Source: an uncultured Armatimonadetes bacterium
GTDB taxonomy: Bacteria; Armatimonadota; UBA5829; DTJY01
NCBI GenBank assembly: GCA_963717145.1
Contig: OY970325.1
Location: forward strand, 2,656,001 to 2,720,000
Direction: 5' to 3'
Length of the DNA stretch: 64,000 nt
Position numbers and translations under genes: made by a program. Every line of letters starts with the position of its first letter. Position 1 is the first letter of the stretch. The notes below the pieces were generated by a model. That model was not told the origin of the DNA. It was given only the letters and a program-made list of their open reading frames with translations, and ran no database searches. Below, one piece after another: positions 1 to 64,000 of this stretch.

Positions 1-430
1 GGTCGAATTGCAGCAGGTCGACCGCGGTCCGACATGTGGCGTCGAGGAAACACCAGAGCGAGTCGAAAGAAGACACGTGCCCGAGCGACGGCGCGCTGCC
101 GAAGACTTCTTCGTCGCTTTCGACCCTAGGCTCCCAGACCTTCTCCACATGTGGCTCCGACTCGAGGCCTCTGAGGAACTCCGACAGGTCGTCTCGTAGC
201 CCGTCGAGCGACTCGGGGGCTACTTTGAATCGCAGCCACAGGGAATCGCCGTACTCATCGCCCTCGACCCAGTGGCGCACGAAGTAGAAGAACTTGGATC
301 GCCCGGCGAATCGCTCTCTGATTGCAGAGATGTGACGGACGATGAAGACGTTCTCCAGATCCGTGCGTTTCTGATGCTCATGAACCGTGACGATGAACAG
401 CAGGATGTCCCTCGCGGACGAGTCTGCCAT
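1..430 (-). CDS. Hypothetical protein, 3' end outside the window; resembles lantibiotic dehydratase C-terminal / thiopeptide-biosynthesis domain
   Basis: Hand translation from ATG 430 with GGAGG RBS is open to the window edge: MADSSARDILLFIV...KFFYFVRHWVEGDEYGDSLWLRF...WEPRVE...FLDATCRTAVDLL. Not in the ORF track because it has no stop codon. Confidence 0.55.
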   Translation of the reverse strand, partial: MADSSARDILLFIVTVHEHQKRTDLENVFIVRHISAIRERFAGRSKFFYFVRHWVEGDEYGDSLWLRFKVAPESLDGLRDDLSEFLRGLESEPHVEKVWEPRVESDEEVFGSAPSLGHVSSFDSLWCFLDATCRTAVDLLQFD

Positions 431-694
431 GAAGAATCCTCCAATCGTGGCAGGGTACTACATATCAGTTCGCCGCAGACAAGCTATCTCCTTCGGACCG
501 TGTGCCCGGCTCGCCAAAAGTTCCGTGGCATCGAGGCAGGAAACCGATGGCTCAACGTCGTAACTCCCAGTGTTAGCACAGCAGCCCGATCATCGGCTGA
601 CAACAAGGCCACCACTTCCGGTTTCCGCCTGCACCTGTCGCAGACGGCTATTGACACACGCGGCCCAGCGCCGCGCAAAGGAGGATGGTGGTTC

Positions 695-2328
695 ATGAAG
701 ACAGCCGCCCGCATCGCTCTCTGTGTCCTGGTGGCAATGATCGCCGCCGGACCCGCATTCGCAATCCGCATCTACCTCAACCCCAGCGATCAGGTAAACA
801 ATGTAAGTCCCGATGGCACTTACAACGAGTCGTACTCGTGCCGAGACGTCGCATGGAGGCTCACGTACAAGCTCCAGGACAGGGGATTCGAAGTCTGGAA
901 CTCCGACGGAGCGTCCATGTCCGCCTCGTGCAACCAGGCGAACTCCTGGCCCGCCGACCGGTTCGTCTCGATCCATACGAACGCCGGAGCCGGTGGTTGG
1001 GATCCGGGCACGGTTCGATGTCGCTGTACTATCAGTCGTCAGGCGGCTGGGTCGACGTCGACGGCCGTGACCTTGCCTACAAGTGCACCGCCAAGTGCGT
1101 CGAGAAGTTTGGCGCATACGGCCGGGGGTACAACCGCGGCACGTTCGCCGACTATCCGTTCTACGGTTACAACCTCTATGTGCTCAACAACACGACGATG
1201 TCCGGATGCCTCGTCGAGGGCCTCTTCCACGACAACTGGGACGACGTGCAACTCCTGAAGACCGACGCGGGCAAGGAGGCATACGCCTCGGCGCTCTACG
1301 AGGCCATCTGCGATCACTATGGCTGGAGCTATTCGAACCCGCAGCCACCCACCTTTGCATCAGCGTGTACCGCCGGCCACAATCAGGATGGCAGGCAGGA
1401 GATCTTCGCCCGTGGCTGGGACAACCAGATATACCACAACTTCCAGAACGGCGATGGCTCGTGGGCCGGCTGGTACTCCCTTGGCGGCGATGTCCGCGAC
1501 ACACCCGTGGTCGCGATGAACAGCGACGGACGCATGGAAGTCTTTGCCCGCAACTGGGATGACACCGTCGCTCATTGCTGGCAAAACTCCCCCAACGGCG
1601 GCTGGTCTCAGGTCTATAGCATGGGCGGCGCGATTACCGGCAAACCGGTCATCGGCACTCTACCCGATGGACGACTCGAGGTGTTCGCGCGCGGGACGGA
1701 CGGCGCTGTGTGGCACAAGTGGCAGACCGGCGGCGGCAACTGGTCCGGCTGGTCGTCCCTCGGCGGCTGGGTCACAGACATCCCCGCGGTCGGGCGCAAT
1801 GGTGACGGCCGAATGGAGGTCTTCGCCCGCGGTTCTGACGGAGCGATCTACCAGAACTACCAACTCTGGCCCTACGGCGATTGGTCGGGCTGGTATAGCA
1901 TGGGCGGAGGAGTCGATTGGGAGCCGGCCGTCGGCAATAACGCCGATGGTCGACTGCAGATGTACGCCGTCGGCACTGACGGAGCGATCTGGAGCAGATG
2001 GCAGACCCTCCCGAATCTGGACTGGTCCGGTTGGAGCAGCATGGCAGGATGGGCCGCGCGGCCGCCGGTGATCGGCATCAATTCCGATGGACGGCAGGAG
2101 CTTTTCATACTCGTCCCCAACGGCGAGATCTGGCAGTGCTGGCAGACCACACCGAACGGAGGATGGTCCGGCTGGGCAAACATGGGCGGCGCCCTTACCG
2201 ACCCGCCGGCTGTCGGCACGATACCTGGCGGGCGCATCCAGTTGTATGCCCGCGGGACCGATGGCGCTATCTACAGCAAGTGGCAGCAAGCGGACTATAG
2301 CTGGTCTGACTGGTCAGTCATGTGGTAA
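695..2328 (+). CDS. Secreted N-acetylmuramoyl-L-alanine amidase (Amidase_3-like) with C-terminal PLL-like lectin beta-propeller; frameshift near 1000
   Basis: AGGAGG RBS, signal peptide MKTAARIAL...AFA, motifs YLNPSDQ/YNE/SIHTNA (frame of ORF 272) then LVEG (frame of ORF 685). Repeats GRLEVFARGTDG..WH.WQ...WSGW.SLGG. Confidence 0.8.
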
Positions 2329-2364
2329 TCGCAGTTCAATACGCTCCGAAAGGAAGAAGCAACG

Positions 2365-4524
2365 ATGACTAAGAACAACAAGAAGCTGCTGATGGGCCTG
2401 CTGGTCATCTCAGTACTCCTTGCATCAATGACCGCGGTGTTCGGCTTCGAAGGGCGCACACTCGCCAAGTACAACAGCGACCTCGATGCCAAGCTGGCAT
2501 CCGACGCAAAGCCTTGGGACAAGCCCTTGATGCCGGCATTCATGGCCGCATCGAAGGAATATCGCGTTCCCCTGCCCCTGCTTCTCACGCTCGCATACTT
2601 CGGCAGCGCGTTCGAGAACCGAGGTGGAGCGCCCACAATCGAGGGGGGATATGGCGTCATGGCACTCCGGGACAACGTCCTCGGCGGGGAGTCACTCGCG
2701 CTCGGATCGTCTCTCACGGCAGCAGGCACGGAAACGCTAAGGTGCGATCCTGAGGCCAATATCCGGGCGGCCGCTGCCGTCATCGCAGACTATGGCGGAA
2801 CCCTCAGGCAGCGACGCTCGCAGGGACTCGACGGATGGCTGAGTGCGGTCGTCAAGTACGCCGCTCTCGACCCAGAGTGCAGCAGGTTCTTCGCCATGGA
2901 GGTCTATCAGAAGCTCCAGGCGGGACTCGATTGCACGAACAGTGCCGGCGAGCGGTTCTGCTTCGGTCCGCAGAGCATCGGCAAGGTCGATCTCGATTCG
3001 CTGAAGCCGAAGGGCACGAAGGAGATCACCATCCAATCGACCGACTACGGCCCCGCGATCTGGGATCCGGCTGCGAGTTGCAACTACACCGCGACGGTGA
3101 CATCGAAGGACACGATCGCGATCCATACCATCGAGGGATCCGCGGCCGGAGCGGTGTCCTGGTTCAAGAACTGCGCCGCACAGGTGTCATCCCATTACGT
3201 CATCGGCGAAAATGGGACGGTCTGGCAGTGTGTCCGGGAGCAGTACAGAGCATGGCATGTCGGATGCTACAACAGCCGATCGATCGGCTTCGAGCACGAG
3301 GGATATGCCGGCTCTCCGTCACACCCGACGACCTTGTACAACGCATCGGCCGGAATCGCCAGGGAGATATGCAACGAGCGAGGCATTCCGAAGGCGCACA
3401 CGGGCGCGGGGCCCGGGATCATGGGCCACAATGACATCAACGTGATCTGCGGTGGCGATCACTGGGATCCGGGCGGCGGCTGGGACTGGAACTACTACAT
3501 CTCCCAGGTCAACGGCGGGCAGTTCGCCGCTCTCTCAGTCGGTCGGAATGCCGATGGACGGCTCGAGGTCTTCGCACGGGGGACCAACAGCACGATCTAC
3601 CATAACTACCAGGACTCCGGCTCTCCCGGAGGATGGTCCGGCTGGTGGAGCATGGGCGGCAGTGGAACCGATGCTCCGCAGGTCGGCACGAATACCGACG
3701 GCCGCATGGAAGTGTTCGTCAAAGGCACCGACAACCAGGTATGGCGCAACTGGCAGTTGACCCCGAGTGGCGGCTGGTCCGGATGGTATGCCATGGGCGG
3801 CTTGAACGGCTGGATCGCTGAATCGCCGGTCGTGGGTCGGAACGCCGACGGACGCCTGGAGCTATTCGGACGCGGCGGATACGGAATGATGTGCCATAAC
3901 TGGCGGAATGCGAACGGCACCTGGTCGGGATGGTACGACATGGGCTACTACGCTGCGTTTCGTCCTGCGGTCATCATGAACACCACCAACTGCCAGGAGC
4001 TGTTCGTCCGCACGACCGAGGCCTCGAACTCGATCTACCATGCCTGGCAACTCGCGCCCAACGCCGGTTGGTCTGGATGGTACAGTCTTGGCGGCGGGTT
4101 GCTCGAGGGTGTCGCCGTCATCCGAAACGTCACCGGCATCGTCGAGATATTCGCTCGAGGCGGCGGCGGAACGATCTACCACAACTGGCAGTACGCCGGC
4201 GGCCCGGGCGGATGGGCCGGCTGGTACAGCATGGGCGGGGTCGGGGCATCGATGCCGAGCGTGGGCATGAATGCCGACGGACGCGCGGAGGCCTTTGTTC
4301 GTGGCACGAACAACCAGGTCTACCATGCATGGCAGAACAATCCGGGCGGATCGGCCGGTTGGTCGGGCTGGTACAGTCTCGGTGGATCAGGAGCGGAGTC
4401 GCCGATTGTCGGCACGAACACCGACGGTCGCATGGAGCTGTTCCTTCGCGGCACGGACGGGCTGATCTACCACTCCTGGCAGTCGGCCCCGAACGGCGGC
4501 TGGTCGGCCTGGTTCCCGCTGTAG
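2365..4524 (+). CDS. Secreted amidase (Amidase_2/AmpD-like) with N-terminal lytic-transglycosylase-like domain and C-terminal PLL-like lectin propeller
   Basis: Signal peptide; GGYGVMAL...DPEANIRAAA; IHTIEG, SSHYVI, AWHVG, SIGFEHEG, GHN, DHWDPG; about seven NADGRLEVFARG...WSGWYSLGG repeats. Confidence 0.85.
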   Translation: MTKNNKKLLMGLLVISVLLASMTAVFGFEGRTLAKYNSDLDAKLASDAKPWDKPLMPAFMAASKEYRVPLPLLLTLAYFGSAFENRGGAPTIEGGYGVMALRDNVLGGESLALGSSLTAAGTETLRCDPEANIRAAAAVIADYGGTLRQRRSQGLDGWLSAVVKYAALDPECSRFFAMEVYQKLQAGLDCTNSAGERFCFGPQSIGKVDLDSLKPKGTKEITIQSTDYGPAIWDPAASCNYTATVTSKDTIAIHTIEGSAAGAVSWFKNCAAQVSSHYVIGENGTVWQCVREQYRAWHVGCYNSRSIGFEHEGYAGSPSHPTTLYNASAGIAREICNERGIPKAHTGAGPGIMGHNDINVICGGDHWDPGGGWDWNYYISQVNGGQFAALSVGRNADGRLEVFARGTNSTIYHNYQDSGSPGGWSGWWSMGGSGTDAPQVGTNTDGRMEVFVKGTDNQVWRNWQLTPSGGWSGWYAMGGLNGWIAESPVVGRNADGRLELFGRGGYGMMCHNWRNANGTWSGWYDMGYYAAFRPAVIMNTTNCQELFVRTTEASNSIYHAWQLAPNAGWSGWYSLGGGLLEGVAVIRNVTGIVEIFARGGGGTIYHNWQYAGGPGGWAGWYSMGGVGASMPSVGMNADGRAEAFVRGTNNQVYHAWQNNPGGSAGWSGWYSLGGSGAESPIVGTNTDGRMELFLRGTDGLIYHSWQSAPNGGWSAWFPL

Positions 4525-4555
4525 TCTGCATTGAATCGATAAGGCCCATACCACA

Positions 4556-4593
4556 GAATGTGGCACAGTCACCCCTCGGACTGTGCCACATTC
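4556..4593. terminator. Hairpin between convergent genes
   Basis: GAATGTGGCACAGTC ... GACTGTGCCACATTC, 15-bp inverted repeat. Confidence 0.65.
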
Positions 4594-4605
4594 GTTGGTC
4601 TGATC

Positions 4606-5466
4606 CTATTCCAACGCCCGTTTTCCGAGCTTGAGGATGTCGTCGACCTGCGCCTTCGATTCGAAGCCGATCACGATCGCATCGACGCAGTCGAGGCCGA
4701 GGACGAAGCGGAGTGACTCCTCGCGCTGGTCGGCGATCCTCCCCTCACCAAGGATTTTCATCCCGGTGACCGCCTTCCCCGCCGCGTGGAGCTTCTTCAG
4801 GACTGGGAGGACCTCCTCCGGCCTGGCATCCATCGCCGTCCCAATGGGGTTGATTCGGCAAAGCGTCGTGTCTACCCACGGGTCCTCGGCCGCCTGCTTC
4901 ATGGTGTCGAGGTCGTGGATCGAGATGCCATGCGCCCGGATCAGCTTCTTTTGCTTGGCTTCCTCCAGAAAGTCCATCACCCCGCGGAGGTCGCTCTGCC
5001 AGGTCTTGCCCGTGACGCAGTGGATCAGGAGGATGTCGATGTAATCGGTGTTCAACTCGCGGCGGAAGCGGTCGAGGCACTCACTGATATCCTGGCCATC
5101 GCGATACCAGAACTTCGACTCGAGGACATACTGATCGCGGGGAATGCCCTTGAGCGATGAGCGCAGATAGGGATGAGTGCCGTAGATGTCGGCGCAGTCG
5201 AAGTAGTTGATGCCGTGATCGAATGCATGGCGGATCATCCGGGCAAACTCGACGGTGCCGAGCTTCGTCTGATTCGACTGCTTCTTCCAGCCCTTGGTGC
5301 CGGTCCCGAACCCGAGGTACGACACCTTGATGCCGGTCTTCCCAAGCTCGACCCGATCCGCGAGCGACTTGATTCGTGGTCCGGCGAGCAGATCGCCTGC
5401 TGACAGGGCTGCGCCTGCTGCGATCGATCCTGCGATGAACTGCCTTCTTGTGAGTTTAGGGGACAT
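4606..5466 (-). CDS. Aldo/keto reductase with Tat signal peptide
   Basis: MSPKLTRRQFI twin-arginine motif; LGKTGIKVSYLGFGT, GINYFDCADIYG, DYIDILLIH. Confidence 0.9.
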   Translation of the reverse strand: MSPKLTRRQFIAGSIAAGAALSAGDLLAGPRIKSLADRVELGKTGIKVSYLGFGTGTKGWKKQSNQTKLGTVEFARMIRHAFDHGINYFDCADIYGTHPYLRSSLKGIPRDQYVLESKFWYRDGQDISECLDRFRRELNTDYIDILLIHCVTGKTWQSDLRGVMDFLEEAKQKKLIRAHGISIHDLDTMKQAAEDPWVDTTLCRINPIGTAMDARPEEVLPVLKKLHAAGKAVTGMKILGEGRIADQREESLRFVLGLDCVDAIVIGFESKAQVDDILKLGKRALE

Positions 5467-5512
5467 TGTTGCTCCCGCGTCCGTCCCATGGGACTCATGG
5501 GACACATTGGAC

Positions 5513-7009
5513 CTATGGACTCTTGAACCTGATTATACTGACGACGGCGTTCGAGCCGGGTTTCAGGTTCTTCATCACGACCGGGATGCGGCCGTCAGCG
5601 GTGTCGGAGGCCGAAACCGGGACCTCGATCCACTTGCCCGCCTGGAAGCTCTCATACTCGCCGATCAGCCGCCCCTCGACCGAGACCGACTGCCGGCGTC
5701 CACCGGTGAAGTTATCGCCGTCGAGGATGAACAGCCTGAGCGTCCCCGATGCCCCCTTGGGACAGGTAATATCGAACTCGAGCGATGTACCGTCAGCCCA
5801 GCAATGCTTGATCTCGGAGGTCCAGGGGCTGCCTTCGAAGCCGTAGCCATTCTTGAAGGCGAAGTCCCAGCCGTCCGCCAGGTACTGGTCCTCGCCACCC
5901 ATCTTACCGCACATCAGGACGAGCGTCTCGCCGGGTTCATGCGCGCCCTCGACAGGCGTGAGCTTCGAGGGCCGACGTGATTTCGGCATCGGCGCGAATG
6001 CCTCATGCGGCTCTTTCTGATACCAGTAGGCCACGCTCGAGAACTCGAGCGGGTTCTCCGGCTTGGAGAAGGTCTCCAGGAAGAATGTCTCGGCGGCCCC
6101 GAAAGCAACGCTCACCCGAAGCGACTTCTTGAACGCGATCCGATCGTTCAGGGTGAACCGGTATGCCGCTATACCGTTGTAGTAGGGCTGGAATCCCGTG
6201 TACATGAAGCTGTTCGGCTGCTCCGGGAACCCCCAACTGAAGCCGAACGAGTCCTCGATGCCCTGCCACGAGATCGAGGGATCCTTCTCGCCGTCAATGC
6301 GGAAATCGACGTTCTGGTCGACGGGCAGCCAGGTCGAAGCATTGAGAGTCCGAAACGTGCAGTTCCAGCCGATGAACTGCCCCCTGCCCTCCATCTCGGC
6401 GACCTTGTAGGGCTCGCTGGCGAGCAGGACCGACTTCTGACGCCACTGCGCGTGGAAGTAGCCCGCGTCGTCCGGGAGCGCCTTCACGGTGCGGTAAATG
6501 ACGTAACTGTAGCATGGATTCGCGCTCCACGACCCGTTCGGATACCGCTGATTGTCCATCTCCAATTCGACCTTGGCCGACTTGGCGAACGGCATCGGGA
6601 AGTAGCAGTTCCATCCGCGCTTCTTGTTCGTGAGGGCGGTCTCCACTCGCTCCAGAGTGCCGTTCGGGTCGCAGAAGAAGTCGACCAGCGGCGACTCGAC
6701 GCTCGCGGACTTCTCGCCGTCCCAGTAGATGCGCAGGATGGTATCGCGGTTCAGGCGCATGGCCTGTGGGAGGGCGAAATGGATCATGGTGATGATCCCC
6801 GGGCCCTTGAGATCGGCGATCGTGACCTTCGTCTTGCCCTCTCCGAACTGCATCTCCGGGGGATTCTCACCCCAGAGCGCGTTGACCTGCTTCGTCTCGC
6901 CGTCCTGGATGCGATAGAGGGAGTCAAGCTGCGGCACGAGGTCGGGAGCCTGCCCGCAGACGGGGATCATTGACAACACGAGCAGAGTGATACACAGTAC
7001 GGTTCTCAT
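5513..7009 (-). CDS. Secreted DUF2961 / GH172-like glycoside hydrolase with C-terminal beta-sandwich
   Basis: Signal peptide; GPGIITMIH, LRIYWDGE..SVESPLVDFF, NCYFPMPF, GIEDSFGFSWG, SSVAYWYQ; GGAGGTGAGG RBS. Confidence 0.8.
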   Translation of the reverse strand: MRTVLCITLLVLSMIPVCGQAPDLVPQLDSLYRIQDGETKQVNALWGENPPEMQFGEGKTKVTIADLKGPGIITMIHFALPQAMRLNRDTILRIYWDGEKSASVESPLVDFFCDPNGTLERVETALTNKKRGWNCYFPMPFAKSAKVELEMDNQRYPNGSWSANPCYSYVIYRTVKALPDDAGYFHAQWRQKSVLLASEPYKVAEMEGRGQFIGWNCTFRTLNASTWLPVDQNVDFRIDGEKDPSISWQGIEDSFGFSWGFPEQPNSFMYTGFQPYYNGIAAYRFTLNDRIAFKKSLRVSVAFGAAETFFLETFSKPENPLEFSSVAYWYQKEPHEAFAPMPKSRRPSKLTPVEGAHEPGETLVLMCGKMGGEDQYLADGWDFAFKNGYGFEGSPWTSEIKHCWADGTSLEFDITCPKGASGTLRLFILDGDNFTGGRRQSVSVEGRLIGEYESFQAGKWIEVPVSASDTADGRIPVVMKNLKPGSNAVVSIIRFKSP

Positions 7010-7049
7010 CCTGAACACCTCACCTCCGGTCATTCTGACTTTCTCTCGT

Positions 7050-7454
7050 TTACGGTCGATTGATGAAGAACGCGGACGCCTGAAGGGCCGTGATCACCAT
7101 AGCCAGGATCACGACTGTCACCGCGTTGCCGGTTTGCATCGTGCGCTTGCCCTCTGCATTCTTCGGCGAGAAGAGGGATACCAACAGGAGCACGAGTTCG
7201 AATCCGGGGAACAACGCGAAGACGACCCATTTGGAAACCAGGTTGTAGGGCTGCACCGATCCGGTCCATCCAGAGGGAATCTGCGCGGGAAGCCTGGGGA
7301 AAACGATGAACGCCATCACGAGTTGTGCGATCAAGCCGAGCACGATCGCCCATATTGCGACCTGGTAGCCCGTGTGAGTGGAGACCGGCTCTTTCGGCGC
7401 GGGCCTTGCGCTCGTCGTCTCTGTTTTCGTCTGAGTTCTCTTCTTCTTTGCCAT
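7050..7454 (-). CDS. Small three-helix membrane protein (DUF1648-like)
   Basis: Three hydrophobic segments; FPRLPAQIPSGW resembles the LPxxIPxHW motif. Confidence 0.6.
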   Translation of the reverse strand: MAKKKRTQTKTETTSARPAPKEPVSTHTGYQVAIWAIVLGLIAQLVMAFIVFPRLPAQIPSGWTGSVQPYNLVSKWVVFALFPGFELVLLLVSLFSPKNAEGKRTMQTGNAVTVVILAMVITALQASAFFINRP

Positions 7455-7545
7455 GTCACGCTCCATCTAGACCGCGGACGGCGGTCTCCGGTTGACTGCC
7501 TGCCGTGTTTTCCCTTACCATAGGCTTGGCCGTCCGTTCTGGGTG

Positions 7546-7576
7546 ATTATATCACACCCGTCGGTCCGGCGCGCAA
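7546..7576 (-). promoter_or_regulatory. Putative sigma70 promoter (extended -10) for the 7454 gene
   Basis: Minus strand TTGCGC-N19-TATAAT with TGn extension; overlaps the palindrome GTGATtatATCAC. The 19-bp spacer is long. Confidence 0.5.
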
Positions 7577-7581
7577 CTAAC

Positions 7582-8943
7582 CGAATTGCTTCACGAACGA
7601 TGTTACCGAAACGGAAACGTTGCCTCAGATAAGAATGTTACCGAAACTGAGGCATGGAGAAGATGACAACTGCATCCGTAAGAGAAGTCGTGAGGCGCAA
7701 ACGCAAAGAATATGGCAAAGCCACCAAATCGGAGAAGAAGCTGGTATTGAGTGAAGTCCAGGGATTGACCGGTTACCACAGGAAGTCGCTGGTGAGGCTG
7801 TTCGCGAAAGGAGTTCCACCAGCGAGGAGTCCAGTGAGACGCGCAAGGAAGTCGAAATACGAGCCGATAGCCCACAAGCTGAAGACACTCTGGGCTGCGA
7901 GTTTCTACGCGTGCGGTAAGCGTCTGCAGCCGTTTCTGACTGAGTTTCTACCCATACTGGAGTCATTCGGGGAGATAACGGTTACACCAGAAGAAGAGAG
8001 GCTGCTTAACTCGATCAGCGCGTCGAGCATCGACAGGTTGATGAAGAAGGAGCGGTCTGCCCTATCGCTAACAGGGAGGACCTTAACAAAGCCGGGGACA
8101 CTGCTTCGGTCTCAGATCCCGGTGAGGACGTTTGCCGACTGGGATGAAGCTGAGCCTGGGTTCTTCGAGATGGACTTGGTGGGTCATTGCGGAGGTGACG
8201 GGAGCGGAGAGTTCCTGTATACTTTGACTATGACTGATGTAGCGACCGGATGGGTAGCGCTTGATGGAATGAAAGGCCGAGGGGAGCACGGAACCGTGCT
8301 TGCGGTGCAGTCCGCGTCCAAGAGCGCACCGTTTGCAGTCAGAGGCATAGATACCGACAACGGCGGCGAGTTCATCAACCATCACATGAACAAGTACTGT
8401 CGAGCGCACAGGATCACGTTTACGCGCAGTCGGCCTTACAAGAAGAACGATCAATGTCATGTAGAGCAGAAGAACTGGAGCGTAGTCCGGCAGTTTATAG
8501 GTTACCGGCGATTCGAGACGGACGAGCAGCTTGCGGTACTAAAGGCGATATATCCGCTGATCGTGGCGTATCACAACTTCTGTCAGCCCATGATGCGTCT
8601 TAAAGAAAAGGAGCGGATTGGGAGTAAAGTGATCAAACGCTATGAGCCTGCGATGACGCCGTACCGCAAGCTGATAAGTGTTGAAGGATGGCTTGACGAT
8701 GAAGCAAAGGATCGCCTCGATAAAGAACGTAGAGCGACGAACCCGGTGGAGCTACTAAGACGCATCCACAGGCTATCATCAAAGCTTGACAGGATGCCGA
8801 ATAAAGACAGATCGAAAGCGAGCAAGGCGCGGCCCTGAGCGGCGATCAAGAGCCGATCTGACATACTTGAACACACTACTTGGTAACATTATCAATGACG
8901 CAACGAATGGCGTTTCGGTAACAAAGTTAAATGAGGCAACACG
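7582..8943 (+). mobile_element. Insertion sequence, copy 1 (1362 bp, single DDE/rve transposase; ISNCY/ISLbi1-like)
   Basis: Boundaries set by identity with 18755-20116. 5-bp TSD CTAAC (7577-7581, 8944-8948). Imperfect TIRs CGAATTGCTTCA.../...TGAGGCAACACG with repeated TTGCNTCA-N-TGTTACC sites at each end. Confidence 0.92.
7654..8838 (+). CDS. DDE (rve integrase core) transposase
   Basis: PGFFEMDLVGH, IDTDNGGEF, FTRSRPYKKNDQCHVEQKN. Confidence 0.93.
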   Translation: MEKMTTASVREVVRRKRKEYGKATKSEKKLVLSEVQGLTGYHRKSLVRLFAKGVPPARSPVRRARKSKYEPIAHKLKTLWAASFYACGKRLQPFLTEFLPILESFGEITVTPEEERLLNSISASSIDRLMKKERSALSLTGRTLTKPGTLLRSQIPVRTFADWDEAEPGFFEMDLVGHCGGDGSGEFLYTLTMTDVATGWVALDGMKGRGEHGTVLAVQSASKSAPFAVRGIDTDNGGEFINHHMNKYCRAHRITFTRSRPYKKNDQCHVEQKNWSVVRQFIGYRRFETDEQLAVLKAIYPLIVAYHNFCQPMMRLKEKERIGSKVIKRYEPAMTPYRKLISVEGWLDDEAKDRLDKERRATNPVELLRRIHRLSSKLDRMPNKDRSKASKARP

Positions 8944-8955
8944 CTAACCAGCGGA

Positions 8956-9732
8956 ATGGAAGTGAAAGTGTACCAACTGGCAGCATTTGACCTCGACGGA
9001 ACTCTGTTGAGGAGCGATAGCACAATCTCTGATCGAACTCTGAGCGCCCTGGAGGCCTGTCGTGCCGCCGGGATGAAGCTCATCGTCGCAACCGGGCGCT
9101 CACCAAAGACCGCGTCCATGGTGCTCCCGGAGACCTTCTCCCCGACCGGACTCGTCTGCTACAACGGCGCGCAGATATGGAACGGCGGCGGATGCCTGGC
9201 CCAGAACGCCCTCGAGCCCGACCTCGCGAAGAAGATCATCCGGGCGATACGTCGCGTGTCGCCTCAGGCGAAGCTCTACGCGGGAATAGATGACGTGTTG
9301 TACTGCGAGCATCCGAAGGACCCGGAGATCTTCCGACAGGTCACCGATCTCCCCACGCTGATCGACACGCCGGTCGCGAAGGTGGTGCTGGATGAGATGC
9401 CTACGCTCGATGCCGACCTGATCAGGGGGTGTCTTCCGGCCGGATGCCGGTTCATCATCACCTGCGGCGGGCGGCTCGGCGAGATCATGACTCCAACGGC
9501 GACGAAGGCCTGGGGACTGAGAACGCTCGCCGAGCGCTGGGGCATCGACATGAGCGAGGTGATCGCCTTCGGAGATGAGACGAACGACGCCGAGATGATC
9601 GCCGAGAGCGGGTTCGGGGTCGCGATGGCGAATGCGCATTCCGAGATCCTCGGAATCGCGGATCACGTCACCGCGTCGAACGACGAGGATGGCGTGGCTG
9701 TGATGCTGGAGGGACTACTGGCGGAGGCATGA
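8956..9732 (+). CDS. Cof-type HAD-IIB hydrolase
   Basis: FDLDGTLL, ATGR, YNGA, TKAWGL, AFGDETND, AMANA, NDEDGV. True start may be GTG at 8968. Confidence 0.92.
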   Translation: MEVKVYQLAAFDLDGTLLRSDSTISDRTLSALEACRAAGMKLIVATGRSPKTASMVLPETFSPTGLVCYNGAQIWNGGGCLAQNALEPDLAKKIIRAIRRVSPQAKLYAGIDDVLYCEHPKDPEIFRQVTDLPTLIDTPVAKVVLDEMPTLDADLIRGCLPAGCRFIITCGGRLGEIMTPTATKAWGLRTLAERWGIDMSEVIAFGDETNDAEMIAESGFGVAMANAHSEILGIADHVTASNDEDGVAVMLEGLLAEA

Positions 9733-9733
9733 C

Positions 9734-10198
9734 TTGAGCATACTCCGATCTGCATCCAAGGTGCTGCTTTGGACTGTGATCGCTATCATGGCGCTCATCG
9801 CCCTTATGATCGGCTCGTACCTGCTCTTTGGCACCGATTGGGATCTCCACATCGGCCATGGTTACTATCTGGACAGGACCTCTTCGGAGAGGGTATGGAT
9901 GGTCGGTCCGCATCACGTGAGCATCTTGCCCAACATCGATGGCTACAAGATCTATGAGCGGATCATCGTCGGGCATGTCTCCGGACACCACAGAATCGGC
10001 AGTGGTCAGGATGCCTTCGAGAATACCCCCGGCTATTTCATCGTCGAGATAAGGACCGGCAAAGTGCATCAGGGACTGAGCGACAAAGCCTGGCTCGGGC
10101 TTCTGCGTGACTACGGAGTTACCAGACGGCCGGCGCTACACCGCCCGTCGAGGTACGACGGCTATATGAACAGGAACGTCCCGGAGAAGGAGCGCTGA
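9734..10198 (+). CDS. Membrane-anchored hypothetical protein
   Basis: N-terminal TM helix; packed directly behind the Cof gene. Confidence 0.65.
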   Translation: MSILRSASKVLLWTVIAIMALIALMIGSYLLFGTDWDLHIGHGYYLDRTSSERVWMVGPHHVSILPNIDGYKIYERIIVGHVSGHHRIGSGQDAFENTPGYFIVEIRTGKVHQGLSDKAWLGLLRDYGVTRRPALHRPSRYDGYMNRNVPEKER

Positions 10199-10230
10199 TG
10201 GCAGACTCCCTGATCCGCCTGAGGTGACAA

Positions 10231-11345
10231 ATGGACACGCATGCACAACAAGTCGATGATCTGTGGGCGGACTTCGCTCGTAAGGAGAACACGCGAGTTC
10301 CGATCACCTTCGCGTGCGATGAGCAGTTGTGGCTCAAGGTAAGCGGTCACAGATTCCGCGAGTTCTACACCGACCCGAAGGTGCATCTGGCCGCCCAGTT
10401 GGATGGTCTGCGCTGGTTCGGCGAGAACGTCATCGGCGACATGCCGCCCGGACCGCCGGACCGATGGGTCGTCGGCGTGAGGCATTGGATGGAGGAGAAC
10501 GAATTCTTCGGCTGCGAGGTCGTCTATCAGGAGGACGATTACGCATGGGCCATGCCGTTCGATATGGAGCGGGACGACCTGCTGCGGCATCTCTCAGCCA
10601 TCGACCCGGACGAGGCCGTGCGCCGGAACAGCGCATTCCACATGTACCAGGCGCTCAAGGAACTCGCAGACGGCATGGAGTTTGCGGGCAGGCCGGTCGT
10701 TGTGGCGCGCCCCGGAGGAGGCACTCACGGCGTTTTCACCAAGGCGGCGGAGATCCGAGGGCTCGAGCAGATGTGCATCGACATGATCGACGCGCCGGAA
10801 TTCGTCGATGAGCTTCTCAGCATCGTGACCGAGAAGACGATCGACCGCATCAGGGCATGGCACAAAGTCATCGAGGGCACTGAGCCCGATCGAGCATCGC
10901 CTGTCGGATTCGGATTCGCGGACGACAGCCTGCAGATGATCTCGGGGGAATCGTACGAGCGCTTTGTCCTGCCGTATCACGAGCGACTTTATTCGGCGAT
11001 GACGACCGGGCCTCGGAGCCTGCACCTTTGCGGGCGATCGAATCAGCACTATGAGGCACTCCGCAGGAAGGCCAACGTCACCCTGATCGATGGGCCGGGA
11101 CCGTTCATCGATCATGGACGCTATCTTCGGGAGTTGGGCCCTGATTTCGCGTTCAATGCACAAACGGACCACTCGGTCCTGCGTATCGGGTCCGAGGTGG
11201 AGATCGACCGGATGATGCGCGAACTGATGACTCCCGAGGCGAAGATCCCGGCCGGTTCCAGGTCCTCGGGTATGTCACTCGCGACACACCGATCGAAAAC
11301 GTGAACGCCTGCTACAAGGCCGCGCGACGATATGGTGTCATATGA
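10231..11345 (+). CDS. Uroporphyrinogen decarboxylase / methylcobamide methyltransferase family protein; frameshift near 11250
   Basis: IRGLEQMCIDM.DAPE, ADD..QMIS...YERFVLPY, LHLCG. The other frame continues ...GYVTRDTPIENVNACYKAARRYG to a TGA overlapping the next ATG. Confidence 0.8.
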
Positions 11346-12037
11346 GAAAAGCTGTCCTGTTCGACCTGGGGAATACCCTGGCGCGGTACTACACACGGGC
11401 CCAGTGGCCGGGGGTGCTGGAGCAGTCGATCGCCAACGTGACCGACTTCCTGCGCACGGAGGGCGTTACCATTCCCAGCCATGAGGATATCTGGGCAAGT
11501 GTCGCCGAGGAGAACCACGAGGCCCCGGACTGCCGGGTCCGACCGCTCGATGGGCGTCTCTGCCGGATATTCGGGCTCGACCAGCCCCACGAACTGGCGG
11601 ATGACATGTGCCGGGCGTACCTACGGTCGACTTTCGAGATGGCACATGTTTATGAGGATACCATTCCGGTCCTGACGACGCTCCGGGAGCAAGGGATCAA
11701 GACAGCGATCGTGTCGAACTCCCCCTTTGGGAGTCCCCCCGAGCCCTGGCATCGGGAGATCGAGAGGCTCGGGCTCAGTCAGTTGGTTGGCCTGGCGGTC
11801 TTCTGCGGGGAGGTCGGCTGGCGGAAACCTGCGAGGCCGATCTTTGACCACGTGATGGATCGGCTGGGGGTCACGTCGGAGGAATGCCTCTTCGTCGGCG
11901 ACGACCCCAAGTGGGATATCGCCGGCCCGCGTGCGGTAGGCATCGAGGCGGTCTTGATCGACCGAGACGGGCTTCCGACGGAGGATTCGATCAGGAGTCT
12001 GTGGGAGTTGCTGGATCGGTCCAACTTGTCTGACTAG
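11342..12037 (+). CDS. HAD-IA hydrolase
   Basis: AVLFDLGNTL, IVSN, GWRKP...IF, FVGDDPKWDIAG. Confidence 0.9.
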   Translation: MRKAVLFDLGNTLARYYTRAQWPGVLEQSIANVTDFLRTEGVTIPSHEDIWASVAEENHEAPDCRVRPLDGRLCRIFGLDQPHELADDMCRAYLRSTFEMAHVYEDTIPVLTTLREQGIKTAIVSNSPFGSPPEPWHREIERLGLSQLVGLAVFCGEVGWRKPARPIFDHVMDRLGVTSEECLFVGDDPKWDIAGPRAVGIEAVLIDRDGLPTEDSIRSLWELLDRSNLSD

Positions 12038-12082
12038 TGTGACCGATCCGAGTACGATTACGAGTACGAGAAGGAGAAAAGG

Positions 12083-12715
12083 ATGAAACCGCTTATCGAG
12101 AAAGAAGCCGTGGTGCTTTTTCAGGGCGACAGCATCACGGATGCCGGACGCAATCGGGAGGAGGGCAATGACCTCGGACGGGGATACGCTCTGTTCACCG
12201 CCGGGTTGTTCCGTGCGACGCACCCGGAGCTGGATGTCACCTTCCTCAACCGCGGGATCGGCGGCAACACGATCCGCGACCTCGATGCCCGATGGGACGC
12301 CGACTGCCTCGAACTGAAGCCGAAGTGGCTCTCGGTCCTCGTCGGGATCAACGACGCCGCCGGACGGTATCACCACGACCGGACCATCAGCATCGATGAA
12401 TTCGAGACGACCTACGGGAATATGCTTCGGAAGGCGGTGGACTGCTCCGTCAGCCGGATTGTGCTGATCGAGCCGTTCGTGCTGCCGACCGATCCGACGC
12501 GCGTTCAGTGGCGGGAGGACCTCGACCCGAAGATCGAAGCGGTCCGACGGCTCGCCCGGGAGTTCCAGGCGCTCCTGATCCCGACGGACGGACTGTTCGC
12601 TCAGGCCGCTGCACAAACCGATCTGGAGTACTGGATGCCGGATGGAGTGCATCCGACTCCGGCGGGGCACGCGCTCATGGCACAGGCATGGCTGAGGGCG
12701 GTACGAGCATTGTGA
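12083..12715 (+). CDS. SGNH/GDSL hydrolase (esterase)
   Basis: FQGDSITD, NRGIGG, GIND, DGVHPTPAGH. Confidence 0.93.
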   Translation: MKPLIEKEAVVLFQGDSITDAGRNREEGNDLGRGYALFTAGLFRATHPELDVTFLNRGIGGNTIRDLDARWDADCLELKPKWLSVLVGINDAAGRYHHDRTISIDEFETTYGNMLRKAVDCSVSRIVLIEPFVLPTDPTRVQWREDLDPKIEAVRRLAREFQALLIPTDGLFAQAAAQTDLEYWMPDGVHPTPAGHALMAQAWLRAVRAL

Positions 12716-12802
12716 GCGGACTGGGTCATCCCTTGGCGCTCTTGGCGTCTTGGCGGTTCGGTGGTTGTTGAGTATGAGTATGAGTATGAGTAGGAAGCAA
12801 GA

Positions 12803-13465
12803 GTGGTAAGAGGAATCATCTTCGATCTTGATGGCACGCTGGGGGATACGCTGCCGGTCTGTTTCGCAGCATTTCGACGCGTGTTCGAGCGGCGTCTCGG
12901 GCAGACGTTCACCGACGAAGAGATCACCCTCATGTTCGGCCCGAACGAGGAGGGGATCATCCGAGCGCGTCTCCCCAGGGATTACGCCGAAGCCATCGAG
13001 GAGTTCATTGTGGAGTATGAGCGGGCACACGACCTCTGCACCGAGCCGTTCGCCGGCATCGAGGAGGCGCTCGCACTCCTGAGCGATCGAGGGGTGCGGC
13101 TCGGGCTGGTCACCGGCAAGGGCCCGAGGAGCGCGGAGATATCCCTCAAATATCTCCGCATCGCTCACTACTTCGATGCCATCCGCGCGGGCTCCTCCGA
13201 CGGTGACCGCAAACCGGCCGGGATCCGTGAGATGATCGCCAGGTGGGGATTGCCCCCGGAAGAGGTGGCATACGTTGGAGACATGGTATCCGACATGCAG
13301 TCGGCTCGCGAGGCGGGAGTGATGGCGCTCGCGGCGGCATGGGCTGATACTGCGGACACCGAGGCACTCGCCGCCACTCACCCGGATCAGCTCTTCACGA
13401 GCGTCGGCGACTTCGTGGAATGGGTCCTTCGGAGTGGTAAGAGTTCACGATCATTGATAATCTGA
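12803..13465 (+). CDS. HAD phosphatase (PpaX/PGP-like); last codons replaced by IS66 sequence
   Basis: IFDLDGTLGD, VTGK, RKP, YVGD..SD. Removing the IS66 restores the end VLRSAVA-stop. Confidence 0.9.
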   Translation: MVRGIIFDLDGTLGDTLPVCFAAFRRVFERRLGQTFTDEEITLMFGPNEEGIIRARLPRDYAEAIEEFIVEYERAHDLCTEPFAGIEEALALLSDRGVRLGLVTGKGPRSAEISLKYLRIAHYFDAIRAGSSDGDRKPAGIREMIARWGLPPEEVAYVGDMVSDMQSAREAGVMALAAAWADTADTEALAATHPDQLFTSVGDFVEWVLRSGKSSRSLII

Positions 13466-14936
13466 GGAAGGTACCCCAGGATCGGCTGTCGAATGGTAGG
13501 TTGTGAACGATCTCGGCAACCTATCAAGAGAAGAACTGATCGGCATCGTCTTGGAGCAGCACCAGGCGATCCGAGAGCAGCATCAGGCCGTCCTGGAGTT
13601 GCGTGAAGGTGTAGACACCCTGACCGAACGCGTCCGAGCGCTTGAGAAGGAGAATGAAGAACTCCGGTCCAAGCTCGGTGGCGGCGGCAGGACGATACCT
13701 GCCTTTGTGAAGGCAAACCGGCCCGAGCGCAAGAAGAAGGATCGCAAGAAGCGGCAGAAGTCGTTTGCCCGCTTGAGGGAGACCCCCACGGAGATCGTGG
13801 AGCACGCGCTCGACACCTGTCCCGACTGCGGCAGGAAGCTCTCCGGCGGCACGATGCATCACAGCCGGCAGGTGATCGAGATACCGGTGATGCCGGTCAG
13901 GATCATCGAGCACCTGGTGATCGGACGGTACTGCGGAGTCTGCCACAAGATACACGTGCCGAAGCTCGACCTCTCCGAAGAGGTGGTCGGGACACACCGG
14001 GTGGGCATCCGGCTGATGAGCCTGGTGAGCTATCTCCACACGGTCGGTAGAATGCCGGTCGAGCGTGTGCAGAAGCTTCTGGAATCACTCTACGGTCTGC
14101 ATCTCGGGCGCGGAGAGATCACAAAGATACTACATACGGTAGCATCCATGGGGAAGTCGGAGGTAGAGAAGCTTCTTCATGCGGTGCGGGGAAGCCCTGC
14201 GGTGAACGCGGATGAGACCGGCTGGCGGGAAGACGGGAGGAACGGATACATCTGGAGCTTCTCGACGCCACGCGTGCGCTACTTCATCCGAGACAAGAGT
14301 CGGAGCGGAGAGGTCGCAAAGGATGTGCTGGGAGAGGACTACGGCGGTGTAGTCGTAAGCGACTTCTACTGCGGTTACAACGTGCTCTTGGGGCGGCATC
14401 AGCGGTGCTGGGTGCACTACCTGCGGGACTTGCGAACGCTCGTCGAGGCGAACCCTGACAAGAGAGGGGTAGCAGTCTGGGTCGGCAAGGTCAAGGCCGT
14501 TTACAGACGCGCGAAGAGATATTCGAACGAGGAGTCGAAGGCTCGGCACGAGCAGCGGATCGCATTCGAGGAAGAGTTGTATCGGCTCGCCAGGCCATAC
14601 CTGAAGCGGGATGTTCCCCAGCGGATACTGGCTCAGCGGATCGAGAGGTTCCTGCCGGAGCTGTTTGTCTTCGTAGAATGTCCGGAAGTACCAAGCGAGA
14701 ACAACGCGGCCGAGCGAGCGATCCGGCCTGCGGTAACGGCTCGCAAGATCAGCGGCGGCACACGGTCGGCCAAGGGATCTGAGACCCGCATGGCGCTGAT
14801 GAGTCTATTCGGGACCTGGCACTTGCGTGGTGAAGATGCGATGGAGTCATGCCGGCGGATGCTCATGGGCGTTCCTCAGACACCCGCGACCGATCCAGCC
14901 TGACAAACTTCACTATCAACGATCGTGAACTCTTTC
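13437..14936 (+). mobile_element. IS66-family element, single-ORF (ISBst12-group-like), 1500 bp
   Basis: TIRs GTAAGAGTTCACGATCATTGATA / TATCAACGATCGTGAACTCTTTC; 8-bp TSD TCGGAGTG (13429-13436, 14937-14944). Confidence 0.93.
13503..14903 (+). CDS. IS66 transposase (TnpC-like)
   Basis: Coiled coil, CPDCG..CGVC zinc finger, ADETGW, SDFY, QRCWVH, NNAAERAIR. Confidence 0.93.
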   Translation: MNDLGNLSREELIGIVLEQHQAIREQHQAVLELREGVDTLTERVRALEKENEELRSKLGGGGRTIPAFVKANRPERKKKDRKKRQKSFARLRETPTEIVEHALDTCPDCGRKLSGGTMHHSRQVIEIPVMPVRIIEHLVIGRYCGVCHKIHVPKLDLSEEVVGTHRVGIRLMSLVSYLHTVGRMPVERVQKLLESLYGLHLGRGEITKILHTVASMGKSEVEKLLHAVRGSPAVNADETGWREDGRNGYIWSFSTPRVRYFIRDKSRSGEVAKDVLGEDYGGVVVSDFYCGYNVLLGRHQRCWVHYLRDLRTLVEANPDKRGVAVWVGKVKAVYRRAKRYSNEESKARHEQRIAFEEELYRLARPYLKRDVPQRILAQRIERFLPELFVFVECPEVPSENNAAERAIRPAVTARKISGGTRSAKGSETRMALMSLFGTWHLRGEDAMESCRRMLMGVPQTPATDPA

Positions 14937-15027
14937 TCGGAGTGCGGTGGCTTGACACCGCCTTTGCATCATGAACGCTCAAACGATCACGCTCCGGAAG
15001 AGCGTGTCAAGCCACCGCACTCCGAAG
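14937..15027. repeat. REP-like palindrome targeted by the IS66
   Basis: TCGGAGTGCGGTGGCTTGACAC ... GTGTCAAGCCACCGCACTCCGAAG. Confidence 0.75.
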
Positions 15028-16176
15028 TCAGTCCACTCTGAAGAATCGGCAGCAGCGAAGGCAGATCGGGAAGCCTTTCGACTTCAACAGGCGCTTCCGA
15101 TGCCCGCGGAAAGCCTCGTTGTTCCATATTCTCGTCAGCGGCTCCAGAGTCACGTTACCAGTGATCATCCCCGGGCAAGCTTCCACGTCACCGTTAGGGA
15201 GTATGCTGACCCCCATCCACGCGCACGCGGGAGTGCCGCGCTTGATCCAGCGATTCAGGTCGCCATACCATGTGCGAACGTCCGCGGAGTCGAGCAGCGG
15301 ATGCGTCCCGATGTACTGACTCCCGGAAACGCGTCCGAGCCGGCGGATCCGGTCCACCGCCTGACCAAGTTCTTCGGCATCGACTTCGGGCGGCTCCATT
15401 CCGCCCATCTCCTCATAGGACATCGGGTGAACGTCTCGAAATAGCCTATTGTGCGCCTCAACCATCTCTGAGTTGAGCACCCACTGGTACTGGAAGTTCA
15501 TCACGTCCACGCCGAGGTCGCGCGCGATCCCCGGCATCTCCTCTATCGAACTGTGGTTGTACGGAGTCACGGCGCAGTTGATGACCGTCGAAGGCAGGCG
15601 GGTATTCTTCAGCAGCTTGATCGACTGAATCGCCTTCACTCCGACACAAGCCCTGTCGAAGGTACCCTTCGTTCCGCGAATCTCGTCGTGGACCTCCGCC
15701 GGACCGTCGATCGACACCGCAATCATGTTCGGTGGGCATTCCATCAGGTCGGCGGCCTGCTTCGGGAGCATCGCACCGTTGGTCGTGACCGTGCACGTCA
15801 GGCCCTTGTGCCGTATGTACCGGACCAGTTCGCTGAGATGCGGATAGAGGAGCGGCTCGCCGCCGGTCAGGGTAATGTATGGGCGGAAATGGGCCACATC
15901 GTCAACGACGGCCTTCCACTTATCGAGCGATAGACTATCCGATATGTGGTTCATCACCTGTCCGCTCTCATTGAAGGCGCACATCTTGCATCGTAGATTA
16001 CAGGCTAGGGTCAGCTTCAGGGTGACGTGGCGCGGGTATCGGCTGATCCCGTCGGTCCGCCTGTGCTCGAACCACAGCATCGTCTCGCGCCAACGATTGC
16101 GGAAGTACAGGCTGACCAGGTCGGGATGATATCTGAAGACGCCGGCGAAGTATCGCACGGTGGACATTATGTTCAT
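15028..16176 (-). CDS. Radical SAM protein with C-terminal SPASM/twitch domain
   Basis: CNLRCKMC, TGGEPLL, TTNG, VSIDG, C-terminal C...GDVEACP...CLRCC. Start uncertain (16176 or 16167). Confidence 0.9.
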   Translation of the reverse strand: MNIMSTVRYFAGVFRYHPDLVSLYFRNRWRETMLWFEHRRTDGISRYPRHVTLKLTLACNLRCKMCAFNESGQVMNHISDSLSLDKWKAVVDDVAHFRPYITLTGGEPLLYPHLSELVRYIRHKGLTCTVTTNGAMLPKQAADLMECPPNMIAVSIDGPAEVHDEIRGTKGTFDRACVGVKAIQSIKLLKNTRLPSTVINCAVTPYNHSSIEEMPGIARDLGVDVMNFQYQWVLNSEMVEAHNRLFRDVHPMSYEEMGGMEPPEVDAEELGQAVDRIRRLGRVSGSQYIGTHPLLDSADVRTWYGDLNRWIKRGTPACAWMGVSILPNGDVEACPGMITGNVTLEPLTRIWNNEAFRGHRKRLLKSKGFPICLRCCRFFRVD

Positions 16177-16300
16177 CGGTGAGCTACACTCTTTTCAGGC
16201 CGGCGCCGGAACGGGACGGCGGCCGTTCCCTACATGTCAGTATTCGACCCGCACCGGGCTTGCTTCCTGCATCGGAGACCAAGTCGATTGCAGGATTCAT

Positions 16301-16366
16301 GTAGTGGCCGTGCCTCCGTGCCGGCCTTGCGATGCCGGATGGCCGGCACGGAGGCACGGCCACTAC
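16301..16366. repeat. GTAG-type REP doublet (family A)
   Basis: GTAGTGGCCGTGCCTCCGTGCCGGCC with its inverted copy; recurs at 20489, 25378 and 28780. Confidence 0.85.
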
Positions 16367-16420
16367 ATGCCGTGTGCGATTACGAGTACGAGTAGGATTC
16401 GCGAGCGGAAGGAGACACAC

Positions 16421-17053
16421 ATGCTTATCCAAGACAACGCGGTCGTCTTGTTCCAGGGCGACAGCATCACCGACGCCGGTCGGGGAAGAGGGGACGACTC
16501 GAACCTCGGTTCGGGATACGCGAACATGGTCGCCGCGTGGTTCTCAGCCATGCACCCCGAGAGGAACGTCCGCTTCATCAACCGCGGGATCAGCGGGAAC
16601 CGGGTGAAAGACCTGGAGGCCCGCTGGAAGGAAGACTGCCTCGACCTGCAGCCGACCTGGCTCTCGATCATGATCGGGATCAACGATGTCTGGCGCAGGT
16701 ACGACAGCGGCGATCCGACTTCCGCCGAGGAGTTCGAGGCGAGCTATCGGCGCATCCTTACGCGGGTGAAGGAAGACACCTGCGACCCACGGCTCATCAT
16801 CCTCGAGCCGTTCGTCCTGCCGACTCCACCTGACCGGATCACCTGGCGCGAGGACCTCGATCCGAAGATCCAGATCGCACGAACGATGGCCCGGGAGTTC
16901 GGGGCGATCTACGTGCCGCTCGACGGCATATTCGCGGCGGCGTCGGTCCATCGTGAACCCGCATTCTGGGCGGGCGACGGCGTCCACCCCACCCCGTCCG
17001 GCCACGCGCTCATCGCGCAGAAGTGGCTGGAAGCGGTCAACAGTGAACGGTAG
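16421..17053 (+). CDS. SGNH/GDSL hydrolase, paralog of 12083-12715
   Basis: AAGGAG RBS before MLIQDNAVVLFQGDSITD; GIND; DGVHPTPSGH. Confidence 0.93.
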   Translation: MLIQDNAVVLFQGDSITDAGRGRGDDSNLGSGYANMVAAWFSAMHPERNVRFINRGISGNRVKDLEARWKEDCLDLQPTWLSIMIGINDVWRRYDSGDPTSAEEFEASYRRILTRVKEDTCDPRLIILEPFVLPTPPDRITWREDLDPKIQIARTMAREFGAIYVPLDGIFAAASVHREPAFWAGDGVHPTPSGHALIAQKWLEAVNSER

Positions 17054-17073
17054 ACGGTGAACAGTGAACGGTC

Positions 17074-17103
17074 AGAGGGGACGGCGTTTCCGCCGTCCCC
17101 TCT
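17074..17103. terminator. Hairpin between convergent genes
   Basis: AGAGGGGACGGCG-tttc-CGCCGTCCCCTCT. Confidence 0.7.
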
Positions 17104-17137
17104 CTTTGTACTTTGTACTCCGGTACTCTGTACTTCC

Positions 17138-18385
17138 CTACACCCAGCCGCGGAGTTTCATCGCCTCGGCGACACGCTGGATCGAGACCATGTAGGCCGC
17201 GACGCGCATGTTCACCTTGTGCTCGATGCTCATCGCCAGCACATCGCTGAACGCCTTCGTCATCTTCTTGTCGAGCTTCACGTGGACCTCATCCTCCTCC
17301 CAGTAGTAGGCGCTGAAGTTCTGCACCCACTCGAAGTAGGAGACGGTCACGCCGCCGGCGTTCGCCAGGAAGTCAGGAACGAAGAACACGCCGTTCTTGT
17401 GGAGGATCTCGTCCGCCTCGGGGGTCTGCGGGCCGTTTGCCAGCTCGATGGAGACCTTCGCCTTGATTTTCGCCGCGTTCTTGTCGGTGATCACGTTCTC
17501 CAGCGCCGACGGGAACAGCACGTCGACCGCCAGTTCCAGGATCTCCGTGTTGGAGATCGGCTTGCTGCCGGGGAATCCGACAACCGAGCCGGTCTTGTTT
17601 TTGTGCTCCAGAACCGCATCGGCATCGAGGCCGGCCTCGTTGATGATGCCACCCTTGGAATCGGTGACCGCGATGACCTTGGTGCCGAACAACTCGGTCA
17701 CGAGCTTGGCCGCGTAGTAGCCGGCGTTGCCGAAGCCCTGCACCGCCGCAGTCGCCTTGCCCAAGTCGATGCCGAGGTGCTTCGCAGCCTCACGCAGGCA
17801 GTACATTCCGCCGCGAGCGGTCGCATCGCCGCGACCCGCCGAGCCGCCGAGCGCAATCGGCTTGCCGGTGATGACGCCCGGGGAGTAGTAGCCCCGCTGC
17901 TTGCTGAACTCGTCCATCATCCAGGCCATCATCTGGGGATTGGTGTAGACGTCCGGCGCGGGGATGTCGGTCTCAGGGCCGATGAGCCGGCCGACCTGGC
18001 CGACGTACGCGCGGCTGAGCCTCTCCAGCTCGTTATCGGACATCTCCTTGGGGTTGCAGATGACACCGCCCTTGCCGCCGCCGAGCGGGATGTCGACCAC
18101 GGCGCACTTCCAGGTCATCCATGCCGCGAGCGCGCGGACGGTGTCGATCGTCTCCTCGGGATGGAATCGGATGCCGCCCTTGTTGGGGCCGCGGGCGTCG
18201 TTGTACTGAACACGGAAGCCCTTGAAGACCTTCACGCTGCCGTTGTCCATCCTGACGGGAAGCGAAACGTGCAGTTCGCGCATCGGTTCGCGCAGGACTG
18301 CGTGAACTCCGGGATCCAACTTAAGCTTCTCGGCCGCAGTATCGAGCTGGGCCTGTGCGATTTCGAACGGATTTGTCGTTGCCAT
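17138..18385 (-). CDS. gdhA: Glutamate dehydrogenase (Glu/Leu/Phe/Val dehydrogenase family)
   Basis: [76 protein letters not shown]. Confidence 0.93.
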
Positions 18386-18719
18386 TAGTTCCTCCAGGAA
18401 ACAGGGAGGCACTTGAGCAAGGTGTGGCCACTCGTGCTCGTATGCCTTCACCTGCCGTTTAGTCTGTGAGATTACCCATCGAGTGCCTTGAGGACTTGGG
18501 TTCCATAGGCGTGATGGGGTGGTGCAAGACACAACCATTGTGCCGCAAGTTCGCAGTCTGAACCAGCGATATGACAGACCGACGAACTGCTCTCTGCCTC
18601 TTCGTCGAATGCAGGTTGAGTCGCTATTGACCGATGGGCGCTCCGTCGCTGCCCAGGTGCTCATGCACCATTCACGCGCGTCTTCGCACAGGGGCTCGCT
18701 GTCATTGCGAGCGGCTGTC

Positions 18720-18749
18720 AGTATAGCAACTTGAACCGACTTCGGTCAA
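18720..18749 (-). promoter_or_regulatory. Putative sigma70 promoter for gdhA
   Basis: Minus strand TTGACC-N18-TATACT with TGn extension. Confidence 0.6.
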
Positions 18750-18754
18750 GAGCG

Positions 18755-20116
18755 CGAATTGCTTCACGAACGATGTTACCGAAACGGAAACGTTGCCTCA
18801 GATAAGAATGTTACCGAAACTGAGGCATGGAGAAGATGACAACTGCATCCGTAAGAGAAGTCGTGAGGCGCAAACGCAAAGAATATGGCAAAGCCACCAA
18901 ATCGGAGAAGAAGCTGGTATTGAGTGAAGTCCAGGGATTGACCGGTTACCACAGGAAGTCGCTGGTGAGGCTGTTCGCGAAAGGAGTTCCACCAGCGAGG
19001 AGTCCAGTGAGACGCGCAAGGAAGTCGAAATACGAGCCGATAGCCCACAAGCTGAAGACACTCTGGGCTGCGAGTTTCTACGCGTGCGGTAAGCGTCTGC
19101 AGCCGTTTCTGACTGAGTTTCTACCCATACTGGAGTCATTCGGGGAGATAACGGTTACACCAGAAGAAGAGAGGCTGCTTAACTCGATCAGCGCGTCGAG
19201 CATCGACAGGTTGATGAAGAAGGAGCGGTCTGCCCTATCGCTAACAGGGAGGACCTTAACAAAGCCGGGGACACTGCTTCGGTCTCAGATCCCGGTGAGG
19301 ACGTTTGCCGACTGGGATGAAGCTGAGCCTGGGTTCTTCGAGATGGACTTGGTGGGTCATTGCGGAGGTGACGGGAGCGGAGAGTTCCTGTATACTTTGA
19401 CTATGACTGATGTAGCGACCGGATGGGTAGCGCTTGATGGAATGAAAGGCCGAGGGGAGCACGGAACCGTGCTTGCGGTGCAGTCCGCGTCCAAGAGCGC
19501 ACCGTTTGCAGTCAGAGGCATAGATACCGACAACGGCGGCGAGTTCATCAACCATCACATGAACAAGTACTGTCGAGCGCACAGGATCACGTTTACGCGC
19601 AGTCGGCCTTACAAGAAGAACGATCAATGTCATGTAGAGCAGAAGAACTGGAGCGTAGTCCGGCAGTTTATAGGTTACCGGCGATTCGAGACGGACGAGC
19701 AGCTTGCGGTACTAAAGGCGATATATCCGCTGATCGTGGCGTATCACAACTTCTGTCAGCCCATGATGCGTCTTAAAGAAAAGGAGCGGATTGGGAGTAA
19801 AGTGATCAAACGCTATGAGCCTGCGATGACGCCGTACCGCAAGCTGATAAGTGTTGAAGGATGGCTTGACGATGAAGCAAAGGATCGCCTCGATAAAGAA
19901 CGTAGAGCGACGAACCCGGTGGAGCTACTAAGACGCATCCACAGGCTATCATCAAAGCTTGACAGGATGCCGAATAAAGACAGATCGAAAGCGAGCAAGG
20001 CGCGGCCCTGAGCGGCGATCAAGAGCCGATCTGACATACTTGAACACACTACTTGGTAACATTATCAATGACGCAACGAATGGCGTTTCGGTAACAAAGC
20101 TAAATGAGGCAACACG
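18755..20116 (+). mobile_element. Insertion sequence, copy 2
   Basis: Near-identical to 7582-8943 (one T/C difference noticed in the right end); 5-bp TSD GAGCG (18750-18754, 20117-20121). Confidence 0.92.
18827..20011 (+). CDS. DDE (rve) transposase
   Basis: Same 394-aa protein as 7654-8838. Confidence 0.93.
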   Translation: MEKMTTASVREVVRRKRKEYGKATKSEKKLVLSEVQGLTGYHRKSLVRLFAKGVPPARSPVRRARKSKYEPIAHKLKTLWAASFYACGKRLQPFLTEFLPILESFGEITVTPEEERLLNSISASSIDRLMKKERSALSLTGRTLTKPGTLLRSQIPVRTFADWDEAEPGFFEMDLVGHCGGDGSGEFLYTLTMTDVATGWVALDGMKGRGEHGTVLAVQSASKSAPFAVRGIDTDNGGEFINHHMNKYCRAHRITFTRSRPYKKNDQCHVEQKNWSVVRQFIGYRRFETDEQLAVLKAIYPLIVAYHNFCQPMMRLKEKERIGSKVIKRYEPAMTPYRKLISVEGWLDDEAKDRLDKERRATNPVELLRRIHRLSSKLDRMPNKDRSKASKARP

Positions 20117-20326
20117 GAGCGACTCGGCAGCGAGGTGCATTACCACAGAGTGGGTCAGCCTCTCGTTATGCCACCAGAGTGGCTACTCGAGGAGAACGGT
20201 TGGGTGGCTTGCCAAGCTTCCCAAGCCCCAAACCCGTCTAGTCTCGAGTAGGTTTCTCTGGAAACCATAACGAGAGACGGTCGCCACCCACTCAACTCGA
20301 ATGCACCCTCCGCAGCGAGGTAGCTC

Positions 20327-20356
20327 TTGACATCCATCCGCGTCACATGGTATAAG
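20327..20356 (+). promoter_or_regulatory. Putative sigma70 promoter for the first glnA
   Basis: TTGACA-N18-TATAAG with TGn extension. Confidence 0.65.
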
Positions 20357-20488
20357 TTCGGCGAGCCGTAGCCTTCTTCCATCGTGGGGAGAAGCTTCGC
20401 TCCGACGCAGGACACGGACATCACAGTGGATGTAGAATATGCCGCGAATGGCACTTCTACATCCATTTTGTGTTTTGGGTACGAATGA

Positions 20489-20554
20489 GTAGTGGCCGTG
20501 CCTCTGTGCCGGCCATCCCAATCGCGCAGGCCGGCACAGAGGCACGGCCACTAC
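20489..20554. repeat. GTAG-type REP doublet (family A)
   Basis: GTAGTGGCCGTGCCTCTGTGCCGGCC and its inverted copy. Confidence 0.85.
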
Positions 20555-20579
20555 ATGAGACTAAAAGGGAGATACGCAC

Positions 20580-21908
20580 ATGAAGGACAAAGAGTACATT
20601 CTGAAGACCGCAAAGGAGAACAAAGTAAGGTTCATAAGGATGTGGTTTACCGACATCCTGGGGTTCCTGAAGAGCTTCGCGATCACCGCCAGTGAGCTGG
20701 AGAAAGCCCTCGACGAAGGGATGGGCTTCGACGGCTCGTCGATCCAGGGATTCGCGCGAATCGACGAGAGCGACATGATCGCCATGCCCGACGTCTCGAC
20801 GTTCCAGCTTCTTCCATGGCGCTCCAAGGGAGAGACCGCCGTGGCGCGTATCTTCTGCGACGTAGTGCAGCCGAACGGCAAGCCGTATGACGGCGATCCT
20901 CGGTACGTGCTCAAGAGAACGCTCAAGAAGGCTGCGGACATGGGCTATACCTACTACGTAGGCCCTGAGTTGGAGTATTTCTACTTCAGGAGCAGCAAGG
21001 GCGTCCCTGAGCCCCTCGACGAGGGCGGTTACTTCGACCTGACGCCGATGGACCTGGCGAGTGACCTCCGGCGTGACACCGTCATGATGCTCGAGGACAT
21101 GGGCATCGAGGTCGAGTACAGCCACCATGAGGTCGCGCCGAGCCAGCACGAGATCGACCTGCGCTACACTGACGCACTCACGATGGCCGACAATGCGATG
21201 ACCTACCGCCTGGTAGTCAAGGAAGTGGCGCTCAAGTATGACGCCTACGCAACCTTTATGCCCAAGCCGGTGTTCGGGGAGAACGGCAGCGGGATGCATG
21301 TGCATCAGTCGCTCTTCGAGGGTCCGCGCAACGCGTTTTTTGATGCGAAGGACAAGTGGCACCTTTCCAAGGTGGCGAAGCACTACATCGCCGGCCTGCT
21401 GAAGTACGCACCGGAACTGACGCTCGTGACGAACCAGTGGGTCAACAGCTACAAGCGCTTGGTCCCGGGGTACGAAGCGCCGGTCTACGTGTCCTGGGCG
21501 CTGCGGAATCGGTCTGACCTGATCCGCGTCCCGGAATACAAGCCGGGCAAGGAGACCGCGACCCGCATCGAGTATCGGTCGCCCGATCCCGCATGCAATC
21601 CGTACCTGGCGTTCTCAGTCATGCTGGCGGCCGGGCTCGAAGGCATCAAGAACCAATGGGAGGCCCCTGAGCCGGTCGAGCAGAACGTCTACGAGATGGG
21701 CGAAGAGGAGCGCAAGGAACGAGGCATCAACACGCTGCCGGAGAACCTGCACGACGCAATCAAGCTGGCCGAGGAGAGCACGCTCCTGCGGGAGACGCTC
21801 GGCGAGCATGTTTTCACGAAGCTGATCGAGAACAAGAAGCGCGAGTGGGATCGCTTCAAGGCCCAGGTGACCCAGTTCGAGCTGGATGAGTACCTGCCGG
21901 TGCTCTAG
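20580..21908 (+). CDS. glnA: Glutamine synthetase type I (alpha-type length)
   Basis: FDGSSI, GPELEYF, HHEVAPSQHE, TFMPKP..GENGSGMH, NSYKRLVPGYEAP, RIEYRSPDP.CNPYL. Confidence 0.92.
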   Translation: MKDKEYILKTAKENKVRFIRMWFTDILGFLKSFAITASELEKALDEGMGFDGSSIQGFARIDESDMIAMPDVSTFQLLPWRSKGETAVARIFCDVVQPNGKPYDGDPRYVLKRTLKKAADMGYTYYVGPELEYFYFRSSKGVPEPLDEGGYFDLTPMDLASDLRRDTVMMLEDMGIEVEYSHHEVAPSQHEIDLRYTDALTMADNAMTYRLVVKEVALKYDAYATFMPKPVFGENGSGMHVHQSLFEGPRNAFFDAKDKWHLSKVAKHYIAGLLKYAPELTLVTNQWVNSYKRLVPGYEAPVYVSWALRNRSDLIRVPEYKPGKETATRIEYRSPDPACNPYLAFSVMLAAGLEGIKNQWEAPEPVEQNVYEMGEEERKERGINTLPENLHDAIKLAEESTLLRETLGEHVFTKLIENKKREWDRFKAQVTQFELDEYLPVL

Positions 21909-21913
21909 GAGAA

Positions 21914-22014
21914 GAAGTCAGGAGTCAGAATACAGAAGTCAGAAGAAACCATCTAGTCCTGGGCGCCCGGACCTGTGTCTCCATTCTGACTCCTTACTTC
22001 TGACTCCTGACTCC
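21914..22014. repeat. Inverted heptamer tandem repeats
   Basis: (GAAGTCA/GGAGTCA)n then (TGACTCC/TACTTC)n; similar 7-mer arrays at ~17040-17137 and ~24340-24414. Confidence 0.7.
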
Positions 22015-22019
22015 CTTGT

Positions 22020-22691
22020 ATGAGAGGCGTTCTGATCATAACCGAGGGGCAGCGCGACATGGTTTCGCTGTCGAGTTGTCTGGTCCGCGCGGGGTACAGC
22101 GTCGAGGTCTGCGCCTCATCCGATGACGCGATCCTGGAGGCCCTGAGCAACGTCACGCCCGAGGTAGTGCTCTTCGACGGTGTGAGCACCAGTCGCACGC
22201 CTGCCGAGATCAGGAAGCTTCTCGCCACCGAATGCAGCCTCAAAGAGGTCCTTTTCGTCCTGATCGCCACCGAGGACCAGGCGGGCGAGATCGATCTCAG
22301 CGGCGTCGACGACTTCCTCATCCCACCTTACACCCCGGGCGAATTCCTCGCGCGTCTTCGCCTCATCTTCTGGCGCGTGAAGGGCATCGACGGCGACCAG
22401 GTGGTCAAGGTCGGCGACCTGATGATCGACCTCCAGAACTATGAGGTCACGATCGACGGCATCCCTGTCGAAATGACGTTCAAGGAATACGAGCTGCTGA
22501 AGTTCCTCGCGACTCATCGGGGCCGAGTTTTCACGCGTGAGGCGCTCCTCAACCACGTCTGGGGATACGACTACTACGGCGGCACACGCACGGTGGACGT
22601 GCATATCCGCAGGATCCGCTCGAAACTCGGGACTGAGAGTGAGGACCTGATCGAGACGGTCCGCAATGTGGGCTACCGTTTCGCGGGGTGA
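22020..22691 (+). CDS. OmpR-family winged-helix regulator with atypical receiver, GlnR-like
   Basis: MTFKEYELLKFL...WGYDYYGGTRTVDVHIRRIRSKLG...IETVRNVGYRF closely recalls actinobacterial GlnR; receiver lacks the acidic pair and conserved Lys; lies between two glnA genes. Confidence 0.85.
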   Translation: MRGVLIITEGQRDMVSLSSCLVRAGYSVEVCASSDDAILEALSNVTPEVVLFDGVSTSRTPAEIRKLLATECSLKEVLFVLIATEDQAGEIDLSGVDDFLIPPYTPGEFLARLRLIFWRVKGIDGDQVVKVGDLMIDLQNYEVTIDGIPVEMTFKEYELLKFLATHRGRVFTREALLNHVWGYDYYGGTRTVDVHIRRIRSKLGTESEDLIETVRNVGYRFAG

Positions 22692-22707
22692 AGTCGAGCG
22701 GAGAGTC

Positions 22708-22829
22708 GGAATCTGAACCGTCTAGTCCTGAGTGCGCCTCTGGGCGTGTAACGAAGGACGGCCTGTGCAGTGCCACCGTCCTTCGTTACACGCCCAGAGG
22801 CGCACTCAGGACTAGACGGTTCAGATTCC
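22708..22829. repeat. Long perfect inverted repeat (54-bp arms, 14-nt loop)
   Basis: 22708-22761 is the reverse complement of 22776-22829. Confidence 0.9.
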
Positions 22830-22856
22830 CCAATGAGTATGAGTAGGATTCGGGGA

Positions 22857-22894
22857 GTAACACACAGTTAATTTCTCCGAAACACGCCTGAAAC
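22857..22894 (+). promoter_or_regulatory. Putative GlnR box upstream of the second glnA
   Basis: GTAAC-n6-TTAAT-n6-GAAAC-n6-GAAAC with 11-bp period; -10-like TATCAT at 22905-22910. Confidence 0.7.
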
Positions 22895-22956
22895 ATTTCG
22901 CTTCTATCATGTAGCCATCGAACCCAAACGAACCCAAGAAGGGAGATCTGCAAGTC

Positions 22957-24279
22957 ATGACAGCAAAGGAAAAGGTACTAAAGGAAGCAAAAGACAAAGG
23001 CGTCGAATTCATCAGGCTCTGGTTCACCGATGTGCTCGGTCAACTCAAGAGCTTTGCAATAACCTCGGACGAACTCGAAGGCGCGCTCGCGGAGGGCATG
23101 GGCTTCGACGGCTCCTCGATCACGGGCTACCAGGACATCCAGGAGAGCGACATGATCGCCATGCCGGATCCCAGCACGTTCTGCCTGCTGCCCTGGAGAC
23201 CGACGGAAAAGGGTGTCGCCCGTATGTTCTGCGACATCCTGGAGCCGAGCGGTAACCCCTACGAAGGCGACCCGCGATACATCCTGCGCCGTGCAGTGAA
23301 GAATGCCGCGGACAAGGGCTTCACGATGTTCGTCGGTCCCGAGTTGGAGTACTTCTACTTGAAGGACTCGAGTTCGACCCAGATCCTCGATCACGGCGGA
23401 TACTTCGACCTCACTCCGCTCGATGTCGCGACCAGCCTGCGCCGAGAGACCATCCTGACGCTCCAGGAGATGGGCATCACCGTCGAGTACAGCCACCACG
23501 AGGTCGCACCGAGCCAGCACGAGATCGACCTCCGCTACACGGATGCCCTCACGATGGCGGACAACGCCATGACCTATCGCCTGGTAGTGAAGGAGATCGC
23601 GCAGAAGAACGGCGTGTATGCCACATTCATGCCGAAGCCGATCTTCGGACAGAACGGCAGCGGAATGCACACGCACCAGTCGCTCTTCAAGAAAGGCCGC
23701 AACGCGTTCTTCGATGCGAACGATCAGTACAGCCTGTCGACTGACGCAAAGCATTACATCGCCGGTCTGCTCAGGCACTCGAAGGAGATGTCCTCGATCC
23801 TCGCGCAGTGGGTCAACAGCTACAAGCGGCTGGTCCCCGGCTACGAGGCGCCGGTCTACATCGCGTGGTCGCAGAGAAACCGTTCTGCGCTCGTGCGAGT
23901 CCCGCACTACAAGCCCGGCAAGGAGAACGCAACCCGCGCCGAGTTGAGATGCCCCGATCCCGCGTGCAATCCGTACCTGGCGTTTGCCGTGATGCTCAGA
24001 GCCGGACTCAAGGGCATGGAAGAGAAGTACGAGCTGCCCGAGCCGATGGAGAAGAACCTCTATCACCTCAGCGACGCCGAGCGCAAGTCGCTGGGCATCG
24101 AGAGCCTGCCGTCGAGCCTCGGTGAGGCGATCGCGTGCACCGAGAACAGCGAACTGGTCCGAGAGACGCTCGGCGACCACGCGTTCGAGCGGTTCATCGA
24201 GGTCAAGAAATGGGAGTGGGATGACTTCCGGATTCAGGTGACAGGGTACGAGTTGGACAAGTACCTTCCGATACTCTGA
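22957..24279 (+). CDS. glnA: Glutamine synthetase type I, second paralog
   Basis: Same GS motifs as 20580-21908; EKNLYHL segment near the C-terminus. Confidence 0.92.
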   Translation: MTAKEKVLKEAKDKGVEFIRLWFTDVLGQLKSFAITSDELEGALAEGMGFDGSSITGYQDIQESDMIAMPDPSTFCLLPWRPTEKGVARMFCDILEPSGNPYEGDPRYILRRAVKNAADKGFTMFVGPELEYFYLKDSSSTQILDHGGYFDLTPLDVATSLRRETILTLQEMGITVEYSHHEVAPSQHEIDLRYTDALTMADNAMTYRLVVKEIAQKNGVYATFMPKPIFGQNGSGMHTHQSLFKKGRNAFFDANDQYSLSTDAKHYIAGLLRHSKEMSSILAQWVNSYKRLVPGYEAPVYIAWSQRNRSALVRVPHYKPGKENATRAELRCPDPACNPYLAFAVMLRAGLKGMEEKYELPEPMEKNLYHLSDAERKSLGIESLPSSLGEAIACTENSELVRETLGDHAFERFIEVKKWEWDDFRIQVTGYELDKYLPIL

Positions 24280-24293
24280 CGCCTGACGCACCG

Positions 24294-24333
24294 CAGGCCT
24301 GTCGCCTTCTTGGGTTCGGCGGCAGGCCTGTTT
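24294..24333 (+). terminator. Intrinsic terminator after the second glnA
   Basis: CAGGCCTGTCGCC...GGCGGCAGGCCTG followed by TTT. Confidence 0.6.
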
Positions 24334-24423
24334 GTCAAAAAGACCTTAGACGTTAGACTCTGGACTTCAGTGCGGACACCGGATATGATGTCTAAGGTCT
24401 AGAGTCTAACGTCTTCCGTTGCT

Positions 24424-24528
24424 CTACTTCTTCTTCGCGGCCGCTGCTGCTTCCTCGCGCATCCGAGCCTTGTAGTTCTCCTGCTTGCGCTTCCATCCCT
24501 TGATCAGATCCCTGTTTCTCAATCGCAT
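24424..24528 (-). CDS. Small basic protein (34 aa)
   Basis: MRLRNRDLIKGWKRKQENYKARMREEAAAAAKKK, preceded by GGGGAGGTG RBS; below the ORF-track size cutoff. Confidence 0.6.
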   Translation of the reverse strand: MRLRNRDLIKGWKRKQENYKARMREEAAAAAKKK

Positions 24529-24735
24529 AGCTTCCCACACCTCCCCTTAGCTCACACTTGTATTCGAAAACACCATCGATCAGACAGAGCACCTGCTCAC
24601 GAGTCGGGCACGTGATCTGTCCGATCGCCAGATGTCGCGGCACTATTATACCACATGGGGAACATAAGCATTCAGGCATAGGACGGCTGCTACCCGTGGG
24701 GGACCGAAAAAAGAGAGGTTTGGAATCATTTTTTG

Positions 24736-24764
24736 TTGCAAATCTGAGGCGGATCGGGTACAAT
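24736..24764 (+). promoter_or_regulatory. Putative sigma70 promoter for the RRM gene
   Basis: TTGCAA-N17-TACAAT. Confidence 0.55.
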
Positions 24765-24907
24765 GCAGGGTGGCAACAGGCGACGGCCCATGTGTGATTC
24801 GTGCGGATGCTCTTCTCTGAGGATAAGTTCACTCGTGTTGAATTGGCCCTGCGGCACCGCGCCATGCTAGATTAGATCGGGATTGAAGTCCCGGAGAGGA
24901 GTACAAG

Positions 24908-25279
24908 TTGGCTAACAAGTCATTGTACGTCGGCAACCTGTCTTACAGTACCACGGAAGAGGAGCTGAAGAGCCTGTTCGATCCGTGGGGACCCGTCGCA
25001 GAGGCCCGGATAGTTCAGGGTCGTGGATTCGGATTCGTGGACGTTCCTGAGGAGAAGGCTCAGGAAGCGATCGATTCGACCAATGGTAAGGAGTACCAGG
25101 GTCGCACACTCACCGTTAACGAGGCCAAGCCTCGGACACAGGGTGGCGGCGGCGGCGGTTACGGCGGCGGCGGCGGTCGTGGCGGCGGTGGCGGCGGTTA
25201 CGGCGGCGGCGGCGGTCGTGGCGGCGGTGGCGGCGGTTACGGCGGCGGCGGTGGCGGCGGTCGTAGAGAGCGCTGGTAA
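24908..25279 (+). CDS. RRM RNA-binding protein with Gly-rich tail
   Basis: RNP2 LYVGNL, RNP1 RGFGFV, TVNEAKPR, GGGGYGGGGGR repeats; TTG start with GAGGAG RBS. Confidence 0.95.
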   Translation: MANKSLYVGNLSYSTTEEELKSLFDPWGPVAEARIVQGRGFGFVDVPEEKAQEAIDSTNGKEYQGRTLTVNEAKPRTQGGGGGGYGGGGGRGGGGGGYGGGGGRGGGGGGYGGGGGGGRRERW

Positions 25280-25302
25280 GCTTCTACCGAAGTAGACACA
25301 TC

Positions 25303-25330
25303 AAGGGAGACCGAAAGGTCTCCCTTTTTT
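25303..25330 (+). terminator. Intrinsic terminator
   Basis: AAGGGAGACC-GAAA-GGTCTCCC followed by T-run. Confidence 0.9.
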
Positions 25331-25431
25331 GTTCGGTGTGCGCCATGCATGGGACCAATGGGACCTCTGGGGCATATGGCCGGCACGGAGGCGCGGCCGC
25401 TACTTGACGGTTTTTGCGCCGATGATGCACA

Positions 25432-26229
25432 ATGGGCGCCATGACGAGTCCTCCATTCAACCTTGACGAGACGCGGGTAACGATGATCGCGGGCGGTATC
25501 GCGCTCGTGCTGTCCGTCGTGCTGCTATGGTACTACAGCCGGTCGAAGAAGCTCCTCGACGAAATGTGGGCCGTCGACACCTACGACGCCAGGGAACTGC
25601 GCCGCATGTGCAGTGGAGGGTTCAGGGCGACTGTCGAGGTTCAGGGCAACGTCACCTGCGACCAGCCGGTCATCGCCCCGGCCTCGAAGTTCCCGTGCTG
25701 CTGGTGCCGCACGATCGTCGAGCGCCAGGAGACTCAGGTCCGGGCCAGCAGGACCGGAATCCGCACCGAGCATGTCTGGATCAAGGAATATGACTTCACG
25801 ATCTTCGCCATCTTCAAGGTCAACGACTCGACCGGCTACACGCTCGTGAACCCGCTCGGCGCGGATATAGAAACCGAGGCGCCGTACAAGCTCGTGACCA
25901 ACGAGCACGAGCCCTGGTTCACGGGAGTCGGCTATTCGGATACCGGCATGTACCGCATCACGGAGACGATCTTTGTGCCGACGGGTTTCGTCTACGTGCT
26001 CGGCCAGGCATCATGCGCCGGCGAAGGAACGGACGCTGATGTGCTGATCCATGAACCGAGCGAGGGCTATATCGATCCGAGGCACAAGGTGTTCCTCATC
26101 AGCCGCAAGACTGAGAAGCAGCTCGCGGAATCCCAGGATCTATCGCTCGCGGTCTCCTACTGGGGAGCGGTGATCGGACTCCTGTTCGCGGCATACTGCA
26201 TCCTCAGCCTGGTTGGAGTCGTGCCTTAG
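25432..26229 (+). CDS. Two-TM protein with GIDE/BAM-like domain
   Basis: TM at both ends; VEVQG, P..AP.S..PC.W, F.VND.TG..LV.P.GA, E......VYVLG, FLIS.K.E. Confidence 0.65.
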   Translation: MGAMTSPPFNLDETRVTMIAGGIALVLSVVLLWYYSRSKKLLDEMWAVDTYDARELRRMCSGGFRATVEVQGNVTCDQPVIAPASKFPCCWCRTIVERQETQVRASRTGIRTEHVWIKEYDFTIFAIFKVNDSTGYTLVNPLGADIETEAPYKLVTNEHEPWFTGVGYSDTGMYRITETIFVPTGFVYVLGQASCAGEGTDADVLIHEPSEGYIDPRHKVFLISRKTEKQLAESQDLSLAVSYWGAVIGLLFAAYCILSLVGVVP

Positions 26230-26248
26230 GAATGCGGAATGTGGAGAT

Positions 26249-26287
26249 AAGGCGGTCAGCTCCCGGGGACGGGGGCTGACCGCCTTT
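26249..26287. terminator. Bidirectional terminator
   Basis: AAGGCGGTCAGCTCC...GGGGCTGACCGCCTTT between convergent genes. Confidence 0.7.
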
Positions 26288-26299
26288 GCAGCAAGTGGA

Positions 26300-26991
26300 C
26301 TATTCGAACCGGATGAAGCTGATACCGAACGCCAGGTCATTGCCGTCGATCAGAGCAGCATCCACGCGCAACTCATCGGTGATCGCAAGGCGCACGCCGA
26401 TATTGATCAGCGATTCGTCGGAAGCGATCCCTCTCATATTCGCGTCTGCTATGAACTCGGCCATGGCGCTCACCTTGGGAGTCAGCGTCCAGTCGAGGCC
26501 GGCGAATAAGCCGCCGTAGATGCCGCCGCCGAAGCCCAGTGTGCCCCTCAGTGGCGCGGAGGGCTCGCCGGCGATGTCCGTGGCAACCGGGGTGAGATTC
26601 TTGCCAAAGACTATGAAGAATCCCGGATCGCCATCCGGATCCAGTTCCCCGGTGAGGTCGGCAGCGCCGATAACGACGGAAGGTACTCGGGTAGTCTCGA
26701 CAAGAATTTCATACTTGGCGTTGAGGAAGGTCCCTTGTCAACTCCCGGCGCATCCGGATCGAAACTTCCGATTCCCAACTCCAAGCCTTCGGTGACACCC
26801 GCCTCCGCGGCGATGATGAGTGGGTTATTGTCACCCTGGAATGAGTGCAGATTCGCACTGAAGTCACCGGGCGACAACACGATGTCATCCGGAGTCAGGA
26901 TGTTGCCCGTGATCCCCAAAAACGACGGCGCTGCGAGCGCTGTGCCGGAGATCAATGCTGCCATCACTGCGATCACGAAGAATCTTCTCAC
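26300..26991 (-). CDS. Outer-membrane beta-barrel protein (YjbH-like); frameshift near 26730
   Basis: AAAGGAG + GTG, signal peptide, APSFLGITGNILTP; the other frame continues FLNAKYEIL...INIGVRLAI...FGISFIRFE-stop. Confidence 0.65.
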
Positions 26992-27136
26992 TTGGTCTAC
27001 TCCTTTCCGATCACTGAACTGGGCCATGCCGGTGTGAAGTGATTGCACGCCCGCACGTCTATTAGGCAAGCTGCACGTCAACTCCTTCCTGCTTCGGGAA
27101 AACCGGGAGATGGGAGAGATGGGGAGGGATAGAGAG

Positions 27137-28554
27137 CTAACCCAGCGGGAGGGTGAAGGTGAACGCGCTGCCCTTATCAGGCTCGCTCTCGACCCAGATG
27201 CTGCCCCCGTGAGCCTCGACCGCGAGCTTGCAGAAGGTCAGACCGAGGCCGGTGGAGTAGGCCCTGCGCTGCCTGTGAGATTCCACCTGCGCGAACTTGT
27301 CGAAGATCCGCGCGTGGAATTCGGGTGGAATGCCCTCGCCCGTATCGGTCACGCACACAGCGACGAGACCATCGGAGAGTCTGGCATCGACCGTGATTCG
27401 ACCGCCCGGCGCGGTATGGCGGACTGCGTTGCCGAGCAGGTTGATGAGCACCCGGACGACCCGGTCCCTGTCTACCGAGACCATGGGCAGATCAGGGGGC
27501 ACAGCGATCTTCAGTGTCAGCTTCTTCCGTCTGGCCAGGATCCCCACTTGGGTGTAGACCTGCTCGACGATCTCTGCGATTGACGTCGAACGCCTGTGGA
27601 GGACGGTCCGGTGCTCCTCGAGTTTGCTCACATCGAGGAGGTCACTGATCATCTGCAGAAGGGTCTCGCCGCCCGACAGCGCGAGCCCGAGGATCTCATG
27701 CTCCTTCGGCTTCAGGCGAGGTTCCGCGGTCTCGGCCAGCGACTGAACCGACCCGATGACGGCGGTGAGAGGCACGCGCAGATCGTGTACGATCATGTTA
27801 GTCAGGTCTCGCATCACTCGCTCCGACTCCCGGAGCTGCTTGTACGCCAGTCTGAGCTGCCGATTGGCCTCCCGGATGGCGACCGCGCTGTCGAGGGCGA
27901 GGGCGGCTTTGCCGGCCATCGAGGCGATGAGATCCATCGTGTCCACGCTCTCGGTGACTGGATTGCCATTGGGAACAGTGGCCTCCCACCGGCAGATTCG
28001 ATCTCCCAGACCCCCAGCAGTTCGTCTCGACCACGTTGACGCGCTTGCCGTCGAACGAGTCCCTCAGTCCACCTGCCAGAAGCCCCGCCTCGAAACTGCA
28101 GATCGCCTCGCCGATATTCGGGATACCGGAACACGTGGCGCACTCTGTGGCGGCGAGCACAATGCGCACACCGTTCTCCTCCTCGACCGTCGTCTTTGCA
28201 ATGGACAGATCGCTGAGCGCCTGCATCGAATCTTTGAGGCCGTTGATGCCCAACTTCTCAGCGACGGTCTGGCCCGCGAGATTCAGCATGGCGGCGGAGA
28301 GCTTGGCGCCGAGGAGTTCGCGAAACGATAGGAGGCGAACTGCTCTGTAGAGGGAAACCGGGACTGTGCCGCCGAGGGTGGGCCGATCGTGGTAGAAGAC
28401 GCCGGGCACGTCGAGAGGATGCTGAGTCTTGGCCTCCTCGAGGCTCGAGTTGATGATCCGGAGGGCCTGCTCGCGGAAACTGAGGTCCTCTTTGGAACTC
28501 TGGCTTGTTTGTCCTCTTGCGGCTGGACGAACGTGAAGCTTCCGGGCTTTCCAT
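27137..28554 (-). CDS. V4R-domain sensor histidine kinase; frameshifts near 28490 and 28010
   Basis: ECATCSGIPNIGEAICSFEAG...ETNCWG(LGD.IC) V4R motif; HDLRVPL H-box, NLLGNA, DTGEGI, IFDKF, TGLGL. Confidence 0.8.
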
Positions 28555-28779
28555 GGAGATGCTCCTGCGAGAACTGTATGGAATGCGCCGGCAGTCCCTT
28601 GCCGGCGTGGCATCGGTGTTCGCTTGGTTCGGCCTCCGATTACGTTGGAAATGCTGCCCGAGGTCGTGTGAGCAGTCTAGAGTGATTCAAGGATAGCACA
28701 AGCAGCCGGAAAAGGCAAGCCCTTCTCGCGGTGGTTTTTCACAATTTCGGCATGAATAGTTCACAGTTATGCTTTCCCT

Positions 28780-28890
28780 GTAGTGGCCGTGCCTCAGTGC
28801 CGGCCATGTGACGTTGAAGGCCGGCACTGAGGCACGGCCACTACAGGCCTCTACTCTAGTCGGTGGCCGGCACTGAGGCACGGCCACTAC
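28780..28890. repeat. Three-arm GTAG REP cluster (family A)
   Basis: GTAGTGGCCGTGCCTCAGTGCCGGCC plus two inverted copies; the last supplies the permease stop codon. Confidence 0.85.
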
Positions 28891-29898
28891 CTCCTCCTGA
28901 GGAGTCTCATCCCGGCGACCACGATAACTATCCCCTGAATGAGGGTCACGATCTCCTTGGGCGTGTCGGTCACGATCTGCATCCCGAGCGCGCCGTTCTT
29001 CAGCGCCCCAAAGAGCAGCGCGGAGAGCATAGTGCCGAGCGCGGTCGAGCCCCCGAGAAACGCCACCGCGATGCTGTCGAATCCGTAGCCCGGCGAGAAC
29101 TGATCGTAGAACTTGTGGTGCACGCCCATGACCTCGACCGCACCGGCGATCCCTGCCAGCGCACCGCTCATCAACATGGCGTTCACGATCATCCCGGGTA
29201 CACCGATGCCGGCGGTCCGGGCGGCATCCGGGTTCAGTCCGACCGCCTTCATCTCGAATCCGAGCACGCTCCTCGACATCAGCACCCGGAAGCCGATCAC
29301 CGCCAGCAGTGCGACCAGGATGCCCCAGTGCAGGCCCGACGACTCGGCCAAGACCCCGAGCCACGCTGTCGACGTGGATCTCCGGCGTCCGAGGCGCCAT
29401 GGAGGCGGGGTCCTTCATGCGGTTGGTCACCAGGAAGTGGATGAGGTAGAAGGCCGTGTAATTCAGCATGATGGTGGTGATGACCTCGTGCACGCCCCGC
29501 CTGGCCTTGAGGATTCCCGGAACGAGCGCCCAGAGCGCCCCACCGGCGGCTCCGGCTGCATGACATAGAGGAATATGGATGGCCGTGGGTAGATCGACCG
29601 CATACCCGATCCACGCGGCCGCCAGTGCTCCGACAAGCAGTTGTCCCTCAGCGCCGATGTTGAACAGCCCCGCGCGGAGTCCGAGCGCGACGGCGAGTCC
29701 GGTGAGCGTCAGAGGAATCGCCTTCACGATCGTTTCCCCGACGGCCGTGCCGCTTCCAAATGCCGATGAAAACATCGCCGAGAACGATTCCGACGGGCTG
29801 CCGTGGGAGAGCACGACCGCAAGCGCGGCGGCTCCGAATCCGACCCCGAGAGCGATCACAGGGACGACCAGGCTCCGTGCAAAGTCGCGCAGTCTCAT
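28887..29898 (-). CDS. ABC transporter permease (nucleoside/sugar, BPD_transp_2); frameshift near 29367
   Basis: GLFNIGAEGQ, HEVITTIMLNY, GFEMKAVGLNP.AA..AGI, GYGFDSIAVA.LG. Confidence 0.88.
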
Positions 29899-31466
29899 CT
29901 CGACGCCCCCAGCATCATCGAGCCGATGGTCTCCCTGTCGGCGTTGGCGCGGTCCACAATGCCGACGATTCGCCCCTGGAACATCACCATTACGCGGTCG
30001 GAGAGCGAGAGGACCTCGTCAAGATCGTACGATATGAGCAGTATGCCCATCCCCTGCGACCGAGCCTCCATCAGCCGGGAGTATACGTCCCCCGTAGCGC
30101 CGACATCGAGGCCACGGGTCGGCTGACAGGCGATCAGCAGTCTCGGATTGCCACTGAGCGCCCGGCCGAGCACCAGTTTCTGTTGGTTACCGCCGGAAAG
30201 GAATTCGGCCGGCATCTCCGGCCCTGAGGACTTAACATCGAAGCGCTCGATCAGATCGATCGAGTTGTCACGAGCGGCCGACAGGTCGAGCATCCCCCAG
30301 TTGGCGAACGGCCTCCGCCTGTGCGCGCCGAGGATCGCGTTCTCCTCGATCGAGTAGCCGTCCACGAGGGCGTCGCGCCTGGGATCCTCGGGGATGTATG
30401 CGATTCCGGCATCGAGCCGCCTGCGAACCGGGAGCCGCGCCAGGTCCTTGCCATCGAGCCGGATACCGCCCGTCGAGCGTCGCAGGCCGATCAGCGCCTC
30501 AGCCAGTTCCCGCTGTCCGTTGCCATCGACTCCGGCGACCCCGAGGATCTCCCCTGCCCTCACGTCGAAACTCACACCATCAATCGCGGGAAGTCCCTTG
30601 TCGCCCAGGACGGTGAGGTTCGACACACTCAGCATCCCGCGACCTCCCCCCCATCGTTGGGGATGGAGTTGGACTCCATCCCGGTCAGCCCGGGAGGGGA
30701 TGGAGTCCAACTCCATCCCCAACGATGGGGGGGAGGTTATCCGCTCTCCGATCATCAGGCGTGCGAGGTCATCGGCGGTCGTGCGGCTGGTCTCCATCGA
30801 GGCGATCTGTCTCCCCTGGCGAAGAACGGTCACGCGGTCGGAGTGCTCGATCACTTCGGCGAGTTTGTGAGTGATGACGATGACGCACATTCCGCTCTCC
30901 GCCATACCACGCAACATGGCGAAAAGGCTGTCGGATTCCTTAGGCGTCAGGACGCTCGTCGGTTCGTCGAGGATCAGGATGCGCACCTCGCGGTAGAGCG
31001 ACTTGAGGATCTCGGTCTTCTGCTGGGCGGAGACGGAGAGATCGGCGACCCTGACGCCGAGGTCGACTCCGAGCCCGAAGCGATCGCGGATGCGGGAGGC
31101 TCTCTCATTCGCCGCGCGGTAGTCGGTCCTGCCGAGCCTGGCCGGTTCCGCGCCGAGGATCATGTTTTCAAGGGCCGTAAATGCGGGCACGAGCATGAAC
31201 TGCTGGTGGACCATGCCGATGCCGTGGTCGATAGCGTCACGAGGCGATCGGATCTCGACCGACTGCCCGGAGAGGCGTATCTCACCCGAATCGGGGTGGT
31301 GCATACCGTAGAGGATGCTCATTAGGGTCGACTTGCCGGCGCCGTTCTCGCCAACGAGCGCGTGGACCTCCCCGAAGTCGATGGCGAAGTCGATGCCGTC
31401 GTTGGCGAGCACTCCGGGGAAGCTCTTCGTGATCCGGCGCATCTCTACGGCAGGCAGGGTTTCCAT
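29895..31466 (-). CDS. ABC transporter double-domain ATP-binding protein (CUT2/nucleoside type)
   Basis: GENGAGKSTL, LILDEPT, ITHKL, GVDGNGQ, LSGGNQQK, QPTRGLD. Confidence 0.93.
   Translation of the reverse strand: METLPAVEMRRITKSFPGVLANDGIDFAIDFGEVHALVGENGAGKSTLMSILYGMHHPDSGEIRLSGQSVEIRSPRDAIDHGIGMVHQQFMLVPAFTALENMILGAEPARLGRTDYRAANERASRIRDRFGLGVDLGVRVADLSVSAQQKTEILKSLYREVRILILDEPTSVLTPKESDSLFAMLRGMAESGMCVIVITHKLAEVIEHSDRVTVLRQGRQIASMETSRTTADDLARLMIGERITSPPSLGMELDSIPSRADRDGVQLHPQRWGGGRGMLSVSNLTVLGDKGLPAIDGVSFDVRAGEILGVAGVDGNGQRELAEALIGLRRSTGGIRLDGKDLARLPVRRRLDAGIAYIPEDPRRDALVDGYSIEENAILGAHRRRPFANWGMLDLSAARDNSIDLIERFDVKSSGPEMPAEFLSGGNQQKLVLGRALSGNPRLLIACQPTRGLDVGATGDVYSRLMEARSQGMGILLISYDLDEVLSLSDRVMVMFQGRIVGIVDRANADRETIGSMMLGASR
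30642..30737. repeat. Intragenic 96-bp palindromic element, in frame in the ABC ATPase linker
   Basis: Perfect 41-bp arms (30642-30682 / 30697-30737), each arm itself containing a hairpin. Confidence 0.88.
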
Positions 31467-31511
31467 ATCCTACTCATACTCTTACTCATACTCATACTCC
31501 TTCCGCGAGAG

Positions 31512-31718
31512 GGGGCGAAGCATTGGCAATCCATTCGGATGTGGTTCGGCATACGGTGGGCCAATGCTTCGCCCCTACAGATAGGTTGTTGACTGCCGGC
31601 CATCCGCCGCCTATACTGACAACTGGCATGTCCGCAGGGGGAACCTCCTGTGTGGGAGGCGACTCCAGTCGGCGATGGCATCCTCCGCATCGCCGACTGG
31701 AGTCGCCTCCCACACAGG
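31512..31718. repeat. Two further REP-like doublets flanking a promoter
   Basis: GGGGCGAAGCATTGG/CCAATGCTTCGCCCCTAC (31512-31578) and CCTGTGTGGGAGGCGACTCCAGTCGGCGAT with inverse (31647-31718). Confidence 0.8.
31589..31617 (+). promoter_or_regulatory. Putative sigma70 promoter for the tRNA nucleotidyltransferase
   Basis: TTGACT-N17-TATACT. Confidence 0.65.
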
Positions 31719-31739
31719 AAAGCATGAGCGAATGGTGAG

Positions 31740-33098
31740 ATGAATCCTGCGATCGAGAGAATCAGAGACGTGACGCGCGGCACGGAGTACGAGGGGCGGC
31801 TGCACCTCGTGGGCGGGATCGTGCGCGACAAGGTCATGGGCCGGCCACCGACCGAGGATGTGGACATCGTCCTGGAAGGCGACGCCCTCGAGTTCGCGCG
31901 CTTCCTCCACACCCAGGGCATCACCGAGCATCGCCCGGTCACCTATCCGCGCTTCGGCACGGCTATGGTCACGATCGGCGGCCAGACGATCGAGCTGGTC
32001 AGCGCGCGCCGGGAAAGCTACGTCCCGGAGAGCCGCAAGCCGGAGGTCGAGGCCGCGAGCCTCCTCGATGACATTATGCGCCGGGACTTTACGATCAATA
32101 CCCTGCTCGAAAACCTCCACACCGGCGAGGTACACGATCTCACCGGCCAGGGATACGCCGACATCGAAGCCGGCATCATTCGCACGCCGACCGAGCCGCA
32201 GACGACGTTCTACGACGATCCGCTTCGGATGCTGAGAGCCATCCGGTTCGCCGTGCGCTTCGGGTTCGAGATCGAGCCATCCACCCACGAGGCCATTCTG
32301 CGCGACGTTGAGCGGCTGAACATCATCAGCAAGGAACGCATTCGGGACGAGTTCGCCAAGATCATGCTGAGCGACGACGCCGACCGTGGGCTCCAAATGC
32401 TCTCCGATACGGGCCTCCTGAAGCAGTTCGCGCCCGAGTTGCTCGAGATGCAGGGCGTCGAGCAGAGGAGACTGCATGCATGGGATGTGTGGAATCACAC
32501 GCTCCACGCGCTGGACTCTCTGCCGAGGCAGGCCGATCTGGTGCTCAGGCTGGCAGTGCTCTTCCATGATACCGGCAAGCCCAGGACCAAGGTGATATCA
32601 GACGGTGAGATCCGTTTCTACGGGCACGACGAACTCGGGGCCAAGATCGCGCGGAGGGTCCTCCATCGGTTGCGGTTCCCCGTGAACGAGACCAACCGCG
32701 TCGTGAAACTGATCTCTTTGCATATGCGGATCGGCGAATACCGGGAGGAATGGAAAGATGGCGCCGTGAAGCGGTTGATGCGTGATGCGGGCGCGGACAT
32801 GCCGGACTTGCTGGCGCTCGCATACGCGGATCGGCTCGGATCGAGCCCCAACCCATCACTCCAAGGCCTGGATGACCTCCAGCGGCGGATCGAGAATATC
32901 CTGCTCAAGGTAAAGGTCGAGCAGCTCGAAAGCCCACTTGGCGGCAACGAGATCATGGATCTGCTCGATCTGCCACCCAGCCCGAAAGTCGCGGAAGTGA
33001 AGGATTTCCTCTGCGACGAGGTCATCGAGGGTCGCCTGGATCCCGCCGATAAGGAGTCGGCCGCCCGTCTAGTGACAGAGCGGTTCGGCAAGCAGTAA
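31740..33098 (+). CDS. cca: CCA-adding tRNA nucleotidyltransferase / poly(A) polymerase family, with HD region
   Basis: VGGIVRD..MG....DVD, RRDFTIN, DDPLRMLRAIRF, ERIRDE, H..DVWNHT, LFHDTGKP. Confidence 0.85.
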   Translation: MNPAIERIRDVTRGTEYEGRLHLVGGIVRDKVMGRPPTEDVDIVLEGDALEFARFLHTQGITEHRPVTYPRFGTAMVTIGGQTIELVSARRESYVPESRKPEVEAASLLDDIMRRDFTINTLLENLHTGEVHDLTGQGYADIEAGIIRTPTEPQTTFYDDPLRMLRAIRFAVRFGFEIEPSTHEAILRDVERLNIISKERIRDEFAKIMLSDDADRGLQMLSDTGLLKQFAPELLEMQGVEQRRLHAWDVWNHTLHALDSLPRQADLVLRLAVLFHDTGKPRTKVISDGEIRFYGHDELGAKIARRVLHRLRFPVNETNRVVKLISLHMRIGEYREEWKDGAVKRLMRDAGADMPDLLALAYADRLGSSPNPSLQGLDDLQRRIENILLKVKVEQLESPLGGNEIMDLLDLPPSPKVAEVKDFLCDEVIEGRLDPADKESAARLVTERFGKQ

Positions 33099-33193
33099 CG
33101 GGAGGGCGAGGCTCCGTCCGAGCCGCATGCTTCGGAGGCAGAACGAAGTAGCGCTACCGAAGCATACGGCTCGGACGGAGCCTCGCCCTCCCG
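33099..33193. repeat. REP-like doublet
   Basis: CGGGAGGGCGAGGCTCCGTCCGAGCCG ... CGGCTCGGACGGAGCCTCGCCCTCCCG. Confidence 0.8.
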
Positions 33194-33407
33194 CCCCCAC
33201 TCGCTTTCGAAAGAAATGCTTTCTTATTTTGCCCTCGCTTGGTTTCAATACCGGCTGGGAATGGGTACAAGCTCAACTGGAGATTCGGTATTCCCTGCCA
33301 AGACTACCGAGTACTTGCGGCTCGTCATTCCCACAACATATATCACAGCCGGTTCTACAATCAATCGGGTATAACAAGACTAGGCTGTGACCGGCACGGG
33401 GGCAACC

Positions 33408-36400
33408 ATGAAACGAATAGTAACCTCAACAACACTTCTACTACTGCTCAGCTTCTGCGTTGGATCCGCGTTCGCGTCACCGATCGTCCTGCGCACGGGG
33501 TCGTTCGAGCCCCCCGCCAAGTCGAGTCTCAAGCTCGAGTCGCGAAGGGCAAAGGCCGGACACTACATCCTCCAGTTCGCGGGACCGGTCGAAGACTCCT
33601 GGAAGCAGGAAGTCGAGAAGCTGGGCGTCAAACTTGGCGATTACATCCCCGAGTATGCTTTCGTAGCCAAGATGACCTCCGACCAAGCTTCCCGTGTCGC
33701 CGGCCTGCAGTCGGTCCGATGGGTCGAGCGAGTCCGGCCGTCATACCGCAAGGATTCCAGACTCAGCACACTGGGTGTCGCAGATCTCCAAGTGGCGATC
33801 AAGCTGTTCCCCGGCGAGTCGCCGTCGGAGGTGGAGGCGCTCGTGAAGAACGCGGGCGGTACGATGCTTTCCCCCGTGCAGGCATCGGACCGCTATCTGA
33901 CCGCCTCCCTGCCTTCGAGCGCGCTGGACAGCCTGGCTAACCTGGAATCCGTCGAGTGGGTCGAAGAATGGGTGCAGCCGAGGCCAGCGAACAATGTCGC
34001 ACAGGGCATTATCGGCGTCCACGACGTCCGGGAGCGGATCGCACTCTATGGCGAGGGGCAGATCATGGCCTTCGCGGATTCCGGTCTCGACACCGGCAAC
34101 CTCGCCACACTCAGCGACGATTTCGCAGGACGGATACTCGCCTATTACGCGCTCCGCAGGCAGGATGATTGGAGCGACCTGACAAGCCACGGCACCCACG
34201 CGATCGGGGTCGCGGTCAACTCAGGCGTCCTCTCCGGGAGCAATCCGGCCGAGCATTCGTATGACAGCTCGTTCGCAGGAGTCGCCCCCGAGGCGCAGAT
34301 AGTGATCCAGTCGATCGGCGACGGCAGCGGATACGTATACCCGCCCCTGGCTCTTTCCGCGCTGTTCCAGCCGACATACGATCTCGGGGCAAGGGTACAC
34401 AGTGACAGTTGGGGCTCGCCGGTCCACGGTAAGTACACATTTTACTCTCAGCAGGTGGATGATTTCGTCAACAGCCATCGGGACTTCGTCACCATCTTCC
34501 CCATGGGCAACGACGGTAGAGACGGCAACAGCGACGGCGTCACGGACTTGGGACAGGCATATGCTCCGGCGACGGCGAAGAACTGCATCTCCGTCGGCGC
34601 GACCGAGAACGTCCGCTCCGACGGATGGAACACCAAATACGGCGATGCGTGGTCAAGCGACTTCCCCGTGCCGCCTCTGCGCAACGATTACATTTCGGAC
34701 AACGCTCAAGGGATGTCTTCATGGAGCAGCCGCGGCCCGTGCGAGGATGGGCGGATCAAGCCGGACATCTGCGCCCCGGCACCAACATCGTCTCCACCCG
34801 CTCCCATGCCGTACCCGGGATAACCGGATGGAAGGTGTATGACGACGACTACATCTTCTGGGGCGGCACCAGCATGTCGACTCCAATGATCGCCGGGACC
34901 GCCGCCCTGGTGAGGGAGTACTACCTGAAAAAGCAGGGCATCGCCCCCAGCGCGGCACTCGTCAAGGCCACGATGCTCAACAGCGCAACCGACCTTTCGC
35001 CCGGACAGCACACTTCTCCCATGGAAGTCGCACCCCGCCCGAACAGCGTCCAGGGCTGGGGCAGGGTGAACCTCGCCTCGACGCTCGACCCGCCGGCCCC
35101 CAAGGTTCTGGCGTTCGTCGATGAGGGCGCGGGCCTCTCAACCAACCAGAGCAGGGTCTTCGAATACAGGGTCTTGGGGAATTCCGTGCCCCTGGCGGTG
35201 ACTCTCGTGTGGACCGATCCTCCGGCATCTTCGCTATCAGGCAAGCAGTTGGTGAACGATCTCGATCTCCGGGTGACGGCCGCCGGGCGGCGGGATTTCC
35301 CTCGGCAACGGACATATCGACATCACGAACAACGTCGAGAGCGTCGATATCGCGACACCGGCGATCGGGACTTACCAGATAACCGTGCTCGGCCGGAACA
35401 TACCATCCGGCCCGCAGACCTTCGCGCTGGTTGTCTCTGGAGAACTGCCCGGCGGATACATCGCAGGCACGGTCAGAACCGCGTCCGGCAACCCGGTCTC
35501 AGGCGTGTTGATGACTCTGGCGGACGGAGGCGTCGTCAGCACGACACTGACCGGCCAGAACGGCGACTACACGGTCCACCTGCCCTCTGACAGCTACATC
35601 GTCATACCGTCGAAGGACGGATGGACATTCGACCCGGGGAACATCGTTGTGCCTGTCGGAGAGGAAGGGGTGTCCGGCATCGACTTCACGGGCTCGGCGG
35701 CGGTCGGGCGCATCACCGGGACGGTCACCAGTGCAATCGGCGGCCGGGCGAACTACTCGCTCGACACCGACCATCCATATCCCGACAATGCCGATATGAC
35801 TTACGTCATAACCGCTCATGTGGGCACCGCCAGGATCCGCGTCCACTTCGACGAGATCGACCTGCAGGACGGATATGACGTCGTATTCGTCGAGGATGCC
35901 GAAGGAACCGTTGTGGACGAGTATAGCGGTGAGATTTCCGATCAATGGACTTCGTGGGTGACCGGCAATGTGGCAAGGATACATCTAGTTTCGGATGACA
36001 GCACCACGTTCTACGGATTCCACATCGACGGCTATGAAACCGACGTCGTCCAGCAGGGCCCGCTCTCGGGCGTTACGGTAACATTGGAACCGGGAGGAGC
36101 AACGGCGGTCAGTCAACCGGACGGCACATTCGCGATCGAGAACCTGGAGCCGATCTCCTACACGTTGACTCCGTCTCTCAGCCACTGGAAGTTCCTGCCG
36201 GATCGGAGGTCGGTGGCGGTCCCCCCAGGCGGCACTGCGAGCGGTCAGAATTTCCTCGGGTTCCCGCCGGGGACCATAGCAGGCACGGTATCCGCGGGCA
36301 CGACCAGCGAGTACGCAGAGATCGTCGAATCGGAGCATCCGTACCCCGATAGCACGCTGGTGGAGTATCCCGTGAGCGGGCCACCGGGTTGCAGCCGAAT

Positions 36401-37424
36401 CCGCGTGCACTTTACGCAGATAGACATGGAGCCGGGGTTCGACTTCATCGATATACTGGACGCCGGAGACAATGTTGTCGACACATACACCGGCTCATAT
36501 ACCGACCAGTGGACTCCCTGGGTGGCAGGTGACACCCTCAAGATTCGCCTTCAGTCAGATGAAGGCAGCAGCATGTACGGCTTCCGGATGGATAAGTACG
36601 CGGCGGTTGCCGGTGAGCATGGGATCGCGGGCGCCACGGTCAGCACTGAAACCGGCGGCTTCAGCGCCGTAACCAATTCCTCCGGCGTGTTCATCATCAC
36701 AGATGTGGATGCCGGACCGTACTTCGTGTCGCCCTCCATGCCCTACTGGACCTTCGAGCCCGTCTCGAGGCAGGTAAACGTGGTGTCCGGGGTGATCACC
36801 ACCGATGTCGGCTTCTATGGCAGCTTGTCGAGCATGCCCGGGCTGGTCTACATCAAGTCACTGGCAGACGGGACGGACGTCTGCATATCGGGCAAAGTGG
36901 TCACTGCCGGAACCGATGATTTCCCGGGATGCTTCTATGTGGAGGAGAGCGACAGGACCTCCGGAATCAAGGTGACAACCTCCAAGACCGTGCACGCCGG
37001 TGACGTGGTAACAATATCAGGCATCATACATACGGCCGACGGGGAGCGCTACATCGCCTCCTCGGGTGTCACGGTCTCGCCTACCTCGGGGGTCATCCCG
37101 GACCCACTCGGCCTCCATGGCAGGGCACTCGGCGGAGGTCGTTGGAACACTCACACTCCGGGTGTCACGTATGGGGTCGGATTGAACAACGTCGGCCTGC
37201 TGGTACGGACCTGGGGACGGGTGCTGAACGTCGACGCGGGCCAGTTCTACCTCGATGACGGCTCGGTCGGCGGGATCAAGGTCAACTGCGGTTCGATCGA
37301 TCCTGCGATGGAGGAGTCGTGGGTGCAACTGACGGCGATCAGTACCTGCGAGCTGGTAGGCTCGGACATCGTCCGTGTGCTGAGAGCACGCAAGGCCACA
37401 GACATCATCACGATCCTCCCGTAG
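33408..37424 (+). CDS. Secreted S8 subtilase (Kp43-like) with CUB-like and carboxypeptidase-regulatory-like domains and shared C-terminal module; frameshifts near 34775 and 35278
   Basis: Signal peptide; triad FADSG, HGTH, GGTSMS; LVWTDPP...LVNDLDL; two HPYPD...IRVHF..ID...G.D domains. Confidence 0.85.
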
Positions 37425-37452
37425 GGCCTGTTCCACGACCGCAGCGTACCTC

Positions 37453-37734
37453 TTTGTGGGAGGAGTCTCCGGACGGACAGATCGCTGTCCGGAGACTCCT
37501 CCCGCAAATGCATACCGATCCCGGAAGACCCCCACCGTCAGTACTGAGTTCGCCGGTGAATGACTGCGCTCGCGGCGCAGTAACTTGCTCCTTCGAAAAC
37601 AGCCGCCCATCGGCTGTTTTCATGTATAGTGGTGTTCCGAAGGGACATGCCGGATTCCTAAGAAACCACCGATCTCAGACGACTCCGTCGTCCTCCGCAG
37701 CCACCGACGACGGAGTCGTCTGAGATCGGTGGTT
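37453..37734. repeat. Two palindromic elements between convergent genes
   Basis: TTTGTGGGAGGAGTCTCCGGAC with near-inverse (37453-37508) and 29-bp arms AACCACCGATCTCAGACGACTCCGTCGTC with inverse (37664-37734). Confidence 0.8.
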
Positions 37735-37980
37735 CTCTTCTGAAATAACCGCGTCCTCGCGGTACGCCGCTCAGAATGACATCCGTGTGGCTTTGCTATC
37801 AACGATCAAAGGCGTTTGTCCACCAAGAATGTGCCGGGAGGTCACACGTGCGCGCGTGGGCAAGAGAATGCGCTGATGGCAGTGGTGGCGAGGGTGCGGG
37901 GTGAAACAGGACACATGGGGATGGCAGGGCGGCCACCACAATCGACGCTGGGGGGCGTAGCAGGCCGCTGAAGGCCCGCC

Positions 37981-39219
37981 CTACACTCTTTGCCTGTATC
38001 GCCTCAGGGCCAGTCCGCATGTGACACAGAGCGTCCCCAGTTGCAGAATCGATGACGGCTCGGGAACCGTGCCCACCGCGTACACATAGGAACCGTATGT
38101 CCCCACGTACACCGTACCGTCGGCGCCGATCGCCGGAGAGGAGTGTATTTTCGATCCGAGGTTCCGGCTCCAGTTCGTCGTGCCGCTCTGGCTCACCGAA
38201 TAGAGGTAGCCGCTGTGAGTCCCGAAATAGACCGAATTGTTGATGTCGACCAACGGCGAGGATGAGATGGGCGAATTCACCGTGAGCGCCCACTTGCGAG
38301 TCCCGTCCGGGCGGACTGCGTGAAGTGCACCGTCATAGGACCCAAAGTAGATCGTGCCGTCGTAACCGATGGCAACGGAGGAGCTGACGTTCGGCGGAGC
38401 GGAATATGCCCATCGCCTGGTCCCGTTCGGGTTGACGGCATACAGCCACCCGGTCGACGATGCTATGTACACAGTGCCGTCGTCGCCGATCGCCGGCGTC
38501 GCCGCCATCTGACCTTCTCCCCTGAAGACCCATGCCAGCGAACCATTGGGGTTCAGCGAGTACAGACCTCCGTCGCTGGATCCTATGTAGATCCTTCCGT
38601 CGCTGCCGATCGCAGGGGATGAGAAGCTGTGCTCTCCCATTGCATACCACCAGTTGACGGATCCGGTCGCGGAGTTCACGGAGTACACTCTACCTGCTTC
38701 GTCGGCAAAGTAGAGAGCGCCGGCGGCATCCAGGATGGGAGACGAATAGACGGCGGAAGTCTGAGTGCCCGGTATCTGACCTATCTTGAGGTCCCATTTC
38801 TTTGTTCCATTCGGGTTCAGGGCATACATATGGGCATCGGACGAGCCGAAGTAGATGGTACCATCGCTTCCAACGGCGGGCGAAGATGAGATGGAACCAT
38901 AGGTGCGATAGGACCACAAGGTCGCGCCTGTATGGCTGATTGCATAGAGATTCTTATCGAACGAACCAACGTAGACAGTGCCGTCTCCCGTAATGGCGGG
39001 CGAAGACGTGATGTAGCTGCCGGTCTGCACTCTCCAGGCAACAGAGTCCTGGTCTGTGCCTGCATAGATCGAGCGACCGGTTCTACCAGGGTCTACGCGA
39101 AACGACGGTTGTCCGCTCCCGGATTGTGCGCTGACAGGTGACATGCACCAGACTGTCAGCGTCAGCAATACGAGCGCTGCTGCCAGTGATGTTCGGTGGT
39201 CCACTAAGTACCTTTTCAT
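37981..39219 (-). CDS. PQQ-like (BamB-type) beta-propeller protein with PEP-CTERM sorting signal
   Basis: Signal peptide; eight SSPAIG.DGT.Y.GS.D..LYA repeats; VPEPSS-TM-RRYRQR. Confidence 0.9.
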   Translation of the reverse strand: MKRYLVDHRTSLAAALVLLTLTVWCMSPVSAQSGSGQPSFRVDPGRTGRSIYAGTDQDSVAWRVQTGSYITSSPAITGDGTVYVGSFDKNLYAISHTGATLWSYRTYGSISSSPAVGSDGTIYFGSSDAHMYALNPNGTKKWDLKIGQIPGTQTSAVYSSPILDAAGALYFADEAGRVYSVNSATGSVNWWYAMGEHSFSSPAIGSDGRIYIGSSDGGLYSLNPNGSLAWVFRGEGQMAATPAIGDDGTVYIASSTGWLYAVNPNGTRRWAYSAPPNVSSSVAIGYDGTIYFGSYDGALHAVRPDGTRKWALTVNSPISSSPLVDINNSVYFGTHSGYLYSVSQSGTTNWSRNLGSKIHSSPAIGADGTVYVGTYGSYVYAVGTVPEPSSILQLGTLCVTCGLALRRYRQRV

Positions 39220-39272
39220 GGCCGGACCCCCTCCCTTTGAACTAAACCTCGATGACTCTCAACGGTCATAAA

Positions 39273-39288
39273 TGCAAGAATCGTGCCA
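39273..39288 (-). promoter_or_regulatory. Sigma54 -24/-12 promoter
   Basis: Minus strand TGGCACGATTCTTGCA, about 55 bp upstream of the PEP-CTERM gene. Confidence 0.85.
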
Positions 39289-40408
39289 AAAGGCAAGAAA
39301 CCGCCAATATACCGATCGGTTTTTCATTCATTTGAACAGCTTATGTTTGGTATGTGATGGCTTTGGGTAGAATACGGCCAGTGCAAGATGTACATTCATG
39401 CAATGGACTGGCTGCATGGAGAGCAAGCATTGAGCATTTTGGGTTCAGCCGTAGTAGACCATACGCTTGTTGATTTAGGTTTGGACTGCACGATTCGTGG
39501 GTAAGATACAACGTCTGTAAGCTGTCCCTGTGACAAGCTTGACGCATGCTTGATAAGCAAGCGTCAAAGTAGCAGGCGCATTGTCGCTGAGACCTGTACC
39601 GCCAGGCTCTGACGAGTCACAGGCAGCCAGTGGGAGCAAGCGCTGCCTGTAATAATGATGGCAGACACTGCTCCCGAGCGCCCGTAGGTTCTGCGGTGAA
39701 AAGTTTGAACAAAGTAAGTTTAAGCCAAGAGGCTAAGTGGGTAAAATCGAGGGGCTGATTGGCGTAGAAGTCGGAGACTTTCCGACGTCAGTACGACAAG
39801 ACTCTAACCAGCAGCGAAAACGCTTGATCGCATACATGTCCGAACTCCCATCGCTTGCAGAATCGGGCTCAAACATGCTCTGTAGCATGCAAGCCGCAAG
39901 TTGTGGCTCGATCGGGCGGTAACTCGTACAGTATAAATCCAATAGACCTTGAAGAGAGAAGAGGAAGGCTGAGAGATGGGAAGATCCCTCAGCCCGCGGC
40001 CTTCAGATTACTCCATGTGCTAGAGCGGTGTTGGCCTTGTTGCTATTATGGGGGCGGGACGCACGCAAGTCAATAGCTTATCGTGCCCTCGCCTGGTAGC
40101 TAAACAAACGGCCAACCCTTTAATAAGTTTCATCGGCGGCCCGGGCATCGTTGCTAGCCCGTCAGTCGACTCGATGACATACCGAAGGGGGTGGTGTGTA
40201 TTACGTAAGCTAGACGATTGGCGATTGTTTCCGAACTCGGTGTTTTTTCGGGCCATGCAAGGAGGCAAAGTATTGGTTCAAACCCCGGGATCGAAGGACG
40301 ACATTACTGGGTGCTGTCATGTCGGCCGGAAGTAGTCGCAAAGCAACGACCCAAGCACCGTTTGATTAGCAATTGAATGCAACCATCTAAAGGAGGAAAC
40401 ACGCTACC

Positions 40409-41290
40409 ATGAAGAAGTCACTACTGTTGATCGCTCTGATGCTGCTGGTTGCTGTTCCCGCAATGGCAGCGAGAGTAGCTTCGGTTCCCATCACTCACGA
40501 GACATCGCTTGTATACCAGGCATATCCTGGTAACAGCGACGGAACCGACCTTGAGTTCCTGGGCTATCTGGGCACGGGCGAGGATGTTATCACGGCTGTC
40601 CCGGGCGTTCTTTCGATCGTCCCCGGTGACAACTGGGAGAACTTCGTCGGCGCCGCTCAGGAAGATCCTGCAGTCCCTTACACGATCAAGAACGTGGTTC
40701 TGTGCAAGCAGACCCCGTCGGTCATCCAGTGCGCGGACATCTTCCCTGCGAAGACCATCTGCCAGCAGGGAACACCGAACATTCGCCTCTGGTGGCCTCT
40801 GATGTACGAGGCTCCTGGAACGTGCTGGACGCTCACCATCCTCTACGGAACTTCCGTTCCCTACGACGATGACGGCGCTGGCCCGAACCCGGCCGGCTAC
40901 GTTCACACCGAAGTCTGGGTGTGGTGTGTAGACGCGACGCTGGAGAGCCTTGAGAATCTCCTGGACCTGTTCCATGAGCTTCCCTTCGGCTTGGACGAAG
41001 TTCCCCTGATCTCTGACGAGGAACTGTTCCCGATCCTCCAGGACAAGATCGATGCCATCGAGGCTGCCCTTGAGGGCTCCGTGCCGGATCCGACGACTGC
41101 CGGGATGATCCTCGGCGACTTCGAGATGGAAGTCATGGATGCCTGCATCCCCGTATCGCCGATGACCCCGGCCCCGACGGGCCCCGGAACCGGCATTGCG
41201 AACACGCTGGAGAATCCGGCATGCTGCAAGCTCATGGTTGACGCTGAGTTCATCGGCTTCGACTTGGGCATCTTCCTGCCGGCGAAGTAA
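40409..41290 (+). CDS. Secreted protein of unknown family, paralog 1
   Basis: AAGGAGG RBS, signal peptide, motifs WPLMYE.PGT, YDDDG.GPNP.GYVHTE, HELPFG.DEVPLISDE, ENPACCKL. Confidence 0.9.
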   Translation: MKKSLLLIALMLLVAVPAMAARVASVPITHETSLVYQAYPGNSDGTDLEFLGYLGTGEDVITAVPGVLSIVPGDNWENFVGAAQEDPAVPYTIKNVVLCKQTPSVIQCADIFPAKTICQQGTPNIRLWWPLMYEAPGTCWTLTILYGTSVPYDDDGAGPNPAGYVHTEVWVWCVDATLESLENLLDLFHELPFGLDEVPLISDEELFPILQDKIDAIEAALEGSVPDPTTAGMILGDFEMEVMDACIPVSPMTPAPTGPGTGIANTLENPACCKLMVDAEFIGFDLGIFLPAK

Positions 41291-41307
41291 GGACAACTAC
41301 AGAGTAT

Positions 41308-41333
41308 GCGCGGACGGGGAAACCCGTCCGCGC
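41308..41333 (+). terminator. Hairpin after paralog 1
   Basis: GCGCGGACGGG-gaaa-CCCGTCCGCGC, no strong T-run. Confidence 0.6.
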
Positions 41334-41389
41334 TGCTTCGGTCATAAGTCGACCGGTTGACCACCCCCTTATAACAACTGGAGATACTG

Positions 41390-42232
41390 ATGGGACGGTA
41401 TCTGACGCCGCTAATGATACTGTTCGCCATTGCCGTGCCGGCGATGGCGGCAAGGGTTACTTCCGTGCCGATCATGCACGAGACCGACTTTGTCTTCCAG
41501 GCCTATGCCGTTCGAGACGGTTCGCCGCTCGATGTCATTGAGGCAGTTCCGGGCGTTCTATCGATCGTACCCGGAGAGAACTGGGAGAACTTCGTCGGAG
41601 CAGCGCAAGAGGATCCGGCAGTACCCTACGTTATAAAGAACGTGGTCCTGTGCAAGCAGACTCCCTCTGTCATCCAGTGCGCGGATGTGTTTCCTGCAAA
41701 GACGATTTGTCAACAGGGAACGGGAAGCATCCGCCTCTGGTGGCCGCTGATGTACGAGGTCCCCGGCACCACCTGGACGCTCACGGTTGTCTACGGAACA
41801 AATGTTCAGTATGACGACGACGGCGCAGGTCCGAACCCGGCCGGCTACGTTCACACCGAGGTGTGGACGTGGCAGGTCCAGGCGACTCTGGAGAGCCTCG
41901 AGAGCCTCTTGTCGCTCTTCCACGAGCTGCCGTTCGGTCTGGATGAAGTCCCTCTCATATCCGATGAGGAACTGTTCGTGGCCTTGCTTGGCAAGGTTAC
42001 GGAGATCCAGGCAAGCGTCTGTACGAACGACCAGGCGGGCATGGGTCTTCTACTCGGCGATTTCGAGATGGAGGTCATGGATGCGTGCATTCCCGTCTCG
42101 CCGGAGACTCCGGCCCCAACGGGCGCAGGAACCGGCATTGCCAACTCGCTGGAGAACCCAGCATGCTGCAAGCTCCTGGCTGACGCCGAGTTCATCGGCT
42201 TCGACCTGGGCATTCTGCAGCCGAAGAAGTAA
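41390..42232 (+). CDS. Secreted protein of unknown family, paralog 2
   Basis: Same motifs; GGAG RBS. Confidence 0.9.
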   Translation: MGRYLTPLMILFAIAVPAMAARVTSVPIMHETDFVFQAYAVRDGSPLDVIEAVPGVLSIVPGENWENFVGAAQEDPAVPYVIKNVVLCKQTPSVIQCADVFPAKTICQQGTGSIRLWWPLMYEVPGTTWTLTVVYGTNVQYDDDGAGPNPAGYVHTEVWTWQVQATLESLESLLSLFHELPFGLDEVPLISDEELFVALLGKVTEIQASVCTNDQAGMGLLLGDFEMEVMDACIPVSPETPAPTGAGTGIANSLENPACCKLLADAEFIGFDLGILQPKK

Positions 42233-42325
42233 CGGCGATCGGCCTGCATCGCAGGCCGTTTCGCCCTACTCAGTCATCAACGGCCCCGGCCTTTGACCGG
42301 GGCCATCCATAAAGGAGTTACGACC

Positions 42326-43195
42326 ATGAAGAAGTACTTGTTGCCGCTTGCCGCAGTACTTCTGGTTGTCTCACTACCTGCATTCGCAGCCAGGACAGCG
42401 ACAGTTCCGTTGACGCATCCCGAGATGATCGTCTTCCAGGTTTACCCTGGAAACAGCCTCGACAGCGAGGTGGCGTTCGCGGGATACGAGGGGATAGTCC
42501 CCGGGGACCTGATCACTGTCGTACCAGGCATACTGTCGATCGTTCCCGGCGATAACTGGGCGAATTTCGTCCAGGCCGTACGCGATAACCAGCCATATAC
42601 GATCAAGAACGTGGTCATCAGAAAGACGACGCCTGAGCTGAATCAGTGCGCAGACCTCTTCCCGGCTAGAGTCGTGAGCCTGGGCGGAACACCCAACGTC
42701 AGACTCTGGTGGCCTACCATGTTCGAGGTCCCAGGCACAACCTGGACGCTGACTATCGTTTACGGGACGACTACGCCGTATGACGACGACGGACCGACGG
42801 GACCCAACCCTCCATCCTACGTGCATACCGAAGAGTGGGTCTGGAGAGTTGACGCATCTCTCGAGCAGATAGAGCAATTGCTCGCTCTGTTCCACGAGGT
42901 GCCGTTTGGTACAGACGAGGTTCCTCTCATCTCCGATGAGGATCTCCTCGTGGCTCTTCTCGACAAGTTGGACTTAATGGGGAATACCACCGAACCTCTA
43001 GCTCTCGCGAACTTGTTCGCGGATTTCGAGATGGAAGTGATGGACGCGTGTATCCCTGTTTCCCCGAGATATCCGAATCCAACCGGAAGCGGAACGGGCA
43101 TCGCCAACTCACTCGAGAATCCTGCATGCTGCAAGCTGCTGGTCGACGCCGAGTACGTTGGAGTTAAACTCGGTGTGCTGCAGCCTGGTAAGTAG
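42326..43195 (+). CDS. Secreted protein of unknown family, paralog 3
   Basis: AAAGGAG RBS before MKKYLL; same motifs. Confidence 0.9.
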   Translation: MKKYLLPLAAVLLVVSLPAFAARTATVPLTHPEMIVFQVYPGNSLDSEVAFAGYEGIVPGDLITVVPGILSIVPGDNWANFVQAVRDNQPYTIKNVVIRKTTPELNQCADLFPARVVSLGGTPNVRLWWPTMFEVPGTTWTLTIVYGTTTPYDDDGPTGPNPPSYVHTEEWVWRVDASLEQIEQLLALFHEVPFGTDEVPLISDEDLLVALLDKLDLMGNTTEPLALANLFADFEMEVMDACIPVSPRYPNPTGSGTGIANSLENPACCKLLVDAEYVGVKLGVLQPGK

Positions 43196-43222
43196 ATAGT
43201 GAAGTACGACTAGGTGCGGAGT

Positions 43223-43254
43223 AGAGGGCTCCGTCCGCAAGGGCGGAGTCCTCT
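43223..43254 (+). terminator. Hairpin after paralog 3
   Basis: AGAGGGCTCCGTCC-gcaa-GGGCGGAGTCCTCT. Confidence 0.55.
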
Positions 43255-43273
43255 TCTAGAAGAGAGACTGATC

Positions 43274-44100
43274 GTGGGAAAAGCGATACTGCTCATTGCA
43301 CTGGCGATCCTGCTTTTCTCGCTGCCGACGATGGCGGCGAGAAACACGGTTGTTCCAGTGGTGAATACGACGAATATCGTATACCAGGCCTACACATTCC
43401 GTGCCGGAGTGGGACCGTCGGTGTGCCGCCGATACTCGCCGTGTCGGGAGTATTGTCACTGACGCCTTCCGACCTCCTGCAGTCCGCGGTGGGGCAGATA
43501 CCCTTCACGATCAAGAGTACTATCCTTCAGAAGAAGACTCCCTCCTTTGTCCAGTGCGCAGATGTCTTTCCCGCCGGCACGGTCAGCCAACAGGGAGCGG
43601 CGAACGTCCGCCTCCAGTGGCCGCTGATGTACGAAACCCCGGGGACGACATGGACGCTCACGATCGTATATGGCACGTCATCCCCGTACGATGATGACGG
43701 GACTGGGCCGAATCCGCCGTCCTACGTTCACACCGTGGTGTGGACCTGGCGTGTGGAAGCGACCCTCCAGAGCATGAAGGACCTGTTGGTGCTGTTCCAT
43801 CAGTTGCCGTTTGGAACAAGCGAAACACCGCTGATCTCGGATGAGGCGCTCTATGGCCAGCTTCAAGAAAAGCTTGACGAGATCATCGTGAAGGTTGCCA
43901 CGCAGAAGACCGCTGCCGCCGGGCTTCTTCTGGCAGACTTCGAGATGGAGGTCATGGACGCCTGCATCCCCACCCCACCAACAGAACCGAATCCCGGCGG
44001 AGCCGGAACGGGTATCGCCAATTCGGCCGAGAACCCGGCATGCTGCAAGCTCATGGTCGATGCAGAGTACGTCGGAAAACAGCTCGGCATCATGCAGTGA
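43274..44100 (+). CDS. Secreted protein of unknown family, paralog 4; frameshift near 43420
   Basis: Signal peptide and YQAY in the frame of ORF 43214; remainder in the frame of ORF 43423. Confidence 0.85.
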
Positions 44101-44384
44101 TCCCGAGCCGCCACCTGAGAAGTTGAAGGCACTGGTGCCGCCGGTTGCCATTCGACCCTCGAAGATGGTACTGAGACATTCTACCCCACCCACAGGCTGG
44201 TGTTGACATCCTGAGCCGGACGCGGCTCGGGATCGATCGGCACTGCCCGCGGAAAGACTGACCTTTCACCCCACAGCAGCGCTCTGTGTCGTTTACGGCA
44301 TAGGGTGCGCCCTCGGTTCGGTACGTCCGTGCACGGACGAACCGACCCGGGGGCAATGACACCCCACGGTCTGGAGAGAGAAAG

Positions 44385-45260
44385 ATGAAGAAAGCAATTC
44401 CGCTGCTTATCGCCGCGCTCGCGGCGATCTCGCCGCCATTGCTCGCCGCCAGGATCACCGTCGCGCCGGCCAATCACGCGCCGATCCCGGTGTACGAGGC
44501 CTATCGGGGTAGCAGCAATCAGACGGACTGCTTCGACATGGGTTACGCGGGCGTAGGATGGGATGCGATCACCGTCGTGCCCGGGGTCCTTGCTATAGAT
44601 CCCGGACCTGCGTGGTCGAACTACATCAAGGCCGCCCAAGAGGGTGTACCCTACGCGGTCAAGAACGTCGTGCTGCGGAAGCAGACGCCGACCCCGATAC
44701 AATGCGCAGACGTCTTCCCTTCGCGTTTGGTCCAGCAACAGGGAACGCCCAATATTCGCCTAACGTGGCCGCTGATGTACGAAGTCGCCGGGACTACATG
44801 GACGCTCACCATCCTCTATGGCACCACCCAGCCGTACGATGATGATGGAACCGGGCCAAACCCGGCCGGGTACGTCCACACCGAGATCTGGCAGTGGCAG
44901 GCAGAAGTCACGCTGGACAGCCTGAAGAGCGTCCTGGTGCTCCTGCACCAACTGCCCTTCGGCACGAGTCAGACCCCGCTGATCTCTGATGAGATACTCT
45001 ACGAGACACTCCAGTCCCAACTCGAAGAGGTCGCGGCGGCAAAGGTCATCGCCAACGATCTGGTCGCGGCCGGCCTCGCGCTCGGCCAATTCGAGATGAT
45101 CTTGATGGACGGCTGTCTGGCCGTCCCACCCTCTCGGCCCAATTCGACCGGCCCGGGCACGGGTGTCGCCCAGACCGCAGAGAACCCCGCATGCTGCAAA
45201 CTTCTCACAGACGCGGAGTTTCTGGGCTTCAACCTTGGCATCTACCAACCGAAAAAATAG
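44385..45260 (+). CDS. Secreted protein of unknown family, paralog 5
   Basis: Same motifs including ENPACCKL. Confidence 0.9.
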   Translation: MKKAIPLLIAALAAISPPLLAARITVAPANHAPIPVYEAYRGSSNQTDCFDMGYAGVGWDAITVVPGVLAIDPGPAWSNYIKAAQEGVPYAVKNVVLRKQTPTPIQCADVFPSRLVQQQGTPNIRLTWPLMYEVAGTTWTLTILYGTTQPYDDDGTGPNPAGYVHTEIWQWQAEVTLDSLKSVLVLLHQLPFGTSQTPLISDEILYETLQSQLEEVAAAKVIANDLVAAGLALGQFEMILMDGCLAVPPSRPNSTGPGTGVAQTAENPACCKLLTDAEFLGFNLGIYQPKK

Positions 45261-45470
45261 TATGTGCTCGCCCGATAATATGGTAAGTGCTATGTGTGTG
45301 TTTTGCTGAACGACAGCTCAGCAATAAAGTCTGCCGTTGAGGTTACTAAGGCTCAGTTTGTGGGTATAACAGAATGTGCCGTCTGTACAGGCGGTGGCCG
45401 TGCTTGCGCACGCATTCATTAATTCCGCGATCGTCAGCCGCAGGTTATACGATTACTCAGGAGGTAAGGC

Positions 45471-46139
45471 ATGCAGTCAAGGCATTATGTGATCTCGGTT
45501 GTGGCAATACTTGTCGCGCTATGTTCCGGGCAATCGGACGCCAAACCAAAGATCGACACCGTAGTCTACGAGGTCAAGATGAAATCGCCGCAGGGCGACA
45601 TGGGAACCCGAAAGATGTACAAGAAGGGCGATTTCTTCTTGTGGGAGGCCGACACCTCGGGGCTGAAGTTGAAGTTTGTCAGGAACAAGGATGGCGCCTT
45701 CGCGATTAATCCGTTTGGACGGTTTGCCGGCAAGTACCCTCCCGGCTCGAACCGCGAGTCCCCGATGACATTCCTGCCCGGGCCCGCCGGCGACGTGAAG
45801 GATTTCCTCAAGAAGAATGAGGCCAAGAAAGAGGGCCAGGAGACGATAGGGAAGACACTCTGCGACATCCACACTTACACCGAAAAAGAGACCAAGTGGC
45901 AGTGCAAGCTGTGGGTCGAGCAGAAGACCCTCAGACCCGTGAAGATGCTGATGACCGGCGCGAAGAAGAACGACTGGGTCGATGTCACCTACGTTAGCTA
46001 CAGGACCGGTGGAGTGATCGCCGAATCCAGATTCGCGTTGCCCAAGGACATGGAAATTCGTCCGATGCCAAAGCCGAAAGAGGAAGCGCCGAAGAAAGAA
46101 GGCGACGCAGCACCTGCCCCACCGGCAGAGAAGAACTAG
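45471..46139 (+). CDS. Secreted LolA-like/DUF4412-like protein
   Basis: AGGAGGT RBS, signal peptide, G.ETIGK..C..., KLWV.....PVK, ESRFALPK pattern. Confidence 0.6.
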   Translation: MQSRHYVISVVAILVALCSGQSDAKPKIDTVVYEVKMKSPQGDMGTRKMYKKGDFFLWEADTSGLKLKFVRNKDGAFAINPFGRFAGKYPPGSNRESPMTFLPGPAGDVKDFLKKNEAKKEGQETIGKTLCDIHTYTEKETKWQCKLWVEQKTLRPVKMLMTGAKKNDWVDVTYVSYRTGGVIAESRFALPKDMEIRPMPKPKEEAPKKEGDAAPAPPAEKN

Positions 46140-46151
46140 GAGGCCGAATCG

Positions 46152-47600
46152 ATGGGTTCTCGTGACTACAGGAAGCCGCTCCTGCTAACGGCTGCAGTGG
46201 CGGCAGTCGCCATCGCAGGCGTCTTTGCCGGTTTCACCGCCATCGGTGGCACGGCCCCCGCGAATTCCAAGACACTAGCCATACTCTATACCAATCAGGC
46301 ATCCGGCCAGATTCGGTCATGCAATTGCACGAAGTTCCGCTACGGAGGCTATGGGCGTGAAGCCACCTTCGTAGACAAGATCCGAGCCGAGAACGCCAAC
46401 CTGGTCATCATCGAAGGCGGAGACGCCGTGGGCCGTGACGAAGTCGAGCAGGAGAAGCTGAAATCTGAGTTAGCCGTAAATGCGATGGGCGCGATCGGCT
46501 ACTCCGCCTTCGTTCCGGGTGAAGCCGAGCTAACGTACAACCGCAAGAGTCTTGAGGATTGGACCGTCAACTCGAAGACACCATTCCTCCTTGCCAACGC
46601 CAAGTACAAGGACACCGGGAAGCCGGTATGCAGCCGGCCCTACGTGATCCAGAAGCTGCCGAACGGCCTTCGGGTGGCAGTAGTCGGCATCGTGGGCCTT
46701 GAGCTTTTCCCGGAAATGTTGAAGATGGGCATCGAGATTGACGTGAGTGACCCTGCGGTCGCTCTGAAGAGCCTGGTGCCGAAGATCCGCCCCCAGGCGG
46801 ACATAGTGGTCGTTGTCGCCCATTCCGAAGCCGCGAAAGCGAAAGCACTTGCGGGGTTATCCGGTGTGGATGTCGTCATCTGCACCCATTCGTTCGAGAA
46901 GCTGGAGATGCCCGCAAAGGGCGAGAACATCGTTGAGGGCTCGACGGAGAAGATCAGCAAGTGCGTTTTCGTCGTCAGCAGTTCACGGTCGGGCTGGAGT
47001 GTGGGCAGGCTGGACCTGGAACTCGACGGCAAGGGGATCAAAACGGCCCGCAGCCGCAGTTTCTTCCTTGACCGAGCCTATGAGGAGGCGCCGAACCTCG
47101 TCAAGCTGTACAACGAGTACAACGCCAAAGTCGCCGAGGTCACCGCCAGCCAGCAGAACGCGCTCAAGGCCAGATTCGAGGACCTGCTGAAATCCAGAGG
47201 GATCGATACATCGAAGCGCCAGCGCGCAACACCGTATGCCGGTTCAGCCGCCTGCAAGACATGCCACGAGGAAGCTTACGACATGTGGGCCGCGTCCCGG
47301 CATGCGAATGCTTTCGCCACGCTGAAGAAGACAGGGCAGGAGGCCGATCCTGAGTGCGTCTCTTGCCACACTACCGGCGCTATGCGGCGAGGTGGATTCA
47401 CGAATATGAAGGACACGCCCGACCTGGCCAACATCCAGTGTGAGGCATGTCATGGCGACGGCACATCCCATGCGGCCAAGCCCGAAGCGGGCTTCGGCGC
47501 TGTATCAGAGGATCTCTGTCGTGGCTGCCATACCGAGGCGTACAATCCGGACTTCGATTTCGAGCAGATGCTCAAGCTCATTCCGCATAAGAAGCAGTGA
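46152..47600 (+). CDS. 5'-nucleotidase-like (UshA-like) domain fused to tetraheme cytochrome c (c554-like)
   Basis: ILYT...GQIRSCNC....GGYGR, EGGD, PGEAE; heme motifs CKTCH, CVSCH, CEACH, CRGCH. Confidence 0.85.
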   Translation: MGSRDYRKPLLLTAAVAAVAIAGVFAGFTAIGGTAPANSKTLAILYTNQASGQIRSCNCTKFRYGGYGREATFVDKIRAENANLVIIEGGDAVGRDEVEQEKLKSELAVNAMGAIGYSAFVPGEAELTYNRKSLEDWTVNSKTPFLLANAKYKDTGKPVCSRPYVIQKLPNGLRVAVVGIVGLELFPEMLKMGIEIDVSDPAVALKSLVPKIRPQADIVVVVAHSEAAKAKALAGLSGVDVVICTHSFEKLEMPAKGENIVEGSTEKISKCVFVVSSSRSGWSVGRLDLELDGKGIKTARSRSFFLDRAYEEAPNLVKLYNEYNAKVAEVTASQQNALKARFEDLLKSRGIDTSKRQRATPYAGSAACKTCHEEAYDMWAASRHANAFATLKKTGQEADPECVSCHTTGAMRRGGFTNMKDTPDLANIQCEACHGDGTSHAAKPEAGFGAVSEDLCRGCHTEAYNPDFDFEQMLKLIPHKKQ

Positions 47601-47614
47601 AACCTTGACAACAG

Positions 47615-47646
47615 AAAACCCTCGGCTGCAAGTGCAGTCGAGGGTT
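47615..47646. terminator. Bidirectional terminator
   Basis: AAAACCCTCGGCTGCA-ag-TGCAGTCGAGGGTT. Confidence 0.65.
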
Positions 47647-47674
47647 GGTCTGCGTTCTTGATTGGAACTGATCG

Positions 47675-48160
47675 TCAGGCTATGCGCCGTCTGATCATTG
47701 CGCCAAGGCTGGCAACCCCACCGAGCAGGGCAAGCAGGGAACCGGGCTCGGGCACCGGGGTGACTGCGCCATCGAACGTGAACTCGTCGCTCATCACATT
47801 GTAGTATGCCGTGAAGAACGGCGCGTAGGTATCAGCGGTTAGCTCGAATCCGCTCAGGCTTTGTTCGGGCCCTGGGTCGTTTCCAATGGCATCAAAGGCG
47901 GGCCAGTCAAAGCTGGGATTGATCACCCAGCCCGCCGGCGCAGCGGTAACGGTGTAGTAGCTGGTCGGTACAGCCGGATCCCAGAGGATGTCCAGGTAGG
48001 TCGGGATCACGTCACCGGTCGTATCGTTGTTGGTCAACGTGTACACCCAGGAATTTGGCGTCGCCCCTGCCTCGACTGTCATGGAGAACGGGGCAACGGC
48101 AAACGCAGATGCGCTGCAGAGGACCAGAAGTGCGAGCATCAGACTCAGCTTCAGTTTCAT
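47675..48160 (-). CDS. Small PEP-CTERM protein
   Basis: AAGGAGGT RBS, signal peptide, VPEPGS-TM-RRR. Confidence 0.92.
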   Translation of the reverse strand: MKLKLSLMLALLVLCSASAFAVAPFSMTVEAGATPNSWVYTLTNNDTTGDVIPTYLDILWDPAVPTSYYTVTAAPAGWVINPSFDWPAFDAIGNDPGPEQSLSGFELTADTYAPFFTAYYNVMSDEFTFDGAVTPVPEPGSLLALLGGVASLGAMIRRRIA

Positions 48161-48284
48161 TTGGTACTACCTCCTTCTGCGGTTAATGATATTTGCAAAT
48201 GCCTGACTGACCGAACGGGTTAGGCCTGTTCAGGTTTCATACAGACAGTTGGTACATCCTATGCCAACTTTCAGAAACATAATG

Positions 48285-48300
48285 TGCAAGAAACGTGCCA
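48285..48300 (-). promoter_or_regulatory. Sigma54 -24/-12 promoter
   Basis: Minus strand TGGCACGTTTCTTGCA upstream of the PEP-CTERM gene. Confidence 0.85.
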
Positions 48301-48388
48301 ATCGGCGTTCTCAGCAAAAAAAGGCACTGATTAAGTTGCCAAGCTACCGCTAAAAGTGCGAAGTAACACTGAATGGGGGACACTCTCA

Positions 48389-51300
48389 ATGGCTGCAAAG
48401 AAAATACGCGCAAACGCAAACATACTCGGCCTGCTGATATGCATACTCCTCGGGTACACCACCGGTGGCCTCGCATCGGCGTCTCCGATCCCGGGAACGG
48501 AGTTCAGCATCGCGAGCATAACCGGCACAGCGCGATACGCACAGGAATACGTTGATGTCTGCGCCGGCGGCGGAATGTACCTCGCGGTATGGCAGGACAA
48601 ACGCAGCAACGTCGATTACGATATCTATGGTATTCTGCTCGACGCCAACGGGGTGGCACTTACCGCAGAGTCGTTCCTCATATCCAAGATGGTCGGGGGA
48701 GCAGCTGCACCGAGCGACCAGTTGTACCCCGCTGTCGGATTCAACGGCACGAACTTCCTCGTTGCCTGGGCAGATCGCCGGGCAGCCAATCTCGTCTACC
48801 GGATTTATGCGACGCGAGTCACCACAGCAGGAGAGGTCCTTGACCCGGACGGCATTGCATTCCCGACTGCACCGACGCCGACCGACCAGTTCGTACCGCA
48901 GATCGCTTCCAACGGAATCGGCTGGGAAGTGGTCTGGCAGGAGAAGAGTTCGACGGGAAGCGATGACGTGTACGGCATAGCGGTCAGCAGTTCCGGCACC
49001 ATGGGCAGTCGAGTTGCCATTGCCTACAGAGTAGACAACGAGCAGTGGCCGACCATCGCCTGGAATGGCACCAACTTCCTCGTAGTATGGCAGGATCTCC
49101 GCAACGCAGAATCGACGGGCACGGATATCTATGGCAGCCGGCTCACCTCGGCGGGCGCGAAGGTCGCCGGCTCGGAGAAGATGATCTCGACTGCAGTCGG
49201 CTCATCAACGAATGGAGCGGCCGGACCGCAGACCGTTCCATCGGTAGCGGCAAACGGATCCGGGACCTGGCTGATCGTGTGGCAGGATGCCCGAGGCGCC
49301 GACGATGACATCTACTGCGCACGGATGAACAGCGCGGGGACAGTGCAGGACCTGGGGGGAGTCCTCGTCTCGTCGGTGACGAACGACCAGGAGGAACCGA
49401 GCGTCGGATGGGACGGCACGAACTTCCTGGCCGCCTGGCGGGATAAGAACGCAGCCTATGGAATCCGAGGCGCTCGCATCAACTCGAGCGCGGTGGTCCA
49501 GGATGCCTCCGGTATACTGATCACCAGCGCTGCGGTCGGTCAGTATGGTCCCGCAATCGCCAGTCAGAGCGGGAGCAGCCTGGTTGGTCTGTACACTCTG
49601 GACATGAGTCCGAACGTCTATGGCGTGCGCGTGACCTCGGCCGGAGTCGTAGGCAGTCTGACCGAATGGTCGATCTGCTTCCAGGACCAGCCGCAGTTCA
49701 GCGCGGCATTCGACGGCACCAACTACACGGTTGCCTGGGCTGACCGCAGGTCGGGCATGTACCGGGTATACGCCGCCAGGGTCTCCACGAGCGGCACGGT
49801 TCTCGATGCCGGCGGAGTGCTGGTAACGACCACGGCAACAGGAGATCAGACGGAGCCGGCGATCTCATGGAACGGCACCAACTACCTTGTGGTCTGGACC
49901 GAGCAGGGCGCCACATCCTCCGACGTCAAAGGCATGAGACTGACGACGGCTCTTGCGCGAGTCGATGCCGGTCCGCTGAATCTGTGCGTCCTCGATCTCG
50001 ATCAGCATTCGCCTGCGGTAGCATGGAGCGGAACAAACTGGCTTGTGGCCTGGGTGGATTACAGGAGCGCGGTGGCGCCGAACTACTACTGCGACATTCG
50101 CGGTGCGAGGGTCACCGCCGCCGGCGCCATAACGGCGGTCTCTGCGATCGCCGGCGCGGACAACAATCAGTTCGCACCGAGCGTGGCTTCGTGCGGCGGG
50201 AATTTCCTCGTGGCCTGGGAGGACTATCGCAGCGGATCAGCCGTCGTTTACTGCAGTCGGGTTACGAGCACCGGTACAATCCAGGACGGCGCTGGAGTCC
50301 AGGTTCCGTGGACGGCTTACAACAATATTCAGCCCAAAGTGGCATCCGACGGAACGAACTACTTCATAGTGTGGAGCGACAAGCGCGCCGGTTGGTCGAA
50401 CGACAACATCTATGGAGTCCGCATGTCGACAGCCGCGGCACGTCTCGATCCGGCGGATATCCTCGTATGCGGCGCGACGAAGGGCCAGGTGGCCCCATCA
50501 GCTTTCTGGAACGGAACCAACTACCTGGTCGCATGGCAGGACTACCGCAATTCAACTACTGCCGGGTACGATATCTACCTCAACCAGGTGAGCGCCGCCG
50601 GGGCGGTTGTCGATCCAGCCGATAGACTCATCTCCGGCGGACCCCATTCGGAGGTCAACCCTGCAATCCTCGCGACGGGAGGACAGGGGCTGGCGCTCTA
50701 CAGCAACTTCGTTAACGCTACGTATCGGACCGCGGGCGAATTCTCTCCGAGCCGCCACCCGTTCCGGCGGTGACGGACGATGGCGCGTACAGCATGAGCC
50801 CCAACTCGCTGCATGCGACTTGGAGCGCAGCGCCCAGGGAGGCTGAGGTCGCCGAGTACCGATACGCGATCGGCACCACCGCCGGAGGTACCGAGATTGT
50901 CGGATGGACATCCGCAGGTCTTCTGACCGGAGTCACCCACATCGGTCTGTCGCTTACTGACGGTGTGATCTACTACTTCGCCGTCCAGACAAGGAATGCG
51001 TCCGGCACGTGGGGCGATCCGGGGATGAGCGATGGCATCATGGTCGATGCGAGCGCTCCAACAATACCGTCCGTCACCGATGACGGCGCTTATCTGACAT
51101 CCAACAGCCTCCACGCAACCTGGAGTTCCGGAGATCCGCACACCGGCATCCAGGAATACCAGTACGCGATCGGAACATCGTCCGGGGCAATCGATGTTGT
51201 CGGCTGGACATCAACCGGCACGGGCACAGGAATCACGAGATCTGACCTGACGCTCGCCGACGGGACGTCCTACTTCTTCTCGGTCAAGGCCAGGAACGCC

Positions 51301-54300
51301 GCCGGAGGGTGGAGCGTCCCCGGAAACAGCAATGGGATCATGCACGACGCATCCGCTCCTTCAACGCCGGTCGTCACGGATGACGGCGCATACACCGCGA
51401 GTTCGGCGTCGCTCCATGCAGCATGGACGTCATCCGATCCACACAGCGGAATCCAGGAGTATCAGTACGCGATAGGTACTACGGTTGGCGGGATCGATAT
51501 CGTGGGCTGGACGTCCACAGGCACGACCACCGAAGTGACAAAGGCAGGACTATCGCTCACCGACGGCACGACCTATTACTTCTCAGTGAAGGCAAGGAAC
51601 GGCGCAGGCGCATGGAGCACCGCCGGAGACAGCGACGGCATCGCGGTCGATACGTCTGCTCCCACGGCGCCGGTTGTCACTGACGACGGCGCTTACACTA
51701 CAGACGTGACATCACTTCACGCGACTTGGACGGGCTCTGAATCTGAGAGCGGCATCGATGAGTATCAGTATGCGATCGGTACCTCGATGGGCGGAAACAA
51801 CATCGTGGACTGGACGTCCACCGGCACCACCGCAGAGGTGACGCACACGGGGTTATCGCTCAGCGACGGCACGACCTACTACTTCTCAGTGAAGGCAAAG
51901 AACGGAGCAGGCACTGGGGCGCCGTGGGGAACAGCGACGGGATCATGGTCGACACATCTGCTCCCACAACGCCGGGGGTCACTGATGATGGAGTCTACAC
52001 CACAAGTGCCACGACCCTTCATGCGACTTGGACCGCTTCCGATCCTCAGAGCGGAATTCAGGAGTACCTGTATGCGATCGGTACCTCCATCGGCGGAAAC
52101 AACATAGTAGACTGGACGACCACGGGCACGACAGCCGGGGTCACCAGGACGGGACTATCGCTGATCGATGGAACAGCCTACTACTTCTCCGTGAGGGCAA
52201 GGAATGGCGCGGGAGCCTTGGGCACCGCCGGAAATAGCGACGGTATCACCGCTGACGCGTCTGCTCCCTCGACGCCGGTTGTGACTGACGATGGAGCTTA
52301 CACCACGAGTTCAACGTCCCTGCACGCGACCTGGACCGCTTCGGATCCTCAGAGCGGAATCGTGGAGTATCAGTATGCTATAGGTACTTCTGTTGGCGGG
52401 AACAACATCGTGGATTGGACCTCCACAGGGACGACAGCCGGGGTCACCAGGACGGGACTATCGCTGATCGATGGAACAGCCTACTACTTCTCCGTGAGGG
52501 CAAGGAACGGAGCGGGAACCTGGGCCACTGCCGGAAACAGCAACGGTATCACCGCCGACGTGTCTGCTCCCCCGACACCGGTCGTGACTGATGACGGCTC
52601 ATACACTACGAGTTCAACGTCCCTGCATGCAGCCTGGACCGCCGCCGATCCTCAGAGCGGCATCCAGGAGTATCAGTATGCGATCGGTACTTCCATCGGC
52701 GGGAACAACATAGTAGATTGGACATCCACAGGCACGACAGCCTCGGTCACCAGGACGGGACTGGCGCTGATCGATGGAACGGCCTACTTCTTCTCAGTGA
52801 GGGCAAGGAACGGCGCAGGCACATTGAGCACCGCCGGGAACAGCGACGGCATCGTGGCCGACACGACTCCTCCCACCAGACCGGTGGTCGTTGATGATGG
52901 CGACTACATGAACCACACCACCTTGCACGCAACCTGGACATCTGGAGACCCGCACAGCGGCATCCAGGAATACCAGTACGCGCTCGGTACTACTCTCGGC
53001 GGAAACAACGTACTGGACTGGACATCCACTGGCACGACAGCCGCGGTCTCGAAGACAGGATTGTCGCTCACAGATGGACTGACATACTACTTCATGGTGA
53101 GGGCGAGGAACGGAGCGGGAGACTGGAGCCTCGCAGGGAACAGCAACGGGATCATAGTCGATGCGTCCGCTCCCACTACGCCCGTAGTCATGGACGACGG
53201 CCTATACACCTCGAGTTCCACTTCGCTTCATGCCACGTGGACCACATCATCCGATCCACACAGTGGCATCCTGGAGTATCAATATGCCATAGGCACCTCC
53301 ATCGGCGGGAGCAACATTGTGGACTGGACGTCGACAGGCCTGAGCACTGCGGTCACAAAGACAGGGCTATCGCTCATCGATGGGGCGACGTACTACTTCT
53401 CGGTGAGGGCCAGGAACGGCTCGGATATGTATAGCTCTGCCGGAAACAGCGATGGTATCACGGCGGAGGGATCTCCTCCCACGACACCGGTTGTGACTGA
53501 TGACGGCGCATACACCACGAGTTCAACGTCCCTGCATGCAAGCTGGACGTCATCCGATCCTCAGAGCGGAATCGTGGAGTACCAGTATGCCATAGGTACT
53601 TCTGTCGGCGGGAACAACATCGTAGATTGGACGTCCACGGGGACGACAGCCTCGGTCACCAGGACAGGACTGTCGCTGATCGACGGAACGGCTTACTACT
53701 TCTCGGTGAAGGCCAGGAACGGCGCGGGAGCTGGAGCCTCTCAGGGAACAGCAACGGGATCGTGGTCGACGGATCCGCTCCCTCGACACCAGTTGTGACA
53801 GATGACGGCTCATACACTACGAGTTCAACGTCCCTGCACGCGACCTGGACCGCTTCGGATCCTCAGAGCGGCATCCAGGAGTACCAGTATGCGATCGGTA
53901 GTTCCATCGGAGGGAACAACATCGTGGACTGGACGTCAACAGGCACGACAACCGGAGTCACCAGGACAGGGCTGTCGCTGATCGACGGGACGGCCTACTT
54001 CTTCTCGGTGAGGGCCAGGAACGGCGCGGGAGCCTGGGGTACTTCCGGAAACAGCAACGGGATCGTGGTCGACGGATCCGCTCCCTCGACGCCGGTTGTG
54101 ACTGATGATGGGGTCTACACCACAAATGCAACGACCCTTCATGCGACATGGACCGCTTCCGATCCTCAGAGCGGAATCGTGGAGTACCTGTATGCGATCG
54201 GTACTTCCATCGGAGGGAACAACATCGCGGAGTGGACGTCCACGGGCACGACAGCCGGGGTCACCAGGACGGGACTATCACTGATCGACGGAACGGCCTA

Positions 54301-56217
54301 CTACTTCTCGGTGAGGGCAAGGAATGGCGCGGGAGCCTTGGGCACTGCCGGGAATAGCGACGGTATCACCGCTGACGCATCTGCTCCCTCGACGCCGGTT
54401 GTGACTGACGATGGAGCTTACACCACGAGTTCGACATCCCTGCATGCGACTTGGACCGCTTCGGATCCTCAGAGTGGCATCGTGGAGTACCAGTATGCCA
54501 TAGGTGATTCTATCGGCGGGAACAACATAGTAGACTGGACCTCCACAGGCACGACAGCCTCGGTCACCAGAACAGGACTGTCACTCGTCGACGGGACGAC
54601 CTACTACTTCTCAGTGAGGGCCAGGAATGGCGCGGGAACCTGGGCACCGCCGGAAACAGCAACGGTATCGCAGCCGACGCGTCCGCTCCCACGATACCGG
54701 TTGTCCTTGATGATGGAGCCTACACCTCGAATACGACGACCCTGCATGCAAGCTGGGGCGCCTTCGATCCTCAGAGCGGCATCCAGGAGTACCAGTATGC
54801 GATCGGTACTTCCATCGGAGGGAACAACATCGTGGACTGGACGTCCACAGGCACGACAACCGGAGTCACCAGGACGGGGCTGTCGCTTACCGACGGGACG
54901 GCCTACTTCTTCTCCGTGAGGGCAATGAACGGCGCGGGAGCCTGGGGTACTTCCGGAAACAGCGACGGTATCACCGCTGACGCGTCTGCTCCTTCGACGC
55001 CGGTAGTCACGGACGATGGCGCATACACCTCTAGTTCAACATCACTCCATGCGACCTGGACCGCGTCTTCCGATCCGCACAGCGGCATTCAGGAGTATCA
55101 GTACGCGATCGGTACCTCCGTTGGCGGAAACAACATCGTGGACTGGACGACCACAGGAATGAGCACTGCGGTCACCAAGACAGGGCTATCGCTCGTCGAT
55201 GGGACAACCTACTACTTCTCGGTGAAGTCGAGGAACGGCTGCCGGTGCCGGGGCACTGCCGGAAACAGTGACGGAATCACCATGGCCTCGGATCCTCCGT
55301 CGACGCCGGTGGTCACTGACGACGGCGACTACACGCTGCCGGATATGCTCCATGCGACATGGGTCGTCGCGAATCCGCACGGGGCCATCATGGAGTATCA
55401 GCTTTCGATCGGAACGTCGGTCGGAGGAACCGATATTCTGGGCTGGACCTCCGCCGGGACTGCTACCGATGTCACGCGGACTCTGCTCTCCCTCGAAGAG
55501 GGCAACACGTATTACATGAACGTCAAAGCCCGAAATGCCGCCGGACTCTGGAGCGCAGTCGGCTCGAGCAATGGGATCGTAGTCCCGCCCGCATTCGCAT
55601 CCATCCTGGACGCGAAGTCAGTGCCGAACGGACAGGGGATGAGGCTGAGCGGCAAGGTGGTCACAGCCGGCACCGCGAGCCTTCCCGACCTGCCCGGACC
55701 GGCCTACTTCTACATCCAGGAATCGAGTGGCATCATCGGCATCAAGGTCGTCAACTCGACGACGATCGCGACCGGAAGTATCGTCGATATCGCCGGTGTG
55801 ATCGAGGCTCCGGACGGGGAGCGACAGATCACCGCTTCCGTCACAAGGGTGGTCGGACCGAGCGGAACAGTGCCTGGCGCTATCAATATGGCCGACAAAG
55901 CGATCGGCGGCGCCGCGCTCAATCTGTACACACCCGGCGTATACATGGACTCCGGCCCACATAATGTGGGTTCAATTATCAAAAGTTGGGGTAAAGTAAC
56001 ATACGCTGGAGGGGTAGGCGTAGACTACTTCTACCTGAACGGCGGCTGCTTCCTGAGGGATGGATCAGGCCACGTAGGCATCAAAATCTACTGCGGCACA
56101 CTCACGAAACCGGCTGTCGGTTCCTCCGTACTCGTAACGGGCATCAGTTCCTGTGAACCGTTCTCCAGCAATCTGGTGCGCCGAGTGCTCGCCACGGAGA
56201 TAATCGAATACCCATAG
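48389..56217 (+). CDS. Giant secreted surface protein (~2600 aa): WNGTN(F/Y)LVAW.D.R repeats, 16 FN3-like repeats, shared C-terminal module; frameshifts near 50750, 51915, 53730, 54645
   Basis: ORFs 48356, 50770, 51924, 53627 and 54832 join into one continuous repeat register; signal peptide at the start. Confidence 0.8.
50770..55590 (+). repeat. Coding tandem repeat, ~295-bp unit x16
   Basis: Unit P.V.DDG.YT.....LHA.W...DP.SGI.EYQYAIGT..GG..IVDWTSTG...YYFSV.ARNGAG...GNS.GI; several units are very similar at DNA level. Confidence 0.9.
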
Positions 56218-56236
56218 CGAAGGATGTGTTGACCGA

Positions 56237-59200
56237 TTGACTGTGGACAGACTGCTGTCCCGAATCAAGCCGACGTTGTGCAGCGCGCTCATTGCGAGCG
56301 CGCTGCTATTCGCATCTGAGGCCGTTAATGCTGAGCTTGCGTCAGGAATCTGGCCCAAGTTTCACGCCAATACTCGCAACACGGGTCTGAGCACCATCAA
56401 CGGGCCCGACGGTGACAGCCTGGACTGGATGTTCACTACCGGCGGCGAGATCGCATCATCCCCCGCCATCGCACCGAACGGCAGGATCTACTTCACTTCC
56501 CGAGACCAGTATCTGTATGCAGTGAATCCTGACGGAACGATGGCCTGGCGCTATGACATCAACACGACCCTCGCGGCCTCATCGCCGGCGATTGGCGCAG
56601 ACGGCACCGTGTACGTGGGCTCCGAGGATCTCTACATCTACGCCATCAACGCCGACGGAACGCTGAAGTGGCGCAAGGGGCTTGGCGGGCAGATCTCGTC
56701 ATCTCCTACGATCGGCTCGGACGGCAGGATCTACGTAGGGGTAGCGAACGGCAGATTGTATGCTCTGAACCCCGATGGCGTCATCGCCTGGGGATTTCAG
56801 ACGGGCGCGGCTGTCGTATCCTGTGCGGCCATCGGCTCGGATGGCACAATCTACGTGACATCCAAGGACTACTACTTCTACGCATTGACTCCGGGCGGCT
56901 CGATGCGTTGGCGGTTCGCCACCGGCAACAGGATCGAATCATCGCCCGCAATCAGCGATGCCGGCATGCTGGTCTTCGGAAGCGACGATGGTAAGCTCTA
57001 CTCCAGAACACCGACCAACGGTGCGAACTGGAGCTACACCATCGGCTCGATAGTGAGATCGTCACCCGCTTTCGGCCCGGACGGCACAGTCTACGTCGGA
57101 GCGGACGACGGCTACCTCTATGCCTTCCAGGCGAATGGCGTGTTCAAGTGGCGCTACAACACCGGGGGAGTCGTCAGGTCGTCGCCCGCAGTCGGCAGCG
57201 ATGGCGTTGTCTATGTGGGCTCGCAGGATCACGGCATCTACGCGATCAACCCGGACGGCACGCTCCGATGGCGACACGATACCGGAGGGCAGGTCAACTC
57301 CTCACCGGCTATCGGAGCCGGCGGCAAGCTGTATGCGGCTTCTCTGGATGGCAAGCTGTATGCCTTCAGGAGCGATCTGACGCCCCCATCGCAGCCCTCG
57401 GTGGTCGATGATGGAAACTACTCCACGAGTGCGAACTCCCTTCATGCCCTGTGGAGTTCATCGGATCCCCAGTCGGGAATCGCCGAATACGTATATGCGA
57501 TCGGCACGCAGCCGCAGTTCACCGACGTGGCCGGCTGGACATCTGCGGGAACTGCGACCGAGATAACTCGCGGCGGGCTCCCCCTAATCAACGCGACCGT
57601 TTACTACATCTCTGTGAAGGCACGGAACGGCGCGGGTCTCTGGTCCGAGATCGGCTCGAGCGACGGCGTAGTGGTGGACTTCACCGCACCGACTATCCCG
57701 ATCGTGACCGACGACGGAGCGTTCACAGCATCCCCGAGTACTCTCCATGCTTCGTGGAGCGCATCCGACCCGGAAACCGGCGTGGCGGCATATGAGTATT
57801 GCATAGGAACGAGCCCCGGTTCGACCGACGTCTCGGCCTGGACATCTGCGGGCACTTCGGCGGAGGTGACCAGGACTGATCTGAGCCTGACGAGCGGGAC
57901 CACCTGCTACTTCGCAGTCCGAGCGAGAAGCGTCGCCGGGCTGTGGAGCGACCCCGGGATCAGCGATGGAATCGTCATCGACCTGACACCACCTCCTGCG
58001 CCAATTGCCTCCGACGACGGAGATTACACATCGAGCCCGGATTCGCTCCGTGCCTCCTGGACCGCGAGCGATCCGGAGTCGGGCATCACGGGATATGAGT
58101 ATTCGATCGGATCCACGCTCGGGGGCGATGACATCGTGGGATGGACACCGATCGGAGTCGCGACCGAGGTCACCGCCGGCGGATTGTCGCTCTCCTCCGA
58201 CACGACTTACTACTTCTCCGTCCGTGCCTTGAACGCCGCCGGTCTGTGGAGCGATCCCGGAAACAGCAACGGGATCACCGTTGACCTGTCCCAGCCTTCG
58301 ACTCCGACAGTGACGGACGATGGAGTCGCCACATCCTCGCCAGGCGCACTGCACGCCGCGTGGTCATCCGGCGATGCAGAGAGTGGTATCGTCGAGTACA
58401 GCTATGCGATCGGCACATCGCCCGGAGCCACCGACGTCGCCGGGTGGACATCCGCCGCAAGTGCGACCGAAGTCACGCGGGACAACCTGAGCCTGGTCAG
58501 CGGAACGACCTACTACTTCGCAGTGAAGGCACGAAACGGCGCGGGCCAATGGTCGGTGGTAGGTATGAGCGATGGCATTCTCGTGGACCTCACCGCCCCG
58601 ACTGCGCCCGTCGTCACCGATGACGGCCAGTTTACCGTGTCGGGGGATACTCTTCACGCAGCGTGGAGCGCTTCTGATCCCGAAACCGGAGTCTCGGCAT
58701 ACGAGTACTGCATCGGAACCGGGCCTGCTCTCACTGATGTCATTCCGTGGACTTCGACAGGCGTCTCGACGGAGGTCACGCGAAACGGACTGGTTCTCTC
58801 GAGCGGAACGACCTACTACTTCGGGGTGCGAGCGAAGAACGGCGTCGGGCTCTGGAGCATAGTCGGGGCAAGCGATGGCATCCTGGCAGATCGCACTGCG
58901 CCCGGCACGCCGATCGTCACAGATGACGGCCAATTCACCTCGGCGACAAACAGGCTTCACGCTTCGTGGACAGCGACCGACGCGGAGTCAGGGATCATTG
59001 AGTATCAATACTCTGTCGGGACGTCCAACGACGGCACGGATATCGTCGGATGGACCTCGGCCGGCGCCGCGACCGAGGTCACCATCGAGGGGCTTTCACT
59101 CTCCGACGGCGGAACGTACTACATCTCCGTACGCGCCAAGGACAACGTCGGCTGGTGGGGTGCTCCCGGGAGCAGCGACGGGATCACCGTTGATCTCTCG

Positions 59201-61495
59201 AAACCGTCGACTCCAATGGTGACCGATGACGGCGATATCACGTACTCATTTGGCTCCCTGCACGCCGTCTGGGAGGCGGACGATGCTCAGAGCGGCATTG
59301 CGGAATACAGCTATGCGATCGGCACATCCCCGTATGCGACGGACGTAGCAGGCTGGACATCTTCCGGTCCGTCGGCCGGGATCAACAGGACCGGCTTGTC
59401 GCTCACCGATGGCATCTCCTACTACTTCACGGTCAAGGCAAGAAACGGAGCCGGACTCTGGAGCGATGTGGGAGTCAGCGACGGCATCAGTTGCATGGCA
59501 GCCTCGGCCTGGCCGAAGTTCCGGGCCAATGCCATGAACAGCGGAGTAAGCGAGTTCCAGGGATCCCAGTATGGCGCTCTCCTCTGGGAGTTCTCCACCT
59601 ACGGATGGGTCGAATCGTCACCGGCGATTGCAGGCGACGGGACGGTATATATCGGGTCGAGCGACGGCGCGCTGTACGCCATCGGTCGTGACGGCAACAT
59701 GCAGTGGCATCTGGAGACGGGAGGTCCCGTCGATTCCTCTCCCGCGATCGGCCCGCACGGTGAGATCTACTTCGGCTCGTACGACTTTCATCTCTATTGT
59801 GTCAGCGCGAGCGGCGCGCTCAAATGGAGCTACCGGACTTCAGACATGATCTGGTCCTCACCGGTCGTATCCGCCGATGGCACGGTGTATGTGGGCTCGC
59901 AGGACGGTTGCCTCTACGCGATCCGGCCCGACGGCACTCTGCGCTGGAAGTATCAGTCAGGCGGAGCGGTCTGGTCGTCGCCGGCGCTCAGCGAGGACGG
60001 AGTCCTCTACTTCGGCAGCGGAGATAACTACATCTACGCAATCGACGCCGAGACCGGAGACTTCGTATGGAGGTACCGGACGGACACGGCGGTCGACTCG
60101 TCACCCTGCATCGGCCCCGACGGCACGATATACGCGGGATCGGGCGACAACTACTTCTACGCGCTGAACCCTGATGGAACCCTGAAGTGGCGCGTCTACA
60201 CCGGCTGGCCGACCGATTCCTCCGCCGCGATAGGCCCGGATGGCACGATATACGTCGGGGCGGGCCATAACTGGACATACGGCATGCTGTTTGCATTCAA
60301 TCCCGACGGCACTCAGAAGTGGGTCTACGAGCTGGCTGGACAAGTCAAGTCATCGCCTGCTGTCGGCGCAGACGGGGTGATCTACTTCGGAGCGGGTGAC
60401 GGATATGTGTACGCATTGGACTCTGACGGCACTCTGAAATGGCGTCACTACACGGAAGCGGCAGTCTTGTCATCCCCCGCCATCCACAGGGACGGGATGG
60501 TATGTGTCGGATCGAGCACCGGCCGCGTCTACGCATTCAAGGATTCCGGCATCGATGACGGTACCCCGCCAACCAGACCCATCGTCACCGATGAAGGCGC
60601 CGCCACGCTCAGCACGGACAGCCTGACCGCATCCTGGACATGCAGTGACCCTGAGTCCGGGATCGCCGAATACCGATATGCCATTGGCACGTGGCCCGGC
60701 ACTGAGAACATCATCCCGTGGACTTCGGCAGGCACGCAGACCTCAGTGACGAGAAACGACCTGAGCCTGACCCAGGGAACGACCTACTACTTCTCCGTGA
60801 AGGCGCGAAACACGGCTCGCATGTGGAGTCTTACAGGAGTATCCGACGGAATCACCGCCGTTCGCGCCGAAAACACTCGGAGCATCGGCGCAACGGAGCA
60901 CCTGCCGGACGAAACGCTCGTCTATCTTGAGAGTAAGGTTACGACCGCCTCGTTTGCCGATTGCTTCTACGTCCAGGAGGGCGATCGATCCGCGGGCATC
61001 AAGATCCTGCCAAACGGAAGGCCGATCCCGCCTGAGGGCACGTCGGTGACGCTGGTTGGCAGGATGACAACCGACAATGGTGAAGCCGCGATCCTCCTCG
61101 CCACGATCCACGGTGCGGACATCATGCCAATGCCAAGGCCCATGGGCATGGTGGCCCGGGCTACCTGCCTTGGGTTACAGGCGGACCTGCGAACGGCAGG
61201 CCCTCCCGGAGTCGGATTAGAGGCGATCGGACTGCTGGTCGTCGCGCACGGGCGGATCACCGCCGTGATGTCGGATTGCTTCTTCGTAGATGATGGTTCC
61301 GGAGCGACTGACGTTTCCGGCATCCCCGGGGTGAAGGTGCGCACTCAGGGCCTCTCACCAGGGCGAACAATCGCTCCCCCTGGAGCAGTCGGCGACTGGG
61401 CGAGGGTGACGGGAGTGCTCGCCATCGAGCGCACCGCCGCTATCTTCAAGCGTGTGCTTCGTCCGCGCTCCCAGGATGACGCTGCAAAGTCCTGA
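56237..61495 (+). CDS. Giant secreted protein: two PQQ-like beta-propellers, 7+1 FN3-like repeats, shared C-terminal module
   Basis: Intact 1752-aa ORF with signal peptide; WPKF..N..N.G propeller leaders; same DDG repeat unit as the upstream gene. Confidence 0.9.
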   Translation: MTVDRLLSRIKPTLCSALIASALLFASEAVNAELASGIWPKFHANTRNTGLSTINGPDGDSLDWMFTTGGEIASSPAIAPNGRIYFTSRDQYLYAVNPDGTMAWRYDINTTLAASSPAIGADGTVYVGSEDLYIYAINADGTLKWRKGLGGQISSSPTIGSDGRIYVGVANGRLYALNPDGVIAWGFQTGAAVVSCAAIGSDGTIYVTSKDYYFYALTPGGSMRWRFATGNRIESSPAISDAGMLVFGSDDGKLYSRTPTNGANWSYTIGSIVRSSPAFGPDGTVYVGADDGYLYAFQANGVFKWRYNTGGVVRSSPAVGSDGVVYVGSQDHGIYAINPDGTLRWRHDTGGQVNSSPAIGAGGKLYAASLDGKLYAFRSDLTPPSQPSVVDDGNYSTSANSLHALWSSSDPQSGIAEYVYAIGTQPQFTDVAGWTSAGTATEITRGGLPLINATVYYISVKARNGAGLWSEIGSSDGVVVDFTAPTIPIVTDDGAFTASPSTLHASWSASDPETGVAAYEYCIGTSPGSTDVSAWTSAGTSAEVTRTDLSLTSGTTCYFAVRARSVAGLWSDPGISDGIVIDLTPPPAPIASDDGDYTSSPDSLRASWTASDPESGITGYEYSIGSTLGGDDIVGWTPIGVATEVTAGGLSLSSDTTYYFSVRALNAAGLWSDPGNSNGITVDLSQPSTPTVTDDGVATSSPGALHAAWSSGDAESGIVEYSYAIGTSPGATDVAGWTSAASATEVTRDNLSLVSGTTYYFAVKARNGAGQWSVVGMSDGILVDLTAPTAPVVTDDGQFTVSGDTLHAAWSASDPETGVSAYEYCIGTGPALTDVIPWTSTGVSTEVTRNGLVLSSGTTYYFGVRAKNGVGLWSIVGASDGILADRTAPGTPIVTDDGQFTSATNRLHASWTATDAESGIIEYQYSVGTSNDGTDIVGWTSAGAATEVTIEGLSLSDGGTYYISVRAKDNVGWWGAPGSSDGITVDLSKPSTPMVTDDGDITYSFGSLHAVWEADDAQSGIAEYSYAIGTSPYATDVAGWTSSGPSAGINRTGLSLTDGISYYFTVKARNGAGLWSDVGVSDGISCMAASAWPKFRANAMNSGVSEFQGSQYGALLWEFSTYGWVESSPAIAGDGTVYIGSSDGALYAIGRDGNMQWHLETGGPVDSSPAIGPHGEIYFGSYDFHLYCVSASGALKWSYRTSDMIWSSPVVSADGTVYVGSQDGCLYAIRPDGTLRWKYQSGGAVWSSPALSEDGVLYFGSGDNYIYAIDAETGDFVWRYRTDTAVDSSPCIGPDGTIYAGSGDNYFYALNPDGTLKWRVYTGWPTDSSAAIGPDGTIYVGAGHNWTYGMLFAFNPDGTQKWVYELAGQVKSSPAVGADGVIYFGAGDGYVYALDSDGTLKWRHYTEAAVLSSPAIHRDGMVCVGSSTGRVYAFKDSGIDDGTPPTRPIVTDEGAATLSTDSLTASWTCSDPESGIAEYRYAIGTWPGTENIIPWTSAGTQTSVTRNDLSLTQGTTYYFSVKARNTARMWSLTGVSDGITAVRAENTRSIGATEHLPDETLVYLESKVTTASFADCFYVQEGDRSAGIKILPNGRPIPPEGTSVTLVGRMTTDNGEAAILLATIHGADIMPMPRPMGMVARATCLGLQADLRTAGPPGVGLEAIGLLVVAHGRITAVMSDCFFVDDGSGATDVSGIPGVKVRTQGLSPGRTIAPPGAVGDWARVTGVLAIERTAAIFKRVLRPRSQDDAAKS

Positions 61496-61766
61496 CAGCC
61501 TCACCTCCACCAGACGCATCGATAATAAATCTCCGATATGGTTTAACGCTGACTAGCATAGGGAAATAACCCCACTGGATGTCTCAGCAGGCAAGCATGA
61601 CTCGATTACCGCCGAGGAAGGTGCCCGGGCTGGCTCGGAAGGTATGCAGCCGATGTCATGTGGTGTGTGGAACGGACCCATCGGTGGTTCACTGCGCTGG
61701 GATCAGAGGTTCGAGCGCCTGCTCCGACTTCTCCAATCAATGATTCAAAGGAGGAATCGCACTGCA

Positions 61767-62651
61767 ATGAAGAAAACACTGTTAGTCCTCACAGCCGTTC
61801 TGCTTGTCATGTCAGTCCCTGCGTACGCGGCCAGAGTATTGGCGGTACCGATCACCCATGAGCCGTCGCTGGTACTCCAGGCTTATCCAGGTGACAGCGG
61901 TGGCACGAACCTGGAGTTCCTTGGCTATCTGGGTACAGGCGATGACGTGATCTCATCTGTTCCGGGAATTCTGTCGATCGTCCCCGGCGACAACTGGGAG
62001 AACTTTATCGGCGCCGCCCAGGAGGATCCTGCGGTCCCCTACACGATCAAGAACGTGGTCCTGTGCAAGCAGACCCCGTCGATCATCCAGTGCGCAGACG
62101 TCTTCCCTGCGAAGACCATCTGCCAGCAGGGCACACCGAATATCCGCCTCTGGTGGCCTCTGATGTACGAGGCTCCTGGAACTTGCTGGACGCTCACCAT
62201 CCTCTACGGAACTTCCGTTCCCTACGATGATGACGGCGCCGGCCCGAACCCGGCCGGCTACGTTCACACCGAAGTCTGGGTCTGGTGCGTCGATGCAACA
62301 CTCGATAGCCTGTCCAATCTGTTGGAGCTCTTCCACGAGCTTCCGTTCGGCTTGGACGAGGTTCCCCTGATCTCCGATGAGGAGTTGTACCCGATCCTCC
62401 AGGAAAAGATCGATGCGATCATAGCGGCACTCGCGGCAGATCCGCCTGATCTGGGGACTGCAGGGGCTATCCTCAGCGATTTCGAGATGGAGGTTCAGGA
62501 CGCTTGCATCCCTGTCTCGCCAATGGCCCCGAACCCGACCGGTCCCGGAACCGGCATTGCTGCCACGCTGGAGAATCCGGCATGCTGCAAGCTCATGGTT
62601 GACGCCGAGTACATCGGCTTCGACCTCGGCATCTTCCAGCCGAGCAAGTAG
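61767..62651 (+). CDS. Secreted protein of unknown family, paralog 6 (closest to paralog 1)
   Basis: AAGGAGG RBS before MKKTLL; long identical stretches with 40409-41290. Confidence 0.9.
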   Translation: MKKTLLVLTAVLLVMSVPAYAARVLAVPITHEPSLVLQAYPGDSGGTNLEFLGYLGTGDDVISSVPGILSIVPGDNWENFIGAAQEDPAVPYTIKNVVLCKQTPSIIQCADVFPAKTICQQGTPNIRLWWPLMYEAPGTCWTLTILYGTSVPYDDDGAGPNPAGYVHTEVWVWCVDATLDSLSNLLELFHELPFGLDEVPLISDEELYPILQEKIDAIIAALAADPPDLGTAGAILSDFEMEVQDACIPVSPMAPNPTGPGTGIAATLENPACCKLMVDAEYIGFDLGIFQPSK

Positions 62652-62728
62652 CGGCAATGCTCATACCCCCGGGCTTGGGGAAGTGTTGAGTTAGCTGTCG
62701 AACGAACCGAATATCAGTAGTGACAACT

Positions 62729-62772
62729 AGACCCTCCATCCTCCTTCTACTGAGAAGGAGGATGGAGGGTCT
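62729..62772. terminator. Bidirectional terminator
   Basis: AGACCCTCCATCCTCCTTCT-actg-AGAAGGAGGATGGAGGGTCT, 20-bp stem. Confidence 0.8.
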
Positions 62773-62812
62773 CTCTCTTGTCGCTATGGAGGAAAAGCGA
62801 TCAGCGTCAGAG

Positions 62813-64000
62813 CTACTTCACTGTCTGAAACGCGCCGGTCGTTCTGCCAATGTACTCAATGTCTGCGAGCAGCTTGCAGCACGCGGGGTTCTCTTCGCTA
62901 TTGGCAATCCCAGTCCCCGGTCCGGTCGGACGCGGCCTCGCAGGGGAAACCGATATGCAGGCGTCCATGACTTCCATCTCGAAGTCGCCCAGCAGCATCG
63001 CCGCCGAGAGCAGATCCGGCTCCGGCCCGTCCAGGGCTTCCGCTATGCCGCCCAGCTTAGCGAGGAGCACAGGATAGAGCACCTCGTCGGAGATGAGCGG
63101 CACCTCGTCGAGGCCGAACGGCAGCTCGTGGAACAGCGCGAGCAGGTCCTTCATGCTGTCCAGAGTCGCATCCATGTACCACTGTCGCGTCTGGGAGTGA
63201 TAGTAGCCGGCCGGGTTCGGGCCGGCGCCGTCATCGTCGTACTGGTTGTTGGTTCCGTACTGGATTGTGAGCGTCCATGTGGTACCCGGGACCTCGTACA
63301 TCAGAGGCCACCAGCGGCGGATGCCGGAGGTACCCTGCTGGCAGATGGTCTTCGCAGGGAAGACGTCGGCACACTGGATGATCGACGGGGTCTGCTTGCA
63401 GAGAGTGACGTTCTTCAGGTTGTAGGGTATGCCTTCCTGCGCAGCTCGGACGAAATTCGACCATTTGTCACCCGGTACGATCGAGAGCACTCCGGGTACG
63501 GCCGAGATCGTGTCGCCGGAGTTTCCCAGGTGACCCATATAGTGTACGTTCGTGCCCTCGGAGCTGCCCGGGTATGCCTGAAGCAGTGCGTGCGGACCCG
63601 GAGGAGGCGGAGGCTCGACCGCCGCATTCGCGACCCAGAAGGCGACCGTCACCGGTACGATCTGACCGGGAGCCAGGTTGCCAAGAGACCATTTCATAGC
63701 GCCGGCGATCTCAGTCGGCCCCGCGGAAGGGGTGTTGGGAAGCGTGTCGGCGTATATGTTCTGAAGAATACCCGGGGGCGGTGCGCCAACGTGCCCTGCC
63801 AGGGTTCCCAGCCCGAACGCTGTCGGCTGGACACTCGAACTGAACCCGACGAGGTCACTTCCCTCCGGCTCCCGCAACGATGCACCGAATGTGGTGATAT
63901 CGTAGTGGTGTTCCGGCATGCCGCCCTGGTTGTAGAGAGTGGGATCGAATACGCCGAAATTGTTGGGTAAGTTGTCGTCGTTGGGATGCGAGTGCAAGAG
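62813..64000 (-). CDS. Longer protein (5' end probably outside the window) with the unknown-family domain at its C-terminus, paralog 7
   Basis: Unrelated N-terminal region, PPPPPGP linker, then LLQAYPG...ENPACCKL. Confidence 0.85.
   Translation of the reverse strand, partial: LLHSHPNDDNLPNNFGVFDPTLYNQGGMPEHHYDITTFGASLREPEGSDLVGFSSSVQPTAFGLGTLAGHVGAPPPGILQNIYADTLPNTPSAGPTEIAGAMKWSLGNLAPGQIVPVTVAFWVANAAVEPPPPPGPHALLQAYPGSSEGTNVHYMGHLGNSGDTISAVPGVLSIVPGDKWSNFVRAAQEGIPYNLKNVTLCKQTPSIIQCADVFPAKTICQQGTSGIRRWWPLMYEVPGTTWTLTIQYGTNNQYDDDGAGPNPAGYYHSQTRQWYMDATLDSMKDLLALFHELPFGLDEVPLISDEVLYPVLLAKLGGIAEALDGPEPDLLSAAMLLGDFEMEVMDACISVSPARPRPTGPGTGIANSEENPACCKLLADIEYIGRTTGAFQTVK

Follow-up and report, generated by a model that had tools for sequence, protein, structure and literature searches.

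An undescribed domain family of Armatimonadota, found as free secreted paralogs and at the end of large adhesin-like proteins, and its predicted dimer

The paralog array and its surroundings

The window analysed here comprises 64,000 nt of the forward strand of contig OY970325.1 (positions 2,656,001-2,720,000; assembly GCA_963717145.1) from an uncultured Armatimonadetes bacterium, classified by GTDB as Bacteria; Armatimonadota; UBA5829; DTJY01. It carries seven copies of a domain unit of ~260 aa, which we name CTD-A, five of them in tandem. The copies and the noncoding features between them are as follows, numbered from the first base of the window:

39220..40408, + strand: noncoding region upstream of copy 1; 1189 nt, lower GC (0.51)
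40409..41290, + strand: copy 1; stand-alone CTD-A, 293 aa, signal peptide; AAAGGAGG upstream
41291..41389, + strand: hairpin after copy 1; 11-bp GC-rich stem, -42.2 kcal/mol, z -4.96
41390..42232, + strand: copy 2; stand-alone, 280 aa
42233..42322, + strand: two hairpins after copy 2; -46.6 kcal/mol, z -5.89
42326..43195, + strand: copy 3; stand-alone, 289 aa from ATG; AAGGAG upstream
43214..44100, + strand: copy 4; frameshift near 43400-43425
44385..45260, + strand: copy 5; stand-alone, 291 aa
61767..62651, + strand: copy 6; stand-alone, 294 aa
62652..62812, unstranded: hairpin between the convergent copies 6 and 7; perfect 20-bp stem, -71.9 kcal/mol, z -6.99
62813..64000, - strand: copy 7; C-terminal CTD-A of a secreted ~580-aa protein whose gene runs past the window end

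Identity to copy 1 among the seven window copies ranges from 58% to 85%. A sequence-only reading of this DNA had described five tandem genes with two further copies at 61767 and 62813. The paralog array is real, but copy 4 is frameshifted, which leaves four intact genes in the tandem array of five, and the source genome holds 12 copies rather than seven, half of them (6/12) C-terminal domains of larger open frames. The copy at 62813 does belong to the family, although CTD-A is there only the last domain of a protein that leaves the window. The start given earlier for copy 3 (42323) was one codon early.

Copy 4 is split over two frames, the signal-peptide part at 43214-43462 and the remainder at 43423-44100, and there is no homopolymer at the shift (43400-43425). 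Its ortholog in genome L013 is intact and pairs 1:1 with it, and the copy 4 branch is not longer; copy 4 is either a pseudogene or the product of an assembly error. Each of paralogs 3, 4, and 5 is matched 1:1 by an ortholog elsewhere (copy 3 pairs with gene t3 of genome gA), and the set is therefore old and maintained.

The noncoding region upstream of copy 1 has an equivalent of 525-1189 nt in all seven genomes compared, and over its proximal 441 nt it shares 77% identity with that of genome gA; a search of Rfam with positions 39000-46200 gave no match. Hairpins had been proposed after copies 1 and 3. The first is present, but copy 3 has none and is separated from copy 4 by 18 nt; stable hairpins follow copies 1, 2, 4, and 6. 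None of them has a T-run, and a consensus terminator scan found no site there. An origin from the REP-type repeats of the genome was also considered and rejected, each full hairpin occurring there only once.

Contigs assembled from RNA libraries of two studies cover copies 1-3 and reach upstream to 40182. Some of them are near-identical to the array, among them contigs of 342 nt (one difference) and of 179 nt and 113 nt (no differences), and copy 5 is covered by a single 165-nt piece. Cover is absent at copy 4 and at 43401-44600, 45201-50000, and 35601-39800, an absence that carries no evidential weight. The contigs do not measure abundance and cannot rank expression.

Several of these features would suit an S-layer or another surface lattice or fiber, in which the paralogs would be polymerizing major and minor subunits and the large CTD-A proteins would be co-assembled. 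The paralog set is maintained, the long conserved upstream region and the unique intergenic hairpins would fit a structural operon with high expression, and RNA-library contigs from both studies lie over copies 1-3; the contigs, however, are no measure of abundance, whereas an S-layer protein is expected to be among the most abundant of its cell. We return to this alternative with the predicted assembly.

Genes ending in a second, unnamed C-terminal module, named here CTD-B, flank the array in the window, and this synteny is kept in six to seven genomes. The neighboring features are:

36843..37421, + strand: CTD-B module; C-terminus of a subtilase and CarboxypepD_reg protein
45471..46139, + strand: secreted protein of 222 aa, syntenic in six genomes; no Pfam match, sole NCBIfam row LolA1-like (E 0.12)
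46152..47600, + strand: 482-aa protein, UshA-like metallophosphoesterase with c554-type multihaem cytochrome, syntenic in six genomes
55618..56214, + strand: CTD-B module; C-terminus of an fn3-repeat protein
60881..61492, + strand: CTD-B module; C-terminus of a 1752-aa propeller and fn3 protein

Family range, sequence features, and domain architectures

The CTD-A family recurs far above chance: there are 331 relatives in the database, and a further search gave 202 representatives at E ≤ 1e-3. Its range is narrow, covering 24 of 401 Armatimonadota genomes, all within four families of one class. The claim that the family is unrecognized holds for all seven window copies, which match no Pfam and no NCBIfam family at E ≤ 1 (PEP-CTERM included); searches of these two collections gave nothing usable for either CTD-A or CTD-B. 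A sequence search of the PDB found no relative (best E-value 0.05), and our literature search found no description of the family. The ESM Atlas has no entry for copy 1, and the homologue P0054 leads there only to a cluster of its own family (0.93) and an unrelated viral cluster (0.76). The searches of Pfam, NCBIfam, and the PDB by sequence likewise found no catalytic family or motif.

The stand-alone form is a secreted acidic protein of ~29 kDa. Sec-type signal peptides, read by eye from their n-region, hydrophobic core, and A-x-A, are present as had been claimed (mature copy 1 is taken as residues 22-293), and the stand-alone proteins have no membrane anchor and match no anchor families in Pfam or NCBIfam. 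The acidity is likewise borne out (mature pI 4.05-4.58). The conserved motifs noted earlier do correspond to columns invariant across the seven window copies, but YDDDG is not conserved family-wide, and calcium binding through DDDG lacks support in the form proposed.

The domain architectures hold the main clue, which the sequence-only reading overlooked: CTD-A closes many large proteins of adhesin-like or protease type, and in other organisms it is joined to CTD-B. Among the 150 representatives listed, the most frequent class (60) is the cargo-free form, CTD-A alone with a signal peptide; 52 have CTD-A at the extreme C-terminus, and four are multi-copy proteins with 2, 2, 4, and 4 modules, numbers compatible with pairing within the chain. 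The single-copy fused representatives number 62, of which these 52 end in CTD-A itself and the other 10 have a tail behind it. Passengers of C-terminal CTD-A have Pfam matches in 37 of the 52 fused representatives, to DUF7507/DUF11, SdrD_B/SpaA, Ice_binding, VWA, propellers, and peptidases of families C10, M4, M6, and M23, and the same holds in the source genome, where an ice-binding-like protein of 828 aa carries CTD-A. The large proteins thus combine Ig-like stalk repeats with ice-binding-like heads, VWA domains, propellers, or peptidases, in the order head, stalk, CTD-A. In eight listed representatives, CTD-A precedes CTD-B, with one, two, or four CTD-A copies in front. CTD-B itself matches 71 open frames of the source genome, where none of the CTD-A copies carries CTD-B or any recognized anchor. 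Many genomes show a single stand-alone CTD-A match, so the stand-alone protein must serve some function beyond what docking accounts for.

The terminal position raises the possibility that CTD-A is an anchoring or export tag that binds an envelope component or is recognized by a secretion machine, such as the neighboring Tad/type II-like system. Besides the 52 of 62 extreme C-termini and the head-to-stalk-to-CTD-A order, this would account for a DUF11 giant with terminal CTD-A that lies directly behind tadA, tadB, and tadC in the source genome and in four others (the Tad-linked protein of the source genome has 1753 aa, and the passenger region is 37%-40% identical over ~1270 aa across genomes). 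However, 60 representatives would be tags without cargo, CTD-A stands N-terminal to CTD-B in eight, and CTD-B, with its 71 open frames, is the likelier general anchor; nor are Tad systems known to export cargo of this kind. Profiles of C-terminal sorting signals (PEP-CTERM, T9SS CTD, LPXTG, and other -CTERM tags) in Pfam and NCBIfam do not match CTD-A, while a protein at 47675-48160 in the same window does match the PEP-CTERM profile (PF07589). We consider a tag of this kind unlikely.

Predicted fold and self-association

The AlphaFold model of copy 1 (pLDDT 93.4, pTM 0.86) is an Ig-like sandwich followed by a four-helix bundle, in agreement with the beta-rich N-terminal and helical C-terminal parts proposed earlier. 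An autotransporter-like barrel, which the size (~260 aa) and C-terminal position might recall, was rejected, the model being one of sandwich and helices. As modeled, the fold has no specific solved relative: no PDB entry was matched by Foldseek at E ≤ 0.001, whether the query was the whole model or only the sandwich, and in a wide structural search the whole model retrieved generic four-helix bundles and the sandwich generic Ig-like domains (Z at most 5.7).

Cysteine patterns across 251 domains suggest that CTD-A forms two intrachain disulfides. All four cysteines are kept in 195 domains (CCCC); pairwise or partial losses follow the patterns C--C (24), CC-C (8), and C-CC (8), and six domains have lost all four. 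The covarying pairs are C273-C108 and C272-C246. The cysteines therefore behave as disulfides, as had been supposed, but the vicinal CC does not look intermolecular, its two members pairing within one chain. A thioester or ester-bond adhesin domain, considered for the conserved Cys, Gln, and Thr, was rejected, as the Foldseek rows were insignificant (E 0.13-0.5) and the Cys covariation fits disulfides.

When two chains of copy 1 were modeled together, the three homodimer runs scored 0.88, 0.90, and 0.88, against a best score of 0.12 among three controls, and passed a mark that, in calibration, 20 of 30 proteins with a solved one-chain pair had attained, together with one of 23 solved as single chains. 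Contact agreement between runs was at least 92%, partner pLDDT was at least 91, and the arrangement is symmetric (closed C2). Since no solved relative exists, the pass is unlikely to reflect memory of a solved complex.

The predicted interface contains the signature motifs and includes residues 65-71, 123-133, 189-199, and 266-270. Of the 40 positions at least 85% conserved in the family, 21 fall among the 75 that make up the interface, and mean conservation is 0.65 in the interface against 0.53 (P = 3.6e-4, Mann-Whitney, uncorrected for burial); the difference may derive partly from burial or from a ligand site between the subunits. Among the 12 paralogs of the source genome, interface positions show no excess of invariance (18 of 53 against 43 of 176, P = 0.21).

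A ligand site would mean that CTD-A is a binding module or enzyme (lectin-like, matrix- or metal-binding), with conserved polar residues at the subunit boundary forming a binding or active site. Seven such residues (K100, Q119, R126, H189, E204, E268, and N269) do cluster in the predicted interface, and the best fold match is to the C-terminal CBM32 and four-helix bundle of a GH92 mannosidase (7nsn_B; Z 12.0, rmsd 2.4 over 88 residues, 15% identity, aligned within model residues 106-291). That match is mostly to the four-helix bundle, and a Z below ~13 can reflect a common arrangement. The sandwich taken alone returns generic Ig-like domains, with no CBM32 among its top 50 matches, and the profile and sequence searches found no catalytic family or motif, which leaves a binding or catalytic role rather improbable.

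The same dimer bears on the S-layer alternative and on the earlier proposal of self-assembling subunits. Self-association is indeed predicted, and the proteins are secreted, acidic, and ~29 kDa; however, in the two-copy model the only predicted assembly is a closed symmetric dimer, which alone makes no lattice, sheath, or fiber; a two-dimensional lattice calls for two or more distinct interfaces. Moreover, none of the seven copies matches SLH, CWB2, or similar S-layer anchoring or lattice domains in Pfam or NCBIfam at E ≤ 1, many genomes have one copy only, and in eight representatives CTD-A is tethered by CTD-B rather than free. We regard a polymerizing surface layer as improbable.

A candidate docking module and the systems it resembles

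We favor, at a probability of about 0.45, the reading that CTD-A is an undescribed extracytoplasmic module that pairs with itself and joins or docks proteins of the cell surface. The Ig-like sandwich, packed on the four-helix bundle and stapled by the two putative disulfides, would present a conserved face that forms the symmetric dimer, a self-pairing joint for exported proteins. CTD-A would then act in three forms: as the free ~29-kDa protein of the tandem array; at the end of large adhesin-like proteins and of proteases, where it would dimerize or dock them; and, in other organisms, as one, two, or four modules in front of CTD-B, the module in which dozens of surface proteins of each genome end. 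A closed C2 dimer does not account for how the proteins are attached to the cell, nor for why five conserved tandem paralogs are needed.

In its general kind, CTD-A resembles the shared C-terminal modules of surface proteins, although the family itself is new. Anchoring modules such as CWB2 of the Clostridioides difficile Cwp proteins, SLH domains, and the T9SS C-terminal domains likewise attach one conserved, usually terminal module to many functional domains in an exported paralog family. CTD-A differs from them in having no sequence match, in its ~260-aa size and predicted fold, and in that cargo-free forms are the commonest.

In cellulosomes, a small C-terminal module (dockerin) on many exoenzymes is matched by tandem modules (cohesins) on a protein with an anchoring module at its end. 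By this comparison, proteins with two or four CTD-A modules and CTD-B would be the scaffold and the passenger-CTD-A proteins the cargo. Unlike in cohesin-dockerin, like would pair with like, not one module type with another; CTD-A has no Pfam match to cohesin or dockerin profiles (the cohesin chain 5lxv against the sandwich gives a nonsignificant Foldseek E of 0.4), and the source genome has no anchored CTD-A copy. We can nevertheless imagine a surface-display system of this Armatimonadota class, in which CTD-B would be the general anchor (~70 proteins per genome), CTD-A followed by CTD-B would be anchored sockets into which adhesins and proteases ending in CTD-A plug, and free paralogs would cap or compete and so tune the display: a cellulosome-like logic with homotypic pairing. 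This wider scheme is speculative, and the odds are well against it.

Armatimonadota are almost uncultured, and to our knowledge nothing is known of how their cell surface is built. Two lineage-specific modules together end ~80 exported proteins in one genome (12 CTD-A copies and 71 CTD-B open frames), and CTD-A now has a confidently predicted fold, probable disulfides, and a candidate dimer interface. Docking, if true, would mean that modular surface display was invented here independently, and it would help to annotate hundreds of "hypothetical" giant proteins of these genomes; if it is false, there remains a clean new domain family whose boundaries are defined.

Two structural parallels concern the parts of the domain separately. 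The Neobacillus novalis GH92 enzyme (PDB 7nsn; PMC10167667) shares no sequence relationship with CTD-A and aligns over 88 residues, chiefly of the bundle, but as described in the excerpted text of that report it too is a secreted multidomain enzyme whose extreme C-terminus is a beta-sandwich and then a four-helix bundle. According to the same excerpts, which mention no dimer, the authors could assign no function to the bundle; binding to yeast cell wall fell by about half when it was removed, a point in favor of the ligand-binding alternative. RbmA, a biofilm scaffolding protein of Vibrio cholerae (PDB 4be5), has no helical bundle and its weak match to the sandwich (Z 4.5) lies within the generic Ig-like background; by analogy only, it is alike in being a secreted protein built of beta-sandwich domains.

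The CTD-A family in the window and beyond

We call CTD-A the ~260-aa domain encoded by seven gene copies in the window:

40409-41290 (+): copy 1, family ORF of 293 aa
41390-42232 (+): copy 2, family ORF of 280 aa
42326-43195 (+): copy 3, family ORF of 289 aa
43214-44100 (+): copy 4, broken; signal-peptide part at 43214-43462 and remaining 225 codons at 43423-44100, in different frames
44385-45260 (+): copy 5, family ORF of 291 aa
61767-62651 (+): copy 6, family ORF of 294 aa
ending at 62813 (-): copy 7, last ~260 aa of a secreted ~580-aa protein that runs past the window end

Identity to copy 1 is 58%-85% in the alignment of the window copies, where every motif listed in the earlier sequence-only reading is an invariant column. 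The five consecutive genes of that reading are present as ORFs at the array, except that copy 4 is split between two frames; the frameshift lies near 43400-43425, at a spot without a homopolymer, and the ortholog in another genome is intact. Likewise, the copy placed at 62813 is a family member but forms the C-terminal domain of the ~580-aa protein. The mature stand-alone proteins (27.9-29.3 kDa) are acidic as described, with a computed pI of 4.05-4.58. Hairpins had been proposed after copies 1 and 3; we find stable hairpins, each unique in the genome, 3′ of copies 1, 2, 4, and 6 but none 3′ of copy 3, which is separated from copy 4 by 18 nt.

RNA-library contigs from two studies (soil and ice) fall on 40182-43163, and so span copies 1-3 plus 227 nt or more of upstream sequence. 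Near-identical ones are X1 (342 nt, one difference) and X3 (179 and 113 nt, no differences). Since DNA can occur in RNA libraries, these contigs, which are no measure of expression level, are compatible with transcription in nature rather than proof of it.

At a cut-off as loose as E ≤ 1, Pfam and NCBIfam gave no match to any of the seven copies, so the family was rightly taken as unrecognized. A word-index search returned 331 relatives, all unnamed or "hypothetical" and several labeled Armatimonadetes, and an exhaustive profile search of 1.84 billion representative database sequences found only 202 at E ≤ 1e-3. Among 401 sampled Armatimonadota genomes, 24 carry CTD-A, all in the window's own class and in four taxonomic families (2 of 10 genomes plus the window genome, 2 of 6, 18 of 28, and 1 of 6); we found it in no other sampled family. 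The seven copies counted in the window belong to a genome total of 12 (one contig, 5.37 Mb): six copies are the window's stand-alone genes, and six form the C-terminal domain of open frames of 378-1988 aa. Full-text literature searches on Armatimonadota surface proteins, PEP-CTERM, and adhesin C-terminal domains yielded nothing on the family.

Predicted fold, disulfides, and self-pairing

The AlphaFold2 model built with a 52-row alignment (pLDDT 93.4, pTM 0.86) predicts a beta-sandwich at approximately residues 28-175 (copy 1 numbering throughout) followed by four helices at 178-285, in agreement with the beta-rich N-part and helical C-part seen earlier. A 52-sequence profile found no relative in the PDB (best E-value 0.05), and the full model had no Foldseek match there at E ≤ 0.001. 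The top hit of an independent structure search was 7nsn_B (Z 12.0, rmsd 2.4, 88 residues, 15% identity). Behind it came four-helix bundles, designed as well as natural, with Z no higher than 9.5; the tool's guide warns that a Z under ~13 for helical bundles may reflect a common arrangement. The matched region of 7nsn is a C-terminal CBM32 plus four-helix bundle; its authors could give the bundle no function, although deleting it halved yeast cell wall binding (PMC10167667). Modeled alone (pLDDT 89.4), the sandwich matches generic Ig-like domains only (Z at most 5.7) and finds nothing in Foldseek. Both parts are thus common folds, and for the two combined there is no specific solved relative.

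We scored cysteines at positions 108, 246, 272, and 273 in 251 domain sequences:

All four present: 195
108 and 273 only: 24
272 only lost: 8
246 only lost: 8
All four lost: 6

That 246 and 272 disappear together, while 108 and 273 persist together, points to two disulfides, C108-C273 and C246-C272. Both would lie within one chain, stapling the last helix to the sandwich and helix 3, and are consistent with a location outside the cytoplasm. The sequence-only reading took the five tandem paralogs for self-assembling subunits of an S-layer, sheath, or fiber, perhaps linked by intermolecular disulfides. Cysteine covariation fits the intramolecular pairs instead. The lattice itself we regard as very unlikely.

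Two chains of mature copy 1, folded with the alignment, gave homodimer scores of 0.88, 0.90, and 0.88, whereas three control runs pairing it with unrelated proteins scored 0.00, 0.00, and 0.12. In calibration, the tool's mark was reached by 20 of 30 solved one-chain pairs and by one of 23 solved single chains; because CTD-A has no solved relative, the result is unlikely to reproduce a known structure. The dimer runs have at least 92% of contacts in common, with a partner pLDDT of at least 91. The predicted interface is symmetric and large (~227 contacts), and its stretches are the family's signature motifs:

Residues 64-71: PGVLSIVP
Residues 123-133: NIRLWWPLMYE
Residues 189-199: HELPFG...VP
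Residues 266-270: ..ENP

Its 75 positions take in 21 of the 40 that are ≥85% conserved across the 251 sequences, and mean conservation is 0.65 at the interface versus 0.53 elsewhere (P = 3.6e-4, uncorrected for burial). A ligand-binding module with its site at the subunit boundary would also place conserved residues here; we find this distinctly unlikely. Self-pairing of CTD-A is a prediction of the models.

Architectures and the partner module CTD-B

We sorted the architectures of the best 150 of the 202 representatives. Among these listed matches, 60 are stand-alone (≤80 aa before the domain), 52 carry CTD-A as the C-terminal end of a longer protein (within 12 residues of the C terminus), 24 are fragments, 10 continue past the domain into a tail, and four have several copies. 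The passenger region has Pfam matches in 37 of the 52 fused representatives listed:

Stalk Ig-like repeats: DUF7507, DUF11, SdrD_B, SpaA, CarboxypepD_reg, Big, PKD
Heads: Ice_binding, VWA, Golvesin_C
Propellers: NHL, SGL, lactonase
Peptidases: C10, M4, M6, M23

The window genome's fused copies have the same kinds of passenger, all with a signal peptide at the start. Anchored or docked surface proteins are usually built as head, stalk, and module, with a common last module. The C-terminal position would also suit an anchor or export tag; with 60 of the 150 listed matches standing alone, we consider that unlikely. The multicopy representatives listed have 2, 2, 4, and 4 modules with Ala/Pro-rich linkers between them, the even numbers expected of intrachain pairing.

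In some representatives, the tail that follows CTD-A matches the C-terminal end of large neighbors in the window. This defines a second module of ~195 aa, CTD-B, for which Pfam and NCBIfam gave no match:

35385-37424 (+): bearer, module at 36843-37421
ending at 56217 (+): fn3 protein, module at 55618-56214
ending at 61495 (+): 1752-aa propeller and fn3 protein, module at 60881-61492

CTD-B matches 71 open frames in the window genome, mostly at the extreme C terminus (one frame is 6437 aa). Of 52 genomes sampled from the class, 47 have it, each with many candidates; elsewhere in the phylum there are single, mostly weak matches, apart from one genome with three. It therefore looks like a general end-module of the class's surface proteins, and may be the main one, that sometimes carries CTD-A: eight representatives have CTD-A directly followed by CTD-B (CTD-A is present once in five of them, twice in one, and four times in two).

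The best-supported description of CTD-A is an exported, disulfide-stapled, self-pairing module that occurs by itself, as the last domain of adhesin-like proteins and proteases, and on CTD-B. Its main role may be to join or dock surface proteins by like-with-like pairing, to which we give a probability of about 0.45. Against this reading, the window genome's copies lack any recognized anchor, and many genomes have just one stand-alone copy; pairing between different paralogs would go beyond the prediction, which covers copy 1 with itself. Terminal modules common to many surface proteins are well known; CTD-A itself, its predicted homotypic pairing, and CTD-B are undescribed.

Gene neighborhood

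Gene order around the stand-alone CTD-A genes is conserved in six to seven genomes:

1. PQQ-type propeller protein with PEP-CTERM (-)
2. Long non-coding gap
3. One to five stand-alone CTD-A genes
4. 45471-46139 (+): 222-aa secreted protein without a family
5. 46152-47600 (+): 482-aa UshA-like protein with a c554-type cytochrome domain
6. Giant propeller and fn3 proteins with CTD-B as their last domain

The genes at 4 and 5 lie 12 nt apart and are syntenic with a stand-alone CTD-A gene in six genomes; in the 482-aa protein, a UshA-like metallophosphoesterase (NF041198, E = 1e-66, below the cut-off) is joined to the c554-type multiheme cytochrome. The five-gene array also occurs in one other genome (L013). 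A quick tree places copies 3, 4, and 5 in 1:1 pairs with L013 copies (SH-aLRT 100) and unites copies 1, 2, and 6 in a younger group. Upstream of copy 1 lies 1.19 kb of non-coding sequence of lower GC (39220-40408). All seven compared genomes have an equivalent gap, of 525-1189 nt; over the proximal 441 nt, the window genome and L013 share 77% identity. The window's gap has no Rfam match.

Just beyond the window end is a complete Tad/Flp pilus locus (genome 2721942-2737433; flp, prepilin peptidase, TadE-/TadG-like, CpaB, secretin, TadZ, TadA, TadB, and TadC); next comes a 1753-aa DUF11 protein with CTD-A at its end. The order TadB, TadC, then CTD-A proteins recurs in four other genomes, where the giant's passenger is orthologous (37%-40% identity over ~1270 aa).

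Two stretches of the window hold overlapping ORFs. At 33387-37424 are three, a subtilase (33387-34823), its C-part (34625-35590), and a CarboxypepD_reg/CUB protein with CTD-B (35385-37424); two relatives have single proteins of 1546 and 1385 aa, so the gene appears split by frameshifts. At 50770-56217, fn3-like repeats of ~100 aa are spread over four ORFs that overlap in different frames:

50770-52107
51924-53798
53627-54919
54832-56217

They probably belong to a single giant repeat protein whose reading frame is interrupted, by frameshifts or assembly errors, in near-identical repeats. PEP-CTERM-like tails end the proteins at 37981-39219 (-; VPEPSS, seen by eye) and 47675-48160 (-; Pfam PF07589 match), so that, with CTD-A and CTD-B, the organism's exported proteins bear C-terminal modules of at least three kinds.
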